Assembly (NCBI GenBank): GCA_963767735.1
Contig: CAVYES010000005.1
Location: forward strand, 96,001 to 160,000
Direction of reading: 5' to 3'
DNA length: 64,000 nucleotides
DNA from: Candidatus Bathyarchaeota archaeon
GTDB lineage: Archaea > Thermoproteota > Bathyarchaeia > Bathyarchaeales > Bathycorpusculaceae
In this document: positions 1 to 64,000 of the stretch, one piece after another
Position numbering within the stretch: the stretch's first letter is position 1
Layout of the letters: each line of letters begins with the position of its first letter
Made by a program: the position numbers and the translations under genes
Notes under the pieces: generated by a model
Database searches by the model: none
Seen by the model: only the letters and a program-made list of their open reading frames with translations
Told to the model about the DNA's origin: nothing

Positions 1-416
1 CGGTTGCTATCGTCGCAGCAAGCTCAATAGTGTTGTTCATCATGTTAAACATAGTAAGGGAGAGAACAAAAGAAATCGGGACACTCAAAGCAATGGGCGC
101 CAGTAGCCGCGTTATTATGGGTCAGTTCATGATTGAAGGTATCGTGCTAAGCGTAATAGGCGGTGTATTAGGCATAGCTATAGGTGTAGTCGGCGCAACG
201 GCACTAGCTGGTGCATTACTTCCACATGTAAATCAAGCTGCAGGATTCATGACTTCTTCAGGCAGTACTAGTTCAACTGCTTTATCCGTGAGTGTAAGTC
301 CTGAACTTATGCTGATCGGGTTAGGCGCTGCAGTACTCTTAGGAGCATTGGGAACACTGTATCCGGCTTGGAGAGCATCAAGAACAAGACCAGCGGAGGC
401 AATGAGATATGAGTGA
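1..416 (+). CDS. ABC transporter permease, FtsX/MacB-like C-terminal part (runs in from the window edge)
   Basis: VRERTKEIGTLKAMGAS and YPAWRASRTRPAEAMRYE motifs; paralog of 32428 and 35735. Confidence 0.9.
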   Translation, partial: VAIVAASSIVLFIMLNIVRERTKEIGTLKAMGASSRVIMGQFMIEGIVLSVIGGVLGIAIGVVGATALAGALLPHVNQAAGFMTSSGSTSSTALSVSVSPELMLIGLGAAVLLGALGTLYPAWRASRTRPAEAMRYE

Positions 417-1254
417 GCTAGCACTAAAAATCGAGAACTTAGCGAAAGCATATACGCTTGGTAAACGAGAGATTCGTCCTCTAACCAGCCTTAACCTTGA
501 GGTAAAGAAAGGCGAATTCATTGCTATCATGGGACCATCCGGTTCAGGCAAAACTACATTGCTCAACATTATGGGATGCATTGACAAGCCGACCAAAGGC
601 AAAGTCCTCATCGATAATGTCGACGTTACAAACTTGCCAGAAACAGAACTTTGTAAAATTCGCAAAGACAAGATAGGCTTCGTATTTCAAAACTTCAACC
701 TACTGCCCTACCTGAACGCTCGGGAAAACGTTGAGTTAGCAATGGAACTTTCGGGAAAATTCCCAAACGAAAGGAGCAAACGGGCAAATAAGCTTCTGGC
801 AACGGTAGGCTTGTCTGGGCGTGAGAATCATAGGCCAAATCGACTCAGCCAAGGCGAGCAACAACGAGTAGCAATAGCCAGAGCATTAGCCAACGACCCA
901 GCCATAATTCTAGCTGATGAGCCCACAGGAAACCTTGACCTGAAAAACAAGCAGGAAATTGTCAAACTGCTCGCAAACCTAAACCTAAAACAAGGCACTA
1001 CCATAATAGTGGTAACACACGATGGGCAAGTCGGAGCACATACTGAGCGAATGATTCTTCTAAAAGATGGAAAAATCGATAAAGAAAAAGAGGGATTGCA
1101 TTTGACAAAGAAACTTATATGTCCTCACTGCCATGCCAAACTACCAACGGAAAACGGAGTATGCCCTAGCTGCGGAAAAACATTGCAAGAACGCAAACTA
1201 ATGCGCGGATTATTACCACCAGCTGCTGCTCAAGGGACAAAAGGTAAGACGTGA
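409..1254 (+). CDS. ABC transporter ATP-binding protein (LolD/MacB-type) with C-terminal zinc ribbon
   Basis: GPSGSGKT, LSQGEQQR, ILADEPT; C-terminal CPHC..CPSC. Confidence 0.92.
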   Translation: MSELALKIENLAKAYTLGKREIRPLTSLNLEVKKGEFIAIMGPSGSGKTTLLNIMGCIDKPTKGKVLIDNVDVTNLPETELCKIRKDKIGFVFQNFNLLPYLNARENVELAMELSGKFPNERSKRANKLLATVGLSGRENHRPNRLSQGEQQRVAIARALANDPAIILADEPTGNLDLKNKQEIVKLLANLNLKQGTTIIVVTHDGQVGAHTERMILLKDGKIDKEKEGLHLTKKLICPHCHAKLPTENGVCPSCGKTLQERKLMRGLLPPAAAQGTKGKT

Positions 1255-1736
1255 TTATCAGATGAAGGTTGTGCAAGTAACTATTAGGAGACTCCTAATA
1301 ACTTTTTTATAGTTTCAATCTTTTTTCAAGGCTCTAATACCTGACATTTATAACAAAGGTCAAAAACAAAAAAAGGAGACGCAAAAACGAGAGGTAACCA
1401 AAACGCTAATGTCGATATCGGCCGTTGGGTGCTAGACGAAACTAGACAGCGACCCCCGAAAAAGAGAAAACAGATGCATAAACGAGGCATTATTAGTGAC
1501 TTCGACCCGAGATGTAGGTTCCGTTACCCCAAATTCACTTTCGCCGAGAAATGGTTTCTGTGGGCTTTCTTCCAGCGTCTTTTCAAAAGTTGCTGACTTA
1601 ATGTTCCGATCCTTGGGTTCAAATCCCACAAAGCCCGTTCCCATTTTGGAAAAGTAATCACAGATCGACCCATTCCGCTACTCCAAATAGAATTCAGGTC
1701 GGTTTTAATTGAAATGTCCATTATGGCACGTCCAAT

Positions 1737-2162
1737 CTATCTATGTCTATAACGAGTCAATGTTTTTGGTCCCCATAAGAATGCGGCGATGGTTGCTGTA
1801 ATTATTATGATTATTCCAGTGATCTCCGGATTGTAATATGAGCCATAGATTGGAAATACAACCCAAGTGATATCGATCATTGCATGAAATAGGATCGCTG
1901 CAAATAGGCTCTTTCCAGTGTTATTATAGAGCCAAACGATGAGAACCCGCAACCCGACGGAGGCCAGGCATTCCCAGACGATCCACATAGCGGAATTATT
2001 TGCCTCAATATATGGCACGACATGCCATATTGCCCACACCGCTCCCAAAATGATGCTTGCCTGTAATGCACCCCACTGATCCTGCATAGGGTCGATAGCG
2101 TAACCTGACCAACCTACTTCCTCGCCTATGGCCGAGACGAAGAATACAATAAAAAGAAGAAA
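1737..2162 (-). pseudogene. CPBP (CAAX/Abi) intramembrane metalloprotease, 5'-truncated
   Basis: Frame extends upstream of the called ATG through GEEVGWSGYA; WAIWH and HAMID motifs; N-terminal helices missing. Confidence 0.7.
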
Positions 2163-2337
2163 ACTTGAGGAGTATACCGTTTGACTTCGGTTATTTCTGT
2201 GCTAATGGCAGTTAGAACCTGCTCAAAAGCCATTTCAGAGTATAACCTTGGGCATGGGAAAAGTCCATGCTTTTCAGAAGTCACTTTTCTGTCACTGGTT
2301 GGTCCTGATTATCCATTGCTAATTTTGCCATGCGCTG

Positions 2338-2820
2338 ATGGAGAGGAAAATATGGAGTGTGCATTTTGCCATGGAAGAGAGCGAAAAACCTGTTCAGAAC
2401 CAGAAAAAACGCAGCCAAAGCGAAAAGATAGGCCGCCTCAAGTATAACCAACAACTCCTCAAACAGACATTGACAGAGGTTGAGGAGGTCAAACTTATGT
2501 TGCGAACAATCTTTGCAGGATTGAAGGATACTTTCAGTTTTGGGCCATCGCTAATTGAGCGGGTATCTTGCCGAGATGAGGTTGATCGAGAGATTTTACG
2601 TTTGTTATTTGAGGCCGGATCGCAAGGCTTGTTACCAAAGGAACTTGCGGCTAAACTTGAGCGATTCCAAGTTACCCGTTTTCAAGTGAGTCGCCGACTT
2701 TTGAGGATGAATAAACGATTAAAAAAGGAATTTGGCGAGCAAATTGTAGAGCAGAGAGGTTGGCATTGGGCTCTCACTATTTTTGCTGCTGAGGTTTGGG
2801 GCAAAACTGAAAGAAATTAA
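2338..2820 (+). CDS. Hypothetical protein, probable winged-helix DNA-binding domain
   Basis: DREILRLL..GLLPKELA..VSRRL..GWHWALT pattern. Confidence 0.55.
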   Translation: MERKIWSVHFAMEESEKPVQNQKKRSQSEKIGRLKYNQQLLKQTLTEVEEVKLMLRTIFAGLKDTFSFGPSLIERVSCRDEVDREILRLLFEAGSQGLLPKELAAKLERFQVTRFQVSRRLLRMNKRLKKEFGEQIVEQRGWHWALTIFAAEVWGKTERN

Positions 2821-2906
2821 AAATTTTCTCTATGTCTATCAAGTTTCTTGCTCCAGAGGCAACTGATACATGTTTTCAAAAACACTATCTAAAAGCTTTT
2901 TATAGT

Positions 2907-2935
2907 AGTAAACGGTTAACTAATAAATTATTTAC
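2907..2935 (+). promoter_or_regulatory. Putative PadR operator, copy 1, just 3' of a TTTATA box
   Basis: agtaaacggttaactaataaattatttac; 27/29 identical to 5110-5138. Confidence 0.75.
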
Positions 2936-3036
2936 TATTGGAGACAGTTTTGACATGATAAAGATTAATCATAATACTCATCACTTCTCGGGTCATAATA
3001 TCGGCGTCACTTTTTCCCTATAAATATATTTGGAAT

Positions 3037-4065
3037 GTGAAGATGATGGAAAACATTGTCGAAACATCAAACCTAACAAAAATTTACGACAAAAACTTTA
3101 CAGCAGTCGATAACCTGAACTTAGAGATACAAAACGGAGAAATCTTTGGCTTACTAGGTCCAAACGGGGCAGGAAAAACCACCACAATTCGCATGCTCAC
3201 AACTCTTACCAAACCAACATCCGGAACTGCTTTTGTAGTTGGTCACGATATAGCGAAGGAACCAAACAGAGTCCGAGAAGCGATCGGATATTCTACTCAA
3301 GAATCAGCGGTTGACGAAAGCGCCACTGCAAGAGAATATCTATCCATCTTTGGCCACTATTATCATTTAGATCTGAAAAGAATAAATACACGAATTGATG
3401 AATTGCTTGAACTCTTCGATTTAACTGACGCTGCAGGGCGACTGGTGAAAACTTATTCGGGTGGAATGCGCAAGCGTTTAGAAATTGCCACGGCACTAAT
3501 TCATGAACCTAAATTGCTATTTCTAGACGAACCTACACTTGGATTGGACATACAAACACGCGTCCATATGTGGCAATACATCCAAAAACTCAACCAAAAT
3601 GGAACAACCATACTCCTAACAACTCACTATCTCGAAGAGGCTGACAGACTATGCGATCGAATCGCTATCGTCGACCATGGCAAAATTGCCGCCCTTGATA
3701 CACCTAAAGGGCTAAAAAGCAAGATTAAAGGTCAAGTAGTTTCTGTGATAGTAAGGTCTCTTGAAAAAGAGGAGTTGAATGCTACAATCAATAAAGCAAA
3801 ACAAGCCCTATCTAGTCAATCGTTTATCACAGGTATCCAACTAACAGGAGACGGTGTAAATGTACATGTAGACGATGGAATCTCGGCAATTTCAAGAATA
3901 CAGATTTTACTCGATAAAGTAGGCATTGCAATTGAGAGCACAACTTTGTCGAATCCGTCACTGGACGACGTTTTCATTATGCTTACGGGAAGAACGATTC
4001 GTGAAGAAAAGGGAAAACCACTTGGTCTTCACAAAATGGGAGAAGCAAAAAGGAGGCAACAATAA
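3037..4065 (+). CDS. DrrA-like multidrug ABC ATP-binding protein
   Basis: GPNGAGKT, YSGGMRKRL, FLDEPT, C-terminal PSLDDVF. Confidence 0.92.
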   Translation: MKMMENIVETSNLTKIYDKNFTAVDNLNLEIQNGEIFGLLGPNGAGKTTTIRMLTTLTKPTSGTAFVVGHDIAKEPNRVREAIGYSTQESAVDESATAREYLSIFGHYYHLDLKRINTRIDELLELFDLTDAAGRLVKTYSGGMRKRLEIATALIHEPKLLFLDEPTLGLDIQTRVHMWQYIQKLNQNGTTILLTTHYLEEADRLCDRIAIVDHGKIAALDTPKGLKSKIKGQVVSVIVRSLEKEELNATINKAKQALSSQSFITGIQLTGDGVNVHVDDGISAISRIQILLDKVGIAIESTTLSNPSLDDVFIMLTGRTIREEKGKPLGLHKMGEAKRRQQ

Positions 4066-4833
4066 TTGAGTTTCTCTTCTGATGCTTGGCATACTCTGAT
4101 TAGACGTGTTATTTATTACAGGCGTCAGCCTGTGTTCATTTTCTCCACTGTTGTACAACCTTTATTCTGGCTCCTACTGTTCGCTCCCTTATTTCAGAAT
4201 ATCGCTCTTGAGCCAGGTTTCCCCGCTAGCAGCTACTTGGCATTCTTCACTCCAGGCGTCATAGTTATACTTGCAATATATTCATCGATCTTCTCAGGAT
4301 TCATAATCGGGGCAGATATAAACTTCAGCGTGTTGGAAAAGATACTTGTTACGCCTGTTAACCGCTACGCACTTATGCTCGGCGAAGTGCTTAGCTCTAC
4401 TTTGATACTATACTTGCAAGTGATAATAGTATTCGCAATAGCGCTACTCTTGGGAGTAAGCATAATTACAAGTATCACTGGCGTGCTGCTAACGCTCGTG
4501 ATCGTTGGATCGCTGAATATGGCCATAGCGGCTCTTTCAAACGCATTCATAATCAAAATGAAGAACAGTGAAACGTTGGGCGCACTGAGCGCTATAGTTA
4601 CATTGCCACTGCTATTTATTTCCTCGATCCTTGTGCCTTCCTCACTTGCACCAAGCTGGGCGCAGACCGCGATGAGGTTCAACCCAGTGAATTATGCTGT
4701 GGAGGCAATAAGACCACTATTTATAAGCGGATTCGATTGGCAGACATTTCTCACAGGCTTAACGGTACTCACAATATTCGCAGCTGTTGCAATCGTAATA
4801 GCGACGTTAACACTTAGAAACTATGGAAAGTAA
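4066..4833 (+). CDS. ABC-2 type permease (DrrB-like)
   Basis: Six hydrophobic segments, NPVNYAVEAIR motif, operonic with ATPase. Confidence 0.9.
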   Translation: MSFSSDAWHTLIRRVIYYRRQPVFIFSTVVQPLFWLLLFAPLFQNIALEPGFPASSYLAFFTPGVIVILAIYSSIFSGFIIGADINFSVLEKILVTPVNRYALMLGEVLSSTLILYLQVIIVFAIALLLGVSIITSITGVLLTLVIVGSLNMAIAALSNAFIIKMKNSETLGALSAIVTLPLLFISSILVPSSLAPSWAQTAMRFNPVNYAVEAIRPLFISGFDWQTFLTGLTVLTIFAAVAIVIATLTLRNYGK

Positions 4834-5109
4834 GCTCATGATTGGAATAAATGACCTAAATCTTCAATATTCGCCTAAAACCCTTCCTAGTAGCTTTCCA
4901 GAGCGCCTTCGGCTTTACTTTGGTTGGTCTAACAGGTAAGTGCTGAAGTTCTTTTCTATACTCAGATGTATCCGCCGCGGCAATTGAACTGAGCAAACCT
5001 AAGAGATTTGTAAACTTCTTAAGAAATAATGGGAGCTAAAAAACCTTTAAGATTTAATAAATGCTGCGCTGGAAACACTTTTTTGCTTTTGACAATCTTT
5101 ATATTGCTA

Positions 5110-5138
5110 AGTAAACTGTTAACTAATAAATTGTTTAC
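5110..5138 (+). promoter_or_regulatory. Putative PadR operator, copy 2, in the padR promoter
   Basis: agtaaactgttaactaataaattgtttac following ctttatat. Confidence 0.75.
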
Positions 5139-5170
5139 CTAATATGGTAAAATCACGAAGGTGCAGCTAA

Positions 5171-5737
5171 GTGTCTTATGTTGAATGCATGGTATTAGGC
5201 TTAATAAGTCAAGGCTATCGTTACGGACACGAATTAGATAAGGTTATCGAAGAACGCAATATGCGTTTGTGGTCAAAATTAACTCGCGTTGCTATGTACA
5301 AGGCTCTCACACGCATCAGAGAAAAAGGTTGGGTCAAGGCAAATACTGAGAAAGAAGGGAAACAGCCCGAAAGAATTGTATATACACTCACAGAATCGGG
5401 CAAAGAGGCACTTAAGAGTTTGGTAGCCGAGGAACTTGCATCAAATGAATTAATGGAATTTCACATCAGTATACCTGTTAGTTTTCTTTATATACTTCCG
5501 CCAGCGGAAGTTATCATACACTTGGAAAAACGAAAAAAATTCTTAGTCCAACTATTAGAGCGGATTTCGTTAATTGAAGACATTGATAATTGTAATGTTT
5601 GGGGAAAAAGAGCGAACGGAAAATTGATTCATGGATATTATCGATTAGAAGTACAATGGCTAGAATGGTTAATTTCCGAATTAAATGGGAAACCCACTAG
5701 TGCGAGTGATGATGAAGAGGGTAAATGGAGCCTTTAG
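5171..5737 (+). CDS. PadR family transcriptional regulator
   Basis: YGHEL..MYKALTRI..GWV..RIVYTLTESG. Confidence 0.9.
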   Translation: MSYVECMVLGLISQGYRYGHELDKVIEERNMRLWSKLTRVAMYKALTRIREKGWVKANTEKEGKQPERIVYTLTESGKEALKSLVAEELASNELMEFHISIPVSFLYILPPAEVIIHLEKRKKFLVQLLERISLIEDIDNCNVWGKRANGKLIHGYYRLEVQWLEWLISELNGKPTSASDDEEGKWSL

Positions 5738-5738
5738 A

Positions 5739-6242
5739 ATGAATAAGAAAATAACGAGCAGCAAAGGCTTGAAATTCTTGCGCATTTTACACTTTTTATC
5801 AGTAAGCATATGGTTCGGAGGAATAGCATGCATAGGCGTTTTAGCCATTATATGCTTTTTTAATTTAGACAAAACTGATTTTCTAAAATTTTCTCCTTTA
5901 GTTGTGGGGCTATATCCAGAACTAATTTTACCTGCAGCTGTTTTCACAATAATTGTGGGGATTATTTATGGGGCTTTTACAAATTGGGGCTTTTTTAAGC
6001 ATAATTGGTTGCGACTGAAATGGATCTTAATAATTTTACTTATTCCTTGTACTGGCATTGGCGGCATTGATCAGTTCATGTCAGTAATTGAAAAGGTAAA
6101 GGCAGGCGACTTTAAAGGGGGATTCTCTGACGGATGGCTTGTTCTTTTGTTCATATTCCTACAGATTTTAATAATCCTAATTATGTTTGTTATATCTGTT
6201 TTTAAACCTGTGAAAAAAAATAGTGAAAGCAAATCTCTCTAA
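5739..6242 (+). CDS. Four-TM membrane protein (DUF2269-like)
   Basis: LHFLSVSIWFGG, WGFFKHNWLRLKW, C-terminal SVFKP; start refined to ATG 5739. Confidence 0.65.
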   Translation: MNKKITSSKGLKFLRILHFLSVSIWFGGIACIGVLAIICFFNLDKTDFLKFSPLVVGLYPELILPAAVFTIIVGIIYGAFTNWGFFKHNWLRLKWILIILLIPCTGIGGIDQFMSVIEKVKAGDFKGGFSDGWLVLLFIFLQILIILIMFVISVFKPVKKNSESKSL

Positions 6243-6583
6243 GACCGAAGGCTTTGTGTTTGTTAACCTGCGTTAATTTCGCTTGAAGTAAGATCGCCGA
6301 AGCCCGAAGTCAATTCTATAAATGGACCTACCAACACGATAAACGCCAAAAATTCTTGAAACGAAATCTTTCATTGGAGTCCCTGATTTATCATAAAACG
6401 TTCAGATTGTTTTAGGAAAAGTTTGTGTTTCTCCATAATTTGGTGCTATGCTTTGTTTAGAAAATGGTGTCGAGGGAGCAGTCTATTTTAATTGCTGTAA
6501 CCTTTCTGATGCGCTGAAATTACTGAGCTATCTAAAGAAACGCTGTTCATTACGATAGATTCTCGCCAGGGTTTCAAAATTTC

Positions 6584-7228
6584 GTGAAGCACAGCGAGAG
6601 CCCCAGCCCAGGAAATAAGGACAACTTTCTACCCGAGGCAAAGACTCTGGCAAAAATGGGCGCACTGACTCTGCTTGTAGACGCACCTTGGGCTTCAAAG
6701 GATTTTGGCCTGCACATATCCCAAATGGTCCCAGGCGCAATCCGCGACATGTACATTCAAGCAATTGCTGATTTCCGCAGAGGAATAGATCTTATTGATT
6801 CACAAATGGATACAAACCTAAATTGTATAGGCTACGTGGGGCATAGTTTTGGTGCACTCTTGGGCGGAATACTAGCAGGCGTTGAGAGGAGAATAAAAGC
6901 TTATGTGTTAATGGCGGGTGTAGGGAGCTTCACTGATATTGCCTTAGCGAATATGCCCAATCTGAATGGTGCTGCTTTAGAAGAATTTAGAAAAGCGTTT
7001 GAACCCATTGACCCCGTTCACTATGTGGGACACGCTGCGCCTTCAGAGCTGTTTTTTCAGTTCGGCTCTGACGACATATTTTTTCCGAACCAAAAGTTCT
7101 TGAAATATTACATTGCGGGTAGCCAACCAAAAACGATAAAATGGTACAATGCAGATCACTATGGTTTAAATGAAAAAGGATGCCTTGACCGCATAGCCTG
7201 GTTAAAAGCTCAGCTATCTCTGAAATAA
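6584..7228 (+). CDS. Alpha/beta hydrolase (acetylxylan esterase/dienelactone hydrolase-like), N-terminus probably truncated
   Basis: GHSFG nucleophile elbow, Asp in GSDD, His in ADH. Confidence 0.75.
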   Translation: MKHSESPSPGNKDNFLPEAKTLAKMGALTLLVDAPWASKDFGLHISQMVPGAIRDMYIQAIADFRRGIDLIDSQMDTNLNCIGYVGHSFGALLGGILAGVERRIKAYVLMAGVGSFTDIALANMPNLNGAALEEFRKAFEPIDPVHYVGHAAPSELFFQFGSDDIFFPNQKFLKYYIAGSQPKTIKWYNADHYGLNEKGCLDRIAWLKAQLSLK

Positions 7229-7269
7229 ACAGAGATAAAAAAGAAAACTTCCGCGCAAATAAAAATGTG

Positions 7270-7548
7270 TCAAACGAAACAATCAGAGGGAGCTAATGGG
7301 GCGTGGAGGCCGGTGTCAGCAGGTATTGAGTGTTTGAAGCTGAGTTTTTCCAGGTTGAGGCTGTCAACGAATGCGTCAATGAACCTGACGGGGTTTTCTT
7401 TGTCAACATATTTGTCGATGGTGTCTGGAAACAGCACTGTTTGGTCTCTATGGGTTCCGTTTACATGTTCGCTCATGGCTTTTCAATTGTTCTAAAGCTA
7501 GCTTTAAGCTTAACGGTAAGCGGATTATAGGACTTTTCACACAATCTG
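7270..7548 (-). mobile_element. IS1182-family remnant: terminal repeat plus first ~55 codons of the transposase
   Basis: RDQTVLFPDTIDKYVDKENPVRFIDAFVDSLNL; end sequence cagattgtgtgaaaagtc (7548-7531). Confidence 0.75.
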
Positions 7549-7569
7549 GTTTGGGTCTGAGACCCAGCG
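7549..7569. repeat. 21-bp REP-like palindromic repeat, copy 1
   Basis: gtttgggtctgagacccagcg, identical at 9893-9913. Confidence 0.8.
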
Positions 7570-7737
7570 CCTCGCCAACAAACCTAACAGCCTCATTTTG
7601 TATCATTTGGGTAATGTTTTCGTTTTCTAAGAAGATTCATGCCAGCCATATTGCAAACGTAGTTAAAGTTGCTTGTTTTACAATGAAAAAATTGTTGTTC
7701 CGGTGAAAGTTCATTAAATGGCCGAGATAAAATTCCA

Positions 7738-8184
7738 TTAGCTTTCTGATGTCGAGGACGTGTTCAGGGTCACGGCGGCGCGGATAAGAGTTTTCATAGC
7801 CTCCTCGTTAACCTTGTCGCCTTCGTGGAAGTCGATGGCACGCCTTGAACTACTTTCGAGGCAAGAATTGAAGAGAGCTGAGGGGTCATCCAACAAGGCG
7901 CCTGTGGGAAATGTCATTTTAACTGCATTCTTGTAGATCTCGCCGGTGCAGATGAGCCCGTTGTGAGACCAAACTGCAACGCCCAACGGATTGGAGGGCT
8001 TTATCCACTTTACTGCCTCGACGACTTCAGGATCGGCTTGTTTGATCAAAGCGCGGAGGTGGGAAAGCATCTCTCCTCTCCAGTCGCCTAGCTCCTGGAT
8101 TCTTTTGTCTATGAGTTGAGATGCAGATTCAACGCCCTGGTGGCCATTCTTTTTCATCGACTCGCTGAGCATTCTCTTGGTCAT
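7738..8184 (-). CDS. DUF1801 (YdhG-like) protein
   Basis: LGDWRGEML..EAVKW..GALLDDPSALFN..RRAIDF. Confidence 0.85.
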   Translation of the reverse strand: MTKRMLSESMKKNGHQGVESASQLIDKRIQELGDWRGEMLSHLRALIKQADPEVVEAVKWIKPSNPLGVAVWSHNGLICTGEIYKNAVKMTFPTGALLDDPSALFNSCLESSSRRAIDFHEGDKVNEEAMKTLIRAAVTLNTSSTSES

Positions 8185-8258
8185 CTTATCACAACAGAAT
8201 CGTTCTTTTTACCATATTTAAAAGCAACCGACCTTTAAATTCAGGAACCCTCAAGCTT

Positions 8259-8630
8259 TTATGATTGTAGAATGTTCCAGATGTTGCCATCAGGATCATT
8301 GACGCTGAAGAATCTGCCTCCCCGTGGATAAGGCATGATCTCACTGTTTGGCTTGACGCCCTTTGCTTTAATCGTCTTGTATGCTGCATCAACATCCGGT
8401 GTTGAAATAAAGAAGTTTCTTCCTGTATCGAATTTGACTTGTTCCGAAATAAAGTCAAGGGCAAGGTATGTGCCGCCGCCGGGAGGAACGACGAAGACAC
8501 TACGGTTTCCTTTCCCCCACTTGGCGTCTCCATTTGCTTCAAAGCCTAAAACATCAGTGTAGAACGCTTTGGCTTTATCCATGTCACTTACTTGCAGATG
8601 AGTCAAAATTATTTTATCAACAATTTTCAT
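8259..8630 (-). CDS. VOC/glyoxalase family protein
   Basis: HLQVSDMDKAKAFYTDVLG and F..DPDGN. Confidence 0.88.
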   Translation of the reverse strand: MKIVDKIILTHLQVSDMDKAKAFYTDVLGFEANGDAKWGKGNRSVFVVPPGGGTYLALDFISEQVKFDTGRNFFISTPDVDAAYKTIKAKGVKPNSEIMPYPRGGRFFSVNDPDGNIWNILQS

Positions 8631-8782
8631 AAAAATCACATTGCTATAATAACTAGCGCAACCTAGCATAAATTTTCGCACCCAATAGTCTTCGTGTTTT
8701 TGGACAGGCCAACATTATCAAACAACCAACGCGGAAACGAAAGTAACATGCAAGTTGTGACAGAGCAATAACTCATGAATTA

Positions 8783-9685
8783 TCATTTGCTTCGTCGCTC
8801 GCATTCGTCTACAAGCCAAATAAAGTCATGCTTTACTTCTTCAATTACGCTCAGAGTGGCTGATTTGACTTCGGGTCTTTCTTTTACCATTTGAAAGATC
8901 TCGTCTCCCTCGCTGATATTTGAAGTTGCAAAAGTAATAAAAGAGCCATTGCTTGAATCTCCTGTTACAAACACCAGATTAGTTACCCTCGAAAGCACAA
9001 GAGATTCTACTTGGGCTTTCTTGTTACTTTGACTTTGAATCATCAGGTCGTAGGCAACTCCTGACATTTTTCTTAAGTCAATCATTGGCAGGATGAAGAT
9101 AGCTGAGGATTCCAACATCTTGTTTAGCCTTCTTTTCACCGTTTTTTCAGAAACCCCAACTACTGCAGCTATGTCCGCTATCTTTCTTTCTGCGTTTCTC
9201 AGTAATTGCCCACATATTTTCCAATCAAGCGCTGTCATCTGAAAGCATGTTGGGGGGACATTAATTTCTGAAACGATGGGAGATTTAACTTCGCCCATCT
9301 TAAGGATTTGATCAGAAGACCTTTTTTGGCTGTCATCAAACAAAGTTATTAACAATTCATCACCGTAATAATTTATAACCTGAACAACTCCGTCGCTTGA
9401 TTCAATCCGGGATATTGTTTCTTTTTTGGAACTCAAACCCGCTGACTTCATAAGCAGAAATGAGGTTTTTCGGTTTAGCACCATGGGGTTTGGTAATAGT
9501 CTCCAACCCAAAAATAAGCCATCTTCCTTCAAGTGCTTGATTCTATTCCTTACAGTTTCTTCATCTACACCTATCCTTTGCGCGATTTCAAGGTAAGTTT
9601 TCTTGGTGTTCCAAAATCCCACTGACCCCCTGAGCTCCGTTATTAAACGAGAATAGGCTTTGTTTCCAACCCACAAAACGACCAA
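8783..9685 (-). CDS. Lrp/AsnC-type regulator with two HTH domains
   Basis: EIAQRIGVDEETVRNRI and DIAAVVGVSEKTVKRRL. Confidence 0.8.
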   Translation of the reverse strand: MVVLWVGNKAYSRLITELRGSVGFWNTKKTYLEIAQRIGVDEETVRNRIKHLKEDGLFLGWRLLPNPMVLNRKTSFLLMKSAGLSSKKETISRIESSDGVVQVINYYGDELLITLFDDSQKRSSDQILKMGEVKSPIVSEINVPPTCFQMTALDWKICGQLLRNAERKIADIAAVVGVSEKTVKRRLNKMLESSAIFILPMIDLRKMSGVAYDLMIQSQSNKKAQVESLVLSRVTNLVFVTGDSSNGSFITFATSNISEGDEIFQMVKERPEVKSATLSVIEEVKHDFIWLVDECERRSK

Positions 9686-9892
9686 CTCATTAAAAAGATA
9701 ACAATCATCTTTTAAGAAACTTGCTGTAGCTTATTGTCAACAACAACCAATATTTGTTCAAAACAAGTGGCTTGAAGAACGGCTCGTTTTTCAGCATCTT
9801 TGCTAGTGCTTAGCCGAAGGCGTTAAGATCTCCAAGCTTAAAAATTGCCATGAACGATACAGTAAATACGTCTGAATTCAGGTTCTGAACCC

Positions 9893-9913
9893 GTTTGGGT
9901 CTGAGACCCAGCG
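9893..9913. repeat. 21-bp REP-like palindromic repeat, copy 2
   Basis: Identical to 7549-7569. Confidence 0.8.
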
Positions 9914-9962
9914 AACTCACCAGGTCTTGGACTTGGGTAAAGACTGAAATCTTCGTTTTAAG

Positions 9963-10000
9963 CAAAAGGGACTCAGACCATTTTGGGGTAAGCCCGGTTC
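9963..10000 (+). repeat. ~38-bp imperfect direct repeat, copy 1
   Basis: caaaagggactcagaccattttggggtaagcccggttc; copy 2 at 11703-11741. Confidence 0.7.
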
Positions 10001-10144
10001 TATTCTCTAGCAAAGCTCAGATGTGAACAATTACATTACTGGCATGCTTACGAAACTACTATTCGCGAGATTCTTCATATTCTTGACTCTCAAGTTCTCA
10101 GAGAGAATCTTCCAAACCCTTGGACTTGTTAATCATGGCGTTTT

Positions 10145-10175
10145 GCTTATATATCATTAACATGAATCAGGTTAA
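10145..10175 (+). promoter_or_regulatory. TATA+palindrome element, inverted copy at the 3' end of the ATPase gene
   Basis: gcttatatatcattaacatgaatcaggttaa; 28/31 identical to the reverse complement of 11471-11501. Confidence 0.75.
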
Positions 10176-10178
10176 TCG

Positions 10179-11468
10179 TTATTTTATTTTTCCATAACGC
10201 TTTATTGCAGCATCTCCACGCATGGTCAGAGAATAATATGCTCGTTTTCCTTTTCCAACCCTGGTCACCCACCTCTTCTTCAATAATTCTCGAAGAACGC
10301 GAACAATAGACGATGCGTATTTGTCAAGTTGCCCACTCAAGTCGCTAGGCGTAAGTCTCCCTTTGCTTAGTTCTTTCATAATATCATATTCCAACTGAGT
10401 CGGGATTAAAGTCTCGGCTTGCTCTTCAAAAACGAGTTCAGGAGTTACTGTTGTTAAGCCTTTGTCAATAGCTTTTTGAATAGCTGCATATGTTCTTTCA
10501 AGCATCAAAAAGGTATTCGGCGCCGATACATTCATAATAGCTTTGATCGTCTCCGGAGGAATAATTGCTCTTATCACATCATTTGTCGTCTTTTCATTTT
10601 GGCATATTTGCGCGACTCCAAGGTATGCTCTGGAAAGAATAATATTTTCAGCATCTTCCATCTTGGTTACACCGTTATACATTTCAACTGAAGAAAATCG
10701 TTTAACAGACGAAGCTACCGTTTCTTTAATTGATTCACCAAAGGTATAAGTTAACGATATGATTCCCTGCTTGCCTTGAAACCATGCTTGATTTCCATCA
10801 AAAAAGTCCGAGAGAAGAGTATCGGAGTTAACTTTGTCAAGTTCATCAATTACAAATACAAGAAACGCCCCACTTTCTTCAAGATTTCTGATGAGAATGT
10901 CTACTGCATGCCTTGTATCGGTTTCAGTTGAAGCAAGAATTGATTCAATATCAGGTTTATGCAGTTGTTTAATAAGATATTTCATGCTTTTTTCAGCAGC
11001 ATCTGAAGCCAAACCTAACGGTGGAAAAGCTATGCCCAATGCCTGAGTCATTTTGCCTGCTACCCATGGAGCATATTTTTTAGTTGATTCGCTTAGTGTA
11101 TTTTCTCTTCCTTTGAACTGTGCGACATACAAAATTCCAGAGAGTACCGATCTATAAAAAACATCATTCAACTCTTTGATAGTTAAAGCTGTATTAGCAC
11201 CTTTAACTGTAACCGTAATCGGAATAATTGTGTCTTCTGCGTTCTCCTCTAAAGCTTGGTACAGAACTCCCTGCATGGCCGCTGTCTTTCCCACGCCTCT
11301 GGGTCCATATATTGAGGTGGTCCGTTTTTGGTTTATTATTTTAGGTGTTTGTTTCGCGGCGAAATCATCAAGATCTCGGTACAATAAACTAAACAGTTCA
11401 TCTTCATAAGATAGTAAATTTCTAGTCATGAATTGTTGTGCTGCAACAAGTTCTTTAGATTGTGGCAT
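10179..11468 (-). CDS. P-loop ATPase with C-terminal winged-helix (MarR/ArsR-like) domain
   Basis: Walker A GPRGVGKT, Walker B VFVIDELD, C-terminal LTPSDLS..IVRVL..YYSLT; likely start ATG 11468. Confidence 0.8.
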   Translation of the reverse strand: MPQSKELVAAQQFMTRNLLSYEDELFSLLYRDLDDFAAKQTPKIINQKRTTSIYGPRGVGKTAAMQGVLYQALEENAEDTIIPITVTVKGANTALTIKELNDVFYRSVLSGILYVAQFKGRENTLSESTKKYAPWVAGKMTQALGIAFPPLGLASDAAEKSMKYLIKQLHKPDIESILASTETDTRHAVDILIRNLEESGAFLVFVIDELDKVNSDTLLSDFFDGNQAWFQGKQGIISLTYTFGESIKETVASSVKRFSSVEMYNGVTKMEDAENIILSRAYLGVAQICQNEKTTNDVIRAIIPPETIKAIMNVSAPNTFLMLERTYAAIQKAIDKGLTTVTPELVFEEQAETLIPTQLEYDIMKELSKGRLTPSDLSGQLDKYASSIVRVLRELLKKRWVTRVGKGKRAYYSLTMRGDAAIKRYGKIK

Positions 11469-11470
11469 AG

Positions 11471-11501
11471 TTAACATGATTCATGTTAACAATATATAAG
11501 C
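11471..11501 (-). promoter_or_regulatory. Promoter (TTATATA) and perfect palindrome gttaacatga-w-tcatgttaac of the ATPase gene
   Basis: Directly upstream of ATG 11468 with leaderless-type spacing. Confidence 0.75.
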
Positions 11502-11702
11502 CTTGGTTAACAATTAACATTTAGACAATGGGGTATCCGGCGGGTAATCCTCCCAGTAATCCCCCGCTATACCCTATGAATGCAAAGATATGCCTAAGAT
11601 ACTTGCATATTCAATCTAAAGGACTCCATTTCGTTGGGTTCAGGGAGGAGTAGTTAAAACCTTGCCTAAACTCATAGAAAAAACCTATTTCCGATAATCT
11701 TG

Positions 11703-11741
11703 CAATAGGGACTCAGACCATCCTTGGAGTAAGCACGGTCC
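11703..11741 (+). repeat. ~38-bp imperfect direct repeat, copy 2
   Basis: caatagggactcagaccatccttggagtaagcacggtcc. Confidence 0.7.
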
Positions 11742-11827
11742 GGCCCACTTCCCGCGTAGAAATGCTTGCTGTTGACTGTTTTTGTTATTTTTTGCTACTT
11801 TAGCCATTTGTGGTTTGAACCCAACAC

Positions 11828-11852
11828 GGTTCAAATCCCGCCCGGTCCACCA
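11828..11852 (+). repeat. tRNA-Ala 3'-end fragment (att site copy 1)
   Basis: ggttcaaatcccgcccggtccacca: T-arm, acceptor 3' strand and CCA. Confidence 0.85.
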
Positions 11853-11954
11853 CTTGCATTAAATTTTGTGATGATTTTAATTCCTGTTCGTTCAGGAAGA
11901 GTTCACAGTTTCTGCAAAAGTCTTTATATTGATTATTCGTAAGGTTATTTGGAA

Positions 11955-12254
11955 ATGAAATCACTCGAAGAAATAAAGCGTAAGCTTGAGGCTTTGAATC
12001 CAATTCTGAAAAGGAATTTTTCAGTGGACGCTATCGAAATTTTCGGTTCTTATGTTAGGGGAGAGCAGACTGAAAAAAGTGATATAGATATTCTGGTAAC
12101 TTTCTCAGAGCCAAATGATGTAGATCTCTTCAAATTTATTGAACTGCGCCTTTTTCTTAAAGATGAACTGGACATAGATGTCGATTTGATTGAGAAAGAT
12201 ACACTTAAACCCCGCCTGAAAACACGAATACTTGAAGAGGCAATACCCGTTTGA
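11955..12254 (+). CDS. mntA: Minimal nucleotidyltransferase antitoxin (MntA-type)
   Basis: GSYVRGEQTEKSDID (GSx10DxD). Confidence 0.88.
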   Translation: MKSLEEIKRKLEALNPILKRNFSVDAIEIFGSYVRGEQTEKSDIDILVTFSEPNDVDLFKFIELRLFLKDELDIDVDLIEKDTLKPRLKTRILEEAIPV

Positions 12255-12589
12255 ACAAGGATTTCAAAGTCTATTTAGACGATATGATAAATGCCATTAA
12301 CGAAATAGAAAAATCCACTCAAGATGTCAGTTTTGAGGCTTTTGCAAGGAACTATGAAAAGATAAATTCTGTGGCATACGATGTTTTGATAATAGGCGAA
12401 GCAGTTGACAAAATTCCAAAATCGGTGCAGGAAAAAAATCCGCAAGTTCCTTGGCGTGTACTGAATGATATAAGGAACAAACATATTCATGAATATCGTA
12501 CAGTAAAACCTGACAAGCTTTGGAAAATGGCCAAGTTCAGCTTACCACGAGTAAAAACGCTATTAGAAAACATCCTAAAAACTATTTGA
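12251..12589 (+). CDS. hepT: HepT-like HEPN RNase toxin (DUF86)
   Basis: IIGEA..VPW..RNKHIHEY (Rx4HxY); overlaps mntA stop. Confidence 0.88.
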   Translation: MNKDFKVYLDDMINAINEIEKSTQDVSFEAFARNYEKINSVAYDVLIIGEAVDKIPKSVQEKNPQVPWRVLNDIRNKHIHEYRTVKPDKLWKMAKFSLPRVKTLLENILKTI

Positions 12590-12639
12590 GAAGGTTCTAA
12601 GCCATACTCGTCAAGATATCAAAAAATCCCTGACTCCAC

Positions 12640-12706
12640 ATCAGCCTGGGATAATCGCCGCGTTCGCAACGCGGAAGCCGCGGGTTCAAATCCCGCTCGG
12701 TCCACT
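12640..12706 (+). pseudogene. 5'-truncated tRNA-Ala(CGC); attL of the integrated element
   Basis: D-loop remnant, anticodon arm ccgcg-ttCGCaa-cgcgg, T-arm and acceptor 3' strand; first ~10 nt absent. Confidence 0.8.
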
Positions 12707-13619
12707 TTCACCCCCGCCCGCCTACCTTTTGAAACCCCACAAACCCTTGAAGTAGCACTATATCTAAAAAAGAAAAGTTTGGCAGAAGACACAATCGAGG
12801 GATATGTAAAAAGACTAAGATTTATCGCAAAAAACACTGACATAACCAAACCCGAAACAGTCAAAGAATTTATCTTAAATCAAACCACAAGCTCAGCACA
12901 CAAAGAAGCCTTAGCAAACGCCTATGCCCATTATATTCAATGTTATGGATTAAATTGGGAAAAACCATTTTTCCACAGAGAGGAAAGACTCCCAAACGTA
13001 CCCACAACAGAACAAGTGAATACAATTATCTCAGCCTTTAAGAAAAAATACGCCACTATCTTTAGCATCTTAAGAGACACAGGATTAAGACCTTGCGAAC
13101 TCCACAGACTAACATTAAAAATGATAAACTTAGAAAATGGGACAATCACCCCGCAAACAGCCAAAAATGGCGCACCAAGAATCTTGACACTCCCCGCCCC
13201 AACCTTAGCAATGCTAAAAGAATACATTACAAGACTAAACCCGAAAATGAACGAAAGATTTTTTCCAACTACAAGAAGAATGTGCCATATCTGGGTACAT
13301 GGAAGAAATCAAGTAGCAGAGAAGCTAAAACAATCAAACTTACAAATACCGACTATACGACTTAAGACATTACTTCGCAACCATGCTATATGCAAAAACC
13401 AAAGACATACTCTTAGTAAAACAACAACTCGGACACAAAAGAATCGAACACACCCTAATCTATACACACCTAATCAACTTCAAACAAGACGAATACATCT
13501 CAAGAACTGTCCAACTCGGAACACCAACAACATTAAAAGAAATATGCGAATTAGCCGAAGCAGGCTTCACCAAATTCACCGAAATAGACGGCTACCAAAT
13601 ATTCAAAAAACCAAAATAA
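12680..13619 (+). pseudogene. Tyrosine integrase, IntC fragment (SSV1-type), frameshifted near 13345
   Basis: Frame open through att (AGSNPARST); TGLRPCEL in frame 1; YDLRHYFAT..LGH..TLIY in the +1 frame. Confidence 0.85.
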
Positions 13620-13701
13620 AAACTAACATAACAAAACCTCAATTTTTTATTGTGAATTCTTCGCTCACTTACAGCCACCATGTAAATTTTCGAAAGCAAA
13701 C

Positions 13702-14373
13702 TTATTGTTTGAACATCTTATTCAAAATGGATGATTTAGGTCGGGGCTTAGGTTCGGTTTCTTTAGGTCGCAAACAGCCGTAAAGAAAATCGGGAACAGT
13801 TTCTTTGAATTTTGCGTTTATTTCAATATAACTTACATTAATCAAACTATCTTCTTCTTTTAAATCAAGTTTGGGTATGAATTTAGCTATTATAACGCCT
13901 TCTTTAATCGAAGGTTTCTTCAATAGATATCTGACTCTTTCTTCTGAAATATCCTCTGTTGAAATCAAAAAGGCAAAAGATGCATTGAAAATCTCTTTGT
14001 AAATCTTAACCTGTCCAAGCATCTTTAGAGTGATTGGTACATCTTTTATTTCTGCAATTATGATTTCTTTAGGACTCTGAGGATTCTTTTGAACGTAACC
14101 TATTAAATCGGGATAAATGCCTTCAATCCGTATTATGTTAAGAGTATCGTCGTCAAATACTTGTTTCAGTTTTTCGGAGAAGACGTTCTTGCCGCCTATT
14201 ATTTCTAAATAAACACGTTCAGGCTCGTTAATGCTTAATCCCCGTTGAGGGTGATAACCCTTTTCACGGTCAAGGTAATTGCCCATAATTATGCTCAAAC
14301 TTTTCTGGATTAACTCATAATACAGTGCTTCGTTCCTTTTCTTTTGTAGCTTAACGTTTGGTTTTGAAGTCAT
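13702..14373 (-). CDS. Putative PD-(D/E)xK nuclease
   Basis: YPDLIG..IIAEIK motif. Confidence 0.6.
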   Translation of the reverse strand: MTSKPNVKLQKKRNEALYYELIQKSLSIIMGNYLDREKGYHPQRGLSINEPERVYLEIIGGKNVFSEKLKQVFDDDTLNIIRIEGIYPDLIGYVQKNPQSPKEIIIAEIKDVPITLKMLGQVKIYKEIFNASFAFLISTEDISEERVRYLLKKPSIKEGVIIAKFIPKLDLKEEDSLINVSYIEINAKFKETVPDFLYGCLRPKETEPKPRPKSSILNKMFKQ

Positions 14374-14483
14374 TGCTAAACCCTTTCTAACTCGTTATCA
14401 AGCGTATATTAGGATTTCACTTTTTACTCTTTGTATGGAATTATGCAGAATAGCCAAAGACAGCCAAACCAAACTATTTTATA

Positions 14484-15008
14484 TTGAAAGCAATGAATAC
14501 AGGACTGGGTATAATTATGCCTCTTGAGGAAGACCTTCAACTACTAACCTTAGCGAAACTCAAGCTCTTAGCGAAAAATAATGGGGTTTCGCTGGAAAAA
14601 CCCTCTTACACGTTTGGTAAGAAGGCATACACTCCAACTAAAAAATCAGATATAATCGTAGCTCTTCTTAAATCTTCCAAGATTACAACTAAGAAGATTA
14701 AGGAAATATCTGAACCCGTTTCTAAAGAGAAGAGTGGAAAACGAAAACCAATACCAAAAGCGGTACGTGAACAGGTTTGGGACAAATATATGAAGGCAAC
14801 AGAGAGAGTCGGAAAATGTTACTGTTGCGGATGGCGACCTATCACGGATAGTGATTTTGAAGTTGGTCATAATAAGGCAGTAGCCAAAGGTGGAAGAGAC
14901 CACATTAACAATTTGAGACCTATATGTAAATCATGTAATCGTTCTATGGGCACGATGTCTATTGAGGTCTATAAAAGAAAATATCATCCGACCAATGCAA
15001 AAAACTAA
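14484..15008 (+). CDS. HNH endonuclease with N-terminal SAP/Rho-N-like helix pair
   Basis: CYCC..EVGH..KGG..NNLRPICKSCNRSMG. Confidence 0.85.
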   Translation: MKAMNTGLGIIMPLEEDLQLLTLAKLKLLAKNNGVSLEKPSYTFGKKAYTPTKKSDIIVALLKSSKITTKKIKEISEPVSKEKSGKRKPIPKAVREQVWDKYMKATERVGKCYCCGWRPITDSDFEVGHNKAVAKGGRDHINNLRPICKSCNRSMGTMSIEVYKRKYHPTNAKN

Positions 15009-15096
15009 AACGAAACAGGTTAAAGACTAAAGGGTGGGTGTCTAAACGTGGAAGTGCTAAATAGCAAGAATCTTGAGCAAATAGAAGAGAGAACAA

Positions 15097-15534
15097 ATGA
15101 AACGCATCATATTAGTTGACGGAAACAATTACATCTACTTTACGAGCCTTCGAATGAAAAATTCTGACTTCGGTAATATACTTGTGACTACAAAGGAAGA
15201 ATCAAAGGCAATAGAATATTATCTAATTACAGCGTGGGAATTGATTCAAAAATTTGAGAAAGGATGGTTAGACTTAGTATCGGAACATTGTTCAAAAGGA
15301 GAGTCGCCATTTCAGGACACAGTTGATTTAACAGGAATAGTCACAGTGATGTCAGAAAAGGAAATAATTGAACTTGCTAAAAAAATAAAACAAAATCCAA
15401 GAGATACAAATGAAATTATCAATCAAACTATTGGTGAAATAAAGCAGAAAAAACGTCTATTGAAACAACAGCCACTACAACAACCACTACAAAATCAACT
15501 ACCAAAAAAAAGTTTTTGGAAAAGATTAACCTGA
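15097..15534 (+). CDS. Hypothetical protein
   Basis: 145-codon ORF ending KKSFWKRL; no motif recognised. Confidence 0.5.
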   Translation: MKRIILVDGNNYIYFTSLRMKNSDFGNILVTTKEESKAIEYYLITAWELIQKFEKGWLDLVSEHCSKGESPFQDTVDLTGIVTVMSEKEIIELAKKIKQNPRDTNEIINQTIGEIKQKKRLLKQQPLQQPLQNQLPKKSFWKRLT

Positions 15535-15752
15535 AAAGAAGGAAAGTGAAACTGACAAAAATCAATTTTTCATTTGATTGAATAATTACTTAATTTTTGG
15601 ATAGCTTAGATTTCCAAAGTGAAAAGTTTTGTTACCTGAAAACTAACACTATTGGAGGCGTCGCTTGCGCTTCGCGCTCGCTCCGCTATTGCCATACAAA
15701 ACGCAAAAGCCAAACGATATGCAAACCGCAAAAAGTTTTCTTTTAAGATAAG

Positions 15753-16940
15753 TTACCAATCATATTGGTGCTTTTTTAAATCAGGCGCAAGAAGCCAAAC
15801 GCATTCTCCATTCTCATAGAGAGAAGCCCAAAAATTAGTTTTATAATCGCTCTTCATAGGATTATGCTGAAAAACTTCAAACCCAAAGTATCGAGCAGGC
15901 TCAAGCTCATGCTTACATAAAGGACAAAGTAACTTGCGGGATTCATAGGTTATATGTAAACGCCTATAACTTAGCGAACCGAACCAGACAAACCCTCGTG
16001 CACGACTCTTAATAATAGAAGCGGAAATACTCATTTACCGTGCCCCCTTCCTAATCGCCATATGCGATAATTGATACCAAGCCGTGGCAAAAACAGACCT
16101 ACGCTCATCAGTCACCTTAATGATGTAGTGGTGCTTTTCGAAGCTCTGCCTTACTCGATTCTCGAAACCGTCACATGAAGCACAAAAACGGCTGTCACCA
16201 TGTTTCTTAACAATCTTGCCCCCACCTGTACGATAAACCTTCTCAGTCTCAGAGCAATGTCGGCACTTCCCATAACCGCCCTCAATAAAACCGAGAATAT
16301 GCATATGTGGAGACCAATAAAACCCGTATGGAACACCTTTCTCTAACGACTCAGAATAATCAGCGAACCTAAAGCCGTGGAAACAAAAACCACCATTAAT
16401 AATCCCTACCTCAGCAACTATCAAGCGCCACTTTTTGCACCATTTTTCATGCTCAAACTCAGCCAAAAAATAATCAGACTGAGGCGCAGAAACAATAATG
16501 TGCTGAGGCTCACCCAACGGTGCATGATAAATATCCTTATCATCCTTCCCGCCCACAGAAGCCTTCTCAACACGCTGAGAAATATGCTCAGCCTCGCGTA
16601 AACAAGCGCCTTTTAAATAACAGATAGGACAGGCATAAGAATGGCACCAAGTATGGACCATATGAACATAGACCTCTCCACCATGACTTACACCTAAAAG
16701 GTCAGCTTGAGAGTGCAATTCGACTCGGTTACAAATATCGTGCCTTCTCCATTGACCACAATTACTGTTAGTCTTCTCGCCATGACCGACAACAATCCAG
16801 TCGCCATGCTCAAAATGGAAGATACGTGAATTTCCCATATCTTCATTCAATTGCTCGTAAGCCGAATAGTCACGCCACTTAGCCTCAATATCCTCATATT
16901 TGGGAAAATAGGCATCACGACTCAATATCTTTACCCCCAA
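15753..16940 (-). CDS. HUH rolling-circle Rep (SNJ1 RepA-like), interrupted by an in-frame TAA at 16035-16037
   Basis: Zn-binding C..CPIC, HIIVSAP, FHGFR, WSPHMH (HUH), WYQLSH; same-frame continuation WFGSLSY..CPLC. Confidence 0.75.
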
Positions 16941-17034
16941 ACTTCTCAGCTTGTCGCATGTGAATCATCGATAAGCTCTTAAGGCTAAATCTTACATAAA
17001 CAGTAAAGTAAGTGTACCAATTCGGAAACCCAAA

Positions 17035-17535
17035 ATGAAAGAACAAATTGACGATAACAAAATTCAAAAAGAAATAGACGCTATCTTTACCAATTACCAT
17101 AAAAAAATTAAGGAAAAAAAAGCCAATTATCGTAATAACTTAGACGACAAATACTGCAAAAAAATATACGACAAACTTCTTGCAGAAGCCGCATTAAAAA
17201 AACAAATTATTCGCCCAAAATTTAGACACAACGAAATATACAACCTAGTAAAAAACGAAATGTCAAAAACAACCTTTGAATCGCATCTCGAACACCTAGG
17301 GCAAAAAAGATTCATAGCCAAAAGAAGCAAGACAAAATACAATACATCCTATCAGATTAACGTTTCAAACGAACCTAAAGTAATCCAATTACGAAGAACA
17401 ATCTTAGGCAAGCAAAAATTAGAATTAGTTGGCATTACAAAACTAAAAAAAGGAGTTTTTTATTTGCCTCCAAACCTTAAACTTGCACCTGCATCGGACA
17501 TACCACCAAACGAAAGATTATTTTACAAAGATTAG
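17035..17535 (+). CDS. Winged-helix protein divergent from rep
   Basis: FRHNEIY..MSKTTFESHLEHL..NTSYQI. Confidence 0.6.
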   Translation: MKEQIDDNKIQKEIDAIFTNYHKKIKEKKANYRNNLDDKYCKKIYDKLLAEAALKKQIIRPKFRHNEIYNLVKNEMSKTTFESHLEHLGQKRFIAKRSKTKYNTSYQINVSNEPKVIQLRRTILGKQKLELVGITKLKKGVFYLPPNLKLAPASDIPPNERLFYKD

Positions 17536-17809
17536 ATTGAAGCAATCCACGGAATTCTAAGCAGACGCTTTTTTATAAAAAGCTTGGCAAAAAAGAATTA
17601 CTCTATGTCTGCACAAGAGTAATCAGAAAGCCCGTTTTGGCGCCCAAGACCCAAAAAATCAACACCCAACAACAGACACCGAACGGTAAAGCAAAAACAC
17701 CTCAGGTAGCGAGTACACCTCCCTAAAGGGCAGCCCCCCTCGCACCCAAGGACTCTGTTTTTGCGCTACAAAAAACTTTTAATGAAAAATAGACCACATA
17801 ACAAGCTGT

Positions 17810-18661
17810 ATGTCACATTCAGATTTTCAGATGCGGAAACATGAGCTTGAGAAATTGTCAAGTCTGTTTAAAAGCAAAGGTTATGCCACAACTGCCAAAG
17901 AAATTGAATCTTTTATTGAACTCTTGAAGCATCCATTCGAACTCTCAGATTTTCTAAAGAAACTGGAAGCCCTATTAAATATGTTCGAAACAGAATTCGT
18001 ATCTGGTTTTCCAATAGGGCAACAATTTCGAAAAGATAACTATGAACAAACAAAGAAACTCATATTCGAAGCTATAAATAGACTCGGAGTTGATTTTTCT
18101 AAATCTCAAAGTTCGATTCTTCCCTTAATTGAAAGAGTTGGAAAAGCAAAAATGACGTATGGCTTCATAGCTGATGAACTACATAAACAAACAATAAAAA
18201 ATGAAAATGTTATCTTTCATCTTTATTGTTATTCTTATTTAATTTTTGTAGAAGGAATATTTGATGAACTGTCTCGAATTCTTTACTTTTTTGATAAAGT
18301 ATCACCAACCAACAAACCGACGACTGAAGACTTGGAGAGATTGTCTGTTCAACACATAGCTGAACACTGTAGAATGAAGATGATTGTTTTTCAAAACTGG
18401 GCTGATAAAAAACATATACGAAATTCCATAGGACATGCTCTCGCTCAATTCGATTCTTCCAAAAAAATGGTGCGTTTTATTGACCGTGACCCTCAGACTG
18501 GAAAAATAACTTATGATAGCGGTGTTATCCCTTTCCAGAAATTTATGGAAATGGCGCTCGAACTTGAGGATTCTTTGAGTAGTTTTACATACATCTTAGT
18601 GTTGTTGAAAATATTTGACTTCGTTATTTCCTCAAATCCAATGGGTAAATCAAAAGAGTAG
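17810..18661 (+). CDS. Putative HEPN-domain protein
   Basis: Helical protein with IRNSIGH (Rx4H) motif. Confidence 0.55.
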   Translation: MSHSDFQMRKHELEKLSSLFKSKGYATTAKEIESFIELLKHPFELSDFLKKLEALLNMFETEFVSGFPIGQQFRKDNYEQTKKLIFEAINRLGVDFSKSQSSILPLIERVGKAKMTYGFIADELHKQTIKNENVIFHLYCYSYLIFVEGIFDELSRILYFFDKVSPTNKPTTEDLERLSVQHIAEHCRMKMIVFQNWADKKHIRNSIGHALAQFDSSKKMVRFIDRDPQTGKITYDSGVIPFQKFMEMALELEDSLSSFTYILVLLKIFDFVISSNPMGKSKE

Positions 18662-18676
18662 GATACGCTAAAAGCA

Positions 18677-19057
18677 CAGAAGTAACTCTTGTATCGTGCA
18701 AAAGCGCCAGTATAAAGCTTATAACTAGAGAGTAACAATAACAATACAGGGATTAAAATGAGTAAACAACCAAACCCCAAGAAATTAGATAGGCTAATTG
18801 AGGCAGAAGTAACTCTTGTATCGTGCAAAAGCGCCAGTATAAAGCTTATAACTAGAGAGTAACAATAACAATACAGGGATTAAAATGAGTAAACAACCAA
18901 ACCCCAAGAAATTAGATAGGCTAATTGAGGCAGAAGTAACTCTTGTATCGTGCAAAAGCGCCAGTATAAAGCTTATAACTAGAGAGTAACAATAACAATA
19001 CAGGGATTAAAATGAGTAAACAACCAAACCCCAAGAAATTAGATAGGCTAATTGAGG
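18677..19057 (+). repeat. Three exact tandem copies of a 127-bp promoter+IntN unit
   Basis: Copies start at 18677, 18804 and 18931. Confidence 0.95.
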
Positions 19058-19083
19058 CGGGTTCAAATCCCGCCCGATTCACT
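19012..19083 (+). CDS. IntN fragment of the split integrase
   Basis: MSKQPNPKKLDRLIE-AGSNPAR reads into attR in the same frame as IntC; TATA and agggat upstream. Confidence 0.75.
19057..19083 (+). repeat. tRNA-Ala 3'-end fragment (attR)
   Basis: gcgggttcaaatcccgcccgattcact. Confidence 0.85.
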
Positions 19084-19193
19084 TCAGCCATAGAAATGGT
19101 TTCTGTAGAGTGTTTTTCCCGAGTTTTTCTTCTCCCGGATTAAACCAAGTCCTGTTTTCAGGACATTAATGATTCAGTTGACAGAGGCCTAAT

Positions 19194-19646
19194 ATGTCGT
19201 CAAACCCAAGTTTCACTTCGCTTTCTGAAGTGGTTACTCACCTAAATGCTACAGGACCCGATAGCAACAGCAATTATCAAGTCTACGGGCTCACGGTCTC
19301 AAGTAATAGCGTTCAAGCCTACGTTGATCACGCGAACACTTACATAGGCAGTCTAGTGCCCAGTGTAACATCTACGGATCCGCGTTACCCGTTTGCGCAG
19401 TTAGCCGCTTTGGATCTTTCGTGCATGAGCGTTTTAGTTGCTGCAAGCGGCGGGATGCTTTTGGGTGCAGCAGATTACAAGCTTGGCGATTTATTCGTAA
19501 CTAAAGCCACTATCGGAAAATTCGCATTTCAAAGCGCAGTGCAAAGCTTCCAAGACAGTTTTACCCGAAATATAGTGAATCTTTCAACTGTAGCCGTAGG
19601 CGCTCAAGCACGCCTGGGATATGAAGTTCCTCGGAGGAAATCTTAG
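19194..19646 (+). CDS. Head-tail connector/adaptor-like virion protein
   Basis: FTSLSEV..VQAYVDHANTYI pattern of gp6/gp15-like adaptors; first gene of the tail cluster. Confidence 0.55.
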   Translation: MSSNPSFTSLSEVVTHLNATGPDSNSNYQVYGLTVSSNSVQAYVDHANTYIGSLVPSVTSTDPRYPFAQLAALDLSCMSVLVAASGGMLLGAADYKLGDLFVTKATIGKFAFQSAVQSFQDSFTRNIVNLSTVAVGAQARLGYEVPRRKS

Positions 19647-20084
19647 ATGTCAACGAATCAGGCTTTAGCGGTTTCGGAGTTGCTGCAGGAGAATTGGGGG
19701 CTATCAAGTCCGGTGGCTGCCGCGAATATTTTGTGGCCTACGACGCGTATGGATGCGATTGGGATTACTCAGGGAAAAGGATCCTTGCAAGTGGCTGTCT
19801 ATAACGCGAGTCCTAGCAAGCAAGTGGACGCGCTTAGCCGCGAATGTTACCTGGTTACCGAAAAACTTGTGGTCGACATAATTGTTGTTAACGCCAGTCA
19901 AAGCTCCGCTGATTTAGCGGCTGCAGAATCCACTTTGGAGGCCTTGCAGACTGAGGTTAATCGCATCATACATTTGCAAGACCCAAACTACGTCGTAACC
20001 GGAGAGCCGATTCACAGCAACGCAACTGAAGTAACCCGCGTTATGATCAACGTTGACGCCGTTTACTTCAGCATTTCAAGCTAA
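19647..20084 (+). CDS. Tail completion/terminator-like protein
   Basis: Size, position and LVVDIIV..EVNRII pattern. Confidence 0.5.
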   Translation: MSTNQALAVSELLQENWGLSSPVAAANILWPTTRMDAIGITQGKGSLQVAVYNASPSKQVDALSRECYLVTEKLVVDIIVVNASQSSADLAAAESTLEALQTEVNRIIHLQDPNYVVTGEPIHSNATEVTRVMINVDAVYFSISS

Positions 20085-20359
20085 TAGGCAGATGAAGCAA
20101 ATGGCAGAACAAAAAAGGGCGGCAAACCAGAAGTTCAAAACTCGATTTAGCACTTGGATTGTGACTTACAAAAACGGTGCTCAGGTTCTTGTAGAGCATA
20201 GAGTAACAAAAATAGCTTAACGCTGCTTAAATATCGCTGGAATCTGTTAGTCCAGAAAACTGGACTCACCTTTATTTGTGTTATTCGGCGTGTCTACAAA
20301 CGAGGCATTAAATAGTTTAATGGATATGACATGGACAAGACAGCGGGTGTTGAGAGAAA

Positions 20360-21253
20360 GTGGAAGACGAAGGGCAAGTGGAGAATGATAGACAACGCGC
20401 AGAAGTCTTTGATGCACTCGGTCATCCTACCCGTATAGGAATCTTGAAGGCCTTAAGTGAAGGCCCTCTCGGCTTCGCTGAGCTAAAGAAGAAGACTTCA
20501 ATTGACAGCAGCGGACATCTTCAACATCACTTAATCAAACTAAATGGCCTGATAAAAACTGATGAATATGGCAAATATTGCCTCTCTGACCAAGGAAAAG
20601 ACGCCTTGTTAACCGTACGTACAGTGGAGAATGCAACCGATAAAAAGCCAATGTCACAGCAGAAGTCAATACACCACTTTAATTTTAAAGTAGGTTTAAA
20701 ACCAGTTGCTTTGCTGCTCGTGGCGCTCTTAATTGCCAGTTCAGCAGCCGCAGTATACGAGTATAATCAAGCAGGGTTTTTCCAAAGTAAACTTGCCCAT
20801 TCTTCGCAGATTAGCGATGGCTATTATTTACCCTATGAAGGCAACATTAGTAAAATATTTGTAGTTTCGACAAATTCAAGTTATGGATACTACCCAGTTA
20901 AAACCTACACTTATCTTAACGGAACGGAAGTTAAGGCAGGTGGACCTTGCGTTATAATTAGCGTCACCGTACGAAATGATTATTCGACAGAGTATCCACC
21001 GCCATATCCAGCCCCTGGCTCAACGGTAGCAGGGATTTACTTGATGGCTCAGTTATTTAGTGGCGAACAACAAATTAAGGCAACGGATTTATTATACAAC
21101 CCGCCCTTTTTCGGACCTGACATCGGTTCGAATGCATTTATTAATAGTGGAGAAAGTGCAACCATTACTTTGTATTTGGGAACAAACGCTACAAACGTAA
21201 CAAGTTACCAAATTGTGCCAACATGGATTTCGGGAACTCCGCCACCATTTTAG
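20360..21253 (+). CDS. ArsR-like wHTH + transmembrane helix + extracellular domain
   Basis: FDALGHPTRIGIL..LQHHL..YCLSDQG; hydrophobic VALLLVALLIASSAAAVY. Confidence 0.8.
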   Translation: MEDEGQVENDRQRAEVFDALGHPTRIGILKALSEGPLGFAELKKKTSIDSSGHLQHHLIKLNGLIKTDEYGKYCLSDQGKDALLTVRTVENATDKKPMSQQKSIHHFNFKVGLKPVALLLVALLIASSAAAVYEYNQAGFFQSKLAHSSQISDGYYLPYEGNISKIFVVSTNSSYGYYPVKTYTYLNGTEVKAGGPCVIISVTVRNDYSTEYPPPYPAPGSTVAGIYLMAQLFSGEQQIKATDLLYNPPFFGPDIGSNAFINSGESATITLYLGTNATNVTSYQIVPTWISGTPPPF

Positions 21254-21300
21254 GCGCATTTGATTAATTTTAATTTACAGTACTTTGCGTAAGAGGGATT

Positions 21301-21666
21301 TTGTTGAGTATTCAAATTTCAGTTAGCTTGCTAAATTTTGATGTGCTGAGCAATTGCTTTGAGTGTCTTTGTGAGCAGTACCCTGAGGCTGTTGGGCAAG
21401 CAATGCAGAATGTTGCCCAGAATATTTTGGCAACTGCAAACACGCTAGTTCCAGTCAGAACAGGTTATCTAAAAAGCACAATAGTAATTGAGCAGCCCGG
21501 CAAATTCCAACTTAAGATCAAGGCTACGGCGCCTTACGCCTATTATGTGGAGTTTGGCACCCGAAAGATGCCGGCGAGGCTTTTCTTAACGAATTCGGTT
21601 AATCAGCATATGCCCGAGTTTGGGCCTGCAATAGAAGAACAAATTCAAAATATCCTGCAAGGCTAA
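21301..21666 (+). CDS. HK97 gp10-family putative tail component
   Basis: VPVRTGYLKSTI..APYAYYVEFGTRKMPARLFL. Confidence 0.9.
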   Translation: MLSIQISVSLLNFDVLSNCFECLCEQYPEAVGQAMQNVAQNILATANTLVPVRTGYLKSTIVIEQPGKFQLKIKATAPYAYYVEFGTRKMPARLFLTNSVNQHMPEFGPAIEEQIQNILQG

Positions 21667-21759
21667 CATACACTCAATAGCCTCTAATCAGTATATACCC
21701 AACAGCTTCTAATCGTACCATAATTTTATCAGAATAATTGTTAATCGAGGTGAAAAAGT

Positions 21760-22182
21760 ATGAGTTTAGCAACTACGCCAGTTCTAAGTCGCAACGCAGT
21801 TGTTCAGGTGGGCGGAGCAGCAATCGGTTTTCTCACTGACTTCACTATGGATGTCAAAGCAGAGATGATTAAGGAGTATGTTTGTGCGTCAGGCGGGTCT
21901 CCGTCGCCAGCTTTCACGGCAAGCGGCAACCAATCCTACACGTTTAAAGCTTCAGCGCTCTATGTTCCAGCAAACTATGCAGCATTACTTACAGATGTTC
22001 TAAACGGCACTTTGGTGACGGTTATTTGGGGTCCACAGGGCACAACTACAGGGTCGGGAACACCAAAAATCACGCTAAGCAACGTTGTCTTAACAGCTTA
22101 CAGCGTAAAAAATGGTCAGAAAGGCACCATTGCCAATGATATCAGTGGTGAAGCGCAAAGTGTGGCCACAAGCACATTCTAG
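21760..22182 (+). CDS. Major tail tube protein
   Basis: Beta-rich 140 aa, RBS gaggtg, T-rich terminator after stop, precedes chaperone and TMP. Confidence 0.75.
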   Translation: MSLATTPVLSRNAVVQVGGAAIGFLTDFTMDVKAEMIKEYVCASGGSPSPAFTASGNQSYTFKASALYVPANYAALLTDVLNGTLVTVIWGPQGTTTGSGTPKITLSNVVLTAYSVKNGQKGTIANDISGEAQSVATSTF

Positions 22183-22212
22183 TGCTTTTCTTTCTTTTTT
22201 CAGTTGCCATAG

Positions 22213-22515
22213 TTAAGGGAGATGAGGAGGATATTTTCTTTTAGCCGCCCAATCGACAAGGACAATTCCCAAAATTAAAATCGTTGAATCGATAAGAATT
22301 CCAGATTGTAGAATAAGGTTAGGAACTGCATTTACGTCCCGCAAGAAGAAAAGCAATAACGCTGTGGGAATAAGTGTGGCAGCCAATAAGAGCCTCGATT
22401 TTATTCTGAAATTCAGAATTCCATGAGAACGAGCTTCCTCAGCTGCGACCAAACAGGTGACCTCAGGAACACATTTTAATTTTCCCACTAAAAAAGGTTC
22501 GCCAGCTATTATCAT
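22213..22515 (-). CDS. Small two-TM membrane protein (possible moron, antisense to tail operon)
   Basis: Two hydrophobic segments; N-terminus uncertain. Confidence 0.35.
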   Translation of the reverse strand: MIIAGEPFLVGKLKCVPEVTCLVAAEEARSHGILNFRIKSRLLLAATLIPTALLLFFLRDVNAVPNLILQSGILIDSTILILGIVLVDWAAKRKYPPHLP

Positions 22516-22563
22516 GCTGAGTTAACAGCATTTTGTGGCATTAATTGATATTAATGAGGTGAT

Positions 22564-23102
22564 TTGATGAGTGAAGAAAAATTTGATAGTGAAGGTTTCG
22601 AGAAGCTTAAAGCAGCGTTCAACGAGTATGAGGCAGAGCAGAAAGAGCGTTTCAAAAATTTTAGCGTAGGCCTGCTTAAGAGTAGTAAGGTTCCGCAGGA
22701 GGCTAATGTGTCCGGCGCCGGCTGGGTCAAATTCGTTTTGCTTACCCATAATGAGCTTAGCGATTTAGCGAAGTTTTACAAGGATGATCAACGCGAATTC
22801 GAACTGCAAGCTCTTCTAAAGATGATGAAGCCCTGCTACCCAGACTTAACAGAGAAGGACCTGCGAGATGCACCTTGGGATTTGGTGCGTGCCCTGGAGA
22901 AGGCGTTGCTTAATGAGGGTTTTTTACCGCGAACAGTGAGGCGGTCAATGACTGGATTTACTGGAGCAGTGAAGCCCAGCGCATCGCAGCCGTCATCAAC
23001 CTCTACCACTACACCCTAGAATACGCGGCAAGCCTAACCAATTTCCAACTGGAATTCTTAATCCAATCTGCAATTTGGTATCGCAAGTTGTCAGAAGGCT
23101 AA
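22564..23102 (+). CDS. Tail assembly chaperone pair (gpG-like 22564-23019; gpGT-like via -1 frameshift to 23102)
   Basis: Slippery T TTT TTA at 22920-22926; -1 frame open for 58 codons (..EYAASLTNFQLEFL..); lies between tail tube and TMP. Confidence 0.85.
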
Positions 23103-23383
23103 AAACAAGGTGAGTGGCGCTGTCTTTTCCCGAAATTGCCTATTGAAAGATTATTGAGATTGCTTTATCAGGTCCTCGTCTATTTTCGGCTTCCTCTTAA
23201 TCTAGAAATCACCGAATGCTAAAGAAATCTATCCTTTTTTGAAGTGGTTCGCTCCCTGATGCTATCTACGAAAGCGCAGTATATTCCCTGGGTATAAATC
23301 ATTTGGTTGGTGAGAGTATGATAAATAATTGATAAAATTCTCAATCAAGTAGGCTTAAATTATCAACAGTCTAAATGTTTTAA

Positions 23384-23955
23384 ATGGTTAGAATGGAAAC
23401 TGACTACTCATTCCTCCATAAGATCCTGAAGGACTCAACTAGGCGAGACATCTTGCGATATCTTAACGATCGGCCTCTGTCTTACATGGAACTGATGAAT
23501 CTTTCAAAAATCACAAACACTGGAAAGCTCAACTATCACCTGAAAGTTCTCGGCGAGCTAATTCAGAAAACGGCTGATGATAAGTATAGTTTAACTGACA
23601 GGGACGTCTTGCCGTCCAATTGCTTGAGAAGTTCCCTTCAAAGCCAATTCAGGGAAAACCCGTTTTATCTCACGGACCCGTGATTATGTTGTCCCCAGAA
23701 TGGAAAAGGGAATTTGGTCTTATGACATTTATGATAGCTTCTTTCCTTGGAGGAATTTACTTGTTGTTTTTCAGTGTGCTTTTCTTGGAGCGCCCTTGGC
23801 CTCACGGTCCTATTTCTTTAACAAGCGCGGCAGGCATAATCGTCGCTATGGGTCTCATTATTCTATCTTTGCCAATTCGTAAAAGGTATCTGGCTGTCAA
23901 AGAAAGAAATAAACAAACGCTAATCTCCTATCGAGCTGATGACCCAACCCATTGA
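23384..23955 (+). pseudogene. ArsR-like wHTH + two TM helices, frameshifted near 23602
   Basis: LKDSTRRDIL..GKLNYHLKVL..YSLTDR then GRLAVQLLEKFP in another frame. Confidence 0.75.
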
Positions 23956-24115
23956 ACCTTCTAAAAGGTCCAAATTGCTCGTATTCGTATGTTGATTCAT
24001 GGCGCTTCTTTTTACCGATATTATGTGTTGAAGTAAGTCGTGAAACTGGTTTGAATTTTCATCCAGTGTTTTGAGCGCGAGCGCTAAAAAATTGTTTCAG
24101 AAGGGTAAAAACGAA

Positions 24116-25501
24116 ATGAGTGGAGCTCCTGCAGAAATAGATATTGTTGCGACTGATGATGCTTCGGATGTTTTCCAAGATGTCAGCAGCAACTTTAGCG
24201 ATATGAGTAGCAATGTCAGCGAAGCCTCTGACTCAATGAGCACCGACGTTTCAGATAGCATGCAACAAACCTCCAGCTCCGTTTCAACTATGACGACAAC
24301 GGTGCAGGCTGATACTAGCCAAATGCAGGATTCCTTCAATCAAGCCGGAAGCACTGCACAGGTAAGCATGAATCAAATAACCACCAGCACAGGCGAAGCA
24401 AGCGATGCCACTGAAGCGTCTAGTCAGAGCTTTAGCCAAAACGCAATGCAGATGAATAGTGCAGCGATGAGCGGTGCCATGCTGTATATGGCTGTAAATA
24501 ACATAGAGAACGCGCAAACATCGCTTGCTAGAGCTAACTTGACTGAGGAAAAAGCAGCTAATTCCGTTACTTTAGCGCAGCAAGCCTATAATGTGGCTGT
24601 TGCGAAGTACGGTGAAACCAGCGTTCAGGCACAAGATGCAGCAAATCAGCTCAATTTAGCGATTGAAACTCAGCAAGTGGATCAGGAACGGGTTGCTGAA
24701 GCAAGTCGAAACTATAACAGTACCTTGATGATGTCGGCGCTTACGGTTATTCCTGCAGTTATCAATGTTATGACTTTGGCGAGTCATGCAACTCAAATGT
24801 GGGAAGGCGCCCAAGCGGCTCTTGATGTTGTTATGGATGCTAACCCGATTGGTTTAGTTGTAATCGCTATCGCTGCCTTGGTGGCGGCTGTCATTGCTGC
24901 ATACACGTATTGCAAGCCTTTTCGCGATGTAATCAACGATATAGGCAGCATAATTGGCGGATCGGTTCTTTCAGCATTTAACGCTTTAAAGTCTGCAGGA
25001 GACGCATTATGGAGCGGTCTTAGCTGGGCTTACAGTAACATTTTGTTGCCGGTAGCTAACTTTTTCAAAGAAGTTTTAGTTGCCGACTTGAATGTTGCAT
25101 TAGTGCCTGTTAAAGCTTTTGAGACAGCCATTGGCGCCGTCGCTAATGCAGTGAAGCCCTTGAGCGATTTAATCGGGGGATTAGGCTCAGCTCTTAGTCA
25201 TCTGTGTTTTGCTCATGCAGCGCCTGCAGCGGAAGAATTCAACAAACAAGTTACCCAAAGCATAGCGCTCAGCGACCAGTTAACGCATAAAACTAACACG
25301 CTTGGCTCATCGCTTCAAGGCTTGGCAGGCAACGTATCAGTAAAAGGCGGAAGCGGCACAAGCAACATAACAATCGGCTCACCCAACATCACAATCGGCA
25401 ACATTACAGGGACTGCTTCGCTCAAGCAAACACGAGACGCGGTCAACAAGGGGATTTGCGATGCGATGTACAAGAAAGGCATAATGAACAAGGTGACATG
25501 A
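24116..25501 (+). CDS. Tape measure protein (461 aa from ATG 24116)
   Basis: IDIVATDDAS N-terminus, MDANPIGLVVIAIAALVAA..FRD motif, Ala/Ser-rich helical body. Confidence 0.9.
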   Translation: MSGAPAEIDIVATDDASDVFQDVSSNFSDMSSNVSEASDSMSTDVSDSMQQTSSSVSTMTTTVQADTSQMQDSFNQAGSTAQVSMNQITTSTGEASDATEASSQSFSQNAMQMNSAAMSGAMLYMAVNNIENAQTSLARANLTEEKAANSVTLAQQAYNVAVAKYGETSVQAQDAANQLNLAIETQQVDQERVAEASRNYNSTLMMSALTVIPAVINVMTLASHATQMWEGAQAALDVVMDANPIGLVVIAIAALVAAVIAAYTYCKPFRDVINDIGSIIGGSVLSAFNALKSAGDALWSGLSWAYSNILLPVANFFKEVLVADLNVALVPVKAFETAIGAVANAVKPLSDLIGGLGSALSHLCFAHAAPAAEEFNKQVTQSIALSDQLTHKTNTLGSSLQGLAGNVSVKGGSGTSNITIGSPNITIGNITGTASLKQTRDAVNKGICDAMYKKGIMNKVT

Positions 25502-25896
25502 TGAGCTGGCAAATAACCCAAGGATCCACAACAATTACGCTGCCGTATGCACCTCAGACCAACACAGATGAATCTCCAACTATTGATGATTCTTCGATTA
25601 ATGTTCCTGAGCAGGGGACTACTCTTGTTTCCGTCTGCAACGATGTACGCACCTTAACGATGGAAGGATTTTTCTACATAGCAGGATCAACAAAAAGTGC
25701 GATTGACTCAACATACATTGTTCCCTTGCTCGGAATGCTTCACTTATTAGTTACGTTAACGACCCCAAGACCCAGCCTCAACGCCACATGGAAATTTGAC
25801 AAAGCAACCTTCACCGAAACAAAAGATTACTCAAACCAACCCGCAATCAAATTTACGCTCGTCTTCAAGTTTGCAGCAAACTACGTGGTGCTATAG
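25498..25896 (+). CDS. Distal tail (Dit)-like protein
   Basis: Directly follows TMP; RTLTMEG..FTLVF pattern. Confidence 0.6.
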   Translation: MMSWQITQGSTTITLPYAPQTNTDESPTIDDSSINVPEQGTTLVSVCNDVRTLTMEGFFYIAGSTKSAIDSTYIVPLLGMLHLLVTLTTPRPSLNATWKFDKATFTETKDYSNQPAIKFTLVFKFAANYVVL

Positions 25897-25898
25897 CA

Positions 25899-27923
25899 AT
25901 GTCGTGGACCATTCAATATTTGTCTGGCAGTGCTTGGGTAACTAAGACTGACGCTGTGATAGATCAGATAGTTGATGAGATAAATGGTCAGTTAGGGGCG
26001 TCAGGCGAACAGGAATTTGACTTTATAATGCCCAATACCGCAGCGAATTTGACGTTTGTTGAAACTGATCAGCAGGTTCAGATTCTTTGGGGCAGCACGG
26101 TCGTTTTTGCGGGATCGCTGCGGGCTTACAAAACAAAATTTATCACTATTACGGCTACGGTTTACAATAGCGTTTTTGAATTAATGAAAAAGCAGACTGT
26201 CACTGGAAAATATAGTAATGTAGCTGCTTCGACAATATTGGCAGCTATTTGCTCGGCTTGCGGCATGGCTGCTGGATCCTGTCCGACTACCTCTATTAGC
26301 ACACAATTTAACTCGACGGACTGTTATACAGCAGCACTTAATGTTGCCAATATTTTAGGTCTAAACTTATTCAATTCAGGCAACACCGTAAATATCGCTG
26401 TTAAGGGCAATCAGACTCCCACAGCCATAACGATTGACACGGAAAGTGAAGTAGACATCGACCGCAGCAAATCCGGTTATGATGGCGTCATCATCCGCGG
26501 TGTTGATCAAGCTGGAAACGCTATTAGTGGATCAGCAGGGAACACGAGCGCGGGCTACAGTGTTAAAACCCTAACTAACAAAATCGCTATGAGTCAAGCT
26601 ACTCTAAATAGCCTCGCCACTGAATACTTGCAAAGCCTCCAGCAAACCAATAGCGGCTCTCCGTTGGTATGCGATATATCCCAAGCGGCCCTGCTCAACA
26701 GCGGCGATTTAATTACTGTTACGAACGGTGCAGCCTTCGGGCTTTCCGGAAGCTACGAAATCGCCACCATAACAAAAGCTTTGACGAAAGCAACTATTGA
26801 AATCGTTCATTCAGTCAACGATTTTAGTAATTTAGTTGACGCCCTTGCTTCTGCCACTACTGCCCTCAATACATTGCCGATAAGTTCAGATCAGGTTCAG
26901 GGAAGCAGTGTGAGCCTTCAAAGCCTTCAAGCCTTTTACCATCTGGGTGAAGGTTCAGGCTCAGTTGCTAATGATTCGAGTCCGGCAGGAAATAATGGAT
27001 CCATAGGCTCTGGGTGCACGTGGGTTCCAGGACCAGAAACAAAAGTTTTAATGTTCAACGGCAACGGAAGTTACGTAGACTTACCGAGCAGTGATTTGAA
27101 TTTTGGCGGCTTATCGGCAATGTCTTTCGCCGTATGGTTTTCACCGACATTGGCTGCTCAAGGCTACCTCGTCTATAAGCCTAATCAGTTTTACGTGCAA
27201 GTAAACGCGAACGGCAGCATAGTCTTTGCGCTATACATCGGCGGAGCCTGGGTAACATTAACAACCCCTGCTGGAACTGCGACATTAAACGGTCGCCTTT
27301 TTGGAGCCTTTGTCTACGATGGAATCAACATGTACATTTACCTCAACGGTCCTGTCCTTGCACAGCAGACCAAATCAGGCGCTATTGGAAGCAGCACAAA
27401 CGATACTTATTTGGGTGCGGAAACTGCTTCTTTAGACGGTTTTAGCGGAGTAATTTCTGAAATTATGTTTTTTGGGCGTGCCCTCGGTCCGCAGGAGGTG
27501 TATTCGCTCTACTTTTTTCCCCTTATTAGCTACCTGAAAAGCAGCGGCGGGGGAGCAACAACTTGGAGCGTTTATATCATAAGCGATCCTAACGGCTCTT
27601 TGAGTTTAAGTGGGTTGCAAACGATAACTGTGGGGTCACCTTGCACGGTAACTGACAGTTTGAATGCTGGATTTAGCTTAGGCTACTGGCTTTTAGATGG
27701 AGTGCAAGTCACTGGGAACCCTTACACGATTCCAGCGCAGACTGCGGGGTCTTGCCATGTTTTGCAACCTGTTTCCATCTTTACTTCTCCTCCTGTGTTT
27801 TGGTTTGCAAGCGTCACAACAGGAAACAGTGACTTGAAAGAGGAAGGCGACGTGGCCGACGCGATTCTAATCAATGACTCAAGCGCAGCACGAGCTGAAA
27901 CTAACGTAATCACAAATCATTAG
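25899..27923 (+). CDS. Tail hub/Tal-like protein fused to LamG-like (concanavalin) and Ig-like repeat domains
   Basis: N-terminal hub pattern; YHLGEGSG..DSS..FNGNGSYV..FSGVISEIMFFGRAL. Confidence 0.75.
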   Translation: MSWTIQYLSGSAWVTKTDAVIDQIVDEINGQLGASGEQEFDFIMPNTAANLTFVETDQQVQILWGSTVVFAGSLRAYKTKFITITATVYNSVFELMKKQTVTGKYSNVAASTILAAICSACGMAAGSCPTTSISTQFNSTDCYTAALNVANILGLNLFNSGNTVNIAVKGNQTPTAITIDTESEVDIDRSKSGYDGVIIRGVDQAGNAISGSAGNTSAGYSVKTLTNKIAMSQATLNSLATEYLQSLQQTNSGSPLVCDISQAALLNSGDLITVTNGAAFGLSGSYEIATITKALTKATIEIVHSVNDFSNLVDALASATTALNTLPISSDQVQGSSVSLQSLQAFYHLGEGSGSVANDSSPAGNNGSIGSGCTWVPGPETKVLMFNGNGSYVDLPSSDLNFGGLSAMSFAVWFSPTLAAQGYLVYKPNQFYVQVNANGSIVFALYIGGAWVTLTTPAGTATLNGRLFGAFVYDGINMYIYLNGPVLAQQTKSGAIGSSTNDTYLGAETASLDGFSGVISEIMFFGRALGPQEVYSLYFFPLISYLKSSGGGATTWSVYIISDPNGSLSLSGLQTITVGSPCTVTDSLNAGFSLGYWLLDGVQVTGNPYTIPAQTAGSCHVLQPVSIFTSPPVFWFASVTTGNSDLKEEGDVADAILINDSSAARAETNVITNH

Positions 27924-27936
27924 GAGAAAAAACAAA

Positions 27937-28668
27937 TTGTCAAGTGTAATTAGAGGCCAGCAGGGCGGCTCGACCGGAAATGCTGTTGAAGGCGGAGGCT
28001 TCTGCTTTGCATCAACAACTTACTCCGAGGGTTGTAGTAAAGGTCCGCTTGACGCAGCCCTTCTTGAAAATGGCACTAACATAACTGAAGGGTGCACTAC
28101 GGGTCCACTTGACCTTGGATTTCTTGACAATGGCATTAACGCGGAGTGCGGAAATGATTCAGGACCAAGTCGTTCTGATGCTCCTTCTTTTCCCACAACA
28201 GGCACATATGGAAACACCAGCACTGGAGCAAGCTACACTCCCTGCATAAACGACATTGTTGGAAGCGTCTTTACAACTCCAACTGTATCGGGCGCGATGC
28301 ATGTAACTGGAATCCACGCGCTTGTTCAATGCGACACGGCTAACAAAACCTTCAACGCTGCAATTTACACGGCTGCAGGCGCTTTAGTTGGCCAATGCAA
28401 CCCGGTAACCGTTTCTTACTCTGCCAATCCACAGATGGCTATGTTTACTCCAACAAACGCGATACAACTTGCATCTAACACAGCCTACATCTTAGTTGTT
28501 TGGTGTAGCAGCGCCTCAGGAAATGGCGGTCTTTACTATATTGCTGGAAGCACAAATCAAGGCTACACTTACGCTTCAACATACTCATCTACTTTTACAA
28601 GTAGCCTCGGAACAATCACTTTCAACAATAATTCTTACTGTGTTTACGCTGACTACTACGTGTTTTAG
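27937..28668 (+). CDS. Putative receptor-binding/minor tail protein
   Basis: Thr/Ser/Gly-rich beta protein, internal 19-aa repeat EGCxxGPLD, LASNTAYILVV. Confidence 0.5.
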   Translation: MSSVIRGQQGGSTGNAVEGGGFCFASTTYSEGCSKGPLDAALLENGTNITEGCTTGPLDLGFLDNGINAECGNDSGPSRSDAPSFPTTGTYGNTSTGASYTPCINDIVGSVFTTPTVSGAMHVTGIHALVQCDTANKTFNAAIYTAAGALVGQCNPVTVSYSANPQMAMFTPTNAIQLASNTAYILVVWCSSASGNGGLYYIAGSTNQGYTYASTYSSTFTSSLGTITFNNNSYCVYADYYVF

Positions 28669-28687
28669 AGGGGGTGAATAAGACAAA

Positions 28688-29380
28688 ATGTTGACTTTTT
28701 ATCAAAACTTGAAATCTCAAATAGCTAAAAAATACAGAAATCACTTGATGCTTCAATGGTGGGCTGTTAAGCAACTTCTAAAAGGAAAACTGCGACTACG
28801 AAACACTTTCGGCGATGAAATAAGAATCAAGGATGAGATCACATGTTGGCAAGGCGATAAAATTCAGTTCCGAACTAAAGGCCACATCGTTTCTCAAGGA
28901 TTAATTTGCATGGTGAATTGGATTTCTTGGGGTGGTAACGGTGTTGCCGTCGCGGAATACGGATTAATGGCAAATGCAGGTTCGGGTTGGTATATTCGAT
29001 GCGGAACTGGCACAGGCGCTACGGCGCAATCAACAACTGGGTTAGTGACGGCAATCTCGACAGCTCCAAACACGTTGAGCGGAACAAACAGTAACCCAAG
29101 CGCTGGACAATACCGCATTGCATGGACAGCGACGTGGAACTCAGGCACTCTCTCTGCAATCACCATCACAGAGTTTGGGATGTGGTGGAACAACGGTTTC
29201 GGAGCTTCTGGAGCTATGGGTTTGAATGGATTTGGCAACACCGGTTACGCTAACCAAAGCGGTTCAAACCCGGAATTTACTTCGCGCATAAGCAGTACAG
29301 ACGGAGACTTTTCCAGCTTCACCGTGAATACTTCTGTTCCTTTGACTCTTCAGTGGAACTTAACGTTCACTTTCGCTTAG
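28688..29380 (+). CDS. Tail-collar fibre-like structural protein
   Basis: YIRCGTGTGA..TATW..ITEFGM..LTLQWNLTF pattern. Confidence 0.55.
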   Translation: MLTFYQNLKSQIAKKYRNHLMLQWWAVKQLLKGKLRLRNTFGDEIRIKDEITCWQGDKIQFRTKGHIVSQGLICMVNWISWGGNGVAVAEYGLMANAGSGWYIRCGTGTGATAQSTTGLVTAISTAPNTLSGTNSNPSAGQYRIAWTATWNSGTLSAITITEFGMWWNNGFGASGAMGLNGFGNTGYANQSGSNPEFTSRISSTDGDFSSFTVNTSVPLTLQWNLTFTFA

Positions 29381-29553
29381 CACGAGATAAATACCAAAGA
29401 AAGGGCTTAACCCAAAAGTTTCTTGTTGATTTAAAAAAAGTTGGTTTTTTGCAAGGGATTACTGCGTGCAGCGAGGGCTCCGCATGTCTCTGGTGGCTTA
29501 ACCTTGCGCCTTTCTAGTGATTTAATCACACTTGTTAATGGAGGTGAATGTAA

Positions 29554-29814
29554 ATGGTGAGTTCTATAAATTTGAGTCAAAAAGCTGAGACTGCACTTGT
29601 TGAGGTTAGCGCAGGTTTGATTGCTGCAGGCACGGCAGGCATGACCGCGGTGAGTTCAATGCCAGTCCAATATCAAGCTTTAGGAGCATCAGTGTGCGGC
29701 GGCTTGATCACTATCGGCGGCTCCATGATTGCGGTATGGCACAAATTCGTCAACGTGTTCCAAACGCAAGTATCTTCGCAGACACAAAGCCAAACAACTG
29801 CAACTCCAACATAA
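29554..29814 (+). CDS. Small two-TM holin-like protein
   Basis: RBS ggaggtg, two hydrophobic helices, T-rich terminator downstream, last gene of the cluster. Confidence 0.5.
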   Translation: MVSSINLSQKAETALVEVSAGLIAAGTAGMTAVSSMPVQYQALGASVCGGLITIGGSMIAVWHKFVNVFQTQVSSQTQSQTTATPT

Positions 29815-30037
29815 AATCTTTCTTCCCCTTCTTTTTTTCGATTGAAAAATAGCTATTTTTTATCTGCTTTTCGGCAGTTTAAATTCGAGTTAGCGGAAGC
29901 TATTAACGTGTCCAGACAGGAAAATTAGAAGATAAGCATTGTTTGTTAAAAAAGCAAAACGCAATAGCTGTTCTGTTCGAGAACGCAAGTGTTCTGTGAA
30001 TAGAGTTAAATAAGGATTTGAACCAGAAGATTATTGG

Positions 30038-30244
30038 ATGATAGAAATGACGATTCAGTCGAGATTAAGTTTGTATGCGGTTCTAGGCTTTTTATCAGGC
30101 TTTTTCTTTGTTTTTCCCTTTGCCATCTATGAACTCAACATAATGGTCAATATAGTAACAAACATATTCCTTGTAGGTATTGCAGCCGCTAGCACGATTA
30201 CGGCAATCAAATTAATCTCTAATGGGAAAACAAATAGTTACTGA
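30038..30244 (+). CDS. Small membrane protein
   Basis: Two hydrophobic segments. Confidence 0.45.
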   Translation: MIEMTIQSRLSLYAVLGFLSGFFFVFPFAIYELNIMVNIVTNIFLVGIAAASTITAIKLISNGKTNSY

Positions 30245-30400
30245 TGGTTAGTGTCTTAATGGGCTTCTGAAACTTCGAATGCATTTAGACTTATGATGAT
30301 TGTTTGATTAGTCTTATGCCATAATATCGCTAAGAAACTTTATCATCAATATGTGAAATCGGTTGAATCAAGTTATGCCATAGATTGCATTGCATTCGCC

Positions 30401-31810
30401 CTACGGGACTTGAAAGTAGACTTTGTTGATGATACCGTTTCCCGTTGGGTGAGCAGTATCTAAAGGATAGGATTCGTTTCCGATAAAGGAACCATGCCCA
30501 TTGACTAAGACACTTTGTCCATTCACTACAACAATGTTTGGAACCGATGATGCGTAGGTGTGAGTTATTCCGTTGCTATCTACATAACAGCCTACGTAAG
30601 AGCTGCCTTGCGGTAAAGAAGATATAAAAAGGTGTAAGCTCGATTCGTTGGCGAAAAAGATACCTGTTGGGTGAGCAAGATCGAAGGAAGCGGATTCGTT
30701 ATAAAGAAAGACACTTTGTCCATTGGCTAAGGCGGCGTTTTCTTTTTGGAAAACGGTCTTTTGAACCTGCATGGTTGAATAGCCTAATATCAGAGCTGTG
30801 CAAACAAGAATGCCCAATAACAAGGCTGTAGCAATCATGTATCTACGTTTTTTAGAAGGTCTGGAAGCGACGGCATTTATGTTTTGTACTCTTTGGAATA
30901 TTTGTGGGTGTGTGGCAAGTATTGCGGGTCTGTGAGCAAGGGGGGATACAAGAAACAGCCCGGAAGAAAGTCTATCTGCAAGATTGGGCTTAGGAAACTC
31001 CTGCACCACTGCTTGAACTTTTGTAAGTACAGTGGCCATCAGCGCAGGTTTGTCAAGTAAAGCGGCGCCTTTTTGGTCAGCAAGCAGCTCGCGCTCCTTT
31101 TGAGACTGGGAAGCCGTGAAATATGAGAGTGGGTTAAAAAAGGAAAGAATGTTCAATGCGTATGTCGTGCTTTTGAAGATATAGTCGTTTGCTTTGACAT
31201 GGGCCAATTCATGGGACGCAACAGCTGTCAATTCATCGAGGTCAAGCATGTTTAGAAGACCCAATGAGAAAACTATAACTGTATTTCGGCCATAGCCGAC
31301 TGTGAAGGCATTAGGTAACAAGTCATCGACTAAGCCAACTTTCGGCTCAGAAATACGGAGTTTGTGGGCGGTTTCCTTAACTTTTTCTTGAAGAGACGCA
31401 TACTCCTCTTTAGCCATTATAACAACATGGAATCGCTTCAGGGCTATTTTCCTTCCGAAAAACATCATGAGAAGAAGATAAGCTGTGGCCGCAACTGCTC
31501 CGCTGATGCATAGCAAGCCTGTAAAAGAGAAGAAGCTGGGTGCCGAAGCAGCAACGCCCATGCCGGCTGGTACTGAAATCTGAGGCACAAAAGGCGTTGT
31601 GATTATTTCTGTTTGGGGGCGGAACAGCAATAACATGCAAACTGGAATGAACAGCGGTATGAGCCATATGATGCTTTGAATCCGCCTTGACATAAAGGGG
31701 TTAAGTTTCAAAAAGACCTTAGCACCGACAAAAGCTATAGAGAGAAACACTATTGAATAGAAGAAGTATGGCTGAAAGATTTGAAACAGAAAATCATTTA
31801 AGCCTACCAT
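30401..31810 (-). CDS. BlaR1-like M56/M48 membrane zinc peptidase with extracellular C-terminus
   Basis: PNAFT, HELAH, ELLAD, THP; TM helices; operonic with BlaI-like gene. Confidence 0.85.
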   Translation of the reverse strand: MVGLNDFLFQIFQPYFFYSIVFLSIAFVGAKVFLKLNPFMSRRIQSIIWLIPLFIPVCMLLLFRPQTEIITTPFVPQISVPAGMGVAASAPSFFSFTGLLCISGAVAATAYLLLMMFFGRKIALKRFHVVIMAKEEYASLQEKVKETAHKLRISEPKVGLVDDLLPNAFTVGYGRNTVIVFSLGLLNMLDLDELTAVASHELAHVKANDYIFKSTTYALNILSFFNPLSYFTASQSQKERELLADQKGAALLDKPALMATVLTKVQAVVQEFPKPNLADRLSSGLFLVSPLAHRPAILATHPQIFQRVQNINAVASRPSKKRRYMIATALLLGILVCTALILGYSTMQVQKTVFQKENAALANGQSVFLYNESASFDLAHPTGIFFANESSLHLFISSLPQGSSYVGCYVDSNGITHTYASSVPNIVVVNGQSVLVNGHGSFIGNESYPLDTAHPTGNGIINKVYFQVP

Positions 31811-31816
31811 AAGTGG

Positions 31817-32275
31817 TCATTGCTTCTTTTCCCTTATTGTTTTATCGATTTTTTCTTTCAGAGCTTCCAACTGGTGGCCACTGGCCGCAGCTTTTTCGAC
31901 AAGGCAACTGGTGACGAGCTCGTCGAAGTTGTCTATGAGGCTGCTTAATACTTGGCGAACTGCGTCTTCTTTAAATTTTTGTTCTTCAAGCTTGGGCCAG
32001 TAAACGTAGTAGAGGTATGCGCCGCCTTTGCTCTTTTCGATTTGCCTGTCAAGTAGACCTTTCTCAAAGAGTCTGTCCATCGTGTTCATGACGGTGGTGT
32101 ATGCGATGGTTTTTTTCTTTTTGAGTTCTTCAAGTACTTCTCTTACTGTTATGGGCCTCTTTTTAGAGCTCCATATCGTTTGAAGTATGTTTGCTTCCAG
32201 TGGCCCTAAGAAGGCTTCGAGCTGTTTTCCTTCAACGTTATATTGCGAGACAGATGTTTTTTTGTCTGCTGACGT
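31817..32275 (-). CDS. BlaI/MecI/CopY family repressor (apparent ACG start)
   Basis: Frame extends upstream through LGPLEANIL..TVREV..IAYTTVMNTMDRL; ACG at 32275 behind gagga; in-frame stop just upstream. Confidence 0.85.
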   Translation of the reverse strand, partial: TSADKKTSVSQYNVEGKQLEAFLGPLEANILQTIWSSKKRPITVREVLEELKKKKTIAYTTVMNTMDRLFEKGLLDRQIEKSKGGAYLYYVYWPKLEEQKFKEDAVRQVLSSLIDNFDELVTSCLVEKAAASGHQLEALKEKIDKTIREKKQ

Positions 32276-32289
32276 TCCGCTTCCTCAAG

Positions 32290-32420
32290 TACCATAAGCG
32301 ATGGTAGGCTTTTAACTTTTTCTGCAATTAGGCTATGGATAGAGAATGATTCCTCTTAGCTCTGTTATTGCCTACTACCAGCAATAGTAAGCCTTATAAG
32401 ACCTACTACAAATAATGGTA
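32290..32420. promoter_or_regulatory. Three BlaI-type operators TACyA-N7-TrGTA in the divergent promoter region
   Basis: 32290-32306, 32373-32389, 32404-32420; TTATAA box between sites 2 and 3. Confidence 0.8.
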
Positions 32421-32427
32421 GGTGTAA

Positions 32428-33765
32428 TTGGGGGATCAAAAAATGGGAATACTAACAAGAGCAGCCAAAAACCTCTCAAGAAGAAAAACCAGAGCCCTAA
32501 TAGTAATTATCGCCTTAAGCCTCGCCCTAACACTCGTAATTATCCTGCCACCAAGCATTAACGCAGGCAAAGCAACCACGCAAACAATAATCAACGACCT
32601 AAACAACAATGCCACCTTCATTAAATCAACGGTAAGTGCTGCAGCAACCGAAATAGACTGCAGCCTTCCGACCCAATTTAACTTGCCGCCTCCCAATGCT
32701 ACCGGCACATATCACGTCACCGTAGTCCAACCGCTTATGAACGAATCATACTACTCTAATCTAACCTCAATCCCCGACGTCAACAACGTTGTGCCGATAC
32801 TGAATCAAGACGAATACAAAGATAATTACCCAGTTTACCTTTATGGCATACCATTAGATAACGCTTCGCTGCTAAGCAGTTACCCGTCGCTTCTGCCAGC
32901 CAACATCATTGAGGGGCGAAATCTGCAAGCAGGCGACAGCTATGATATCATTCTAGAAGAGCATCTCGCACAGCAGTTTGATGTCAGCGTAGGTGGAACA
33001 TTTAACATTTTAGGGAAAAACTTTACGGTGGTGGGTATTGAAGGTCAGGAAGCACTCAATGCAACTGCCCACGCCACCATGAGTCTGACTGATCTCCAAG
33101 CTCTCACTAACACGGCTGGTCAAGAAACGACATTCAAAATATTTGTCGACAACATCGATAATGTAGAAACAGTCTCAGCCCGAATCAGCAGCATATACCC
33201 GACTATGCAAGTTTCAGCTGGTCTATCTCAGGTAAACTCAGCCCAAGAACTACAAACTAGCATTGACGAACAGGTGCAAGCAGCCCAAAATAACCTGAAT
33301 CAAATCCAAAGCAGCGGTCTAGAGGAAATAAGTATTGCCGTTGTCGCAGACGCTGCAATAATACTATTCATAATGCTCTACAGCGTAAGAGAAAGAACCA
33401 AAGAGATCGGAACACTCAAAGCAATGGGTGCCAGTAATCTAACAATTCTTGGGCAGCTCATGCTTGAAGGGTTCTTACTGAGCATAATAGCCGCCATAGT
33501 CGCCATAGCCATCAGCGTATTCGTTGCACCAACAATAGCTAACCTATTATTGCCGCATTCAATAGAAAGCGCAACTTTTGGTTCAACAGGAGGATTTTCT
33601 ATCGGGAGAAACCCTGGGGGATATAATCCAATCTCAGTCACTATAACCCCTGAAATTATGCTGCTGGGATTAGGTGCTGCCGTTTTGTTAGGTGCGCTTG
33701 GAAGTTTGTATCCTGCTTTGAAGGCAGCCAGAACCAATCCAGCGGAGGCCATGAGATATGAGTGA
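32428..33765 (+). CDS. ABC permease (MacB-like periplasmic core + FtsX)
   Basis: NLSRRKTR, EGRNL, VRERTKEIGTLKAMG. Confidence 0.9.
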   Translation: MGDQKMGILTRAAKNLSRRKTRALIVIIALSLALTLVIILPPSINAGKATTQTIINDLNNNATFIKSTVSAAATEIDCSLPTQFNLPPPNATGTYHVTVVQPLMNESYYSNLTSIPDVNNVVPILNQDEYKDNYPVYLYGIPLDNASLLSSYPSLLPANIIEGRNLQAGDSYDIILEEHLAQQFDVSVGGTFNILGKNFTVVGIEGQEALNATAHATMSLTDLQALTNTAGQETTFKIFVDNIDNVETVSARISSIYPTMQVSAGLSQVNSAQELQTSIDEQVQAAQNNLNQIQSSGLEEISIAVVADAAIILFIMLYSVRERTKEIGTLKAMGASNLTILGQLMLEGFLLSIIAAIVAIAISVFVAPTIANLLLPHSIESATFGSTGGFSIGRNPGGYNPISVTITPEIMLLGLGAAVLLGALGSLYPALKAARTNPAEAMRYE

Positions 33766-34477
33766 TTTAGTACTAGAAATTGAAAACTTAACCAAAACCT
33801 ACAAACTCGGCAAACGAGAGGTCCAGCCACTAACCAACCTTAATCTTGAAGTGCAAAGAGGTGAGTTCACTGCCATCATGGGTCCTTCTGGCAGCGGTAA
33901 AACCACTCTGCTCAACGTCATCGGCTGCATCGACAAGGCGTCAAGCGGCAAAGTACTGATCGACAACGTAGACATTGCAAAGCTACCAGAATCAAAACTC
34001 TACAAAATACGCCGCGACAAAATAGGTTTCATCTTCCAGAACTTCAACCTTTTGCCCTACCTTAACGCTCGGGAAAATGTCGAGTTGGCTATGGAGCTTG
34101 CTGGCAAGTTCCAAGGCCAAAGAGGTGAAAGAGCCAAACAACTCCTCGCCACTGTAGGCTTATCTGGAAGAGAACAGCACCGACCCCAACGGTTAAGCCA
34201 AGGCGAACAGCAACGAGTCGCCGTTGCACGTGCTTTAGCCAACGACCCAGCAATAATTTTGGCCGATGAACCCACGGGAAACTTGGATGTCGCCAACAAG
34301 CAGGAAATTGTGAAGCTGCTGGCAGACCTTAACCAAAAACAAGGCACAACAATAATAATGGTAACCCATGATGAACAAGTTGCAGCGCAGACTCAACGAA
34401 TGCTGTATCTGAGCGACGGAAAAATAGTCAAAGATAAACAAGCCCAATCAAGACCAAAGGAGCACGATGAAGAATGA
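33758..34477 (+). CDS. ABC ATP-binding protein (LolD/MacB-type)
   Basis: GPSGSGKT, LSQGEQQR; close paralog of 409-1254. Confidence 0.92.
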   Translation: MSDLVLEIENLTKTYKLGKREVQPLTNLNLEVQRGEFTAIMGPSGSGKTTLLNVIGCIDKASSGKVLIDNVDIAKLPESKLYKIRRDKIGFIFQNFNLLPYLNARENVELAMELAGKFQGQRGERAKQLLATVGLSGREQHRPQRLSQGEQQRVAVARALANDPAIILADEPTGNLDVANKQEIVKLLADLNQKQGTTIIMVTHDEQVAAQTQRMLYLSDGKIVKDKQAQSRPKEHDEE

Positions 34478-35697
34478 AGCACCGGACAAAAGCTCTGAGT
34501 GCGGGCTGCATTTTTCTCGCTATCTTTCTCTGTGGTTTAACAGTGATGCCTCAGTTAGTCCAAGCCAGCACAGTAACAGCGACTGTAACTGTTGGGCACT
34601 CGCCTTATGCTGTGTCTTTTACGCCCGACGGAAAATATGCTTATGTTGCCTGTGTGGATCAGGTTTCGGTGATAAATACAGCTACTAACAAGGTGACGGC
34701 GACCATAAAAATAGGTGGCTGTGTTGACATAGCCCTAACTCCCGACGGCAAATATGCCTACGTTACAAACTCAGTTAGCATTGCAAACGGATATGATAAT
34801 TTTGTCTCAGTGATAAGCACTGAAACGAATAAGGTGACGGCAACGATATCTCTTGGAGGAACCCCTACCAGTGTGGCTATAACACCTAACGGTGCATACG
34901 CCTACGTTACAGAAAATGATCTCATAAATAACAAGGGCGTTGGTATGGTGTATGTGATAAGCACAGCCACCAACAAAGTTACAACAAAGATAACCGTTTA
35001 CGGCTCTCCTAGTGCTGTGGCTATAACACCTAGCGGAGAATACGCTTATGTGGCAAGCCAAGGCAGTATATCAAGCGTCGGCGGCATAGCGAACGGAACA
35101 GTTTCGGTCATAAGTACCTCTTCTAACACAGTGAATACAACGGTGACTGTTGGAAGCGGTCCTTCGGCTGTAGCTATAGCATCAAACGGAGAATACGTCT
35201 ATGTGACAGATGGAGACAACGAGGTTTCAGTGATAAATACGGCAAAGAATACGGTAACGGCGACTGTAACCGGTTTAAGCACCCCTAATGGAATTGCTTT
35301 AACACCTAACGGGGCATATGCCTACGTTACAAACGCTGTTGTTGCAAACGGCGGCAACGGTGCGGTTTCAGTGATAAACACAGCCACAAATACGGTTGAC
35401 GAGACATTAACCGTTGGAATGAATGCTTATGGTGTGGCCATAGCACCCAACGGCGAATACGCATATGTTACAAATTTTGATGATGGTACGGTTTCAGTGA
35501 TTAGCACAGGTGCCGACACGGGACCAACTTCTTCTTCATCTCCAGCAACTCCAGAATTTCCTGCCCAATCGTTAACTATCATACTGCTCGTTTCTGTAAT
35601 AATAGTCCTTTCCATAGTTATCATTGCAAAGAAAAAAGCTGGAAAATCCAACTCGACAAATATAAGCGCAGAACCCCAGGTGCCAATGGAAACCTAA
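34474..35697 (+). CDS. YVTN/YncE beta-propeller surface protein with PEF-CTERM-like anchor
   Basis: Seven xPxGxYAYVTN-type repeats, signal peptide, PEFP+TM+KKK. Confidence 0.9.
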   Translation: MKHRTKALSAGCIFLAIFLCGLTVMPQLVQASTVTATVTVGHSPYAVSFTPDGKYAYVACVDQVSVINTATNKVTATIKIGGCVDIALTPDGKYAYVTNSVSIANGYDNFVSVISTETNKVTATISLGGTPTSVAITPNGAYAYVTENDLINNKGVGMVYVISTATNKVTTKITVYGSPSAVAITPSGEYAYVASQGSISSVGGIANGTVSVISTSSNTVNTTVTVGSGPSAVAIASNGEYVYVTDGDNEVSVINTAKNTVTATVTGLSTPNGIALTPNGAYAYVTNAVVANGGNGAVSVINTATNTVDETLTVGMNAYGVAIAPNGEYAYVTNFDDGTVSVISTGADTGPTSSSSPATPEFPAQSLTIILLVSVIIVLSIVIIAKKKAGKSNSTNISAEPQVPMET

Positions 35698-35734
35698 TCA
35701 CTTTTTTATGGTTTAAAATCAGGAGGAAAAATAC

Positions 35735-37042
35735 ACGGGAATACTAACCCGAGCAACCAGAAATATATCCAGAAGAAAAACCAGGTCACTCCTTGTAATT
35801 GTGGTGTTGAGCTTTGCCCTAGCAATGTTAATTTCTATTCCCCCGAGTATCACTGCAAGCAAGGCTATTACCCAAAAAACTATCGAGAATTTAACAGCTA
35901 CTACAAAAACGGTTGATTCAACTGTAAATGTGGTGGCGACCCAAATAGACTGCCACCTGCCCGCAATCTCAGTTCCCAATGCAGGGCCTGATAATCAAAC
36001 CGTCATTGAGCAGCCGCTTATGAACGTGACAAACTACACCAACCTCACATCAATCCCAGACGTAACCAACGTTATACCTATTTTTGATCAAACGGAATTC
36101 GACCGCGACTTTGCCATTAACGTCTATGGGATACCGTTGGATAATGCTTCTTTGCTAAGCATGTACTCATTGGTTTTGCCCTCGAACATTACGGCTGGAC
36201 GTAACTTGCAGGCGGGCGACAGCGGCGTGGTTGTACTGCAGGAGCGAGTTGCAAATCATTTCAATGTCCAGGTTGGTGGGACTGTTATCATATTAAACCA
36301 AACCTTTCAAGTCGTCGGCATCGAAGGATACACGCCGCTCAACGAAACCGCCGCTTACATGGGTCTCAACGATGCCCAGGCAATAACCAACAACGTGGGA
36401 AACGTAACCGACTTTAGAGTTTTTGCTGACGACGTTACCAACGTTCAGAGTGTCGCTAATAAAATCGCTGTTATGTACCCTCAGTTGTCGGTTTCGATAG
36501 CCGCTTCTCTAGTAGACTCAGTGATTCAACTGCAAACTCAAACCAACGAGGAGCTTCAGATGGCGCAAGCTTCCATGAGTCAAATCCAAAGCACCGGCAC
36601 ACTGGAGATTGCTGTTGTCACTGTAGTAGTTGCCGCAATCGTGCTTTTCATAATGTTATACACGGTGAGGGAACGAACCCGCGAAATTGGAACCTTGAAA
36701 GCCTTAGGCGCTAGCAGCATGACAGTTTTGGGTCAGTTTATGCTTGAAGGTGTGCTGTTGAGCTTTATTGCGGGCGTTGTTGGTTTAGTGATTGGTACGG
36801 TGGGAGCAACGTCGCTGGCTAATCTGCTGCTTCCCCATCCGACCCAAGCTGGAAACAGCACAGTATCAACAGCAGGCGTATCCATCGGCTCGGCTTCGTC
36901 GGCGTCTATATCCGTGGCCATAACTCCTGAACTCGTGCTGCTCGGATTAGGGGTTGCTGTGCTGTTAGGTGCGCTGGGTAGCATGTACCCGGCATGGAGA
37001 GCAGCAAGAACTCGACCGGCAGAGGCAATGAGATACGAATGA
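35735..37042 (+). CDS. ABC permease paralog (apparent ACG start)
   Basis: ACG-GILTRATRNISRRKTR aligns with MGILTRAAKNLSRRKTR; ggagg RBS upstream. Confidence 0.88.
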   Translation, partial: TGILTRATRNISRRKTRSLLVIVVLSFALAMLISIPPSITASKAITQKTIENLTATTKTVDSTVNVVATQIDCHLPAISVPNAGPDNQTVIEQPLMNVTNYTNLTSIPDVTNVIPIFDQTEFDRDFAINVYGIPLDNASLLSMYSLVLPSNITAGRNLQAGDSGVVVLQERVANHFNVQVGGTVIILNQTFQVVGIEGYTPLNETAAYMGLNDAQAITNNVGNVTDFRVFADDVTNVQSVANKIAVMYPQLSVSIAASLVDSVIQLQTQTNEELQMAQASMSQIQSTGTLEIAVVTVVVAAIVLFIMLYTVRERTREIGTLKALGASSMTVLGQFMLEGVLLSFIAGVVGLVIGTVGATSLANLLLPHPTQAGNSTVSTAGVSIGSASSASISVAITPELVLLGLGVAVLLGALGSMYPAWRAARTRPAEAMRYE

Positions 37043-37438
37043 GGCATGCTTAAAATTGAGATAACTAACGAGTTTACTCGCGGAAATTTAGGTTGAAAAA
37101 CGTGCACTACTAGTGAGGACCTTGTTGTGTCCTTATTTTTTTGGCATTTAATTTACTGTTTTTAGCGAGAGCTATCAAAATCTTTTTGATATATGTGCGT
37201 TAAATAAGCTTCTTGGGATGGGAGCCTATTACGTTAAGTTAACCAAATTGCCAAAACATTTTATCTTGAAAACTCAACATCTGTATGAGAAGCTTTACCG
37301 AACGATATTGAAATCGTACAGTTCCCCATTAAATCTTCCCACTAAAATGCTTTATGAGAATGAGCGGTACCTGAGCTTTCATGAGGGGAGAAACCCTAAA
37401 TCTTCATAGCATATGTTGAAGTGATTTTTTCAGTGGAT

Positions 37439-37747
37439 TTAGTTATTGCCTATAGAGTTACAGAGGTTTTTGTTCACTTCACCTTTAGCAAGATTACAGC
37501 CAAGTTTCAAGATTTCTCCAAAGACTACAGCACCCCAGTTCCATTGTTTGAGTGGTTTCTCTTCTTCAGTTCTTAGCCAATTTTCCAAAGACTTTTCACC
37601 GATATGGAGTATAGTGTAGGCTACGTAATCTGAAACTTCTGCTTTATGACATTTCTCATTTAAGTTAAGCGGTAGCTTACCAATCTTATCGGAACTTGCA
37701 TGGGTGCTATTGGAACTATTTTGTACTCCATTTTTTTCCACGTCCAC
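37439..37747 (-). CDS. Hypothetical protein
   Basis: ORF directly downstream of 37754-38095. Confidence 0.4.
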   Translation of the reverse strand: MDVEKNGVQNSSNSTHASSDKIGKLPLNLNEKCHKAEVSDYVAYTILHIGEKSLENWLRTEEEKPLKQWNWGAVVFGEILKLGCNLAKGEVNKNLCNSIGNN

Positions 37748-37753
37748 TTTTCT

Positions 37754-38095
37754 CTATAAATCGGTCCGTTGCCTTTGAAATTCTGCACCACATGTCAATA
37801 ATCCGCTCATGTGATTTTCAACGTGGAATTTGTATGCTTGAGCATTTCCAATTTTTCTAGTTGGAATTGCAAATCCCATTTTGATAAGTTTTTCTAAGGC
37901 TTCTTTAGTTGTTTTATAGGATAGGTTTGCTGACTCAGCTAACATGGATATTGTTTGCTCCATGTTTCCTACAATTAGAGCTTGATCGAATAATCTTGCT
38001 GCAGGTCCTCCAAATATGCTTGAGAATGGTCCTCTTGTGGCATACTCTTCTGCGTCATTTTTTTGCTCGTTTTGTTCTTTCTTTAATGTTTGCAA
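37754..38095 (-). CDS. Winged-helix protein
   Basis: TISMLAESANLSYKT..LIKMG..RKIGNAQAY. Confidence 0.7.
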   Translation of the reverse strand: MQTLKKEQNEQKNDAEEYATRGPFSSIFGGPAARLFDQALIVGNMEQTISMLAESANLSYKTTKEALEKLIKMGFAIPTRKIGNAQAYKFHVENHMSGLLTCGAEFQRQRTDL

Positions 38096-38242
38096 TTTTT
38101 TTCCTCCTATAAGCCTTCTCTATTACTACTTACTACCTATTACAGCAACAGCGGATATAAATTTTACTATAATACAATGAGTTTGTAAAAAAATACAATG
38201 TATTCAAAGCTTTAAAATATACCGATTCATAAATAGCTATCC

Positions 38243-38593
38243 ATGCCCGCCAAAAGCCTTTCATCACTAAAACCAAGAGAGAGAAAATTCGCTGGCTTTA
38301 TTCTTAATAAATTGTGGACTGATAACTATTGGTGTGGCGAAGGTAGACGACAACATTTAGGGCATACTTCAAAAACAAATTTGCCCAAAGGGCTCCCTCG
38401 CAGTGATGCTGGTGAAGTGCAAGAGGTCGCTGATAAACTTATCAAACTGGGCTTTATTTGTAAAGTAAGTGCAACTGGAGATATTCATGTTTGTGCTAGC
38501 AGAGCGCCTCAAAAAATAGACGATGGTCTTGTTGTGGTGAATGAATATAGGGCTTCAGTTGGTCTAGCTCTTTTGGAAAGAGACCAAATATAA
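38243..38593 (+). CDS. Small hypothetical protein (probable wHTH-like)
   Basis: ILNKL..GHT..NLPKGLP..LIKLGFI pattern. Confidence 0.5.
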   Translation: MPAKSLSSLKPRERKFAGFILNKLWTDNYWCGEGRRQHLGHTSKTNLPKGLPRSDAGEVQEVADKLIKLGFICKVSATGDIHVCASRAPQKIDDGLVVVNEYRASVGLALLERDQI

Positions 38594-38864
38594 ACTTTAG
38601 ACTACTGCCTAATGCAAATTATCGTAAAGACGACAGGAGAATTAATTCTTAGCGGAGCTTCGTTGCTTAGGACTTATTCACTCAAATTGAGACATATTAG
38701 TGCTTACTTGATTGAGTTAATGGCAATAAATGGCTTCAAATAAAAATTGAAGCGTGAATTTAGCAGTTTCACTTTCACTCACCCCTCCCCTATCACACAC
38801 ATCAGTTTCTCCCTGTCTTTTAAATAGTAAAAAACATCATTGCGTTGGTCACACGTGAAAAAAT

Positions 38865-40133
38865 ATGACTGAACCTGAAATCGTAGAAGAAAAGGAGCCA
38901 GATCCAAAAGAACCTGCCGATGAAGCCGTTGAACAAGTCCAAGCAGTTGAAGCAGTCAAACAAGATGAACCAGAAAAACCAGAATTAATAGACGAATTAA
39001 CAGAAGAAAAACATGAAGAAGAAACTGCACCAGACAAGAAAGAAAAGAAGTTAAAAGCAAAACCCGCCATAACCGAAGCAGCTGAACCCGAACCAGAAAC
39101 AGCAGAACCAGAATTGATCGAAGAGGAACCTGAAGAAGAAACTGAGTCGCCCAAGACAAAATACCAGTTTATTGAAGACCTTCCGGGTGTTGGTCCAGCG
39201 ACTGCACAGAAACTCCAGGAACTCGGCTATCACACGGTTGAATCGTTAGCGATGGCCACGATACGAGAACTTGAGCCGGTCGGGGTAAGCGAGAAGAAGG
39301 CTTTTCAAATAATTAGTGCAGCTCGCTCCACGATGGGTCTTTCCTTTGTGAGGGCTGATGAACTTTTCAAGACAAGAGCGGCTGTTCAGCGTTTGACCAG
39401 CGGAATCCAAGCTTTGGACAACCTTTTGGCAGGAGGATTAGAAACACAAACCATCACGGAGTTTTATGGCGAATGCGACAGCGGCAAAAGCCAGGTATGC
39501 CATCAACTATGTGTAAACGTGCAGTTGCCTCCTGAACGCGGCGGCTTAGGCGGCGGTGCACTCTACTTGGATACTGAGACAACCTTCAGGCTCGAACGTA
39601 TAGTGCAGATAGCTCAGCACTTAGGCTTGGATCCTCAGGAAGTAGCCAAAAACATCATCTACGCTGAAGCTTACACCTCTGATCATCAAATGTTTCTCTT
39701 AGAAAACGCCGATGAAATAATCAAGAAAAACAACATAAAACTAATCATTGTGGACTCTTTGACCGCGCACTTTCGAAACGAGTACCTGGGCAGAGAAATG
39801 TTAGCCCCAAGACAGCAGAAACTAAACAAGCACATGCACAAACTCATCTCTTTGGCAAGAGCGTTTAACTGCGTGGCAATAGTTACGAATCAGGTTATGG
39901 CTAAACCGGACCAGTTCTTCGGCGATGCTATACATCCGATTGGCGGAAACATTGTAGGTCACACAAGTCAAACGCGGATTTACCTTCGTAAACCAAAAAG
40001 TGGATCTACACGGATCGCGAGACTTGTTTCAAGTCCCTATCTGCCGGAGGGTGAAGAAATCTACAAGATAACTGAGAACGGCATAGAGGAAGTAACTGAG
40101 GAAGAAAAAGCTGCGAAAAAAGGCAGCCGCTAA
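38865..40133 (+). CDS. radA: RadA recombinase with ~95-aa acidic N-terminal extension
   Basis: IEDLPGVGPATA HhH, GECDSGKS, LIIVDS, HFRNEYLGREML..RQQKL, TNQV, IGGNIVGH. Confidence 0.9.
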   Translation: MTEPEIVEEKEPDPKEPADEAVEQVQAVEAVKQDEPEKPELIDELTEEKHEEETAPDKKEKKLKAKPAITEAAEPEPETAEPELIEEEPEEETESPKTKYQFIEDLPGVGPATAQKLQELGYHTVESLAMATIRELEPVGVSEKKAFQIISAARSTMGLSFVRADELFKTRAAVQRLTSGIQALDNLLAGGLETQTITEFYGECDSGKSQVCHQLCVNVQLPPERGGLGGGALYLDTETTFRLERIVQIAQHLGLDPQEVAKNIIYAEAYTSDHQMFLLENADEIIKKNNIKLIIVDSLTAHFRNEYLGREMLAPRQQKLNKHMHKLISLARAFNCVAIVTNQVMAKPDQFFGDAIHPIGGNIVGHTSQTRIYLRKPKSGSTRIARLVSSPYLPEGEEIYKITENGIEEVTEEEKAAKKGSR

Positions 40134-40243
40134 ATCAAGCTGTTGGTTCATTTATGCGGGGTACGAGCGTAAAAAAGCTGGCTGCTTAAGAGACATCCTG
40201 ACTTGTAACGCCTGCTCTTGAGATTTTTGGCTCAAAGTGGCTG

Positions 40244-40648
40244 TTAAACGTCGGGCAGTTTCCATCCTTCTTTTATTTTTTTCCTGATTATCTCTTGGAT
40301 TGCTGGGACTGTTAGAGCAAAGTCGATGTGCTCGCAGTCATTGCTTTTGTCTAAGTCGCAGAATATCCCTTCTGGTTTGAAGTAGATGTCTGCTATCATG
40401 TGGAGTTTGCGATCCGTTATTCTTGCGCCGTCTGCGTCGATGTTGTAGTGTTCGAAACGCGGCATTTCTGCCATTTTGTACTGACTTAAAAGTTCTCTTA
40501 GAGCGTCCTTTATTATTTCGGATCGGCTCTTGAATCCGTGTTTGCCGATTAACTTGTCCATTTCAACAACTATATCGTTTGGCAGCTTGATTGTTGTGTA
40601 GTTTCCTTCTATGGGGTCTTTCTCTATTCTCTTTGGCAACTCAATCAC
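40244..40648 (-). CDS. Ribbon-helix-helix (CopG) regulator with C-terminal Cys/His domain
   Basis: YTTIKLP..GFKSRSEIIKDALR; C..C.H tail. Confidence 0.85.
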   Translation of the reverse strand: MIELPKRIEKDPIEGNYTTIKLPNDIVVEMDKLIGKHGFKSRSEIIKDALRELLSQYKMAEMPRFEHYNIDADGARITDRKLHMIADIYFKPEGIFCDLDKSNDCEHIDFALTVPAIQEIIRKKIKEGWKLPDV

Positions 40649-40655
40649 GATTTGA

Positions 40656-40740
40656 TTAGTAATGCATTACTAAGATTATTATTTAACAATTCCTGTTAAT
40701 AAATCACTCGCCTGGTGGCAATATATTACTAATAGATTGC
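40656..40740. promoter_or_regulatory. Operators between the divergent RHH genes
   Basis: Perfect palindrome ttagtaatgcattactaa (40656-40673); related gcaatatattac and ctaatagattgc (40718-40740). Confidence 0.65.
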
Positions 40741-40794
40741 AATAAACGCTTAAGTGGAACCCCTTTTATTATGCTATTATTAATAGGTGATTAA

Positions 40795-40965
40795 ATGGGC
40801 AAGAAAGAAGTGTATGTAACAGTAAAGCTGCCAAAAACCTTGGTCGATGAAATCTTAGATCCCTTAGTTGGGGCGCATGGCTACTCAAGCAGAACTGAAG
40901 CCATAAAAGATGGCTTAAGAAGACTATCCGAAAAATACCAAAAAACAATATGTCGCGAGGCATAG
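40795..40965 (+). CDS. Small RHH regulator (56 aa, absent from the ORF track)
   Basis: MGKKEVYVTVKLPKTLVDEILDPLVGAHGYSSRTEAIKDGLRRL; RBS aggtga. Confidence 0.8.
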   Translation: MGKKEVYVTVKLPKTLVDEILDPLVGAHGYSSRTEAIKDGLRRLSEKYQKTICREA

Positions 40966-41189
40966 CGGCTTTGAAAAGCAAGAATTTTAGATGCACGCTT
41001 TGCTCAGGTAAAACCGAAAAGGTCTACGAGACAGAGCGCAACATATTTTTGCAATGTCCTCGCGACCATAAGGTTCCTAAAACTGAAAGACGCCCAGGTG
41101 ACCCGCACAAGTATCATGCACCAGTGTTTATGATTCGCAAGACGGAATTTGAAGACTTTAGCAAGGCGGCGATTGGTGGCGTAAGCTAA
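40950..41189 (+). CDS. Small zinc-finger-like protein
   Basis: CTLC..CPRDH. Confidence 0.55.
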   Translation: MSRGIAALKSKNFRCTLCSGKTEKVYETERNIFLQCPRDHKVPKTERRPGDPHKYHAPVFMIRKTEFEDFSKAAIGGVS

Positions 41190-41422
41190 TGGAACATGCT
41201 AAGGTTTGCCCTTTTGCCGCTGCCAATCCACAGCAGGAAAACAGCGATTGCCTAGGCGACGCATGCGCATGTTACGTAAAAATGCACAAACCCTGCTTAA
41301 TTCCTTCAGAACACTGCGAGATTGAATTTTTCTACCGCTATAAGGGCTGCGGACTAGTCGCTCATGTTCCTTGGGAACTAGTCAAACGCGAAGATCTCAA
41401 AAAGGGCAAACTAAACCCGTAA
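41189..41422 (+). CDS. Small Cys-rich protein
   Basis: CPF..CLGDACACY..GCGL; coupled stop/start. Confidence 0.55.
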   Translation: MEHAKVCPFAAANPQQENSDCLGDACACYVKMHKPCLIPSEHCEIEFFYRYKGCGLVAHVPWELVKREDLKKGKLNP

Positions 41423-41465
41423 ATTAACTTCGGGAAAAAGATGAGTTATTGAAAGGTGGGAGGGA

Positions 41466-41936
41466 ATGGCTGAGCTTACGGATAATGCATCTACCCCAGA
41501 TTGCATATTTGGCACCAAAGCCGGTTCAAATAACGGTAAGTCGGATGCTACCATGTCCGACGGCGCCAGCCCCTTATGCCCACTCGTCTATGTTCGATAC
41601 AAAGATCATGTGTTTTTTAAAAATATGCAAAATCCCAAAGCTGAAGCAATAGAGCGTGAGGCTATTGGTTGGGTAAAAGAGCAAACCGACGAGTTGTTAC
41701 TTCTTGAGAATGATCGGGCTATTCCAAGCCGTGGCAAGAATGTTAATGGGCTTATTATTTTGAAAAACTGTATCGTGGAAGCACATCCTCTGCTATTACA
41801 AAATAATTTAAAATGGGTTTTAAATTCAGCAAAGCCTACAGTGAAGGATGAGTATGCGTTCCGACCATCGGAGCGAAAAACTCACGGAGTCACAAATACT
41901 CCGGGAAAAACAGCGAAGGAGAAAAAACAACTTTGA
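41466..41936 (+). CDS. Hypothetical element protein
   Basis: LVYVRYKDH..EAIGW; overlaps integrase start. Confidence 0.55.
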   Translation: MAELTDNASTPDCIFGTKAGSNNGKSDATMSDGASPLCPLVYVRYKDHVFFKNMQNPKAEAIEREAIGWVKEQTDELLLLENDRAIPSRGKNVNGLIILKNCIVEAHPLLLQNNLKWVLNSAKPTVKDEYAFRPSERKTHGVTNTPGKTAKEKKQL

Positions 41937-43369
41937 CCATATCTATAGCGAAAGCTACCGTAACCTCTCCTATAACCCGAAACCATAAACTTTCTGTTGA
42001 AGAACTAAAAAGCCTCAACCTACCGCTGATAATCCAAGGCGACACCGTTGCCATCGAAAAAAGCTTAAACGGCTACCGTCTACGAAAACCAGTAACTATA
42101 AAACTCGAAAAAATCTTAGCCGCCCAAGAGAAAGGACTCGTCGACTACATCATACGCAGCTGCATCGAGCATCAACCAGGCATAATTCCCTACATTTTCG
42201 AATATCAAAGCATGCAAAAAATGGCAAGACATTTCCTGCGCCACTGCTCAGCCTCAAAAGCTAGCTGCCTTATGTACTCAACAAAATTAAAAAAATACGC
42301 TGAGTGGCTAGGACACAGCCCCGACACAATAATAGCTGACGTTAAACCCGCTGGTGCCATACCCGACCCGCAACGCGTTCAAATTCACTGCGGCTTTCTA
42401 CTCGATTATCTAGCAGAAGTTCAAGATGCAGGTCTAGAACCCAACGCTGTATGCAACCGCATTAAAGCAGTAAAAACCTTTTACCGAGCAAACGGCGTCA
42501 AAAAAGTTGAACTCGACGAACCATTAAAACGCAAAGTAACCTACAAAGACAGAGCGCCAAAACCCCAAGAAATAGCCACAATGCTTGATAATTCCGCCAC
42601 CCGAGAAGCCTTCATCATCGCAGCCATAGCTACAGGCGGATTCCGTATAGGAACCTTTGTAAAACTCAAATACCGTCACGTGCGCGAGGACTTAGAAGCA
42701 AATCGCATACCTATCCATGTTCATGTCGAAGCAGAAATAACCAAGGGCAAATACCACGACTACGACACGTTCCTTGGCGCTGAAGCTTGCAGCCTACTAA
42801 AAAGCTACATCGGAGAAAGAAAACGAGGCAACAGGTATTTCCCGCCCGAGCAGCTAACAGACGAATCCCCACTTATCCGTAACAGCCGCATAGCAGACAA
42901 GGTCTTAGGCGTTACCGAAAAAGCCGTACGAGACATAATACACGAACTTGTAGTCGGCGAAAAAATCGCACAGAAACTACCTAACAGCTGGATGTATAGC
43001 GTAAGAGTTCATAGCCTACGCAAATTCTTCCGAAGCCAAATGAGCATCGCAAAGATTGACCCCGAATTAGTTGAATACATGATGGGACACACTATCGACA
43101 CATACACCGACGTCCAAAGCTTAGGAATCGAGACTTTAAGAAATCTCTACTCAACCTCTGGGATAGCAATAAGATCAAAAACCGAAGTAAACCGCATTGA
43201 CCAGCTAAAGGAGATCATACGCTCATGGGGCGGAAACCCAGAAGAAATACTTACCAAAGACGCAATGTTTAGAGGAAACATCACTGAAGCATCAGACCAG
43301 ACCCAGAATCATCAGCTATCATTACTTGCTGAGCAACTTAAACAGCTTATCCGCAAGGAGGTTACCTAA
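41933..43369 (+). CDS. Tyrosine recombinase/integrase (intact)
   Basis: GGFRIGT, TKGK, HSLRKFF, MMGH, catalytic Tyr in DTYT. Confidence 0.9.
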   Translation: MTISIAKATVTSPITRNHKLSVEELKSLNLPLIIQGDTVAIEKSLNGYRLRKPVTIKLEKILAAQEKGLVDYIIRSCIEHQPGIIPYIFEYQSMQKMARHFLRHCSASKASCLMYSTKLKKYAEWLGHSPDTIIADVKPAGAIPDPQRVQIHCGFLLDYLAEVQDAGLEPNAVCNRIKAVKTFYRANGVKKVELDEPLKRKVTYKDRAPKPQEIATMLDNSATREAFIIAAIATGGFRIGTFVKLKYRHVREDLEANRIPIHVHVEAEITKGKYHDYDTFLGAEACSLLKSYIGERKRGNRYFPPEQLTDESPLIRNSRIADKVLGVTEKAVRDIIHELVVGEKIAQKLPNSWMYSVRVHSLRKFFRSQMSIAKIDPELVEYMMGHTIDTYTDVQSLGIETLRNLYSTSGIAIRSKTEVNRIDQLKEIIRSWGGNPEEILTKDAMFRGNITEASDQTQNHQLSLLAEQLKQLIRKEVT

Positions 43370-43462
43370 AATAACGCTAAAGATGTGGTACCTTTTAACG
43401 TGTGCACGACTGGAACCCAGCGGCCTCACCACTTACCTAAATCTTGGAGAGTTTTGAAGGGC

Positions 43463-44152
43463 TTACTTGTCAGATAGTTCTGGGATCTGCTCAGTCAACA
43501 TAACCCAGTTTGCGGAAACGCTCTTTCTTATTAGTGGCTTGACCATAGTGAAAACTGGCGGAGGCATTATCGACATAAATAATCTTGTAACTTTCACTTG
43601 GTCATCAGGGTCGAGTAGAGGTAATAGCCATTGAAACTGAGTAGGGATCCGTTCTGGAGGTGTTTTACTTGCCATGTTCCTAACAATTGAGACTTGCTCG
43701 TCGTCTGTTGTTCGTTCTCCGAGAATTGGATATAAATGTGCGTCTTCCTTGTCTAAATGAATTCGCAGATGCGAGTTTAAAACGGCTGTTGCTCTAACTG
43801 CCGTTAAAGGATCAGGTGCTTTGCGGATTGCTTCTAACCCCTGAACCATGTTGTCAAGTTCACGGTGATCTATGATGTAGGCTTTGGCTACAAGAGGCGC
43901 GATGTTGTCGACAGCTGGGAAAACCGCTGCCTCCTCACCTCTTGCGTGATAATCCAAGATTTCGGTCACGATTTGGAGTCGATCAAAAATGGGCGCCAAG
44001 TCTCCACCCTCACGTGCTATGTTAAGCATTGAGGTGTCGATTTGGGACATGTCTAGACGAAATGCATTATGAAAACAACGAACTATGTCTATAGGTCTTA
44101 ACAAAAAAATCTTCTCTAACATCATTTTGTGTTTGGGTTCGACAGAAATCAT
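43463..44152 (-). CDS. Hemerythrin-like (HHE) domain protein
   Basis: FHNAFR, HARGEE, DH, HLDKED. Confidence 0.85.
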   Translation of the reverse strand: MISVEPKHKMMLEKIFLLRPIDIVRCFHNAFRLDMSQIDTSMLNIAREGGDLAPIFDRLQIVTEILDYHARGEEAAVFPAVDNIAPLVAKAYIIDHRELDNMVQGLEAIRKAPDPLTAVRATAVLNSHLRIHLDKEDAHLYPILGERTTDDEQVSIVRNMASKTPPERIPTQFQWLLPLLDPDDQVKVTRLFMSIMPPPVFTMVKPLIRKSVSANWVMLTEQIPELSDK

Positions 44153-44586
44153 TAGTTTGAAGCGGGTTTACTCCCTCTATAAACCAATGACGCTATAATG
44201 AGAGTTACGATTAGTACAGCAGTGAAGAGGTATTCGAGGGTGTTAATTGCAGGAGGGGTTGGTACCGAGAAGAAGGAACCGGTTCGATCTATCGAAATGA
44301 TCAGGAAGAAGAGGACCACGCTGATGATCGCCAGACTCGAAGCTAATCTAACTCTGGCTCTCTTGAAGAGAAGGAGGACGATTGACGTCAGATCCAATGC
44401 GAGACCAACAAAAATAGTAGTAATCGCGATGTAGCCGAGCATCTTCAAGGCGGATATCGGGCGAGTCTCAAAGCCAATTGGAGTTAAGAGGATGATTATC
44501 ACGACGTTCACAATCATCACTATGGCAAGTATAATGGCGTTTTTGGAGAGTTTTGTTCCTGTTCCTTTGGAAATGTTTGAGATCAT
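44152..44586 (-). CDS. Four-TM membrane protein
   Basis: Hydrophobic; coupled to the hemerythrin gene. Confidence 0.65.
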   Translation of the reverse strand: MISNISKGTGTKLSKNAIILAIVMIVNVVIIILLTPIGFETRPISALKMLGYIAITTIFVGLALDLTSIVLLLFKRARVRLASSLAIISVVLFFLIISIDRTGSFFSVPTPPAINTLEYLFTAVLIVTLIIASLVYRGSKPASN

Positions 44587-44944
44587 GATTTAACCTTCAA
44601 TAGGATAAAATTTTGTTAGAAAAATTTTTCTCTACCCGATTTTCGGGTTTATCTGTTTTTCTTCTTAAACTGTGCCTTTATATAAAGATTGCTTATTCAC
44701 AGGGAATTCAGATAGCGCGATGGTATGAGTCCTCGCTGGCCAGAGTCTTATTTCAGCTTTTTCGCATAATTTGTACAAGATTTGAAGCTGCCCGTCCCCA
44801 TACCCAAAAGGGTTCAAAACCTTTACAAATAATAATAATTTTCTCTTCTCAAATAAGAAGCGAACAGGAGAGAAGATTGATGAATCGGGCAATAGAGATT
44901 CTAAGAATTATTAGGAATATACAAAGTAAAATCAAAGTTTCTTG

Positions 44945-45748
44945 TTAAACGATGCGCGTCATTTCTCTAGTAATATCGGTAATATTGCCCCGACTATACC
45001 GCATTATCTGTATGTTCTTTCCGTTAAGCTCTGCATAAGTGTTAAACGTTTCTTCGTCTTTGACCCACGATCCCGTATTCACCAAGTTTTGAGTGGGGCT
45101 AACGAATGGTCTATGAGTGTGACCGAAAACTAGCAGTTGCCTATCTTGTACACTCTGAGCTGCTTTTTGTTCGACCTCGCCAAAAGTGGTGGATAACCTA
45201 ACTTTTGGTGGTGTAAGCAAATGTTGCACGTAATTTTCTTTTGTAGAATGCAGTATTTCAATGAGGTACTTTATGGGCTCCAAAGTTTGACCGGCTGAAA
45301 CAAGCCTGTCCCATATGTCAGACCTTACCTGTCCGACTTCATCAGTTGTGGTGTCGCATAGTAATTCCATAATGGGTGGCCATTGATCAGAATCGAATTC
45401 ATATCCATGTTTAAACACGTAGGTGACATCTTTTCCTTGCAATGTAAGGTCCCGTTTAAATTCGAGAGGGTATTTATGGTCAACTAATTTTAGCAGATGA
45501 TAATCATGGTTGCCTGCAACGTAGTAGAGTGTCTTTTTCTGTTGCAGTGTAAGAAGAGATTGCAAGATTTGATGGTTTTCAAGAAATAGACCGATTATGT
45601 CTCTTCGCCACATGTCGATGAAGTCGCCCAAGATCACCAATGTATCAACGTCAGCTCTATCAATCGCAGTTTGAAGGAACGCATCAAACTCATCAACGTT
45701 TGACTGCGAATAGCCTAAATGAACATCAGAAACTACCAAGATTACCAT
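44945..45748 (-). CDS. Calcineurin-like metallophosphoesterase (LpxH-like)
   Basis: SDVHLG, GDFID, GNHD, HG, GHTH. Confidence 0.9.
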   Translation of the reverse strand: MVILVVSDVHLGYSQSNVDEFDAFLQTAIDRADVDTLVILGDFIDMWRRDIIGLFLENHQILQSLLTLQQKKTLYYVAGNHDYHLLKLVDHKYPLEFKRDLTLQGKDVTYVFKHGYEFDSDQWPPIMELLCDTTTDEVGQVRSDIWDRLVSAGQTLEPIKYLIEILHSTKENYVQHLLTPPKVRLSTTFGEVEQKAAQSVQDRQLLVFGHTHRPFVSPTQNLVNTGSWVKDEETFNTYAELNGKNIQIMRYSRGNITDITREMTRIV

Positions 45749-45991
45749 GTTGATCGCTATACATATTATAGACAGCAGTTAAGGTACTGTTCGTTTGGTT
45801 TAATAAGCATTAAGAAAACATGTCACAAAGAGTTCTTCGTTAAATCAGGCGAAGTAAAGGTACATCTGAATTCCGAAGATGCAACCTGAAATTTCAGTTC
45901 CAAAAGACACCTATTAGCTCCCATTAAAGGCGCATATACTAAAAAGCTAAGTGCTTGCTCTCATTTACTAAAGTTTGAGTGAGGCACCAAA

Positions 45992-46501
45992 ATGATCTCA
46001 ACCTTTGAACTAATTATAGGTGTTGCCGTCGGCGTCACCGTAACGATTCTAATTGAAGAGGGCATTTACCGCGTTATCAAGCGTTCAGCAAAGGCTGCAA
46101 AAACAAACCCTACCGTAATTCGTGATATTAGAGTGGCATTCCGAGTAATCGCAGTTCTTGCAATCGTTACAGTGATTCTTTCACTGACGGGTCTTGCATC
46201 GGAGTTTACTGAAATTACGATATCCGGAATCGGTGCTCTTGCCGTTTCGCTCGCTTTACAGAATACCCTATCCAACATCATCTCAGGTATACTCCTATTC
46301 CAGGACGGTGTAATTCACCTAAATGACACGGTAGAGTTTGGCAGCATTAAAGGTAAGGTCGTACGCCTCGCCCTGAGAAACACTTGGATCAAAATGGATT
46401 CGGGCAAGATTGCCGTTATCAGCAATTCTCAGCTCTCAGGCGGTCCTCTCATCAACCACTCTGCTACCGAACGCTTATTAAAAAAATATGCAATCGAGTG
46501 A
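45992..46501 (+). CDS. Small MscS-family mechanosensitive channel
   Basis: LALQNTLSNIISG..GKV..LRNT; lacks the long C-terminal domain. Confidence 0.8.
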   Translation: MISTFELIIGVAVGVTVTILIEEGIYRVIKRSAKAAKTNPTVIRDIRVAFRVIAVLAIVTVILSLTGLASEFTEITISGIGALAVSLALQNTLSNIISGILLFQDGVIHLNDTVEFGSIKGKVVRLALRNTWIKMDSGKIAVISNSQLSGGPLINHSATERLLKKYAIE

Positions 46502-46567
46502 ACGCGACGCTGCGAAAAAATCTGCCCTATAGCTTTCTCCAAATCGTGCTATGTCGAAAAATTGGGC

Positions 46568-47320
46568 TTATGTTGGGCTGTAAGATTTTCCTTTGTCCCA
46601 ATAGTAAAGGAAAAGTTCCCTTGCCCAATTTACGAACGTTTGGTCTTTGCCGTAGAAAGCAGCGTAGTCCATCCTTCCTTCTGTTGAAGGAAAACATATT
46701 TCAGCTTCTTTTTCAGTGCAAACTATTGATATTGGGACGTCGGTGAGAGTTCTGATTTCAGCTTGTGGAGCTTCTCCAGGAACATGATTGAAGTTGGGAA
46801 GCAAGGGGTCGTAGCCCATGAACTTGAATTTGACTCCTTTGGAGATGGGTCTCGACATCGCGGGACCTAACGATTCTAGGCGTTTTTCGCCCATCGCCCA
46901 CGCATACTTCTCAGCTTCGCTAAATATCTGCTCTGCCCTGTTCACGTTCTCAATCGTGTCCATGCAAAGTGCGCTTCTCGAAAGCTCGCCTAATCTGTTG
47001 ACAAACTGGTACGGGAGTCGCCAAACGTCGTGATTTAGAAAGTACTCTTTATACTCGAAGGTAAATTCGAGTGATTGAAGAAGACACAGGGTTATTTTTC
47101 CGTAGTTTGTAATTGTGTATGTTCCATCAGGAAGTCTCTGAATTAAGAGTGCTTGAGTTAGGTTTTGTAGCTGTCTGAAAGCTTCAGTGGCTGTTAACCC
47201 CAATTTTCCGCCCAACTCGTTGTTCTTAAGATTCTGTTCTTTTAGCTCGCGTATTATGCCGATTCTGCTTTCACTTGCAAGCTCAAAAAACAATTTTTCT
47301 ATTCCGTCAGTTTTTTCCAA
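46568..47320 (-). CDS. Archaeal wHTH regulator (ArsR-like N-terminus, DUF1724-like C-terminus)
   Basis: LFFELASESR..YFLNHD..WARELFLYYW. Confidence 0.8.
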   Translation of the reverse strand: MEKTDGIEKLFFELASESRIGIIRELKEQNLKNNELGGKLGLTATEAFRQLQNLTQALLIQRLPDGTYTITNYGKITLCLLQSLEFTFEYKEYFLNHDVWRLPYQFVNRLGELSRSALCMDTIENVNRAEQIFSEAEKYAWAMGEKRLESLGPAMSRPISKGVKFKFMGYDPLLPNFNHVPGEAPQAEIRTLTDVPISIVCTEKEAEICFPSTEGRMDYAAFYGKDQTFVNWARELFLYYWDKGKSYSPT

Positions 47321-47429
47321 ACTGCATCACCGTATGGTTACGCGTACACATTGTTGTATACGAGTACACATGCTCGTCAAATAAGACTAATGGGGATTGC
47401 AACCTATTTGCTTTTTGAAGGAAATAAAA

Positions 47430-47717
47430 ATGACAGATGAAAGCAAACCGGTGGAAAAAGATCGCTCTTTCTCGATTGAACTAAAATCAAAAGTCAACCT
47501 CAAGAACATAACCCTGAACGACGATTCCCGGGAAAACGCTGTCATCGAAGGAACGATAGGCAAACTGGAACACGCTGGATTCGTCGAGGACATGGTTTTG
47601 GAAGTTCGAGGCAAAAAAGGCGTTTTGAGAATTGACATTAACGAAGACGAAATAAAAAGAAAAGGAAAAGGAACGAACGCTCAAGATAATTCTGCACAAA
47701 AGGAGGAGGTGAATTAA
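47430..47717 (+). CDS. Hypothetical protein
   Basis: FSIELKSK..IEGTIG..GVLRID; first gene of operon. Confidence 0.6.
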   Translation: MTDESKPVEKDRSFSIELKSKVNLKNITLNDDSRENAVIEGTIGKLEHAGFVEDMVLEVRGKKGVLRIDINEDEIKRKGKGTNAQDNSAQKEEVN

Positions 47718-47720
47718 ACA

Positions 47721-48512
47721 ATGGAGAGAATGTTGGTTGTAGTTTTTGAGAACGAACTAAAAGCATATGACGGATCTAGAACACTAAAGGCGCTTGATGC
47801 AGAAGGAAGCATTTCTGTTCACGCCGAAGCTGTGATAAAGAAAAATGATGATGGCACGGTTACCATAAAGCAGGCGGGAGACGAATTTCCGATTCGTACA
47901 CTCGGCGGAACAACAATCGGTGCTTTGATCGGACTTCTAGGAGGACCAATCGGATTAGCTGTTGGGGCCGTGGCTGGGACTTTTGCCGGAGGCGCCTGGG
48001 ATATAAATCGGGCTGGAGTCAACGCAGATTTCTTAGACGAGGTGTCGGCAAAACTTACGCCTGGCAAATGGGCGATAGTTTCAGAAATCAGCGAAGACTG
48101 GGTCACTCCAGTTGATACCCAAATGGAAGCGCTTGGCGGCACCGTATTTCGCACAGCGCGGAGAAGTGTTGAACACGAACAATACGCCAAAGATGTGGCA
48201 GCTATCAAAGCGGACATTGCCCAGTTGAAGGCAGAACAAGCTAAGTCGCGGGCAGACCAAAAGGCCAAGCTTCAGACCAAGATCGACAACTTGAATAAGA
48301 AATTGAATGCAAAGTTAGAGCAAGCTAAGCAGACGTCGGAGCAGCAAAAAAAAGAAGCCAAGGCTAAAGTGAATGCTTTAGAAAAGAAAGCGGCAAAAGC
48401 GAAAGGTGAAGCAAAGGCGAAAATTGAAGCAAGAATCGCCGACATCAAAGAGAGCGAAAAAAAATCCTCGGAAGACTTTAACAAATGGCTAAACGGGGAA
48501 GAACTCACATGA
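47721..48512 (+). CDS. DUF1269-like membrane protein with C-terminal coiled coil
   Basis: Glycine-zipper GALIGLLGGPIG; Lys/Ala coiled coil. Confidence 0.75.
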   Translation: MERMLVVVFENELKAYDGSRTLKALDAEGSISVHAEAVIKKNDDGTVTIKQAGDEFPIRTLGGTTIGALIGLLGGPIGLAVGAVAGTFAGGAWDINRAGVNADFLDEVSAKLTPGKWAIVSEISEDWVTPVDTQMEALGGTVFRTARRSVEHEQYAKDVAAIKADIAQLKAEQAKSRADQKAKLQTKIDNLNKKLNAKLEQAKQTSEQQKKEAKAKVNALEKKAAKAKGEAKAKIEARIADIKESEKKSSEDFNKWLNGEELT

Positions 48513-49093
48513 ACATTTTGAAACAGCCGAGTTGGCTACGAGGACTAGAGATACTGGCTGGCTTGTTCGCTATGGTGGTTGGCGTTATGGTGTTCGCATT
48601 TCCAGGCTGGGGTGTCTCGACTCTCGTTTTTTTACTTTCAATTGGCCTAATTATCGTTGGAATCCGATCAATCTCTCTTGTGGGCTACAGTGGTCTTCCA
48701 CGGGGTCTGAGAGCTGTTAGCACAATATCAGGAATTATATCTCTTATACTTGCGGGGGCAGTGCTTATCTTTCCGAGCTATGGCGTTCTGACCTTGATGG
48801 TATTTGTATCGTTTGGGTTGCTTATATACGGAGTCAGCAGGATATTTTTGGCTTATTCGCTGAAATCGACAATCAGTGGACTCAGAGATTTGATTGTGGC
48901 TGTTGGTGCAATTGATGTCATTCTATCAGTTCTTGTGCTTGTTCTCCCTAGCCTCGCGTTGCTAACGTTTGCAGTTATCCTTGCACTGGCGTTGCTAGTA
49001 AGTGGTGCAGAAATGATTGTTTCAGGAGCAATTGGTCGCACGTGGCTTGGAGAGATGGTGAAAGCCATAAGAGAAGAGATGGGTGAAGGATAA
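48509..49093 (+). CDS. HdeD/DUF308 membrane protein
   Basis: Repeated helical hairpins with G..FP pattern. Confidence 0.75.
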   Translation: MNILKQPSWLRGLEILAGLFAMVVGVMVFAFPGWGVSTLVFLLSIGLIIVGIRSISLVGYSGLPRGLRAVSTISGIISLILAGAVLIFPSYGVLTLMVFVSFGLLIYGVSRIFLAYSLKSTISGLRDLIVAVGAIDVILSVLVLVLPSLALLTFAVILALALLVSGAEMIVSGAIGRTWLGEMVKAIREEMGEG

Positions 49094-49173
49094 ATGTTGA
49101 ACTTCAGTCGTGAGCAGGCAATAAGGTCGCCCATACAATTACCTATATCAAAAATAAGGGAGGTGAAATAAGT

Positions 49174-49665
49174 TTGACTGATATGGTCGTACTTGCTTTT
49201 GATAGTGAAGGTGGAGCAGACATGGGAAGGGAAAGGCTGGTAGAATTAAACAATGATTACCAGCTTAACCTCGTTAATGCGGTTGAAGTTGTCAGGCACA
49301 GAGATGGCAAAATCAAAATAAAGGATATTCGCAGTCTAACAGGCATCGGAGCATTAGGCGGAGCTTTCTGGGGAACACTTTTCGGTCTCCTATTCTTCGT
49401 TCCCGCCCTCGGACTCGCCGTCGGAGCAGTCTCAGGCGCCATCGCAGGCCACTTTGCCCACTTCGGGGTCAGCAAAGAATATTTGAAGCAGATAGAAACC
49501 TCAGTGGTACCAGGAACCTCAGCCCTTGCAATCCTAGCCTCAGACGTTACCGTTGACAAGGTCGTTGAGAAGCTTAGCCCACTGCATCCAAAAATTATTC
49601 GCAGTTCACTATCAACTGAACAAGAAGCAAAACTAAACGAAGCCTTCGGCTCAATCACAAAGTAA
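49174..49665 (+). CDS. DUF1269 family protein
   Basis: GALGGAFWGTLFGLLFFVP, PGTSAL, SSLSTEQE. Confidence 0.85.
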   Translation: MTDMVVLAFDSEGGADMGRERLVELNNDYQLNLVNAVEVVRHRDGKIKIKDIRSLTGIGALGGAFWGTLFGLLFFVPALGLAVGAVSGAIAGHFAHFGVSKEYLKQIETSVVPGTSALAILASDVTVDKVVEKLSPLHPKIIRSSLSTEQEAKLNEAFGSITK

Positions 49666-49758
49666 CACCCTAAATAAATCTAAACACCCAAGAAATCGAA
49701 CTTCTTGGATCCCCCTTTTCTTTGAAGTTAAACGTAAGAAGAAATCGGCATTGGAGTA

Positions 49759-50445
49759 GTGCTTATGTATACACGAGTTTCAAGCCAAAATAAAATAATC
49801 AATAACTATATTCAGAAAGTGTATCTCTGGCTGTTTGGAGGCATGTTAATAACTGGTATTACAGCTTATTTGGTTTCGTTGGACCCAGACATTTACAATG
49901 CGATATTAGGTAATGACTTTTTCTTTTATGGAATAATAATTGCCCAGTTTGTAGCTATCATTACCATTTCTGCTTTTATAAAGAGAATACCTGATAGTCT
50001 GGCGGAAATAACATTTGGATTGTATTGCTTTCTCTCAGGGCTTACCCTTTCAATAATTTTCTTAGCTTTTTCAATAACCTCCATAGCCTACGTAGTTTTA
50101 ATTACCGCCGCTATGTTCGGCTTCATGAGTCTTTACGGGTATGTAACAAAAACAGATCTTACCTCATTAGGTAGCATTTTAACAATGTGTCTAGTTGGGA
50201 TTATTTTAGCATTAATCGTTAATTTGTTTATTATGAATTCGCTTCTTGACACTATACTCAGTGTTTTGGGAGTCCTCGTTTTTTCTGGGTTTGCGGCACA
50301 TGACACACAAAACATCAAGAATACTCTGATTTATGGTGATGGCGATCTTATAAAAAAAGAAATATTGGGAGCCCTAAATCTCTATTTGGATTTCGTGAAT
50401 CTCTTCTTGGACCTCCTCGATTTATTTGGAAAACGGAGAGATTAA
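49759..50445 (+). CDS. Bax inhibitor-1/YccA family membrane protein
   Basis: YGYVTKTDL, DTQNIK, ALNLYLDFVNLF. Confidence 0.9.
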   Translation: MLMYTRVSSQNKIINNYIQKVYLWLFGGMLITGITAYLVSLDPDIYNAILGNDFFFYGIIIAQFVAIITISAFIKRIPDSLAEITFGLYCFLSGLTLSIIFLAFSITSIAYVVLITAAMFGFMSLYGYVTKTDLTSLGSILTMCLVGIILALIVNLFIMNSLLDTILSVLGVLVFSGFAAHDTQNIKNTLIYGDGDLIKKEILGALNLYLDFVNLFLDLLDLFGKRRD

Positions 50446-50700
50446 TCTATTCTCGAGAAGAAGAAACTGCTTATTTAAGATGGTTTTCTTCTCGATTCAC
50501 CTAGTGGGACAATAGACATAGCAATTTAAAAACAACCGTTTCCCATACAAACTTCCATAATTAACGGCTTCGCTCTTGGATTCGTTTTGCAAAGGAAACT
50601 TTTTAAACATTTTGACCTAATTTTCGGAACAGCCACGCGCCACGATACTTTCTGAAAGTAGTAAATGGGATTAATTTGATAACCTCTGCTTTGTCGAGTA

Positions 50701-50871
50701 TCATACAAATATTCCTGCAATAATAATAGCTATCCCAAGAACAGTCCTTGCGTATCTTTCTTCGTCGAACCAAGCGTTATGATGCTGCCCACCTTTTACA
50801 AGTATGCTCCCGATTCCGTCAGCTACTATTGCTATTCCTGAAGCCATAAAGAAATAATTAAAGTAGTTCAT
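50701..50871 (-). CDS. Small membrane protein (56 aa, not in the ORF track)
   Basis: MNYFNYFFMASGIAIVADGIGSILV..RTVLGIAIIAGIFV. Confidence 0.4.
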   Translation of the reverse strand: MNYFNYFFMASGIAIVADGIGSILVKGGQHHNAWFDEERYARTVLGIAIIIAGIFV

Positions 50872-51107
50872 ATAAGCCACCTACCTGCATGACTAAGTTT
50901 TCATATACTACTCTATCGCAAATACACTTCTTATGGTTAGTTGCTATTTTTCTCTTTTTTTTGCGAACCGATAAGCTTACATTTAATCCTTGTTCGCTTA
51001 AGGTCCTCCAAAAATTTACCCCATAGAGAAGAAGCCAGAATATGAAAGAGTGTGTATTTGCTCTGATCTAAACACCAAAGACAAATGAATAATCAACCAA
51101 ATTCAGG

Positions 51108-51644
51108 TTACTTTTTCTTGTTTGTTTTCTCTTCTTTTCTCTTTTCTAATTCTCTTTTTATATTTTCTTCATTGACGAATTCATCTAAAAATTGTTTGAG
51201 GTTTTCATGCAGCTTTTTTGCTGGTTCTCTAAACTTTTCTGTTGTTTCTGAACTCGGCTGGAAAAAGCCATATTCCGTTAGATAAAAGTTAACGCTTGAA
51301 TAATCGCCTGCCAAAGCTGAGTCAATGGTTTTTTTGCCCATTTCACGGCAAGCCCAATATCTGTGGTGGCCATCCAAAACAGCATAAAGATCTATTCGGG
51401 GATGTTTAACAACAACTATGGGATTTATTTTTTCGTTGTTTGCTATCTTTTTCTTATAGAATTCTACCCCTTCCCTTGAAACCTTTGTATCAGCAACAAT
51501 TTTCTCAATAGGTAATGGCCGTGCATATTTGCTTGGGTTAATAAAAACGTCTGGATTAATTTCAGGCTTTATTTTTGTAAGACCAAGAATATCTTTTTTG
51601 ATTGAAGTCCAAAGATTCTTTGAAATCTGGCGGAAACTCATCAT
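51108..51644 (-). CDS. ParB/Srx-like domain protein
   Basis: PIVVV..VLDGHHRYWA. Confidence 0.8.
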   Translation of the reverse strand: MMSFRQISKNLWTSIKKDILGLTKIKPEINPDVFINPSKYARPLPIEKIVADTKVSREGVEFYKKKIANNEKINPIVVVKHPRIDLYAVLDGHHRYWACREMGKKTIDSALAGDYSSVNFYLTEYGFFQPSSETTEKFREPAKKLHENLKQFLDEFVNEENIKRELEKRKEEKTNKKK

Positions 51645-51854
51645 GCTTATTTGTCATGCTGGATAATTAATTTTTTCTATAGTCTGTAGCGCGGTGCATA
51701 AGGATCGCATTTATTTGCTTCGAGCGGAGCAATCCTTCCTCTTGGGTTCAATTTTCCCTGGCGGACCTGAACATTGCCTTGTCAAATATCTTTGGTACTT
51801 GAACCCGAAGCGATTTGGAACCTTGAATGGGGCTGCCCGTCCCCAAACCCGAAA

Positions 51855-51872
51855 GAGACTGTGTGAAAAGTC
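51855..51872 (+). mobile_element. Isolated IS1182-like terminal repeat
   Basis: gagactgtgtgaaaagtc; 16/18 identical to the reverse complement of 7531-7548. Confidence 0.4.
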
Positions 51873-52039
51873 AAATTTGTTTTAAAAAATTGCGTCTTAT
51901 ATGTTGAAAAAGTTCCTAAAGCCATTCCATTTGCGTGTAAATATAGCAGCTTTCTGAAATTGAAATTAGTTTTCACTCACCTATGTGAAGTCTCTTATTT
52001 AGCTTACCTTTTCCATGTTTCGCTTCCACTTAATTCCCC

Positions 52040-52169
52040 ACTTTTCACTTCAGTCGATTGAGGCATACACCTATTCGCCCACACTAAAGAGGCAATATGG
52101 CTACGCATCCAGGCTTCCTCAATCAGTCTGACGTCCACCAAAGGGGACAGTGTGAAAAACGAGGAAAGT
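52040..52169 (-). ncRNA. Candidate bridge/seek RNA in the 3' non-coding end of the IS110 element
   Basis: Stem gattgagg/cctcaatc (52056-52063 with 52117-52124); 9-mer shared with the other element end. Confidence 0.45.
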
Positions 52170-53159
52170 TTAGGCCTGATCGTAATACGGGCGCTTATTC
52201 TTCAACACCGAATAACAACACAACAACAACTTACGAGCAGCCGCCACCGTAGCAGCTCTCGTACCCCTTCTTTCTGCTATTCCCTGATACGCCCTCGTAA
52301 TGGAAGTATCATACTTATGCACGTGTGTCTGAGCGGCTTCCACCATCACCCAACGCAGCCAACGGCTGCCCTCCTTAGTGATCCCGCCATGCCTAACCAC
52401 CCCGCCGGAAGCATAAGTAGACGGCACAAGACCAGCATAACCACAAAGCCTCTCCCCAAACGGAAAACGGTTAACATCGCCAATCTCACTTTTCACTAGC
52501 AACGCAGAATAATAACCAATTCCCGGAACAGTCATCAAAAGCTTTACATCCTCATCTTCCCTAGCCAAACCCTCAAGCTGCCTAGAAAGCACTTTTATTT
52601 CCTCATCAAAAATCTCCATGATCCTAAGATAAGAATCAACAGACTCAAACTTCAAAGAACCCAACCACTCAACCCCCTTCCTAGAGAATAAACCATGTTC
52701 CGAAGGCCACTTAATTCCCTCATACGTCAGAAAACTCTTAATCTTCACACGAAGTTTGACACGTTCTCGGACCAAGAAAGCCCTTCGCCTCACTTTCTCT
52801 CGCAAATCCGACGTTTCTTTGCTTGGCATGTAAGCAAGCGGCAACGCATCCAACCTCGCTAATTCCGCAATAACTTTTGAATCAACCCGGTCGCTTTTAA
52901 TCCTAGCCTCCGCAATGTAACGCGTCTTCTTAGGATGAGAAACCACAACATCAAATCCTTCGATTACCAGCTGTCTATAAAGCGACGCTACCGAGGTGGA
53001 AGCCTCCATCGCCACCTTATCAACCTTAAAATGCGAAAGGTATGATAGCACTTTCTCATTGATCATTCTCGTTTGATTGATTATTTTTCCTTCAGTATTC
53101 AAAATAGTCGCATAAGTACTATCCTTATGCACGTCCAACCCGCAAACAACGGCGCTCAT
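52170..53159 (-). mobile_element. IS110-family transposase (intact)
   Basis: DEDD: GLDVHK, MEAS, KSDRVD; TVPGIG; YAGLVPS..SGG; AAARKL. Confidence 0.93.
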
Positions 53160-53219
53160 AGTATGGCGTGAGCGCCGCCCGCCCTTAACACTTCCCATAC
53201 CATCAGTCTGTGTTGGGAG

Positions 53220-53294
53220 TGGGCCGAGCCGGACTTGAACCGGCGACCTTTGGCTCGTAAAGCCAACGTCCTAACCAAGCTAGACGACCGGCCC
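53220..53294 (-). tRNA. tRNA-Val (TAC), intronless, CCA not encoded
   Basis: Full cloverleaf gggccggtcgtctagc..ttggc-ttTACga-gccaa..ggttcaagtcc..cggccca; TTAAA box upstream. Confidence 0.95.
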
Positions 53295-53510
53295 GCACAT
53301 TTTGGTACTCTGAAGCTTGGTTTAAGCTGTTTTGATTAAGCAATTGCGATTGGTTAATATTAGAATTTTGCTTTGAGATTTTTCTGTTCTCAGTGAACCG
53401 AAGGATTTATGGTGGTTTGTTTAAGGGTGGAGGGGGTTGGTTGGTTCGTTTGTATTTACTACTGATCTGAAGCGTTGTAATTGATTTGATTCAGCGGCTT
53501 TATCGAGGAT

Positions 53511-53638
53511 ACTCGACTTTTTTTGACTATTTTTGACTTATGCTGACTTTTTTTGACTAATTTTGACTCAACCTGCAAACGTTTTAAGCCCTGAAACAAA
53601 AAACCAACCCAAAATAAACTGATCAAAAATGGCAGCAA
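53511..53638 (-). repeat. Leader + 6x10-bp phased array, module D (core AGTC on minus strand)
   Basis: GACT at 10-bp spacing 53511-53570; 53569-53638 is an inverted homolog of 59495-59564. Confidence 0.8.
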
Positions 53639-53799
53639 AACTGCTTGTAACAACAAAACAACAAAATTAAAACAACACCGTCGATAGAGCACAAAAACTT
53701 AAACCGCAACTAACATTAACTAAAAACCGCCTGCTAAATACAACCTTAGAACTTAATTTATATACTAAGTTGAACTAATTTTTTGTAGGTGAATACGTT

Positions 53800-54261
53800 T
53801 TGGTTTCTGAAAAGCTTTTAGAGTTTCTAAACAAAGGTATAGCCCGCGAACTTCAAGTCAGCATACAATACATGTGGCAGCACGTCCAAGTTACGGGTAT
53901 TGACGGCGCCGTCGTGGAAGACGTTTTCCGCAAGACAGCTATTGCCGAAATGAAACATGCCGAACGCCTCGCAGAACGCCTAGACTACCTAAACGGCGTA
54001 CCCACAACTAAACCTAACCCGATTTTCGTCAGAGGAAGCCTCATCGAAATGCTCACCCAAGACGAGCGAGACGAAGAAGACGCCATCAACCTCTACAAAC
54101 AAGCCATTCAGGCAGCCGCCGAAGAAGGCGATTATACCACGCGGCGAATGCTTGAAGAAATTCTTGCGGAAGAAGAAAACCACATCAACACTTTCGGCAA
54201 ACTCCTCGCGCGCATGACTGAGCCATTCACACAGCCGGAACCCGAATCTCAAATGGAATAA
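53800..54261 (+). CDS. Bacterioferritin/ferritin-like di-iron protein
   Basis: ELQVSIQY, EMKHAE, EEDAI, EENH. Confidence 0.88.
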   Translation: MVSEKLLEFLNKGIARELQVSIQYMWQHVQVTGIDGAVVEDVFRKTAIAEMKHAERLAERLDYLNGVPTTKPNPIFVRGSLIEMLTQDERDEEDAINLYKQAIQAAAEEGDYTTRRMLEEILAEEENHINTFGKLLARMTEPFTQPEPESQME

Positions 54262-54480
54262 CCAAAAGAAAGCGGTTGCTGCTTACAATAGCTTCGTAAG
54301 AATCATTTGTAATTAACACGGCTTACACAACAATTATTTTTGCTTTTTTTTTATAAGTTAAGTTGCTACTATTCAGGGTTTCAACGTTTCGCGGCTTCTG
54401 ATATAAAAAAAGACGCTTTGTGAGCTTATACGCTTTATAGCAGTATGCATATATGAATGTAAGAAGATGAGTTTTATTCT

Positions 54481-56295
54481 ATGGCGCCAGGTTCAGATAA
54501 TCCTATATCTTTAAGATGCCCTGTTTGCGGAATCGAGATAGATACAGAGAATCTGCCGACAAAAATCGAGGGAGCATGCGAAAGTTTCGGCGGGAAAAAA
54601 CACTGTTTCTGCAGTGAAAACTGCCGACGACACTTCCTGGAAGATCCCCGAATTGCCTACTTCTCGATGGAAATAGGCGTATCCAGTAAAATGCCAACCT
54701 ACAGCGGCGGCTTAGGCGTCTTAGCAGGCGACATCGTGAAATCCAGTGCAGACTTGCGGCTCCAGATGGTTGCCATCACGCTTGCAAGCAGAAAAGGTTA
54801 TTTCAGGCAAAAATTAACCGAGCAAGGGGACCAACTTGAGTTAACTGACGAATGGGACCCAGCCAAAACCTTAACCCGCATGCCCAACACTGTCACGGTA
54901 ACCATCGAAGGACGCTCAGTCAAAGTGCAAGCTTGGCTCTATGAGTACCAGAGCATCACTGGCGGCATGGTGCCAATTATGTTTCTAGACACCGACATGG
55001 AAGAAAACATCGCTGAAGACCGAAGGATCACAGATTTCTTGTACGGCGGCGACAAAATCTACAGGCTCAAACAAGAGATCGTTCTGGGCATAGGCGGCAC
55101 CAAACTCCTAAAAACACTGCCCTTCAAAATCAGAAAGTACCACATGAACGAAGGCCACTCAAGCCTGCTAACTCTTGAACTGCTGAAAGAAAACGGCATG
55201 GACGCAGAAAAAGTCCAAAACCTCTGCGTTTTCACAACGCATAGCCCAGTGGAAGCCGCATTCGACCAATTCTCATATGACCTTGTCCAACAAGTGCTAG
55301 GCAAAGAATACTTGCTGGCTGACATGAAGCAATATGCAGGAGAAGAAAACCTGAACATGGCTTTTCTAGCACTAAACTTAAGCAAATACATCAATGGTGT
55401 CTCCCTAGCACACGTCGATTATTCCAGAAAACTTTTTCCGGGACGCTACATCCGAGCCGTCACCAACGGAGTTCACTCCCACACGTGGACAAACCTGTAT
55501 TTTAGACAGCTCTTCGACAAATACATTCCTGGCTGGGCAAACGAGCCCATATTGCTTGCAAAAGCCAGCGAAATCCCCAACGCAGAAGTTTGGGATGCCC
55601 ACATCAAAGCCAAAACGGACCTACTGTCTTTCGTTGAAAAAACTAATGGGGTAAAGTTGGATTCACAAGCCTTGACAATCGGCTTCGCTAGAAGAGCTAC
55701 GGGATATAAACGTGCAACCCTGATTTTCTCCGACCTACACAGGCTAACAGACATCAATCGAAAAGAAAAAATCCAAATGATATTTGCGGGAAAAGCACAC
55801 CCAAACGACACGGACGGCAAGAGACTGATAAGACAAATCCACGACTACGCAAATGCATTGAAAGATCAAATTAGCGTAGTTTACCTGGAAAACTATAACA
55901 TGGACATCGGAGCCAAACTTACCTCAGGCGTTGACGTTTGGCTCAACACACCCTTACCGCCCTTTGAGGCTTCTGGAACCAGCGGCATGAAAGCCGCCCA
56001 CAACGGCGTCATCAACTTCAGTGTCCTAGACGGCTGGTGGATGGAAGGCTGTATCGAAGGTGTAACGGGATGGGCAATAGGTCCTCACCCCAGAGAACTG
56101 TTGATTGAAAGAGAAAGAAGAGAACTGGAACTTCAAGACCTCTACAGCAAACTCGAATACCTAATCCTTCCAACATTCTACAGGCAAAAAGACGCTTGGA
56201 TAACCCTGATGAAAAACTCTATTGCAAAAATAGCATATTACTTCCAGACGCAATGGGTCGTGCGAAGATACATCACGGAAGCCTACCTTATTTAA
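54481..56295 (+). CDS. glgP: Alpha-glucan (glycogen) phosphorylase with N-terminal YHS/TRASH-like domain
   Basis: YSGGLGVLAGD, NEGH, TNGVH, FARR..YKR, EASGTSGMK; N-terminal CPVCG..FCSENC. Confidence 0.92.
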   Translation: MAPGSDNPISLRCPVCGIEIDTENLPTKIEGACESFGGKKHCFCSENCRRHFLEDPRIAYFSMEIGVSSKMPTYSGGLGVLAGDIVKSSADLRLQMVAITLASRKGYFRQKLTEQGDQLELTDEWDPAKTLTRMPNTVTVTIEGRSVKVQAWLYEYQSITGGMVPIMFLDTDMEENIAEDRRITDFLYGGDKIYRLKQEIVLGIGGTKLLKTLPFKIRKYHMNEGHSSLLTLELLKENGMDAEKVQNLCVFTTHSPVEAAFDQFSYDLVQQVLGKEYLLADMKQYAGEENLNMAFLALNLSKYINGVSLAHVDYSRKLFPGRYIRAVTNGVHSHTWTNLYFRQLFDKYIPGWANEPILLAKASEIPNAEVWDAHIKAKTDLLSFVEKTNGVKLDSQALTIGFARRATGYKRATLIFSDLHRLTDINRKEKIQMIFAGKAHPNDTDGKRLIRQIHDYANALKDQISVVYLENYNMDIGAKLTSGVDVWLNTPLPPFEASGTSGMKAAHNGVINFSVLDGWWMEGCIEGVTGWAIGPHPRELLIERERRELELQDLYSKLEYLILPTFYRQKDAWITLMKNSIAKIAYYFQTQWVVRRYITEAYLI

Positions 56296-57196
56296 AGCCA
56301 AATACCAGTCAGGTTGCTTGCCTACATTAAAGATTGAGCAAAAAACAAAAATAAATATGAAGGTTTTTCCAAATTCACCCGAACTATAATTTAAAGCCTT
56401 AAACTAGCGCGAATTAATTGATTGAGGCACATCTCGCTTTGTCATAACAAAATCCAGCAAAAAACATATACAGTTTTCTGATTCATATTTTTGTTTCATA
56501 AGCCTTATTTTCGTTGAATGCGCAAAATATTACGAGCAGCTTGAAAAGCTGTCAAAGCTGTGTCAAGGCTACAAAAAAATTGGATGTAGTTTAAAATGGT
56601 CGATAACAAAATTGTTGAAAAATGCAGAATTTGCTCGAAACGCAACACATGTAATTTAGAAGATTGCGATTTGGAGGAATACCCCTCTGCATTCTATCGG
56701 GACTCTGATTAAAAATGGATAGAAACATTAAGCGCGGTTGCGGAACATGCGTAGAGTATAACGCAAGCTACAGTATTTGCAGTGATGTTGATGTTGGCGG
56801 CGAAAAAAACCCATTTTTAAGCTATGAGAATTGCCCTAAATGGCATAGCAATTAAGCTATAAAGCTGAAACTGTCAGATGGATATGGAAAAAACAAAGTG
56901 AAGCCTTCAGAAAAGGCTTGTTTGTGTCTTTAACTATTTGTATCGACGAGATGGGCTGTGCCGTCTGGACAAAAAACTTTCTCGCCTAAAGAAACCTGGC
57001 TGAAACGACGTTTACACTCAAAAAGTTGTCTTTCACATCCGTCACAATCACGAGATAGCATTTATACACCTCACTATGACACGTGTCATAAGTTGCTTAT
57101 ACGACTTTCCACACCCACAAACCAAACCGCATGCTCTGCGACGCTACAGATTGAATACGACAATTCTATAAGGGACTGTTCCCAAAAAGTATTGGT

Positions 57197-57520
57197 ATGT
57201 CCGTTTGCCCGAAATGTGGCGAGAAATGCGAAGAAGTTACAGTAGATTACGAATATCACGGTATTATCCTCCGTAACGTTAAATCTCTCCGATGCCCCGA
57301 CTGCAAAGAAGAATTGTTCACCCTAGAACAATATGATGCGATACATGACCGACTGCGAAATGTTATTCAACCCCTAAAACTCAAACGGAAAATAAGCACG
57401 GCAGGAAAAAAACCCATCATCTATCTGCCTGAAGACGTAGTTAAAGCGATAAACGCCAAGATAGGTGATGAAATAGACATCTACGTTGACGGCAAAAAAA
57501 TAATTATTGAAAAACATTAA
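57197..57520 (+). CDS. YgiT/MqsA-type zinc finger fused to an AbrB/MazE-like domain (antitoxin-like)
   Basis: CPKC..CPDC; IYLPEDV..IGDEIDIYVDGKKIIIEK. Confidence 0.75.
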   Translation: MSVCPKCGEKCEEVTVDYEYHGIILRNVKSLRCPDCKEELFTLEQYDAIHDRLRNVIQPLKLKRKISTAGKKPIIYLPEDVVKAINAKIGDEIDIYVDGKKIIIEKH

Positions 57521-57554
57521 TTTTTCAAAATAAGAAGAAAAGAAAGTTGTCGAT

Positions 57555-58901
57555 TTACCGAAGTTTCATTAGAACCATTTCTGCAGCTAGGACCATGGGT
57601 TCCCAGGTTTCGCATAGTGGCGGCGCATATGCGGTGTCTGCTTTGGCTAGTTCGCGTACGGTCATGTTTTTTTGGATGGCGAAGCTGAGGCAGTTTATGC
57701 GTTGGGTAACTTCTTCTCCGCCTATGACTTGGCCGCCTATGATGCGTTGGGATTCTTTCTCGACGACGAGTTTGATTTTGATGGGTTTGGCGCCTGGGAA
57801 GTAATCTGCCTTGGTCTTGCTGCTTATGGCTCCCGTCACGACTTCTATGCGGTTGCGTGCGGCAGCTGCTTCGGTTAATCCTGTGTTGCCTGCTTCAATC
57901 TCAAACAGCCGCGTTACAGCCGAAGCCAAAATGCCCGAGAACAGCGAGTAATCGCCACCAGCGTTTGCTCCAGCAACTTTGCCCTGCCGAACCGCAATAG
58001 TGCCAAGTTGAGCGCACATAGGTCGATGCGTGATGATGTTTGGCGCTTCAGCGCAGTCACCAACAGCATAGACGTCTCTTACGTCCGTTTCCATGCGTGC
58101 GTTAGTCTTAATCGCACGTGTCTCACCCAACGGGATTCCGGCTTCAGCTGCGAGTTTGGTGTTGGCTCGCACGCCAAAAGCGCTGATGAACATGTCGGCC
58201 TCGATTTTTTCTCCGCCAGCCATGACCGCGGTTACTTTGTCTTCTCCTATGAATTCTTCGACGCCTTTGCTGGTCAGGATATGCATCCCCTTTTCCTCCA
58301 AATGGTCCTGAACCAGCTTTGCCATGTCCGCGTCAAGCAACTGAGGCAGAATCTGCGGCAACATCTCTACAATAGTGACTTTCAAGCCTTTCTCCATCAA
58401 GCCAACGCCCACTTCTAAACCGATCAAGCCTGCGCCCATAATAACGGCTGATTTCGCGCCCGCTTTAACTGCCGCCTCGATCTTTTCGCCGTCTTCGATG
58501 CCGCGGAGGCTTAGGATTCCCGGTTTTTCTCTTCCTTTAATAGGCGGCATAAACGAGTCAGCGCCCGTTGCAATTACCAAGCTGTCGTATGGCAGAGCCT
58601 CGGTGGCTCCTGGCTTGTCAACAACGGTAACGGTTTTCTCTTTAGTGTTAATCGAGGTGGCTTTTGTTTCGTTACGCAAATTCAACTTTAGCATTTGGAA
58701 GTATGCTGGTGGATAAACGATTAAATCGTGAAAACTTTGGATTTGCCCGCCGATAACAAAGGGTAAACCGCAGCGGGAGTAACCGGCATTTTTCTCTTGG
58801 GTAATTAAGGTGATTTCAGCTGTTCGGTCTTTTTTGCGTGCGGCTGAGGCTGCTTCAACGCCTGCTGCGTTGGCGCCGATAACAATTATTCGTCTGGGCA
58901 T
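57555..58901 (-). CDS. CoA-disulfide reductase/NADH oxidase family flavoprotein
   Basis: GANAAG, YSRCGLP single Cys, GAGLIG, YAVGD, YAPP. Confidence 0.88.
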   Translation of the reverse strand: MPRRIIVIGANAAGVEAASAARKKDRTAEITLITQEKNAGYSRCGLPFVIGGQIQSFHDLIVYPPAYFQMLKLNLRNETKATSINTKEKTVTVVDKPGATEALPYDSLVIATGADSFMPPIKGREKPGILSLRGIEDGEKIEAAVKAGAKSAVIMGAGLIGLEVGVGLMEKGLKVTIVEMLPQILPQLLDADMAKLVQDHLEEKGMHILTSKGVEEFIGEDKVTAVMAGGEKIEADMFISAFGVRANTKLAAEAGIPLGETRAIKTNARMETDVRDVYAVGDCAEAPNIITHRPMCAQLGTIAVRQGKVAGANAGGDYSLFSGILASAVTRLFEIEAGNTGLTEAAAARNRIEVVTGAISSKTKADYFPGAKPIKIKLVVEKESQRIIGGQVIGGEEVTQRINCLSFAIQKNMTVRELAKADTAYAPPLCETWEPMVLAAEMVLMKLR

Positions 58902-58916
58902 CTAGCTTCCTTCTGA

Positions 58917-59327
58917 TTATTTGTTTTGAGCCTTATGCCACTCAACAGCTTTGTCGAAGTCCATGATGTTAGCGAGTTCAGCTTGCAAGTTTGAAGGTTT
59001 AACAACGAGTAACCAGCCTTTCACGTATGGATCCTCGTTTAATGTTTCTGGTTTCGATTGGACTTCATCGTTGACTTCCTCGATTGACCCACTTACGGCT
59101 GCAACCAAGTCTGAAACTGCCTTAACAGACTCCAATGTTCCATATGGCTCATCTTGCTTCACTACCGTTCCGATACTGGGCAATTCAGCGTAAACGATTT
59201 CTCTAAGAGACTTCTGCGCATAGTCCGTGATGCCCATGCGAACTTTGTCTCCTTCAATTTTTATCCACTCAAAATCTTTAGAATAATAAAGACCCTCAGG
59301 CACTTCATACGCTCCAACTTTAACCAT
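58917..59327 (-). CDS. gcvH: Glycine cleavage system H protein
   Basis: GITDYAQ, lipoyl-Lys ESVKA, NEDPY..GW. Confidence 0.93.
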   Translation of the reverse strand: MVKVGAYEVPEGLYYSKDFEWIKIEGDKVRMGITDYAQKSLREIVYAELPSIGTVVKQDEPYGTLESVKAVSDLVAAVSGSIEEVNDEVQSKPETLNEDPYVKGWLLVVKPSNLQAELANIMDFDKAVEWHKAQNK

Positions 59328-59494
59328 GACTTTAACCTTCCAAATACTGATAATATCAAGTTTAGATTTCAAGCTTAAAAAAGCTTTCATAAAGAGAAAA
59401 GGGGGTTTAGTTTGGCTGCTGTTTTTTGTTGGTTTGACGGGTTTTTTGGATTAAAAATTTAAGTTGCGACTTTTGTTTTGGTGTAAGTTGCGAC

Positions 59495-59965
59495 TTGCTG
59501 CCATTTTTGTTCTGTTTGTTTTGGGTTGGTTTTTTAATTTGGGCTTGGTTTTGTTTGCAGGTTGTGTGCTTTTTTGTGCTGATTTGTGTTGAATTGTGCG
59601 GATTTGTGTGGAATTGTGTTGATTATCGAAGAGGTGTTCTGAGTGGTTTAGCGGCTAATTTTGAACAAGCCGTTCTAAGTTGCTTTTTTGGTTAAGAACT
59701 CGATTCGTTTGCTGGTTGAGTAAAGAAAAGTAACAGAAAGTAACTAAAAGTAAGGAAAAGTAAAGGAAAGTAACGAAAGTTTGCTAGTCAGATTTTCTTA
59801 AGGAGTGCGGATTTTCAAGTGTTTAGTTCTTTTCTAATTTTTGATCTTTGTGTTTTGGGTTGTTTTTTTGGAACAAGCTTTAAATCAACGCTAGGCTACG
59901 GTTAAAAACGGTTAGTAATGGTTAAGTATGGTTGAAAACGGTTGATTTTGGTTGGAAAAGGTTTA
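59495..59965 (+). repeat. Three tandem leader + 10-bp phased array modules (A TGTG x6, B AGTAA x6, C GGTT x7)
   Basis: Arrays at 59561-59620, 59719-59778 and 59897-59965, each after a related T-rich leader. Confidence 0.8.
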
Positions 59966-60127
59966 TGCCACTAACACGTTCAGTAAGGTGTCGGTTTTTC
60001 GCGGCGGCTGCGGCGCGATTTTATCTTTCCCGTTTGCCCGCTATCCAATCCTCTGTCCCTTCCAAGCCTGCAGCTCGAAGGTTGAAGACACATGGTTCCA
60101 GCAGCTCCTGCTTGGAAGTTTCTTGAG

Positions 60128-62323
60128 CTAAGAGGGCAAAAAAGGGGAAGTTTTTCGATGTTTCAGTATCGCGGCAGCAACGGCTAGCAAAGAGACAAGC
60201 AGCAGCACAATTGCTGGCATGGCGAATTCTGGGACGGCAGGAGCCGGAGTCGAAGTTGGAGTAGCTGTTGCTGTTGGGGAGGTTGAAGAAGTCGGTGAGG
60301 ATGTAGGCGTCGGTGTCGGTGAAGTGCTGGGGCTTGTTGATGCGGGTGAGGAAGGTGTTGGAGACGGGGCGGGAGACGGCGAAGATGAGGGTGATGTAGA
60401 AGGTGACGGTGATTGAGAGGGCGACGGAGAGGACGTCGGACTTGGGTTCGGCGAGGGTAAGCTAAGGTTTGGGACAGCTTGGGAGTTTGCTGAGTTAAGG
60501 ATTGGGATGAAGGTTACGTTGCCCAAGTTAAAGTTGTTCTTGTAGTCATAGATTGTCTGGCTTATTGCGTTAGTGTCAGTTGTTCCCCACCAGTTGTAGG
60601 TGGCGTTGATGTTGACTGCTGTGCCCAACTCTAAGACTACACTTTGACCGTTAGATTGGATGTCATTGTAGTTGATGGTGGTTGCGGTTGAGGTGACGTT
60701 CAGGTCCACTCCTACATAGTTGTAGATTATGGTGTTGTTGAGAACAATGCCTGTGCAGTTTGAAACTGCGATTCCATAGCTGCAGTTGGCAACGATGTTT
60801 CTCTCGATTGTTCCACCGCTAAGAATGTTGATACCTATCCCGCCGCCGCTAACTGTCTCGTTGACGCCATTTCCTGTCCCGTCATAGGTGCCTGTCACAT
60901 AATTGTCTAGTATGTAGCCGTTGCCTTGGGTCGCGGTTATTCCTTGGGCAGCGTTCCCCCGTACAATCCATGAGGGCGCATTTACCGAGATGCTTTCAGT
61001 TACAGCGTTACCTGAGATAGTGAGGCTGCCTCCATTGTAGCTGGTAATTGAACCATAGATAGTGTTGTTTGATACTGTGGTGACTGATCCATTGATGTCC
61101 CCTGCTATGGTGTTGTTTGAGATTAAGGCGTAGCCGCCGTTGATCGCTAGTCCCGAATTGCCGAGAATAGTGTTGTTGGTTATGGTGGCTGCGCCGCTGC
61201 CGGAGGTTAAGTCGATTGCTGGAACGATGCTGGTAGATTCGCTGAAAATGAAGGCACTCGTGTATGTTCCTCCTCCTGTAATTGTGTTGCCGGAGATGGT
61301 TGGTGACCCTGTAGTTGTGATTGCTGGGGTGTTTTCTGTGTAGTCTGCCCAGCCGCCGAACACTCTGAAGGAACCTATGTAGGTGCCGCTTACTATGACG
61401 TTGTTGGCTACTGTCTGTGTAGCTTCGACGGTGCCGTTGGTTATGTTGTTGTTTGAGACCACGTTTCCAGTGATATCGACGTTGGGGAAATCAGGTTGGG
61501 TGTAACCATTCAAATCTGTAAAGGTGCTGGCTACGCTGGATATTGTGTTGCCCGTTATTGAGCCGCCAGTAACCTGCCCCCCTTGGATGTTGTTGTTTGA
61601 GATTACAGATGTGCTGCCAGAACAAACGATTCCGCCTACAACCGTGTTGCTTAGGATGCTGCATCCATCGCCCGCGGTAATTCCAGCTTCGATGTTGTTG
61701 TTTGTTATGGTGCAGCTGTCGCCCACGGTGACGCTGCTGTTGACTTGGTTGTTTATGAGCGTGCAGAAGTTTCCAGCGGTGACGGCTGGGGATATGTTGC
61801 TGTTTGAAATTACGGAGCTGTCGCCAAACTGCACGCTGCCTGACAACACGTCATTGTCCAGCTTTATGGCTACGCTTGCAGATATGGAGGTCAAGTTGAG
61901 GTTCGCGTATTGAACGATGCAGCCGGTGCCTGTCTGGTCGTTCCATCCAACACTTACTGGAGTGAAAATGAGTTGTCCACCATTGAATTGAATCATGTTG
62001 TTGCTGGAGCCTACAGCGGTCAAGGTGCCGTTGACTTGCAAGTAAGTGCTGGTCGAGGTGCTGTTGCCCTGAGAGTTAGCGTTGTCCATGTTGATTACGG
62101 TTCCGGGCTCAATTGTTAGTGTTACACCCTGATTTACCGCTACAGGACCAGTGAAGTAGTAAGGACTACCCACCTGCGTCCACACCGTATCTACAAACAG
62201 AATGCCGTTCTCGGGCGTGCCCTCTTGAGCCCTCGCTGATGGCGCAATACCAATCAAAATCAGGCTTGAAAAAGTGATTACTAAAATAAAAAACAACGCC
62301 AAAAATCTACTAATGTTAGCCAT
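60128..62323 (-). CDS. Right-handed beta-helix surface protein with Pro/Ser/Thr linker and PEF-CTERM-like anchor
   Basis: Signal peptide, WT..GSPY..TLTIEPG, ISNN repeats, NATYNWWG, AVPEF+TM+basic tail. Confidence 0.88.
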   Translation of the reverse strand: MANISRFLALFFILVITFSSLILIGIAPSARAQEGTPENGILFVDTVWTQVGSPYYFTGPVAVNQGVTLTIEPGTVINMDNANSQGNSTSTSTYLQVNGTLTAVGSSNNMIQFNGGQLIFTPVSVGWNDQTGTGCIVQYANLNLTSISASVAIKLDNDVLSGSVQFGDSSVISNSNISPAVTAGNFCTLINNQVNSSVTVGDSCTITNNNIEAGITAGDGCSILSNTVVGGIVCSGSTSVISNNNIQGGQVTGGSITGNTISSVASTFTDLNGYTQPDFPNVDITGNVVSNNNITNGTVEATQTVANNVIVSGTYIGSFRVFGGWADYTENTPAITTTGSPTISGNTITGGGTYTSAFIFSESTSIVPAIDLTSGSGAATITNNTILGNSGLAINGGYALISNNTIAGDINGSVTTVSNNTIYGSITSYNGGSLTISGNAVTESISVNAPSWIVRGNAAQGITATQGNGYILDNYVTGTYDGTGNGVNETVSGGGIGINILSGGTIERNIVANCSYGIAVSNCTGIVLNNTIIYNYVGVDLNVTSTATTINYNDIQSNGQSVVLELGTAVNINATYNWWGTTDTNAISQTIYDYKNNFNLGNVTFIPILNSANSQAVPNLSLPSPNPSPTSSPSPSQSPSPSTSPSSSPSPAPSPTPSSPASTSPSTSPTPTPTSSPTSSTSPTATATPTSTPAPAVPEFAMPAIVLLLVSLLAVAAAILKHRKTSPFLPS

Positions 62324-62536
62324 ACTCTCAGAGTAATATGCTTAGCGATAAAAGGCTATTTGTAAATTTTTCTTGGCATCCTCAAGTCAAAGTTTCTTTA
62401 CTAACAAAAGATGGGAGAAAGATTTTATTCAGCCGAAAGATTACAGCTGGTGCTAATTGAGCCTCCATTTAACATAGCTCGTTAGTTTTTTCTGTATTGG
62501 GATTGAGCGTTGGTGGCTATTTTGTTTTTGCTGGGT

Positions 62537-63622
62537 TTAGCGTTCACGTTTCCCCGCTATCCAGTCCTCTGTCCACTGCCTTGCCTCAGGATCAGGCACC
62601 TGCACGGGCGGATGCTTAAACGCGTAAGAGGGCATGCTAATGAGGGTGCCCGAGATTTTGCGGTCAAGTGCGATTTTGGCTGCGCGTATGAGGTCGATGA
62701 CGACGCCTGCACTGTTCGGAGAATCTTCAACTTCGAGTTTTGCACTAATGTTTATTGGGCGGTCGCCGAACGCGCGGGTTTTGATTGATAGATAACATAT
62801 TTTCTTGTTTTTTAGGAAAGGCACATAGTCTGATGGCCCGATTCTGGTAGGCAACGGGTAGGGCACTAGGCTGGTGACGGCTTCGGTTTTACTGATGCGT
62901 TTGCTGGTGAGGCGGTTCTCCACGGTCATGTTTTGGAAGTCTGTGTCTCCGCCAAGGTTTAATTGATAAGTTTCATCCACAATGGCGCCGCGGTCCAGGC
63001 AGAGGCGCACTAGGGTTCGGTGCAGAATGGTGGCGCCGACCTGGCTTTTAATGTCGTCGCCAAGCACGGGCAAGCCAGCCGCCTCGAATTTCTTGGGCCA
63101 CTCGCCAGATTTGTCTGAGCCAATGAATTCAGGCATACAGTTCACCAGGGCGCATCCCGCATCGATAGCGCACTGCGCATAGAATCGGACGGCGTCGTGG
63201 CTGCCCACTGGCAAGTAATTCACGAGAACCTGTACCTTGGCGTCTTTGAGGATTTTAACGATGCTTTCCTTCGTGGTTTTGCTATCGTCGTAAACGTTAA
63301 AAGTCTCCCTCATATGCGGCGCCGCTCCGTCAAGGATGATTCCAGGCGAAACCTTCACGCCCAGGTTTGGGACGTCGCTGAATTTTTCGCAGACGTTTGG
63401 TTTAACCCAGATGGCTTCGGAGAGGTCTTTGCCGATTTTGTCTTTGTTAACTTCAAAAGCCGCCACAAAATGGATATCCCGTATGTGGTAGCCGCCATAA
63501 TTCACGTGCATCAAACCCGGCACGGTGGTATCTTCCTTCGCATCTTTATAGTATTGAGTTCCCTGAACCAGGGCACAAGCGCTGTTGCCAACGCCGACTA
63601 ACGCTACACGAATCTCGGCCAT
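62537..63622 (-). CDS. ino1: Myo-inositol-1-phosphate synthase
   Basis: GVGNSA, NYLPVGS, GDDIKSQVGAT, SKRISKT, EDSPNSAG, FKHPP. Confidence 0.95.
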   Translation of the reverse strand: MAEIRVALVGVGNSACALVQGTQYYKDAKEDTTVPGLMHVNYGGYHIRDIHFVAAFEVNKDKIGKDLSEAIWVKPNVCEKFSDVPNLGVKVSPGIILDGAAPHMRETFNVYDDSKTTKESIVKILKDAKVQVLVNYLPVGSHDAVRFYAQCAIDAGCALVNCMPEFIGSDKSGEWPKKFEAAGLPVLGDDIKSQVGATILHRTLVRLCLDRGAIVDETYQLNLGGDTDFQNMTVENRLTSKRISKTEAVTSLVPYPLPTRIGPSDYVPFLKNKKICYLSIKTRAFGDRPINISAKLEVEDSPNSAGVVIDLIRAAKIALDRKISGTLISMPSYAFKHPPVQVPDPEARQWTEDWIAGKRER

Positions 63623-63834
63623 CGAACATTAACCATCCAAGATTAAGTTAAGTTAGTTTAGGCTTAATGTCCACCTACGCTATAACTTTTTCCCAAGCCC
63701 GATACTGTTAAGTTATTTGACCCAACATCCTAAAGCCTTGAAGCCGTTAACTATTTTTTAAGAATTTAACTCTACAGAAGGTTCTCAGTGCAAACAATTA
63801 TATTTTAACCGAGTAACATAAGATGGGCGCAATA

Positions 63835-64000
63835 ATGACAGAAAAAGAGGTTCTGCAACACATCCCATTGGATAACATAGTCATTAGCAAAAGAAATGCA
63901 AGAAGAACTCTTGATGTATTTAGCGGATTAGACGAGTTAGCACAGAGTATTAAAGAAATCGGAGTTCAGCAACCCGTTGTTGTTTTTCCGATAGTAGGTC
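63835..64000 (+). CDS. ParB/RepB/Spo0J N-terminal domain (partial, runs off the window)
   Basis: IPLDNI..NARR..LDELAQSIKEIGVQQPVVV. Confidence 0.8.
   Translation, partial: MTEKEVLQHIPLDNIVISKRNARRTLDVFSGLDELAQSIKEIGVQQPVVVFPIVG

Follow-up and report, generated by a model that had tools for sequence, protein, structure and literature searches.

Self-splitting integrases of archaea include the SSV-type 'suicidal' enzymes of SSV1, SSV2, pT26-2, TPV1 and pTN3, which correspond to Pfam family PF16795 (PMC8371274, PMC7253208). They have been attributed to a single event and are listed for Sulfolobales, Thermococcales, Archaeoglobales and a few other groups (PMC8371274). The same survey contains fam30-28, a 56-member family of mostly Bathyarchaeota proteins that match PF00589 only and that the survey does not term suicidal. 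Thaumarchaeal cryptic integrated elements (CIE) are small and carry an integrase, a replication initiator, a regulator and nuclease cargo; NitEve-E3 has an MCM protein and a split SSV1-like integrase (PMC6563490).

Here, we describe a 6.4-kb element at positions 12680-19073 of a 64,000-nucleotide stretch of a Bathyarchaeia genome (hereafter, the window). With a probability of roughly 0.8, we consider it to be an integrated, plasmid-like rolling-circle element whose integrase gene carries the att site, is split at the level of expression and originated independently, on the side of the zinc-ribbon integrases. No paper describing this element family was found in the open-access literature. The element is flanked by two copies of the tRNA-Ala(CGC) T-arm, at 12680-12696 and 19057-19073, which are identical over 17 bases and agree at 25/28 over a longer stretch. 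The T-arm pattern was matched four times in the window, against 0.13 matches expected, and none of 100 shuffles gave four or more. The attL core (12680-12696, plus strand) forms a 5-bp stem, a 7-nt loop and a 5-bp stem and can be read as the peptide AGSNPA, whereas attR (19057-19084, plus strand) combines an intact 17-bp core with two further changes in the acceptor-stem part. The left site, taken in the initial annotation for an ordinary attL, turned out to belong to a 5'-truncated remnant of tRNA-Ala(CGC) (12640-12705, plus strand). The remnant lacks the first ten bases of the gene and shows 92% identity over 66 bp to an intact gene on another contig (C2), from which its D-loop differs. ARAGORN called no tRNA gene at 12640-12705, and the search for the missing 5' half on the contig and in the genome returned the C2 gene as its sole match. 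Since the tRNA at attL is intact in close relatives (L031, L040, L042, L044, L046, L064, L103, L105 and L146), the truncation suggests later decay or an ectopic copy. We also observed that the intact host tRNA-Ala(CGC) gene sits on a contig other than that of the element, which a simple integration model does not explain.

A probable rolling-circle (HUH) replication initiator is encoded on the minus strand of the element by two ORFs: repN (16035-16940), recognised through the ESM Atlas and homologues in sister elements, and repC (15753-16034), the C-terminal, Cys-pair part, which has its own ATG directly behind the repN stop. RepN had no Pfam or PHROG match; its top ESM Atlas match scored 0.96, and it falls with clusters in which 36% and 85% of members carry PF01446 (Rep_1). 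We take the motifs PHMH and YQLSH to be its HUH and catalytic Tyr motifs. The stop-ATG arrangement is kept in 8/8 close relatives and Rep is contiguous in the 18/18 distant relatives examined, which rules out decay and indicates a conserved fission. A bulge-helix-bulge intron was considered for a 33-base insertion in Rep and rejected, as their predicted folding is not the same across three elements and the bases vary like codons (3, 5 and 7 variable columns by codon position). Two conserved non-coding stretches are candidate parts of the origin, one just behind repC (15657-15726; 85-87% in distant sister elements) and one at 17689-17763 (92-95% in L064 and L104/L105). A 166-aa ORF divergent from rep (17035-17535, plus strand), common to L064 and L060, is a probable regulator. 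The cargo comprises an HNH endonuclease (14484-15008, plus strand; PF01844, E 8e-8, and PHROGs), two plus-strand ORFs without a family, of 145 aa (15097-15534) and 283 aa (17810-18661), and a minus-strand ORF of 223 aa (13702-14373) without a Pfam, PHROG or PADLOC match. The PD..D/E-x-K pattern of the latter is presumably that of a nuclease.

The integrase gene has the suicidal (type I) design, with att inside the reading frame and its IntN and IntC parts at opposite ends of the element. IntN, an ATG and 15 codons (19012-19056, plus strand), is preceded by a conserved TATA-like promoter box (18969-18982, plus strand, that of the last IntN copy; aligned in 9/9 elements compared). As had been read in the initial annotation, translation from the ATG at 19012 gives MSKQPNPKKLDRLIE and then AGSNPAR at 19057. 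Reading from 12680, in the same frame as IntN and att, gives AGSNPARSTFTP..LAEDTIEGYVKRL and stays open up to a frame break. Thus, promoter, ATG and IntN form the right end, and the whole folded recombinase lies at the left end in one common frame. The first frame of IntC (12680-13342, plus strand) covers the disordered att segment, the core-binding domain and the first half of the catalytic domain, with the Arg of RDTG and the Lys of TAKNG; the second (13347-13619, plus strand) covers YDLRH, LGH, the catalytic Tyr and the C-terminal hairpin.

The agreement in frame extends to other elements. Of 20 with a known IntC frame, which are kin and not independent, 19 (that of the window among them) show an ATG that lies 6-35 codons ahead of attR and is open in the frame of IntC, against 1/40 for the other two frames and a background of 18%. 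When att is read in a different frame, as in L047, L068 and L052, the frame of IntN follows. The exceptions are L051, which has no in-frame ATG, and L047, which has ATGs in two frames. The count was confined to loci with a second att in the available DNA, leaving aside the IntC-less mini-elements L143, L145 and L147-L151, an 868-bp relic (L069), a tandem (L059) and a locus in which the IntC frame is undefined (L093). Near-identical homologues of the window IntN are found in L064, L103, L062, L031 and L105. Both forms of the gene are on record: one 90% protein cluster holds the tRNA-prefixed P0261 together with the Met-started, joined P0052 and P0262, with the same IntC start, and P0024 is a joined form whose IntN resembles those of L068 and L059. 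The joined forms, known as proteins alone, may stem from tandem arrays rather than circles. A check of public runs had been proposed for the attP junction and for an indel in IntC; the indel was recovered, whereas no attP junction of the window element was listed among the contigs of four runs, a weak negative at a depth of about 2-3 with patchy cover.

By PF00589, by the catalytic R-K-(H/Y)xxR-H-Y set and by fold, the enzyme is a tyrosine recombinase, with the last catalytic residues placed behind the frameshift in the window. Across 84 relatives K, R and Y are invariant and H is nearly so. In the structure model of P0001, a 96% identical homologue, pLDDT is below 50 for residues 1-25, and the fold, which starts at helix 42, matches XerA, IntI4 and Tn1549 Int at Z 18-19; other recombinases, and not the SSV1 integrase, were among the PDB sequence and fold matches listed. 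The anatomy, the frames, the presence of both forms in the databases and the modelled disorder of the first 25-40 residues together suggest that the split is an on/off switch of expression and not a cut between domains. As long as the element is a free circle, the reading frame would run from an ATG behind a TATA promoter through 15 codons and the 17-bp att, its T-arm read as peptide, into the recombinase. Recombination with tRNA-Ala(CGC) would then separate the two parts: promoter and start come to lie at the right end, and the complete folded enzyme, now lacking a start, at the left. Integration would switch integrase expression off, and excision would restore promoter-IntN-IntC. The in-frame IntN and conserved promoter of the relatives support the mechanism put forward initially, in which att lies in the gene, which is split on integration and rejoined on excision.

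The window copy itself is a relic. The predicted frameshift near 13345, before YDLRH, was located at about 13342-13346 (plus strand), where the sequence is two bases short relative to L106 and L103; P0001 reads through the site without a break. The integrase is dead in cis, because the catalytic residues Arg, His and Tyr are lost through the frameshift. With both 17-bp cores and the Rep module intact, an incoming relative could perhaps excise the element in trans. At the right end, promoter and IntN are present in three perfect 127-bp copies (18677-19058, plus strand; 100% identical), each ending two bases into the att core, the only 100%-identical tandem with a period of at least 60 in the genome. 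L127 has a non-att junction at the same att base, and L031 has another IntN remnant, broken at a different place; the junction pattern search was blind to breaks further left. A plus-strand junction at the same att base in L031, with neither promoter nor ATG, was observed separately and not counted.

In the HMM search suggested at the outset, we found PF00589 above cut-off in both IntC pieces and in 25/25 relatives; PF16795 gained no support, with 1/25 relatives matching at E 0.021, whereas genuine PF16795 genes within the class reach E-values of 1e-20 to 1e-37. Profile A1 gave 0-5 bits on SSV1, SSV2, pTN3, pT26-2, pGE2, TPV1, AGV1, APOV1 and ApPV1 and 120-281 bits on 12 zinc-ribbon integrases. 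With P0001 as a BLASTP query, 0/9 known suicidal enzymes were matched at E 10, and the zinc-ribbon integrases were matched at 24-37% identity. The window family thus falls outside the SSV/pTN3/pT26-2 group as delimited by about 25-30% identity over 60% of the protein (PMC8371274). Split and zinc-ribbon enzymes formed a clade with support of 99/98 in a first tree and 99/99 in a mixture-model tree, both without a sure root and built from some 300 alignment columns, the proteins being very distant and the branches long. The split clade by itself received 87/93 under the mixture model. An AU test rejected a single suicidal clade (p 8.7e-5 under LG; p 0.0023 under the C20 mixture). The trees comprise hand-picked subsets (33/106 and 31/106) of ORFs of at least 270 aa with a catalytic end, plus added outgroups; classical outgroups number only 3 to 8. 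As 0/61 genomes had a host XerA over the NF040815 cut-off, weak XerA matches served as outgroups, three in the mixture-model tree and one in the first. A collection of viral sequences yielded seven loci, all distant (26-38%) and mostly of zinc-ribbon type, and none for Rep or the IntN pattern; plasmid and phage collections yielded only distant integrases, below 33%. The label 'SSV1-type' given initially therefore holds for how the system works and fails, by Pfam, profile scores and trees, for family membership. The trees place the enzyme as a descendant or a sister of the intact zinc-ribbon integrases of Bathyarchaeia and not within the SSV/pTN3/pT26-2 clade. A split integrase on contig C6 of the same genome was considered as a third origin and set aside, as it groups among the zinc-ribbon enzymes (99/98), although its union with the split clade is still compatible with the AU test (p 0.15).

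Some readings of the locus itself compete with the one preferred here. A reading in which IntC would be a gene of its own with TTG 12779 as its start, and IntN an accidental ORF, can practically be dismissed: although ORF finders call that start (P0002) and many database entries begin inside IntC, the corresponding position among 25 aligned proteins holds mostly Tyr (15), with Leu (7), Lys (2) and Met (1) in the rest, a start there would remove the first helix of the core-binding domain, and the frame concordance and joined forms contradict it. The initial annotation had named as a refutation homologues that start at this TTG with a promoter of their own and lack an IntN-like segment; instead, the relatives carry an in-frame IntN behind a conserved promoter. 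A long-read assembly error at the frameshift, which would leave the integrase rebuildable, could be suspected from the adjoining short A run and from probable indel errors in other relatives (L064). It is nevertheless very unlikely, since short contigs from two samples, public runs X1 (13272-13475) and X2 (13267-13478), show the frameshift with no difference from the window, the letters at the site are identical in P0002, and databases list this frameshifted protein from a contig of 42 kb, shorter than the 593-kb contig of this genome; yet both runs are from one study, possibly the source of the genome. The tandem is harder to judge. Its perfect identity, the single copy in 13 of the 14 genus genomes with this IntN type and the finding that no contig of the examined public runs, and no read, spans it would suit an assembly artefact or ordinary replication slippage without a role for the integrase. 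We hold this for rather doubtful, in view of the single base of microhomology at the window junction and of an independent, perfect 138-bp tandem in L104/L105 that ends on the same att base and has a different left end. An even chance may be given to the tandem being a by-product of the integrase, which would have linked the left arm of att to a poor site that lies 127 bp upstream in a sister copy, with later expansion.

As to ancestry, the enzyme could, as the initial label implies, belong to the SSV1/pTN3/pT26-2 clade and have lost all recognisable similarity to it. This would account for the split design and the tRNA 3'-half target common to both and would accord with the single event of Badel 2021 (PMC8371274), and 58/301 Bathyarchaeia genomes do have PF16795 integrases over the cut-off. 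The missing PF16795, the reciprocal profile scores of about zero, the AU tests and an att on the sense tRNA strand at codon 16, instead of antisense at codons 37-92 as in SSV2, pT26-2, pGE2 and TPV1, or 63 codons in as in SSV1, make this hardly credible; such membership is already largely refuted. A split design ancestral to both groups, and lost in the intervening classical integrases (zinc-ribbon, pHA1, pNOB8 and bacterial), draws some strength from trees that are unrooted or rooted on few outgroups and from the C6 enzyme, which could represent retention. It is improbable, as it demands losses in the bacterial and phage integrases lying between the two groups, and att differs between them in orientation and position. 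We therefore favor, as the likely course of events, an independent origin in which the zinc-ribbon N-terminus was swapped for a short leader plus att, a direction that we infer. As the enzyme belongs to a lineage unrelated to that of SSV1, the self-splitting trick probably evolved more than once. We lean, somewhat cautiously, towards two or more origins of self-splitting integrases in archaea, and perhaps three. In Bathyarchaeia, a large lineage derived from classical zinc-ribbon integrases would have given up its N-terminal domain for a 15-codon leader and att, so that integration acts as a promoter and start-codon switch. It would move between tRNAs, further RNA genes and even a protein-gene end, and loose one-sided strand transfer would amplify its promoter and IntN cassette in tandem.

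A second split lineage would contradict the published single origin (PMC8371274). With living classical sisters in the same genomes, the origin of the split design becomes testable, the two states can be compared, and the benefit of coupling integrase expression to excision can be addressed. The split family marks a class of small rolling-circle elements that is common in Bathyarchaeia and undescribed, the IntN type of the window alone being present in 14/120 genus genomes, and it might provide integrating vectors for a group without genetics.

The intact zinc-ribbon integrases, of which this genome has several copies, share with the window enzyme 24-37% identity over about 300 aa, the same C-terminal hairpin and a match to PF00589 only, and are the sister clade of the split enzymes. 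Unlike the split family, they keep a CxxCG N-terminal extension and are whole in the chromosome. A tRNA lies behind the 3' end of the zinc-ribbon gene in 7/12 cases, and an intact gene inside a repeat-bounded element was seen for contig C4 only. They are probably fam30-28 of Badel 2021, as matched by taxa and Pfam alone over the first 30 of 56 rows. Like the CIE (PMC6563490), the window element is a small integrated element with integrase, Rep, regulator and nuclease cargo; its Rep is an HUH protein in two ORFs, whereas NitEve-E3 has an MCM and an SSV1-like enzyme. As in the SSV-type systems, its att lies inside the gene and is read as peptide, its target is a tRNA, and insertion leaves IntN at one end and IntC at the other; in both groups, relatives also switch targets and read att in alternative frames. 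It differs from them in lacking PF16795, in forming a separate clade by the AU test and in its Bathyarchaeia hosts. Its att corresponds to the T-arm in sense orientation, with 17 identical bp, and is placed at codon 16, whereas those of SSV2, pT26-2, pGE2 and TPV1 are antisense at codons 37-92 and that of SSV1 lies 63 codons in. Its IntN consists only of promoter, start and disordered tail, and its relatives also target non-tRNA genes, both unlike the SSV-type systems.

The integrated element occupies positions 12680-19073 of the window, which is C5:96001-160000 of a 3.04-Mb genome in 10 contigs. Its relatives in the collection searched were almost all from Bathyarchaeia, and the host is taken here to belong to that class. 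The features described initially from sequence (IntN, IntC and the att copies) were all present on direct inspection. The two att copies, attL (12680-12696) and the attR core (19057-19073), are spaced by 6377 bases and share 17 identical bases (25/28 overall), against a chance expectation of 0.13 for att-type matches within the window. The 17 bp coincide exactly with the tRNA-Ala(CGC) T-arm. Around the left att, the tRNA-Ala is missing ten bases at its 5' end, and its D-loop differs from that of the intact gene on contig C2; since this att lies within a 5'-truncated tRNA gene, the element occupies a relic site.

Other features were noted elsewhere in the window. A nucleotidyltransferase-HEPN toxin-antitoxin pair (11949-12589) directly precedes the tRNA remnant; the genome has four paralogous pairs. 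A further tRNA-Ala 3' end with CCA (11825-11852, within 11810-11852) follows an inverted T-arm copy. A similar site was found 300 bases behind attR in the relative locus L064, and also in L152; the 11810-11852 site probably serves as att for a different kind of element. An ATPase-wHTH gene (10179-11477, reverse strand) is flanked by 31-bp inverted repeats, 90% complementary, in a unit (10145-11501) with no other copies elsewhere in the genome. A head-tail provirus tail module (19194-29380; connector, HK97-gp10, tail tube and tape measure genes, no head genes) begins 120 bases past attR. Parts of it recur at 78-92% on contigs C4, C6, C7 and C8, and host-like genes lie between the structural genes. 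Positions 38814-43432 (4.6 kb), which include a RadA-like gene and a gene for a long tyrosine integrase, match the first 4.6 kb of C5, the window's own contig, and of C6 at 88-89%.

Both halves of IntC (12680-13619) matched PF00589 in a Pfam profile search. The frame changes near 13342-13346, where two bases fewer are present than in the relatives L106 and L103, which puts three catalytic residues (second Arg, His and Tyr) out of frame. The frameshift near 13345 does disable the integrase, as the initial annotation had proposed. Two public sequencing runs, X1 and X2, yielded contigs that span the frameshift without difference or gap; both runs come from a single study, which may itself have produced this genome. 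The same frameshifted protein has also been deposited from a contig of 42 kb. The window copy is a real but dead self-splitting integrase element. It encodes a rolling-circle Rep candidate and a probable regulator, with nuclease genes as cargo. Rep lies in two ORFs; the stop-ATG, which follows an 11-codon duplication, is found in 8/8 close relatives and is absent from 18/18 distant ones, and the split is therefore a conserved fission.

Relatives of the integrase were gathered by protein (104 matches, 46/61 genomes, 56 loci), with 6 metagenome loci added by a Rep query and others by an IntN DNA query. In close relatives the tRNA at attL is whole and attR lies 2.5-7.6 kb away. Both att copies and the frame of IntC were known for 20 elements, of which 19 had an open ATG 6-35 codons upstream of attR in that frame, a count whose independence is inflated by kinship; the distance was 14-16 codons for 16 elements. 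Such an ATG opened in the two other frames in 1/40 cases and at random places in 18%. In L047, L068 and L052, att is read in a different frame and the IntN frame shifts along. A TATA-like box stands at constant distance in 9/9 elements among those listed, and L064, L103, L062, L031 and L105 have IntN peptides nearly the same as that of the window (ATG 19012). Protein records hold both states: P0261 opens with translated tRNA, P0052 and P0262 open with Met followed by a leader, and the three, alike after their differing starts, fall in one 90% cluster. Among 34 att-motif proteins of the first search, 30 fit the tRNA-prefix pattern, including P0046, which looks joined, as do three of the four others. 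The in-frame IntN and the joined proteins support the earlier proposal that att lies inside the gene, which is split on integration and would be rejoined on excision. The alternative, that IntC starts at TTG 12779, fared poorly: this codon is not conserved as a start among homologs, and its use would remove the first helix. The predicted structure of P0001, a 96% identical read-through relative, shows disorder over residues 1-25 and a fold that begins at residue 42, indicating that IntN contributes promoter and start rather than a domain.

The promoter and IntN are present in three copies, as a perfect 127-bp tandem that is the genome's only 100%-identical tandem of period at least 60. L104/L105, with an element about 80% alike, have their own perfect 138-bp promoter and IntN tandem, with the same end base and a different left end. 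This shared base lies two bases into the att core. In L127 a complete IntN is fused to non-att DNA at the same base, and in the elements listed attL/attR identity begins at or just before the next one. We read the tandem-end base as the putative top-strand exchange point of the integrase, sometimes used on a poor site. This position is at odds with cleavage at the edge of the T-loop. Against an integrase-made tandem, it is present in 1/14 genus genomes with this IntN type, no read spans it, and the junction search pattern could pick up only breaks that do not lie further left.

The initial label "SSV1-type" holds for the self-splitting design; Pfam, profiles, BLASTP and trees speak against it as a statement of descent. 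In the accessible portion of PMC8371274, suicidal integrases are associated with PF16795 and traced back to one event, and "Bathyarchaeota" occurs 0 times in the main text. Only 1/25 relatives matched PF16795 (E 0.02), whereas 58/301 genomes of the same class carry true PF16795 genes. The profile of the window's family scored 0-5 bits against nine references (SSV1, SSV2, AGV1, APOV1, pT26-2, pGE2, TPV1, ApPV1 and pTN3) but 120-281 bits against intact zinc-ribbon Bathyarchaeia integrases, and the reference profile at most 26 bits against the family; BLASTP was in accord. Three trees (106, 33 and 31 rows; support 99, 99/98 and 99/99), with long branches, few outgroups and an unsure root, paired the split clade with the zinc-ribbon clade as its sister group, and classical archaeal and bacterial integrases fell between it and the SSV clade. 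Forcing all split enzymes together was rejected (p 8.7e-5; 0.0023 under a mixture model). The att of this family is the T-arm in sense orientation and lies at codon 16, as opposed to an antisense att between codons 37 and 92 in four references. The zinc-ribbon genes appear classical because they are whole, have the tRNA behind the 3' end in 7/12 and include one repeat-bounded case. The integrase is thus SSV1-type by design and not by descent, and the evidence points to a separate origin of self-splitting in the split clade.

The genome has a second split-integrase element, of 5381 bp, at a tRNA-Arg (C6:582014-587420, L171). Its IntC is open and its 26-codon IntN uses a different frame of att; the enzyme falls with the zinc-ribbon clade, and it is possibly a further origin of the design. 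In L079, L082 and L086 (~9900-10000), att, present as a repeat, coincides with the 3' end of a protein-coding gene resembling transcription factor S / RpoM; IntN is in frame in L082 and L086, L079 being a tandem. L061, L070, L072, L074 and L154 have a 20-27 bp att in non-tRNA sequence and IntN-like leaders. In L065, L071, L075, L076, L009, L089 and L015, an antisense tRNA (Gly, Pro or Arg) lies just ahead of IntC, and no att repeat was found within the available flanking DNA. The IntN of L055 (~16700-16770) holds the anticodon arm of the target tRNA-Val, with an interruption of ~35 bases, a hint that older att copies can give rise to leaders. At tRNA-Ala(CGC), mini-elements measuring 1.0-2.8 kb (L143, L145, L147-L151) keep both att and IntN and have lost IntC and Rep; it seems possible that they are satellites or cargo cassettes.

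We found no description of this integrase family in the open-access literature, subscription journals being outside our scope. The family is probably fam30-28 of PMC8371274, matched by taxa and Pfam description in 30/56 supplement rows and 16 RBG rows; the accessible portion does not call fam30-28 suicidal. In the parts available of the following reports, one split SSV1-like integrase is described in Thaumarchaeota (Krupovic 2019, PMC6563490), and Bathyarchaeia integrases are mentioned with no split (PMC10848311, PMC11705971, PMC11529989). For the pT26-2 family, Badel 2020 (PMC7253208) describes changes of frame at att, switching between targets and hybrid genes, and states, in the part available, that no tandem integration rebuilding an intact gene was observed. 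Among the loci gathered here, L059 and L079 are tandems, and the joined gene of L059 is out of frame, matching what the model in that part of PMC7253208 predicts for stable tandems.
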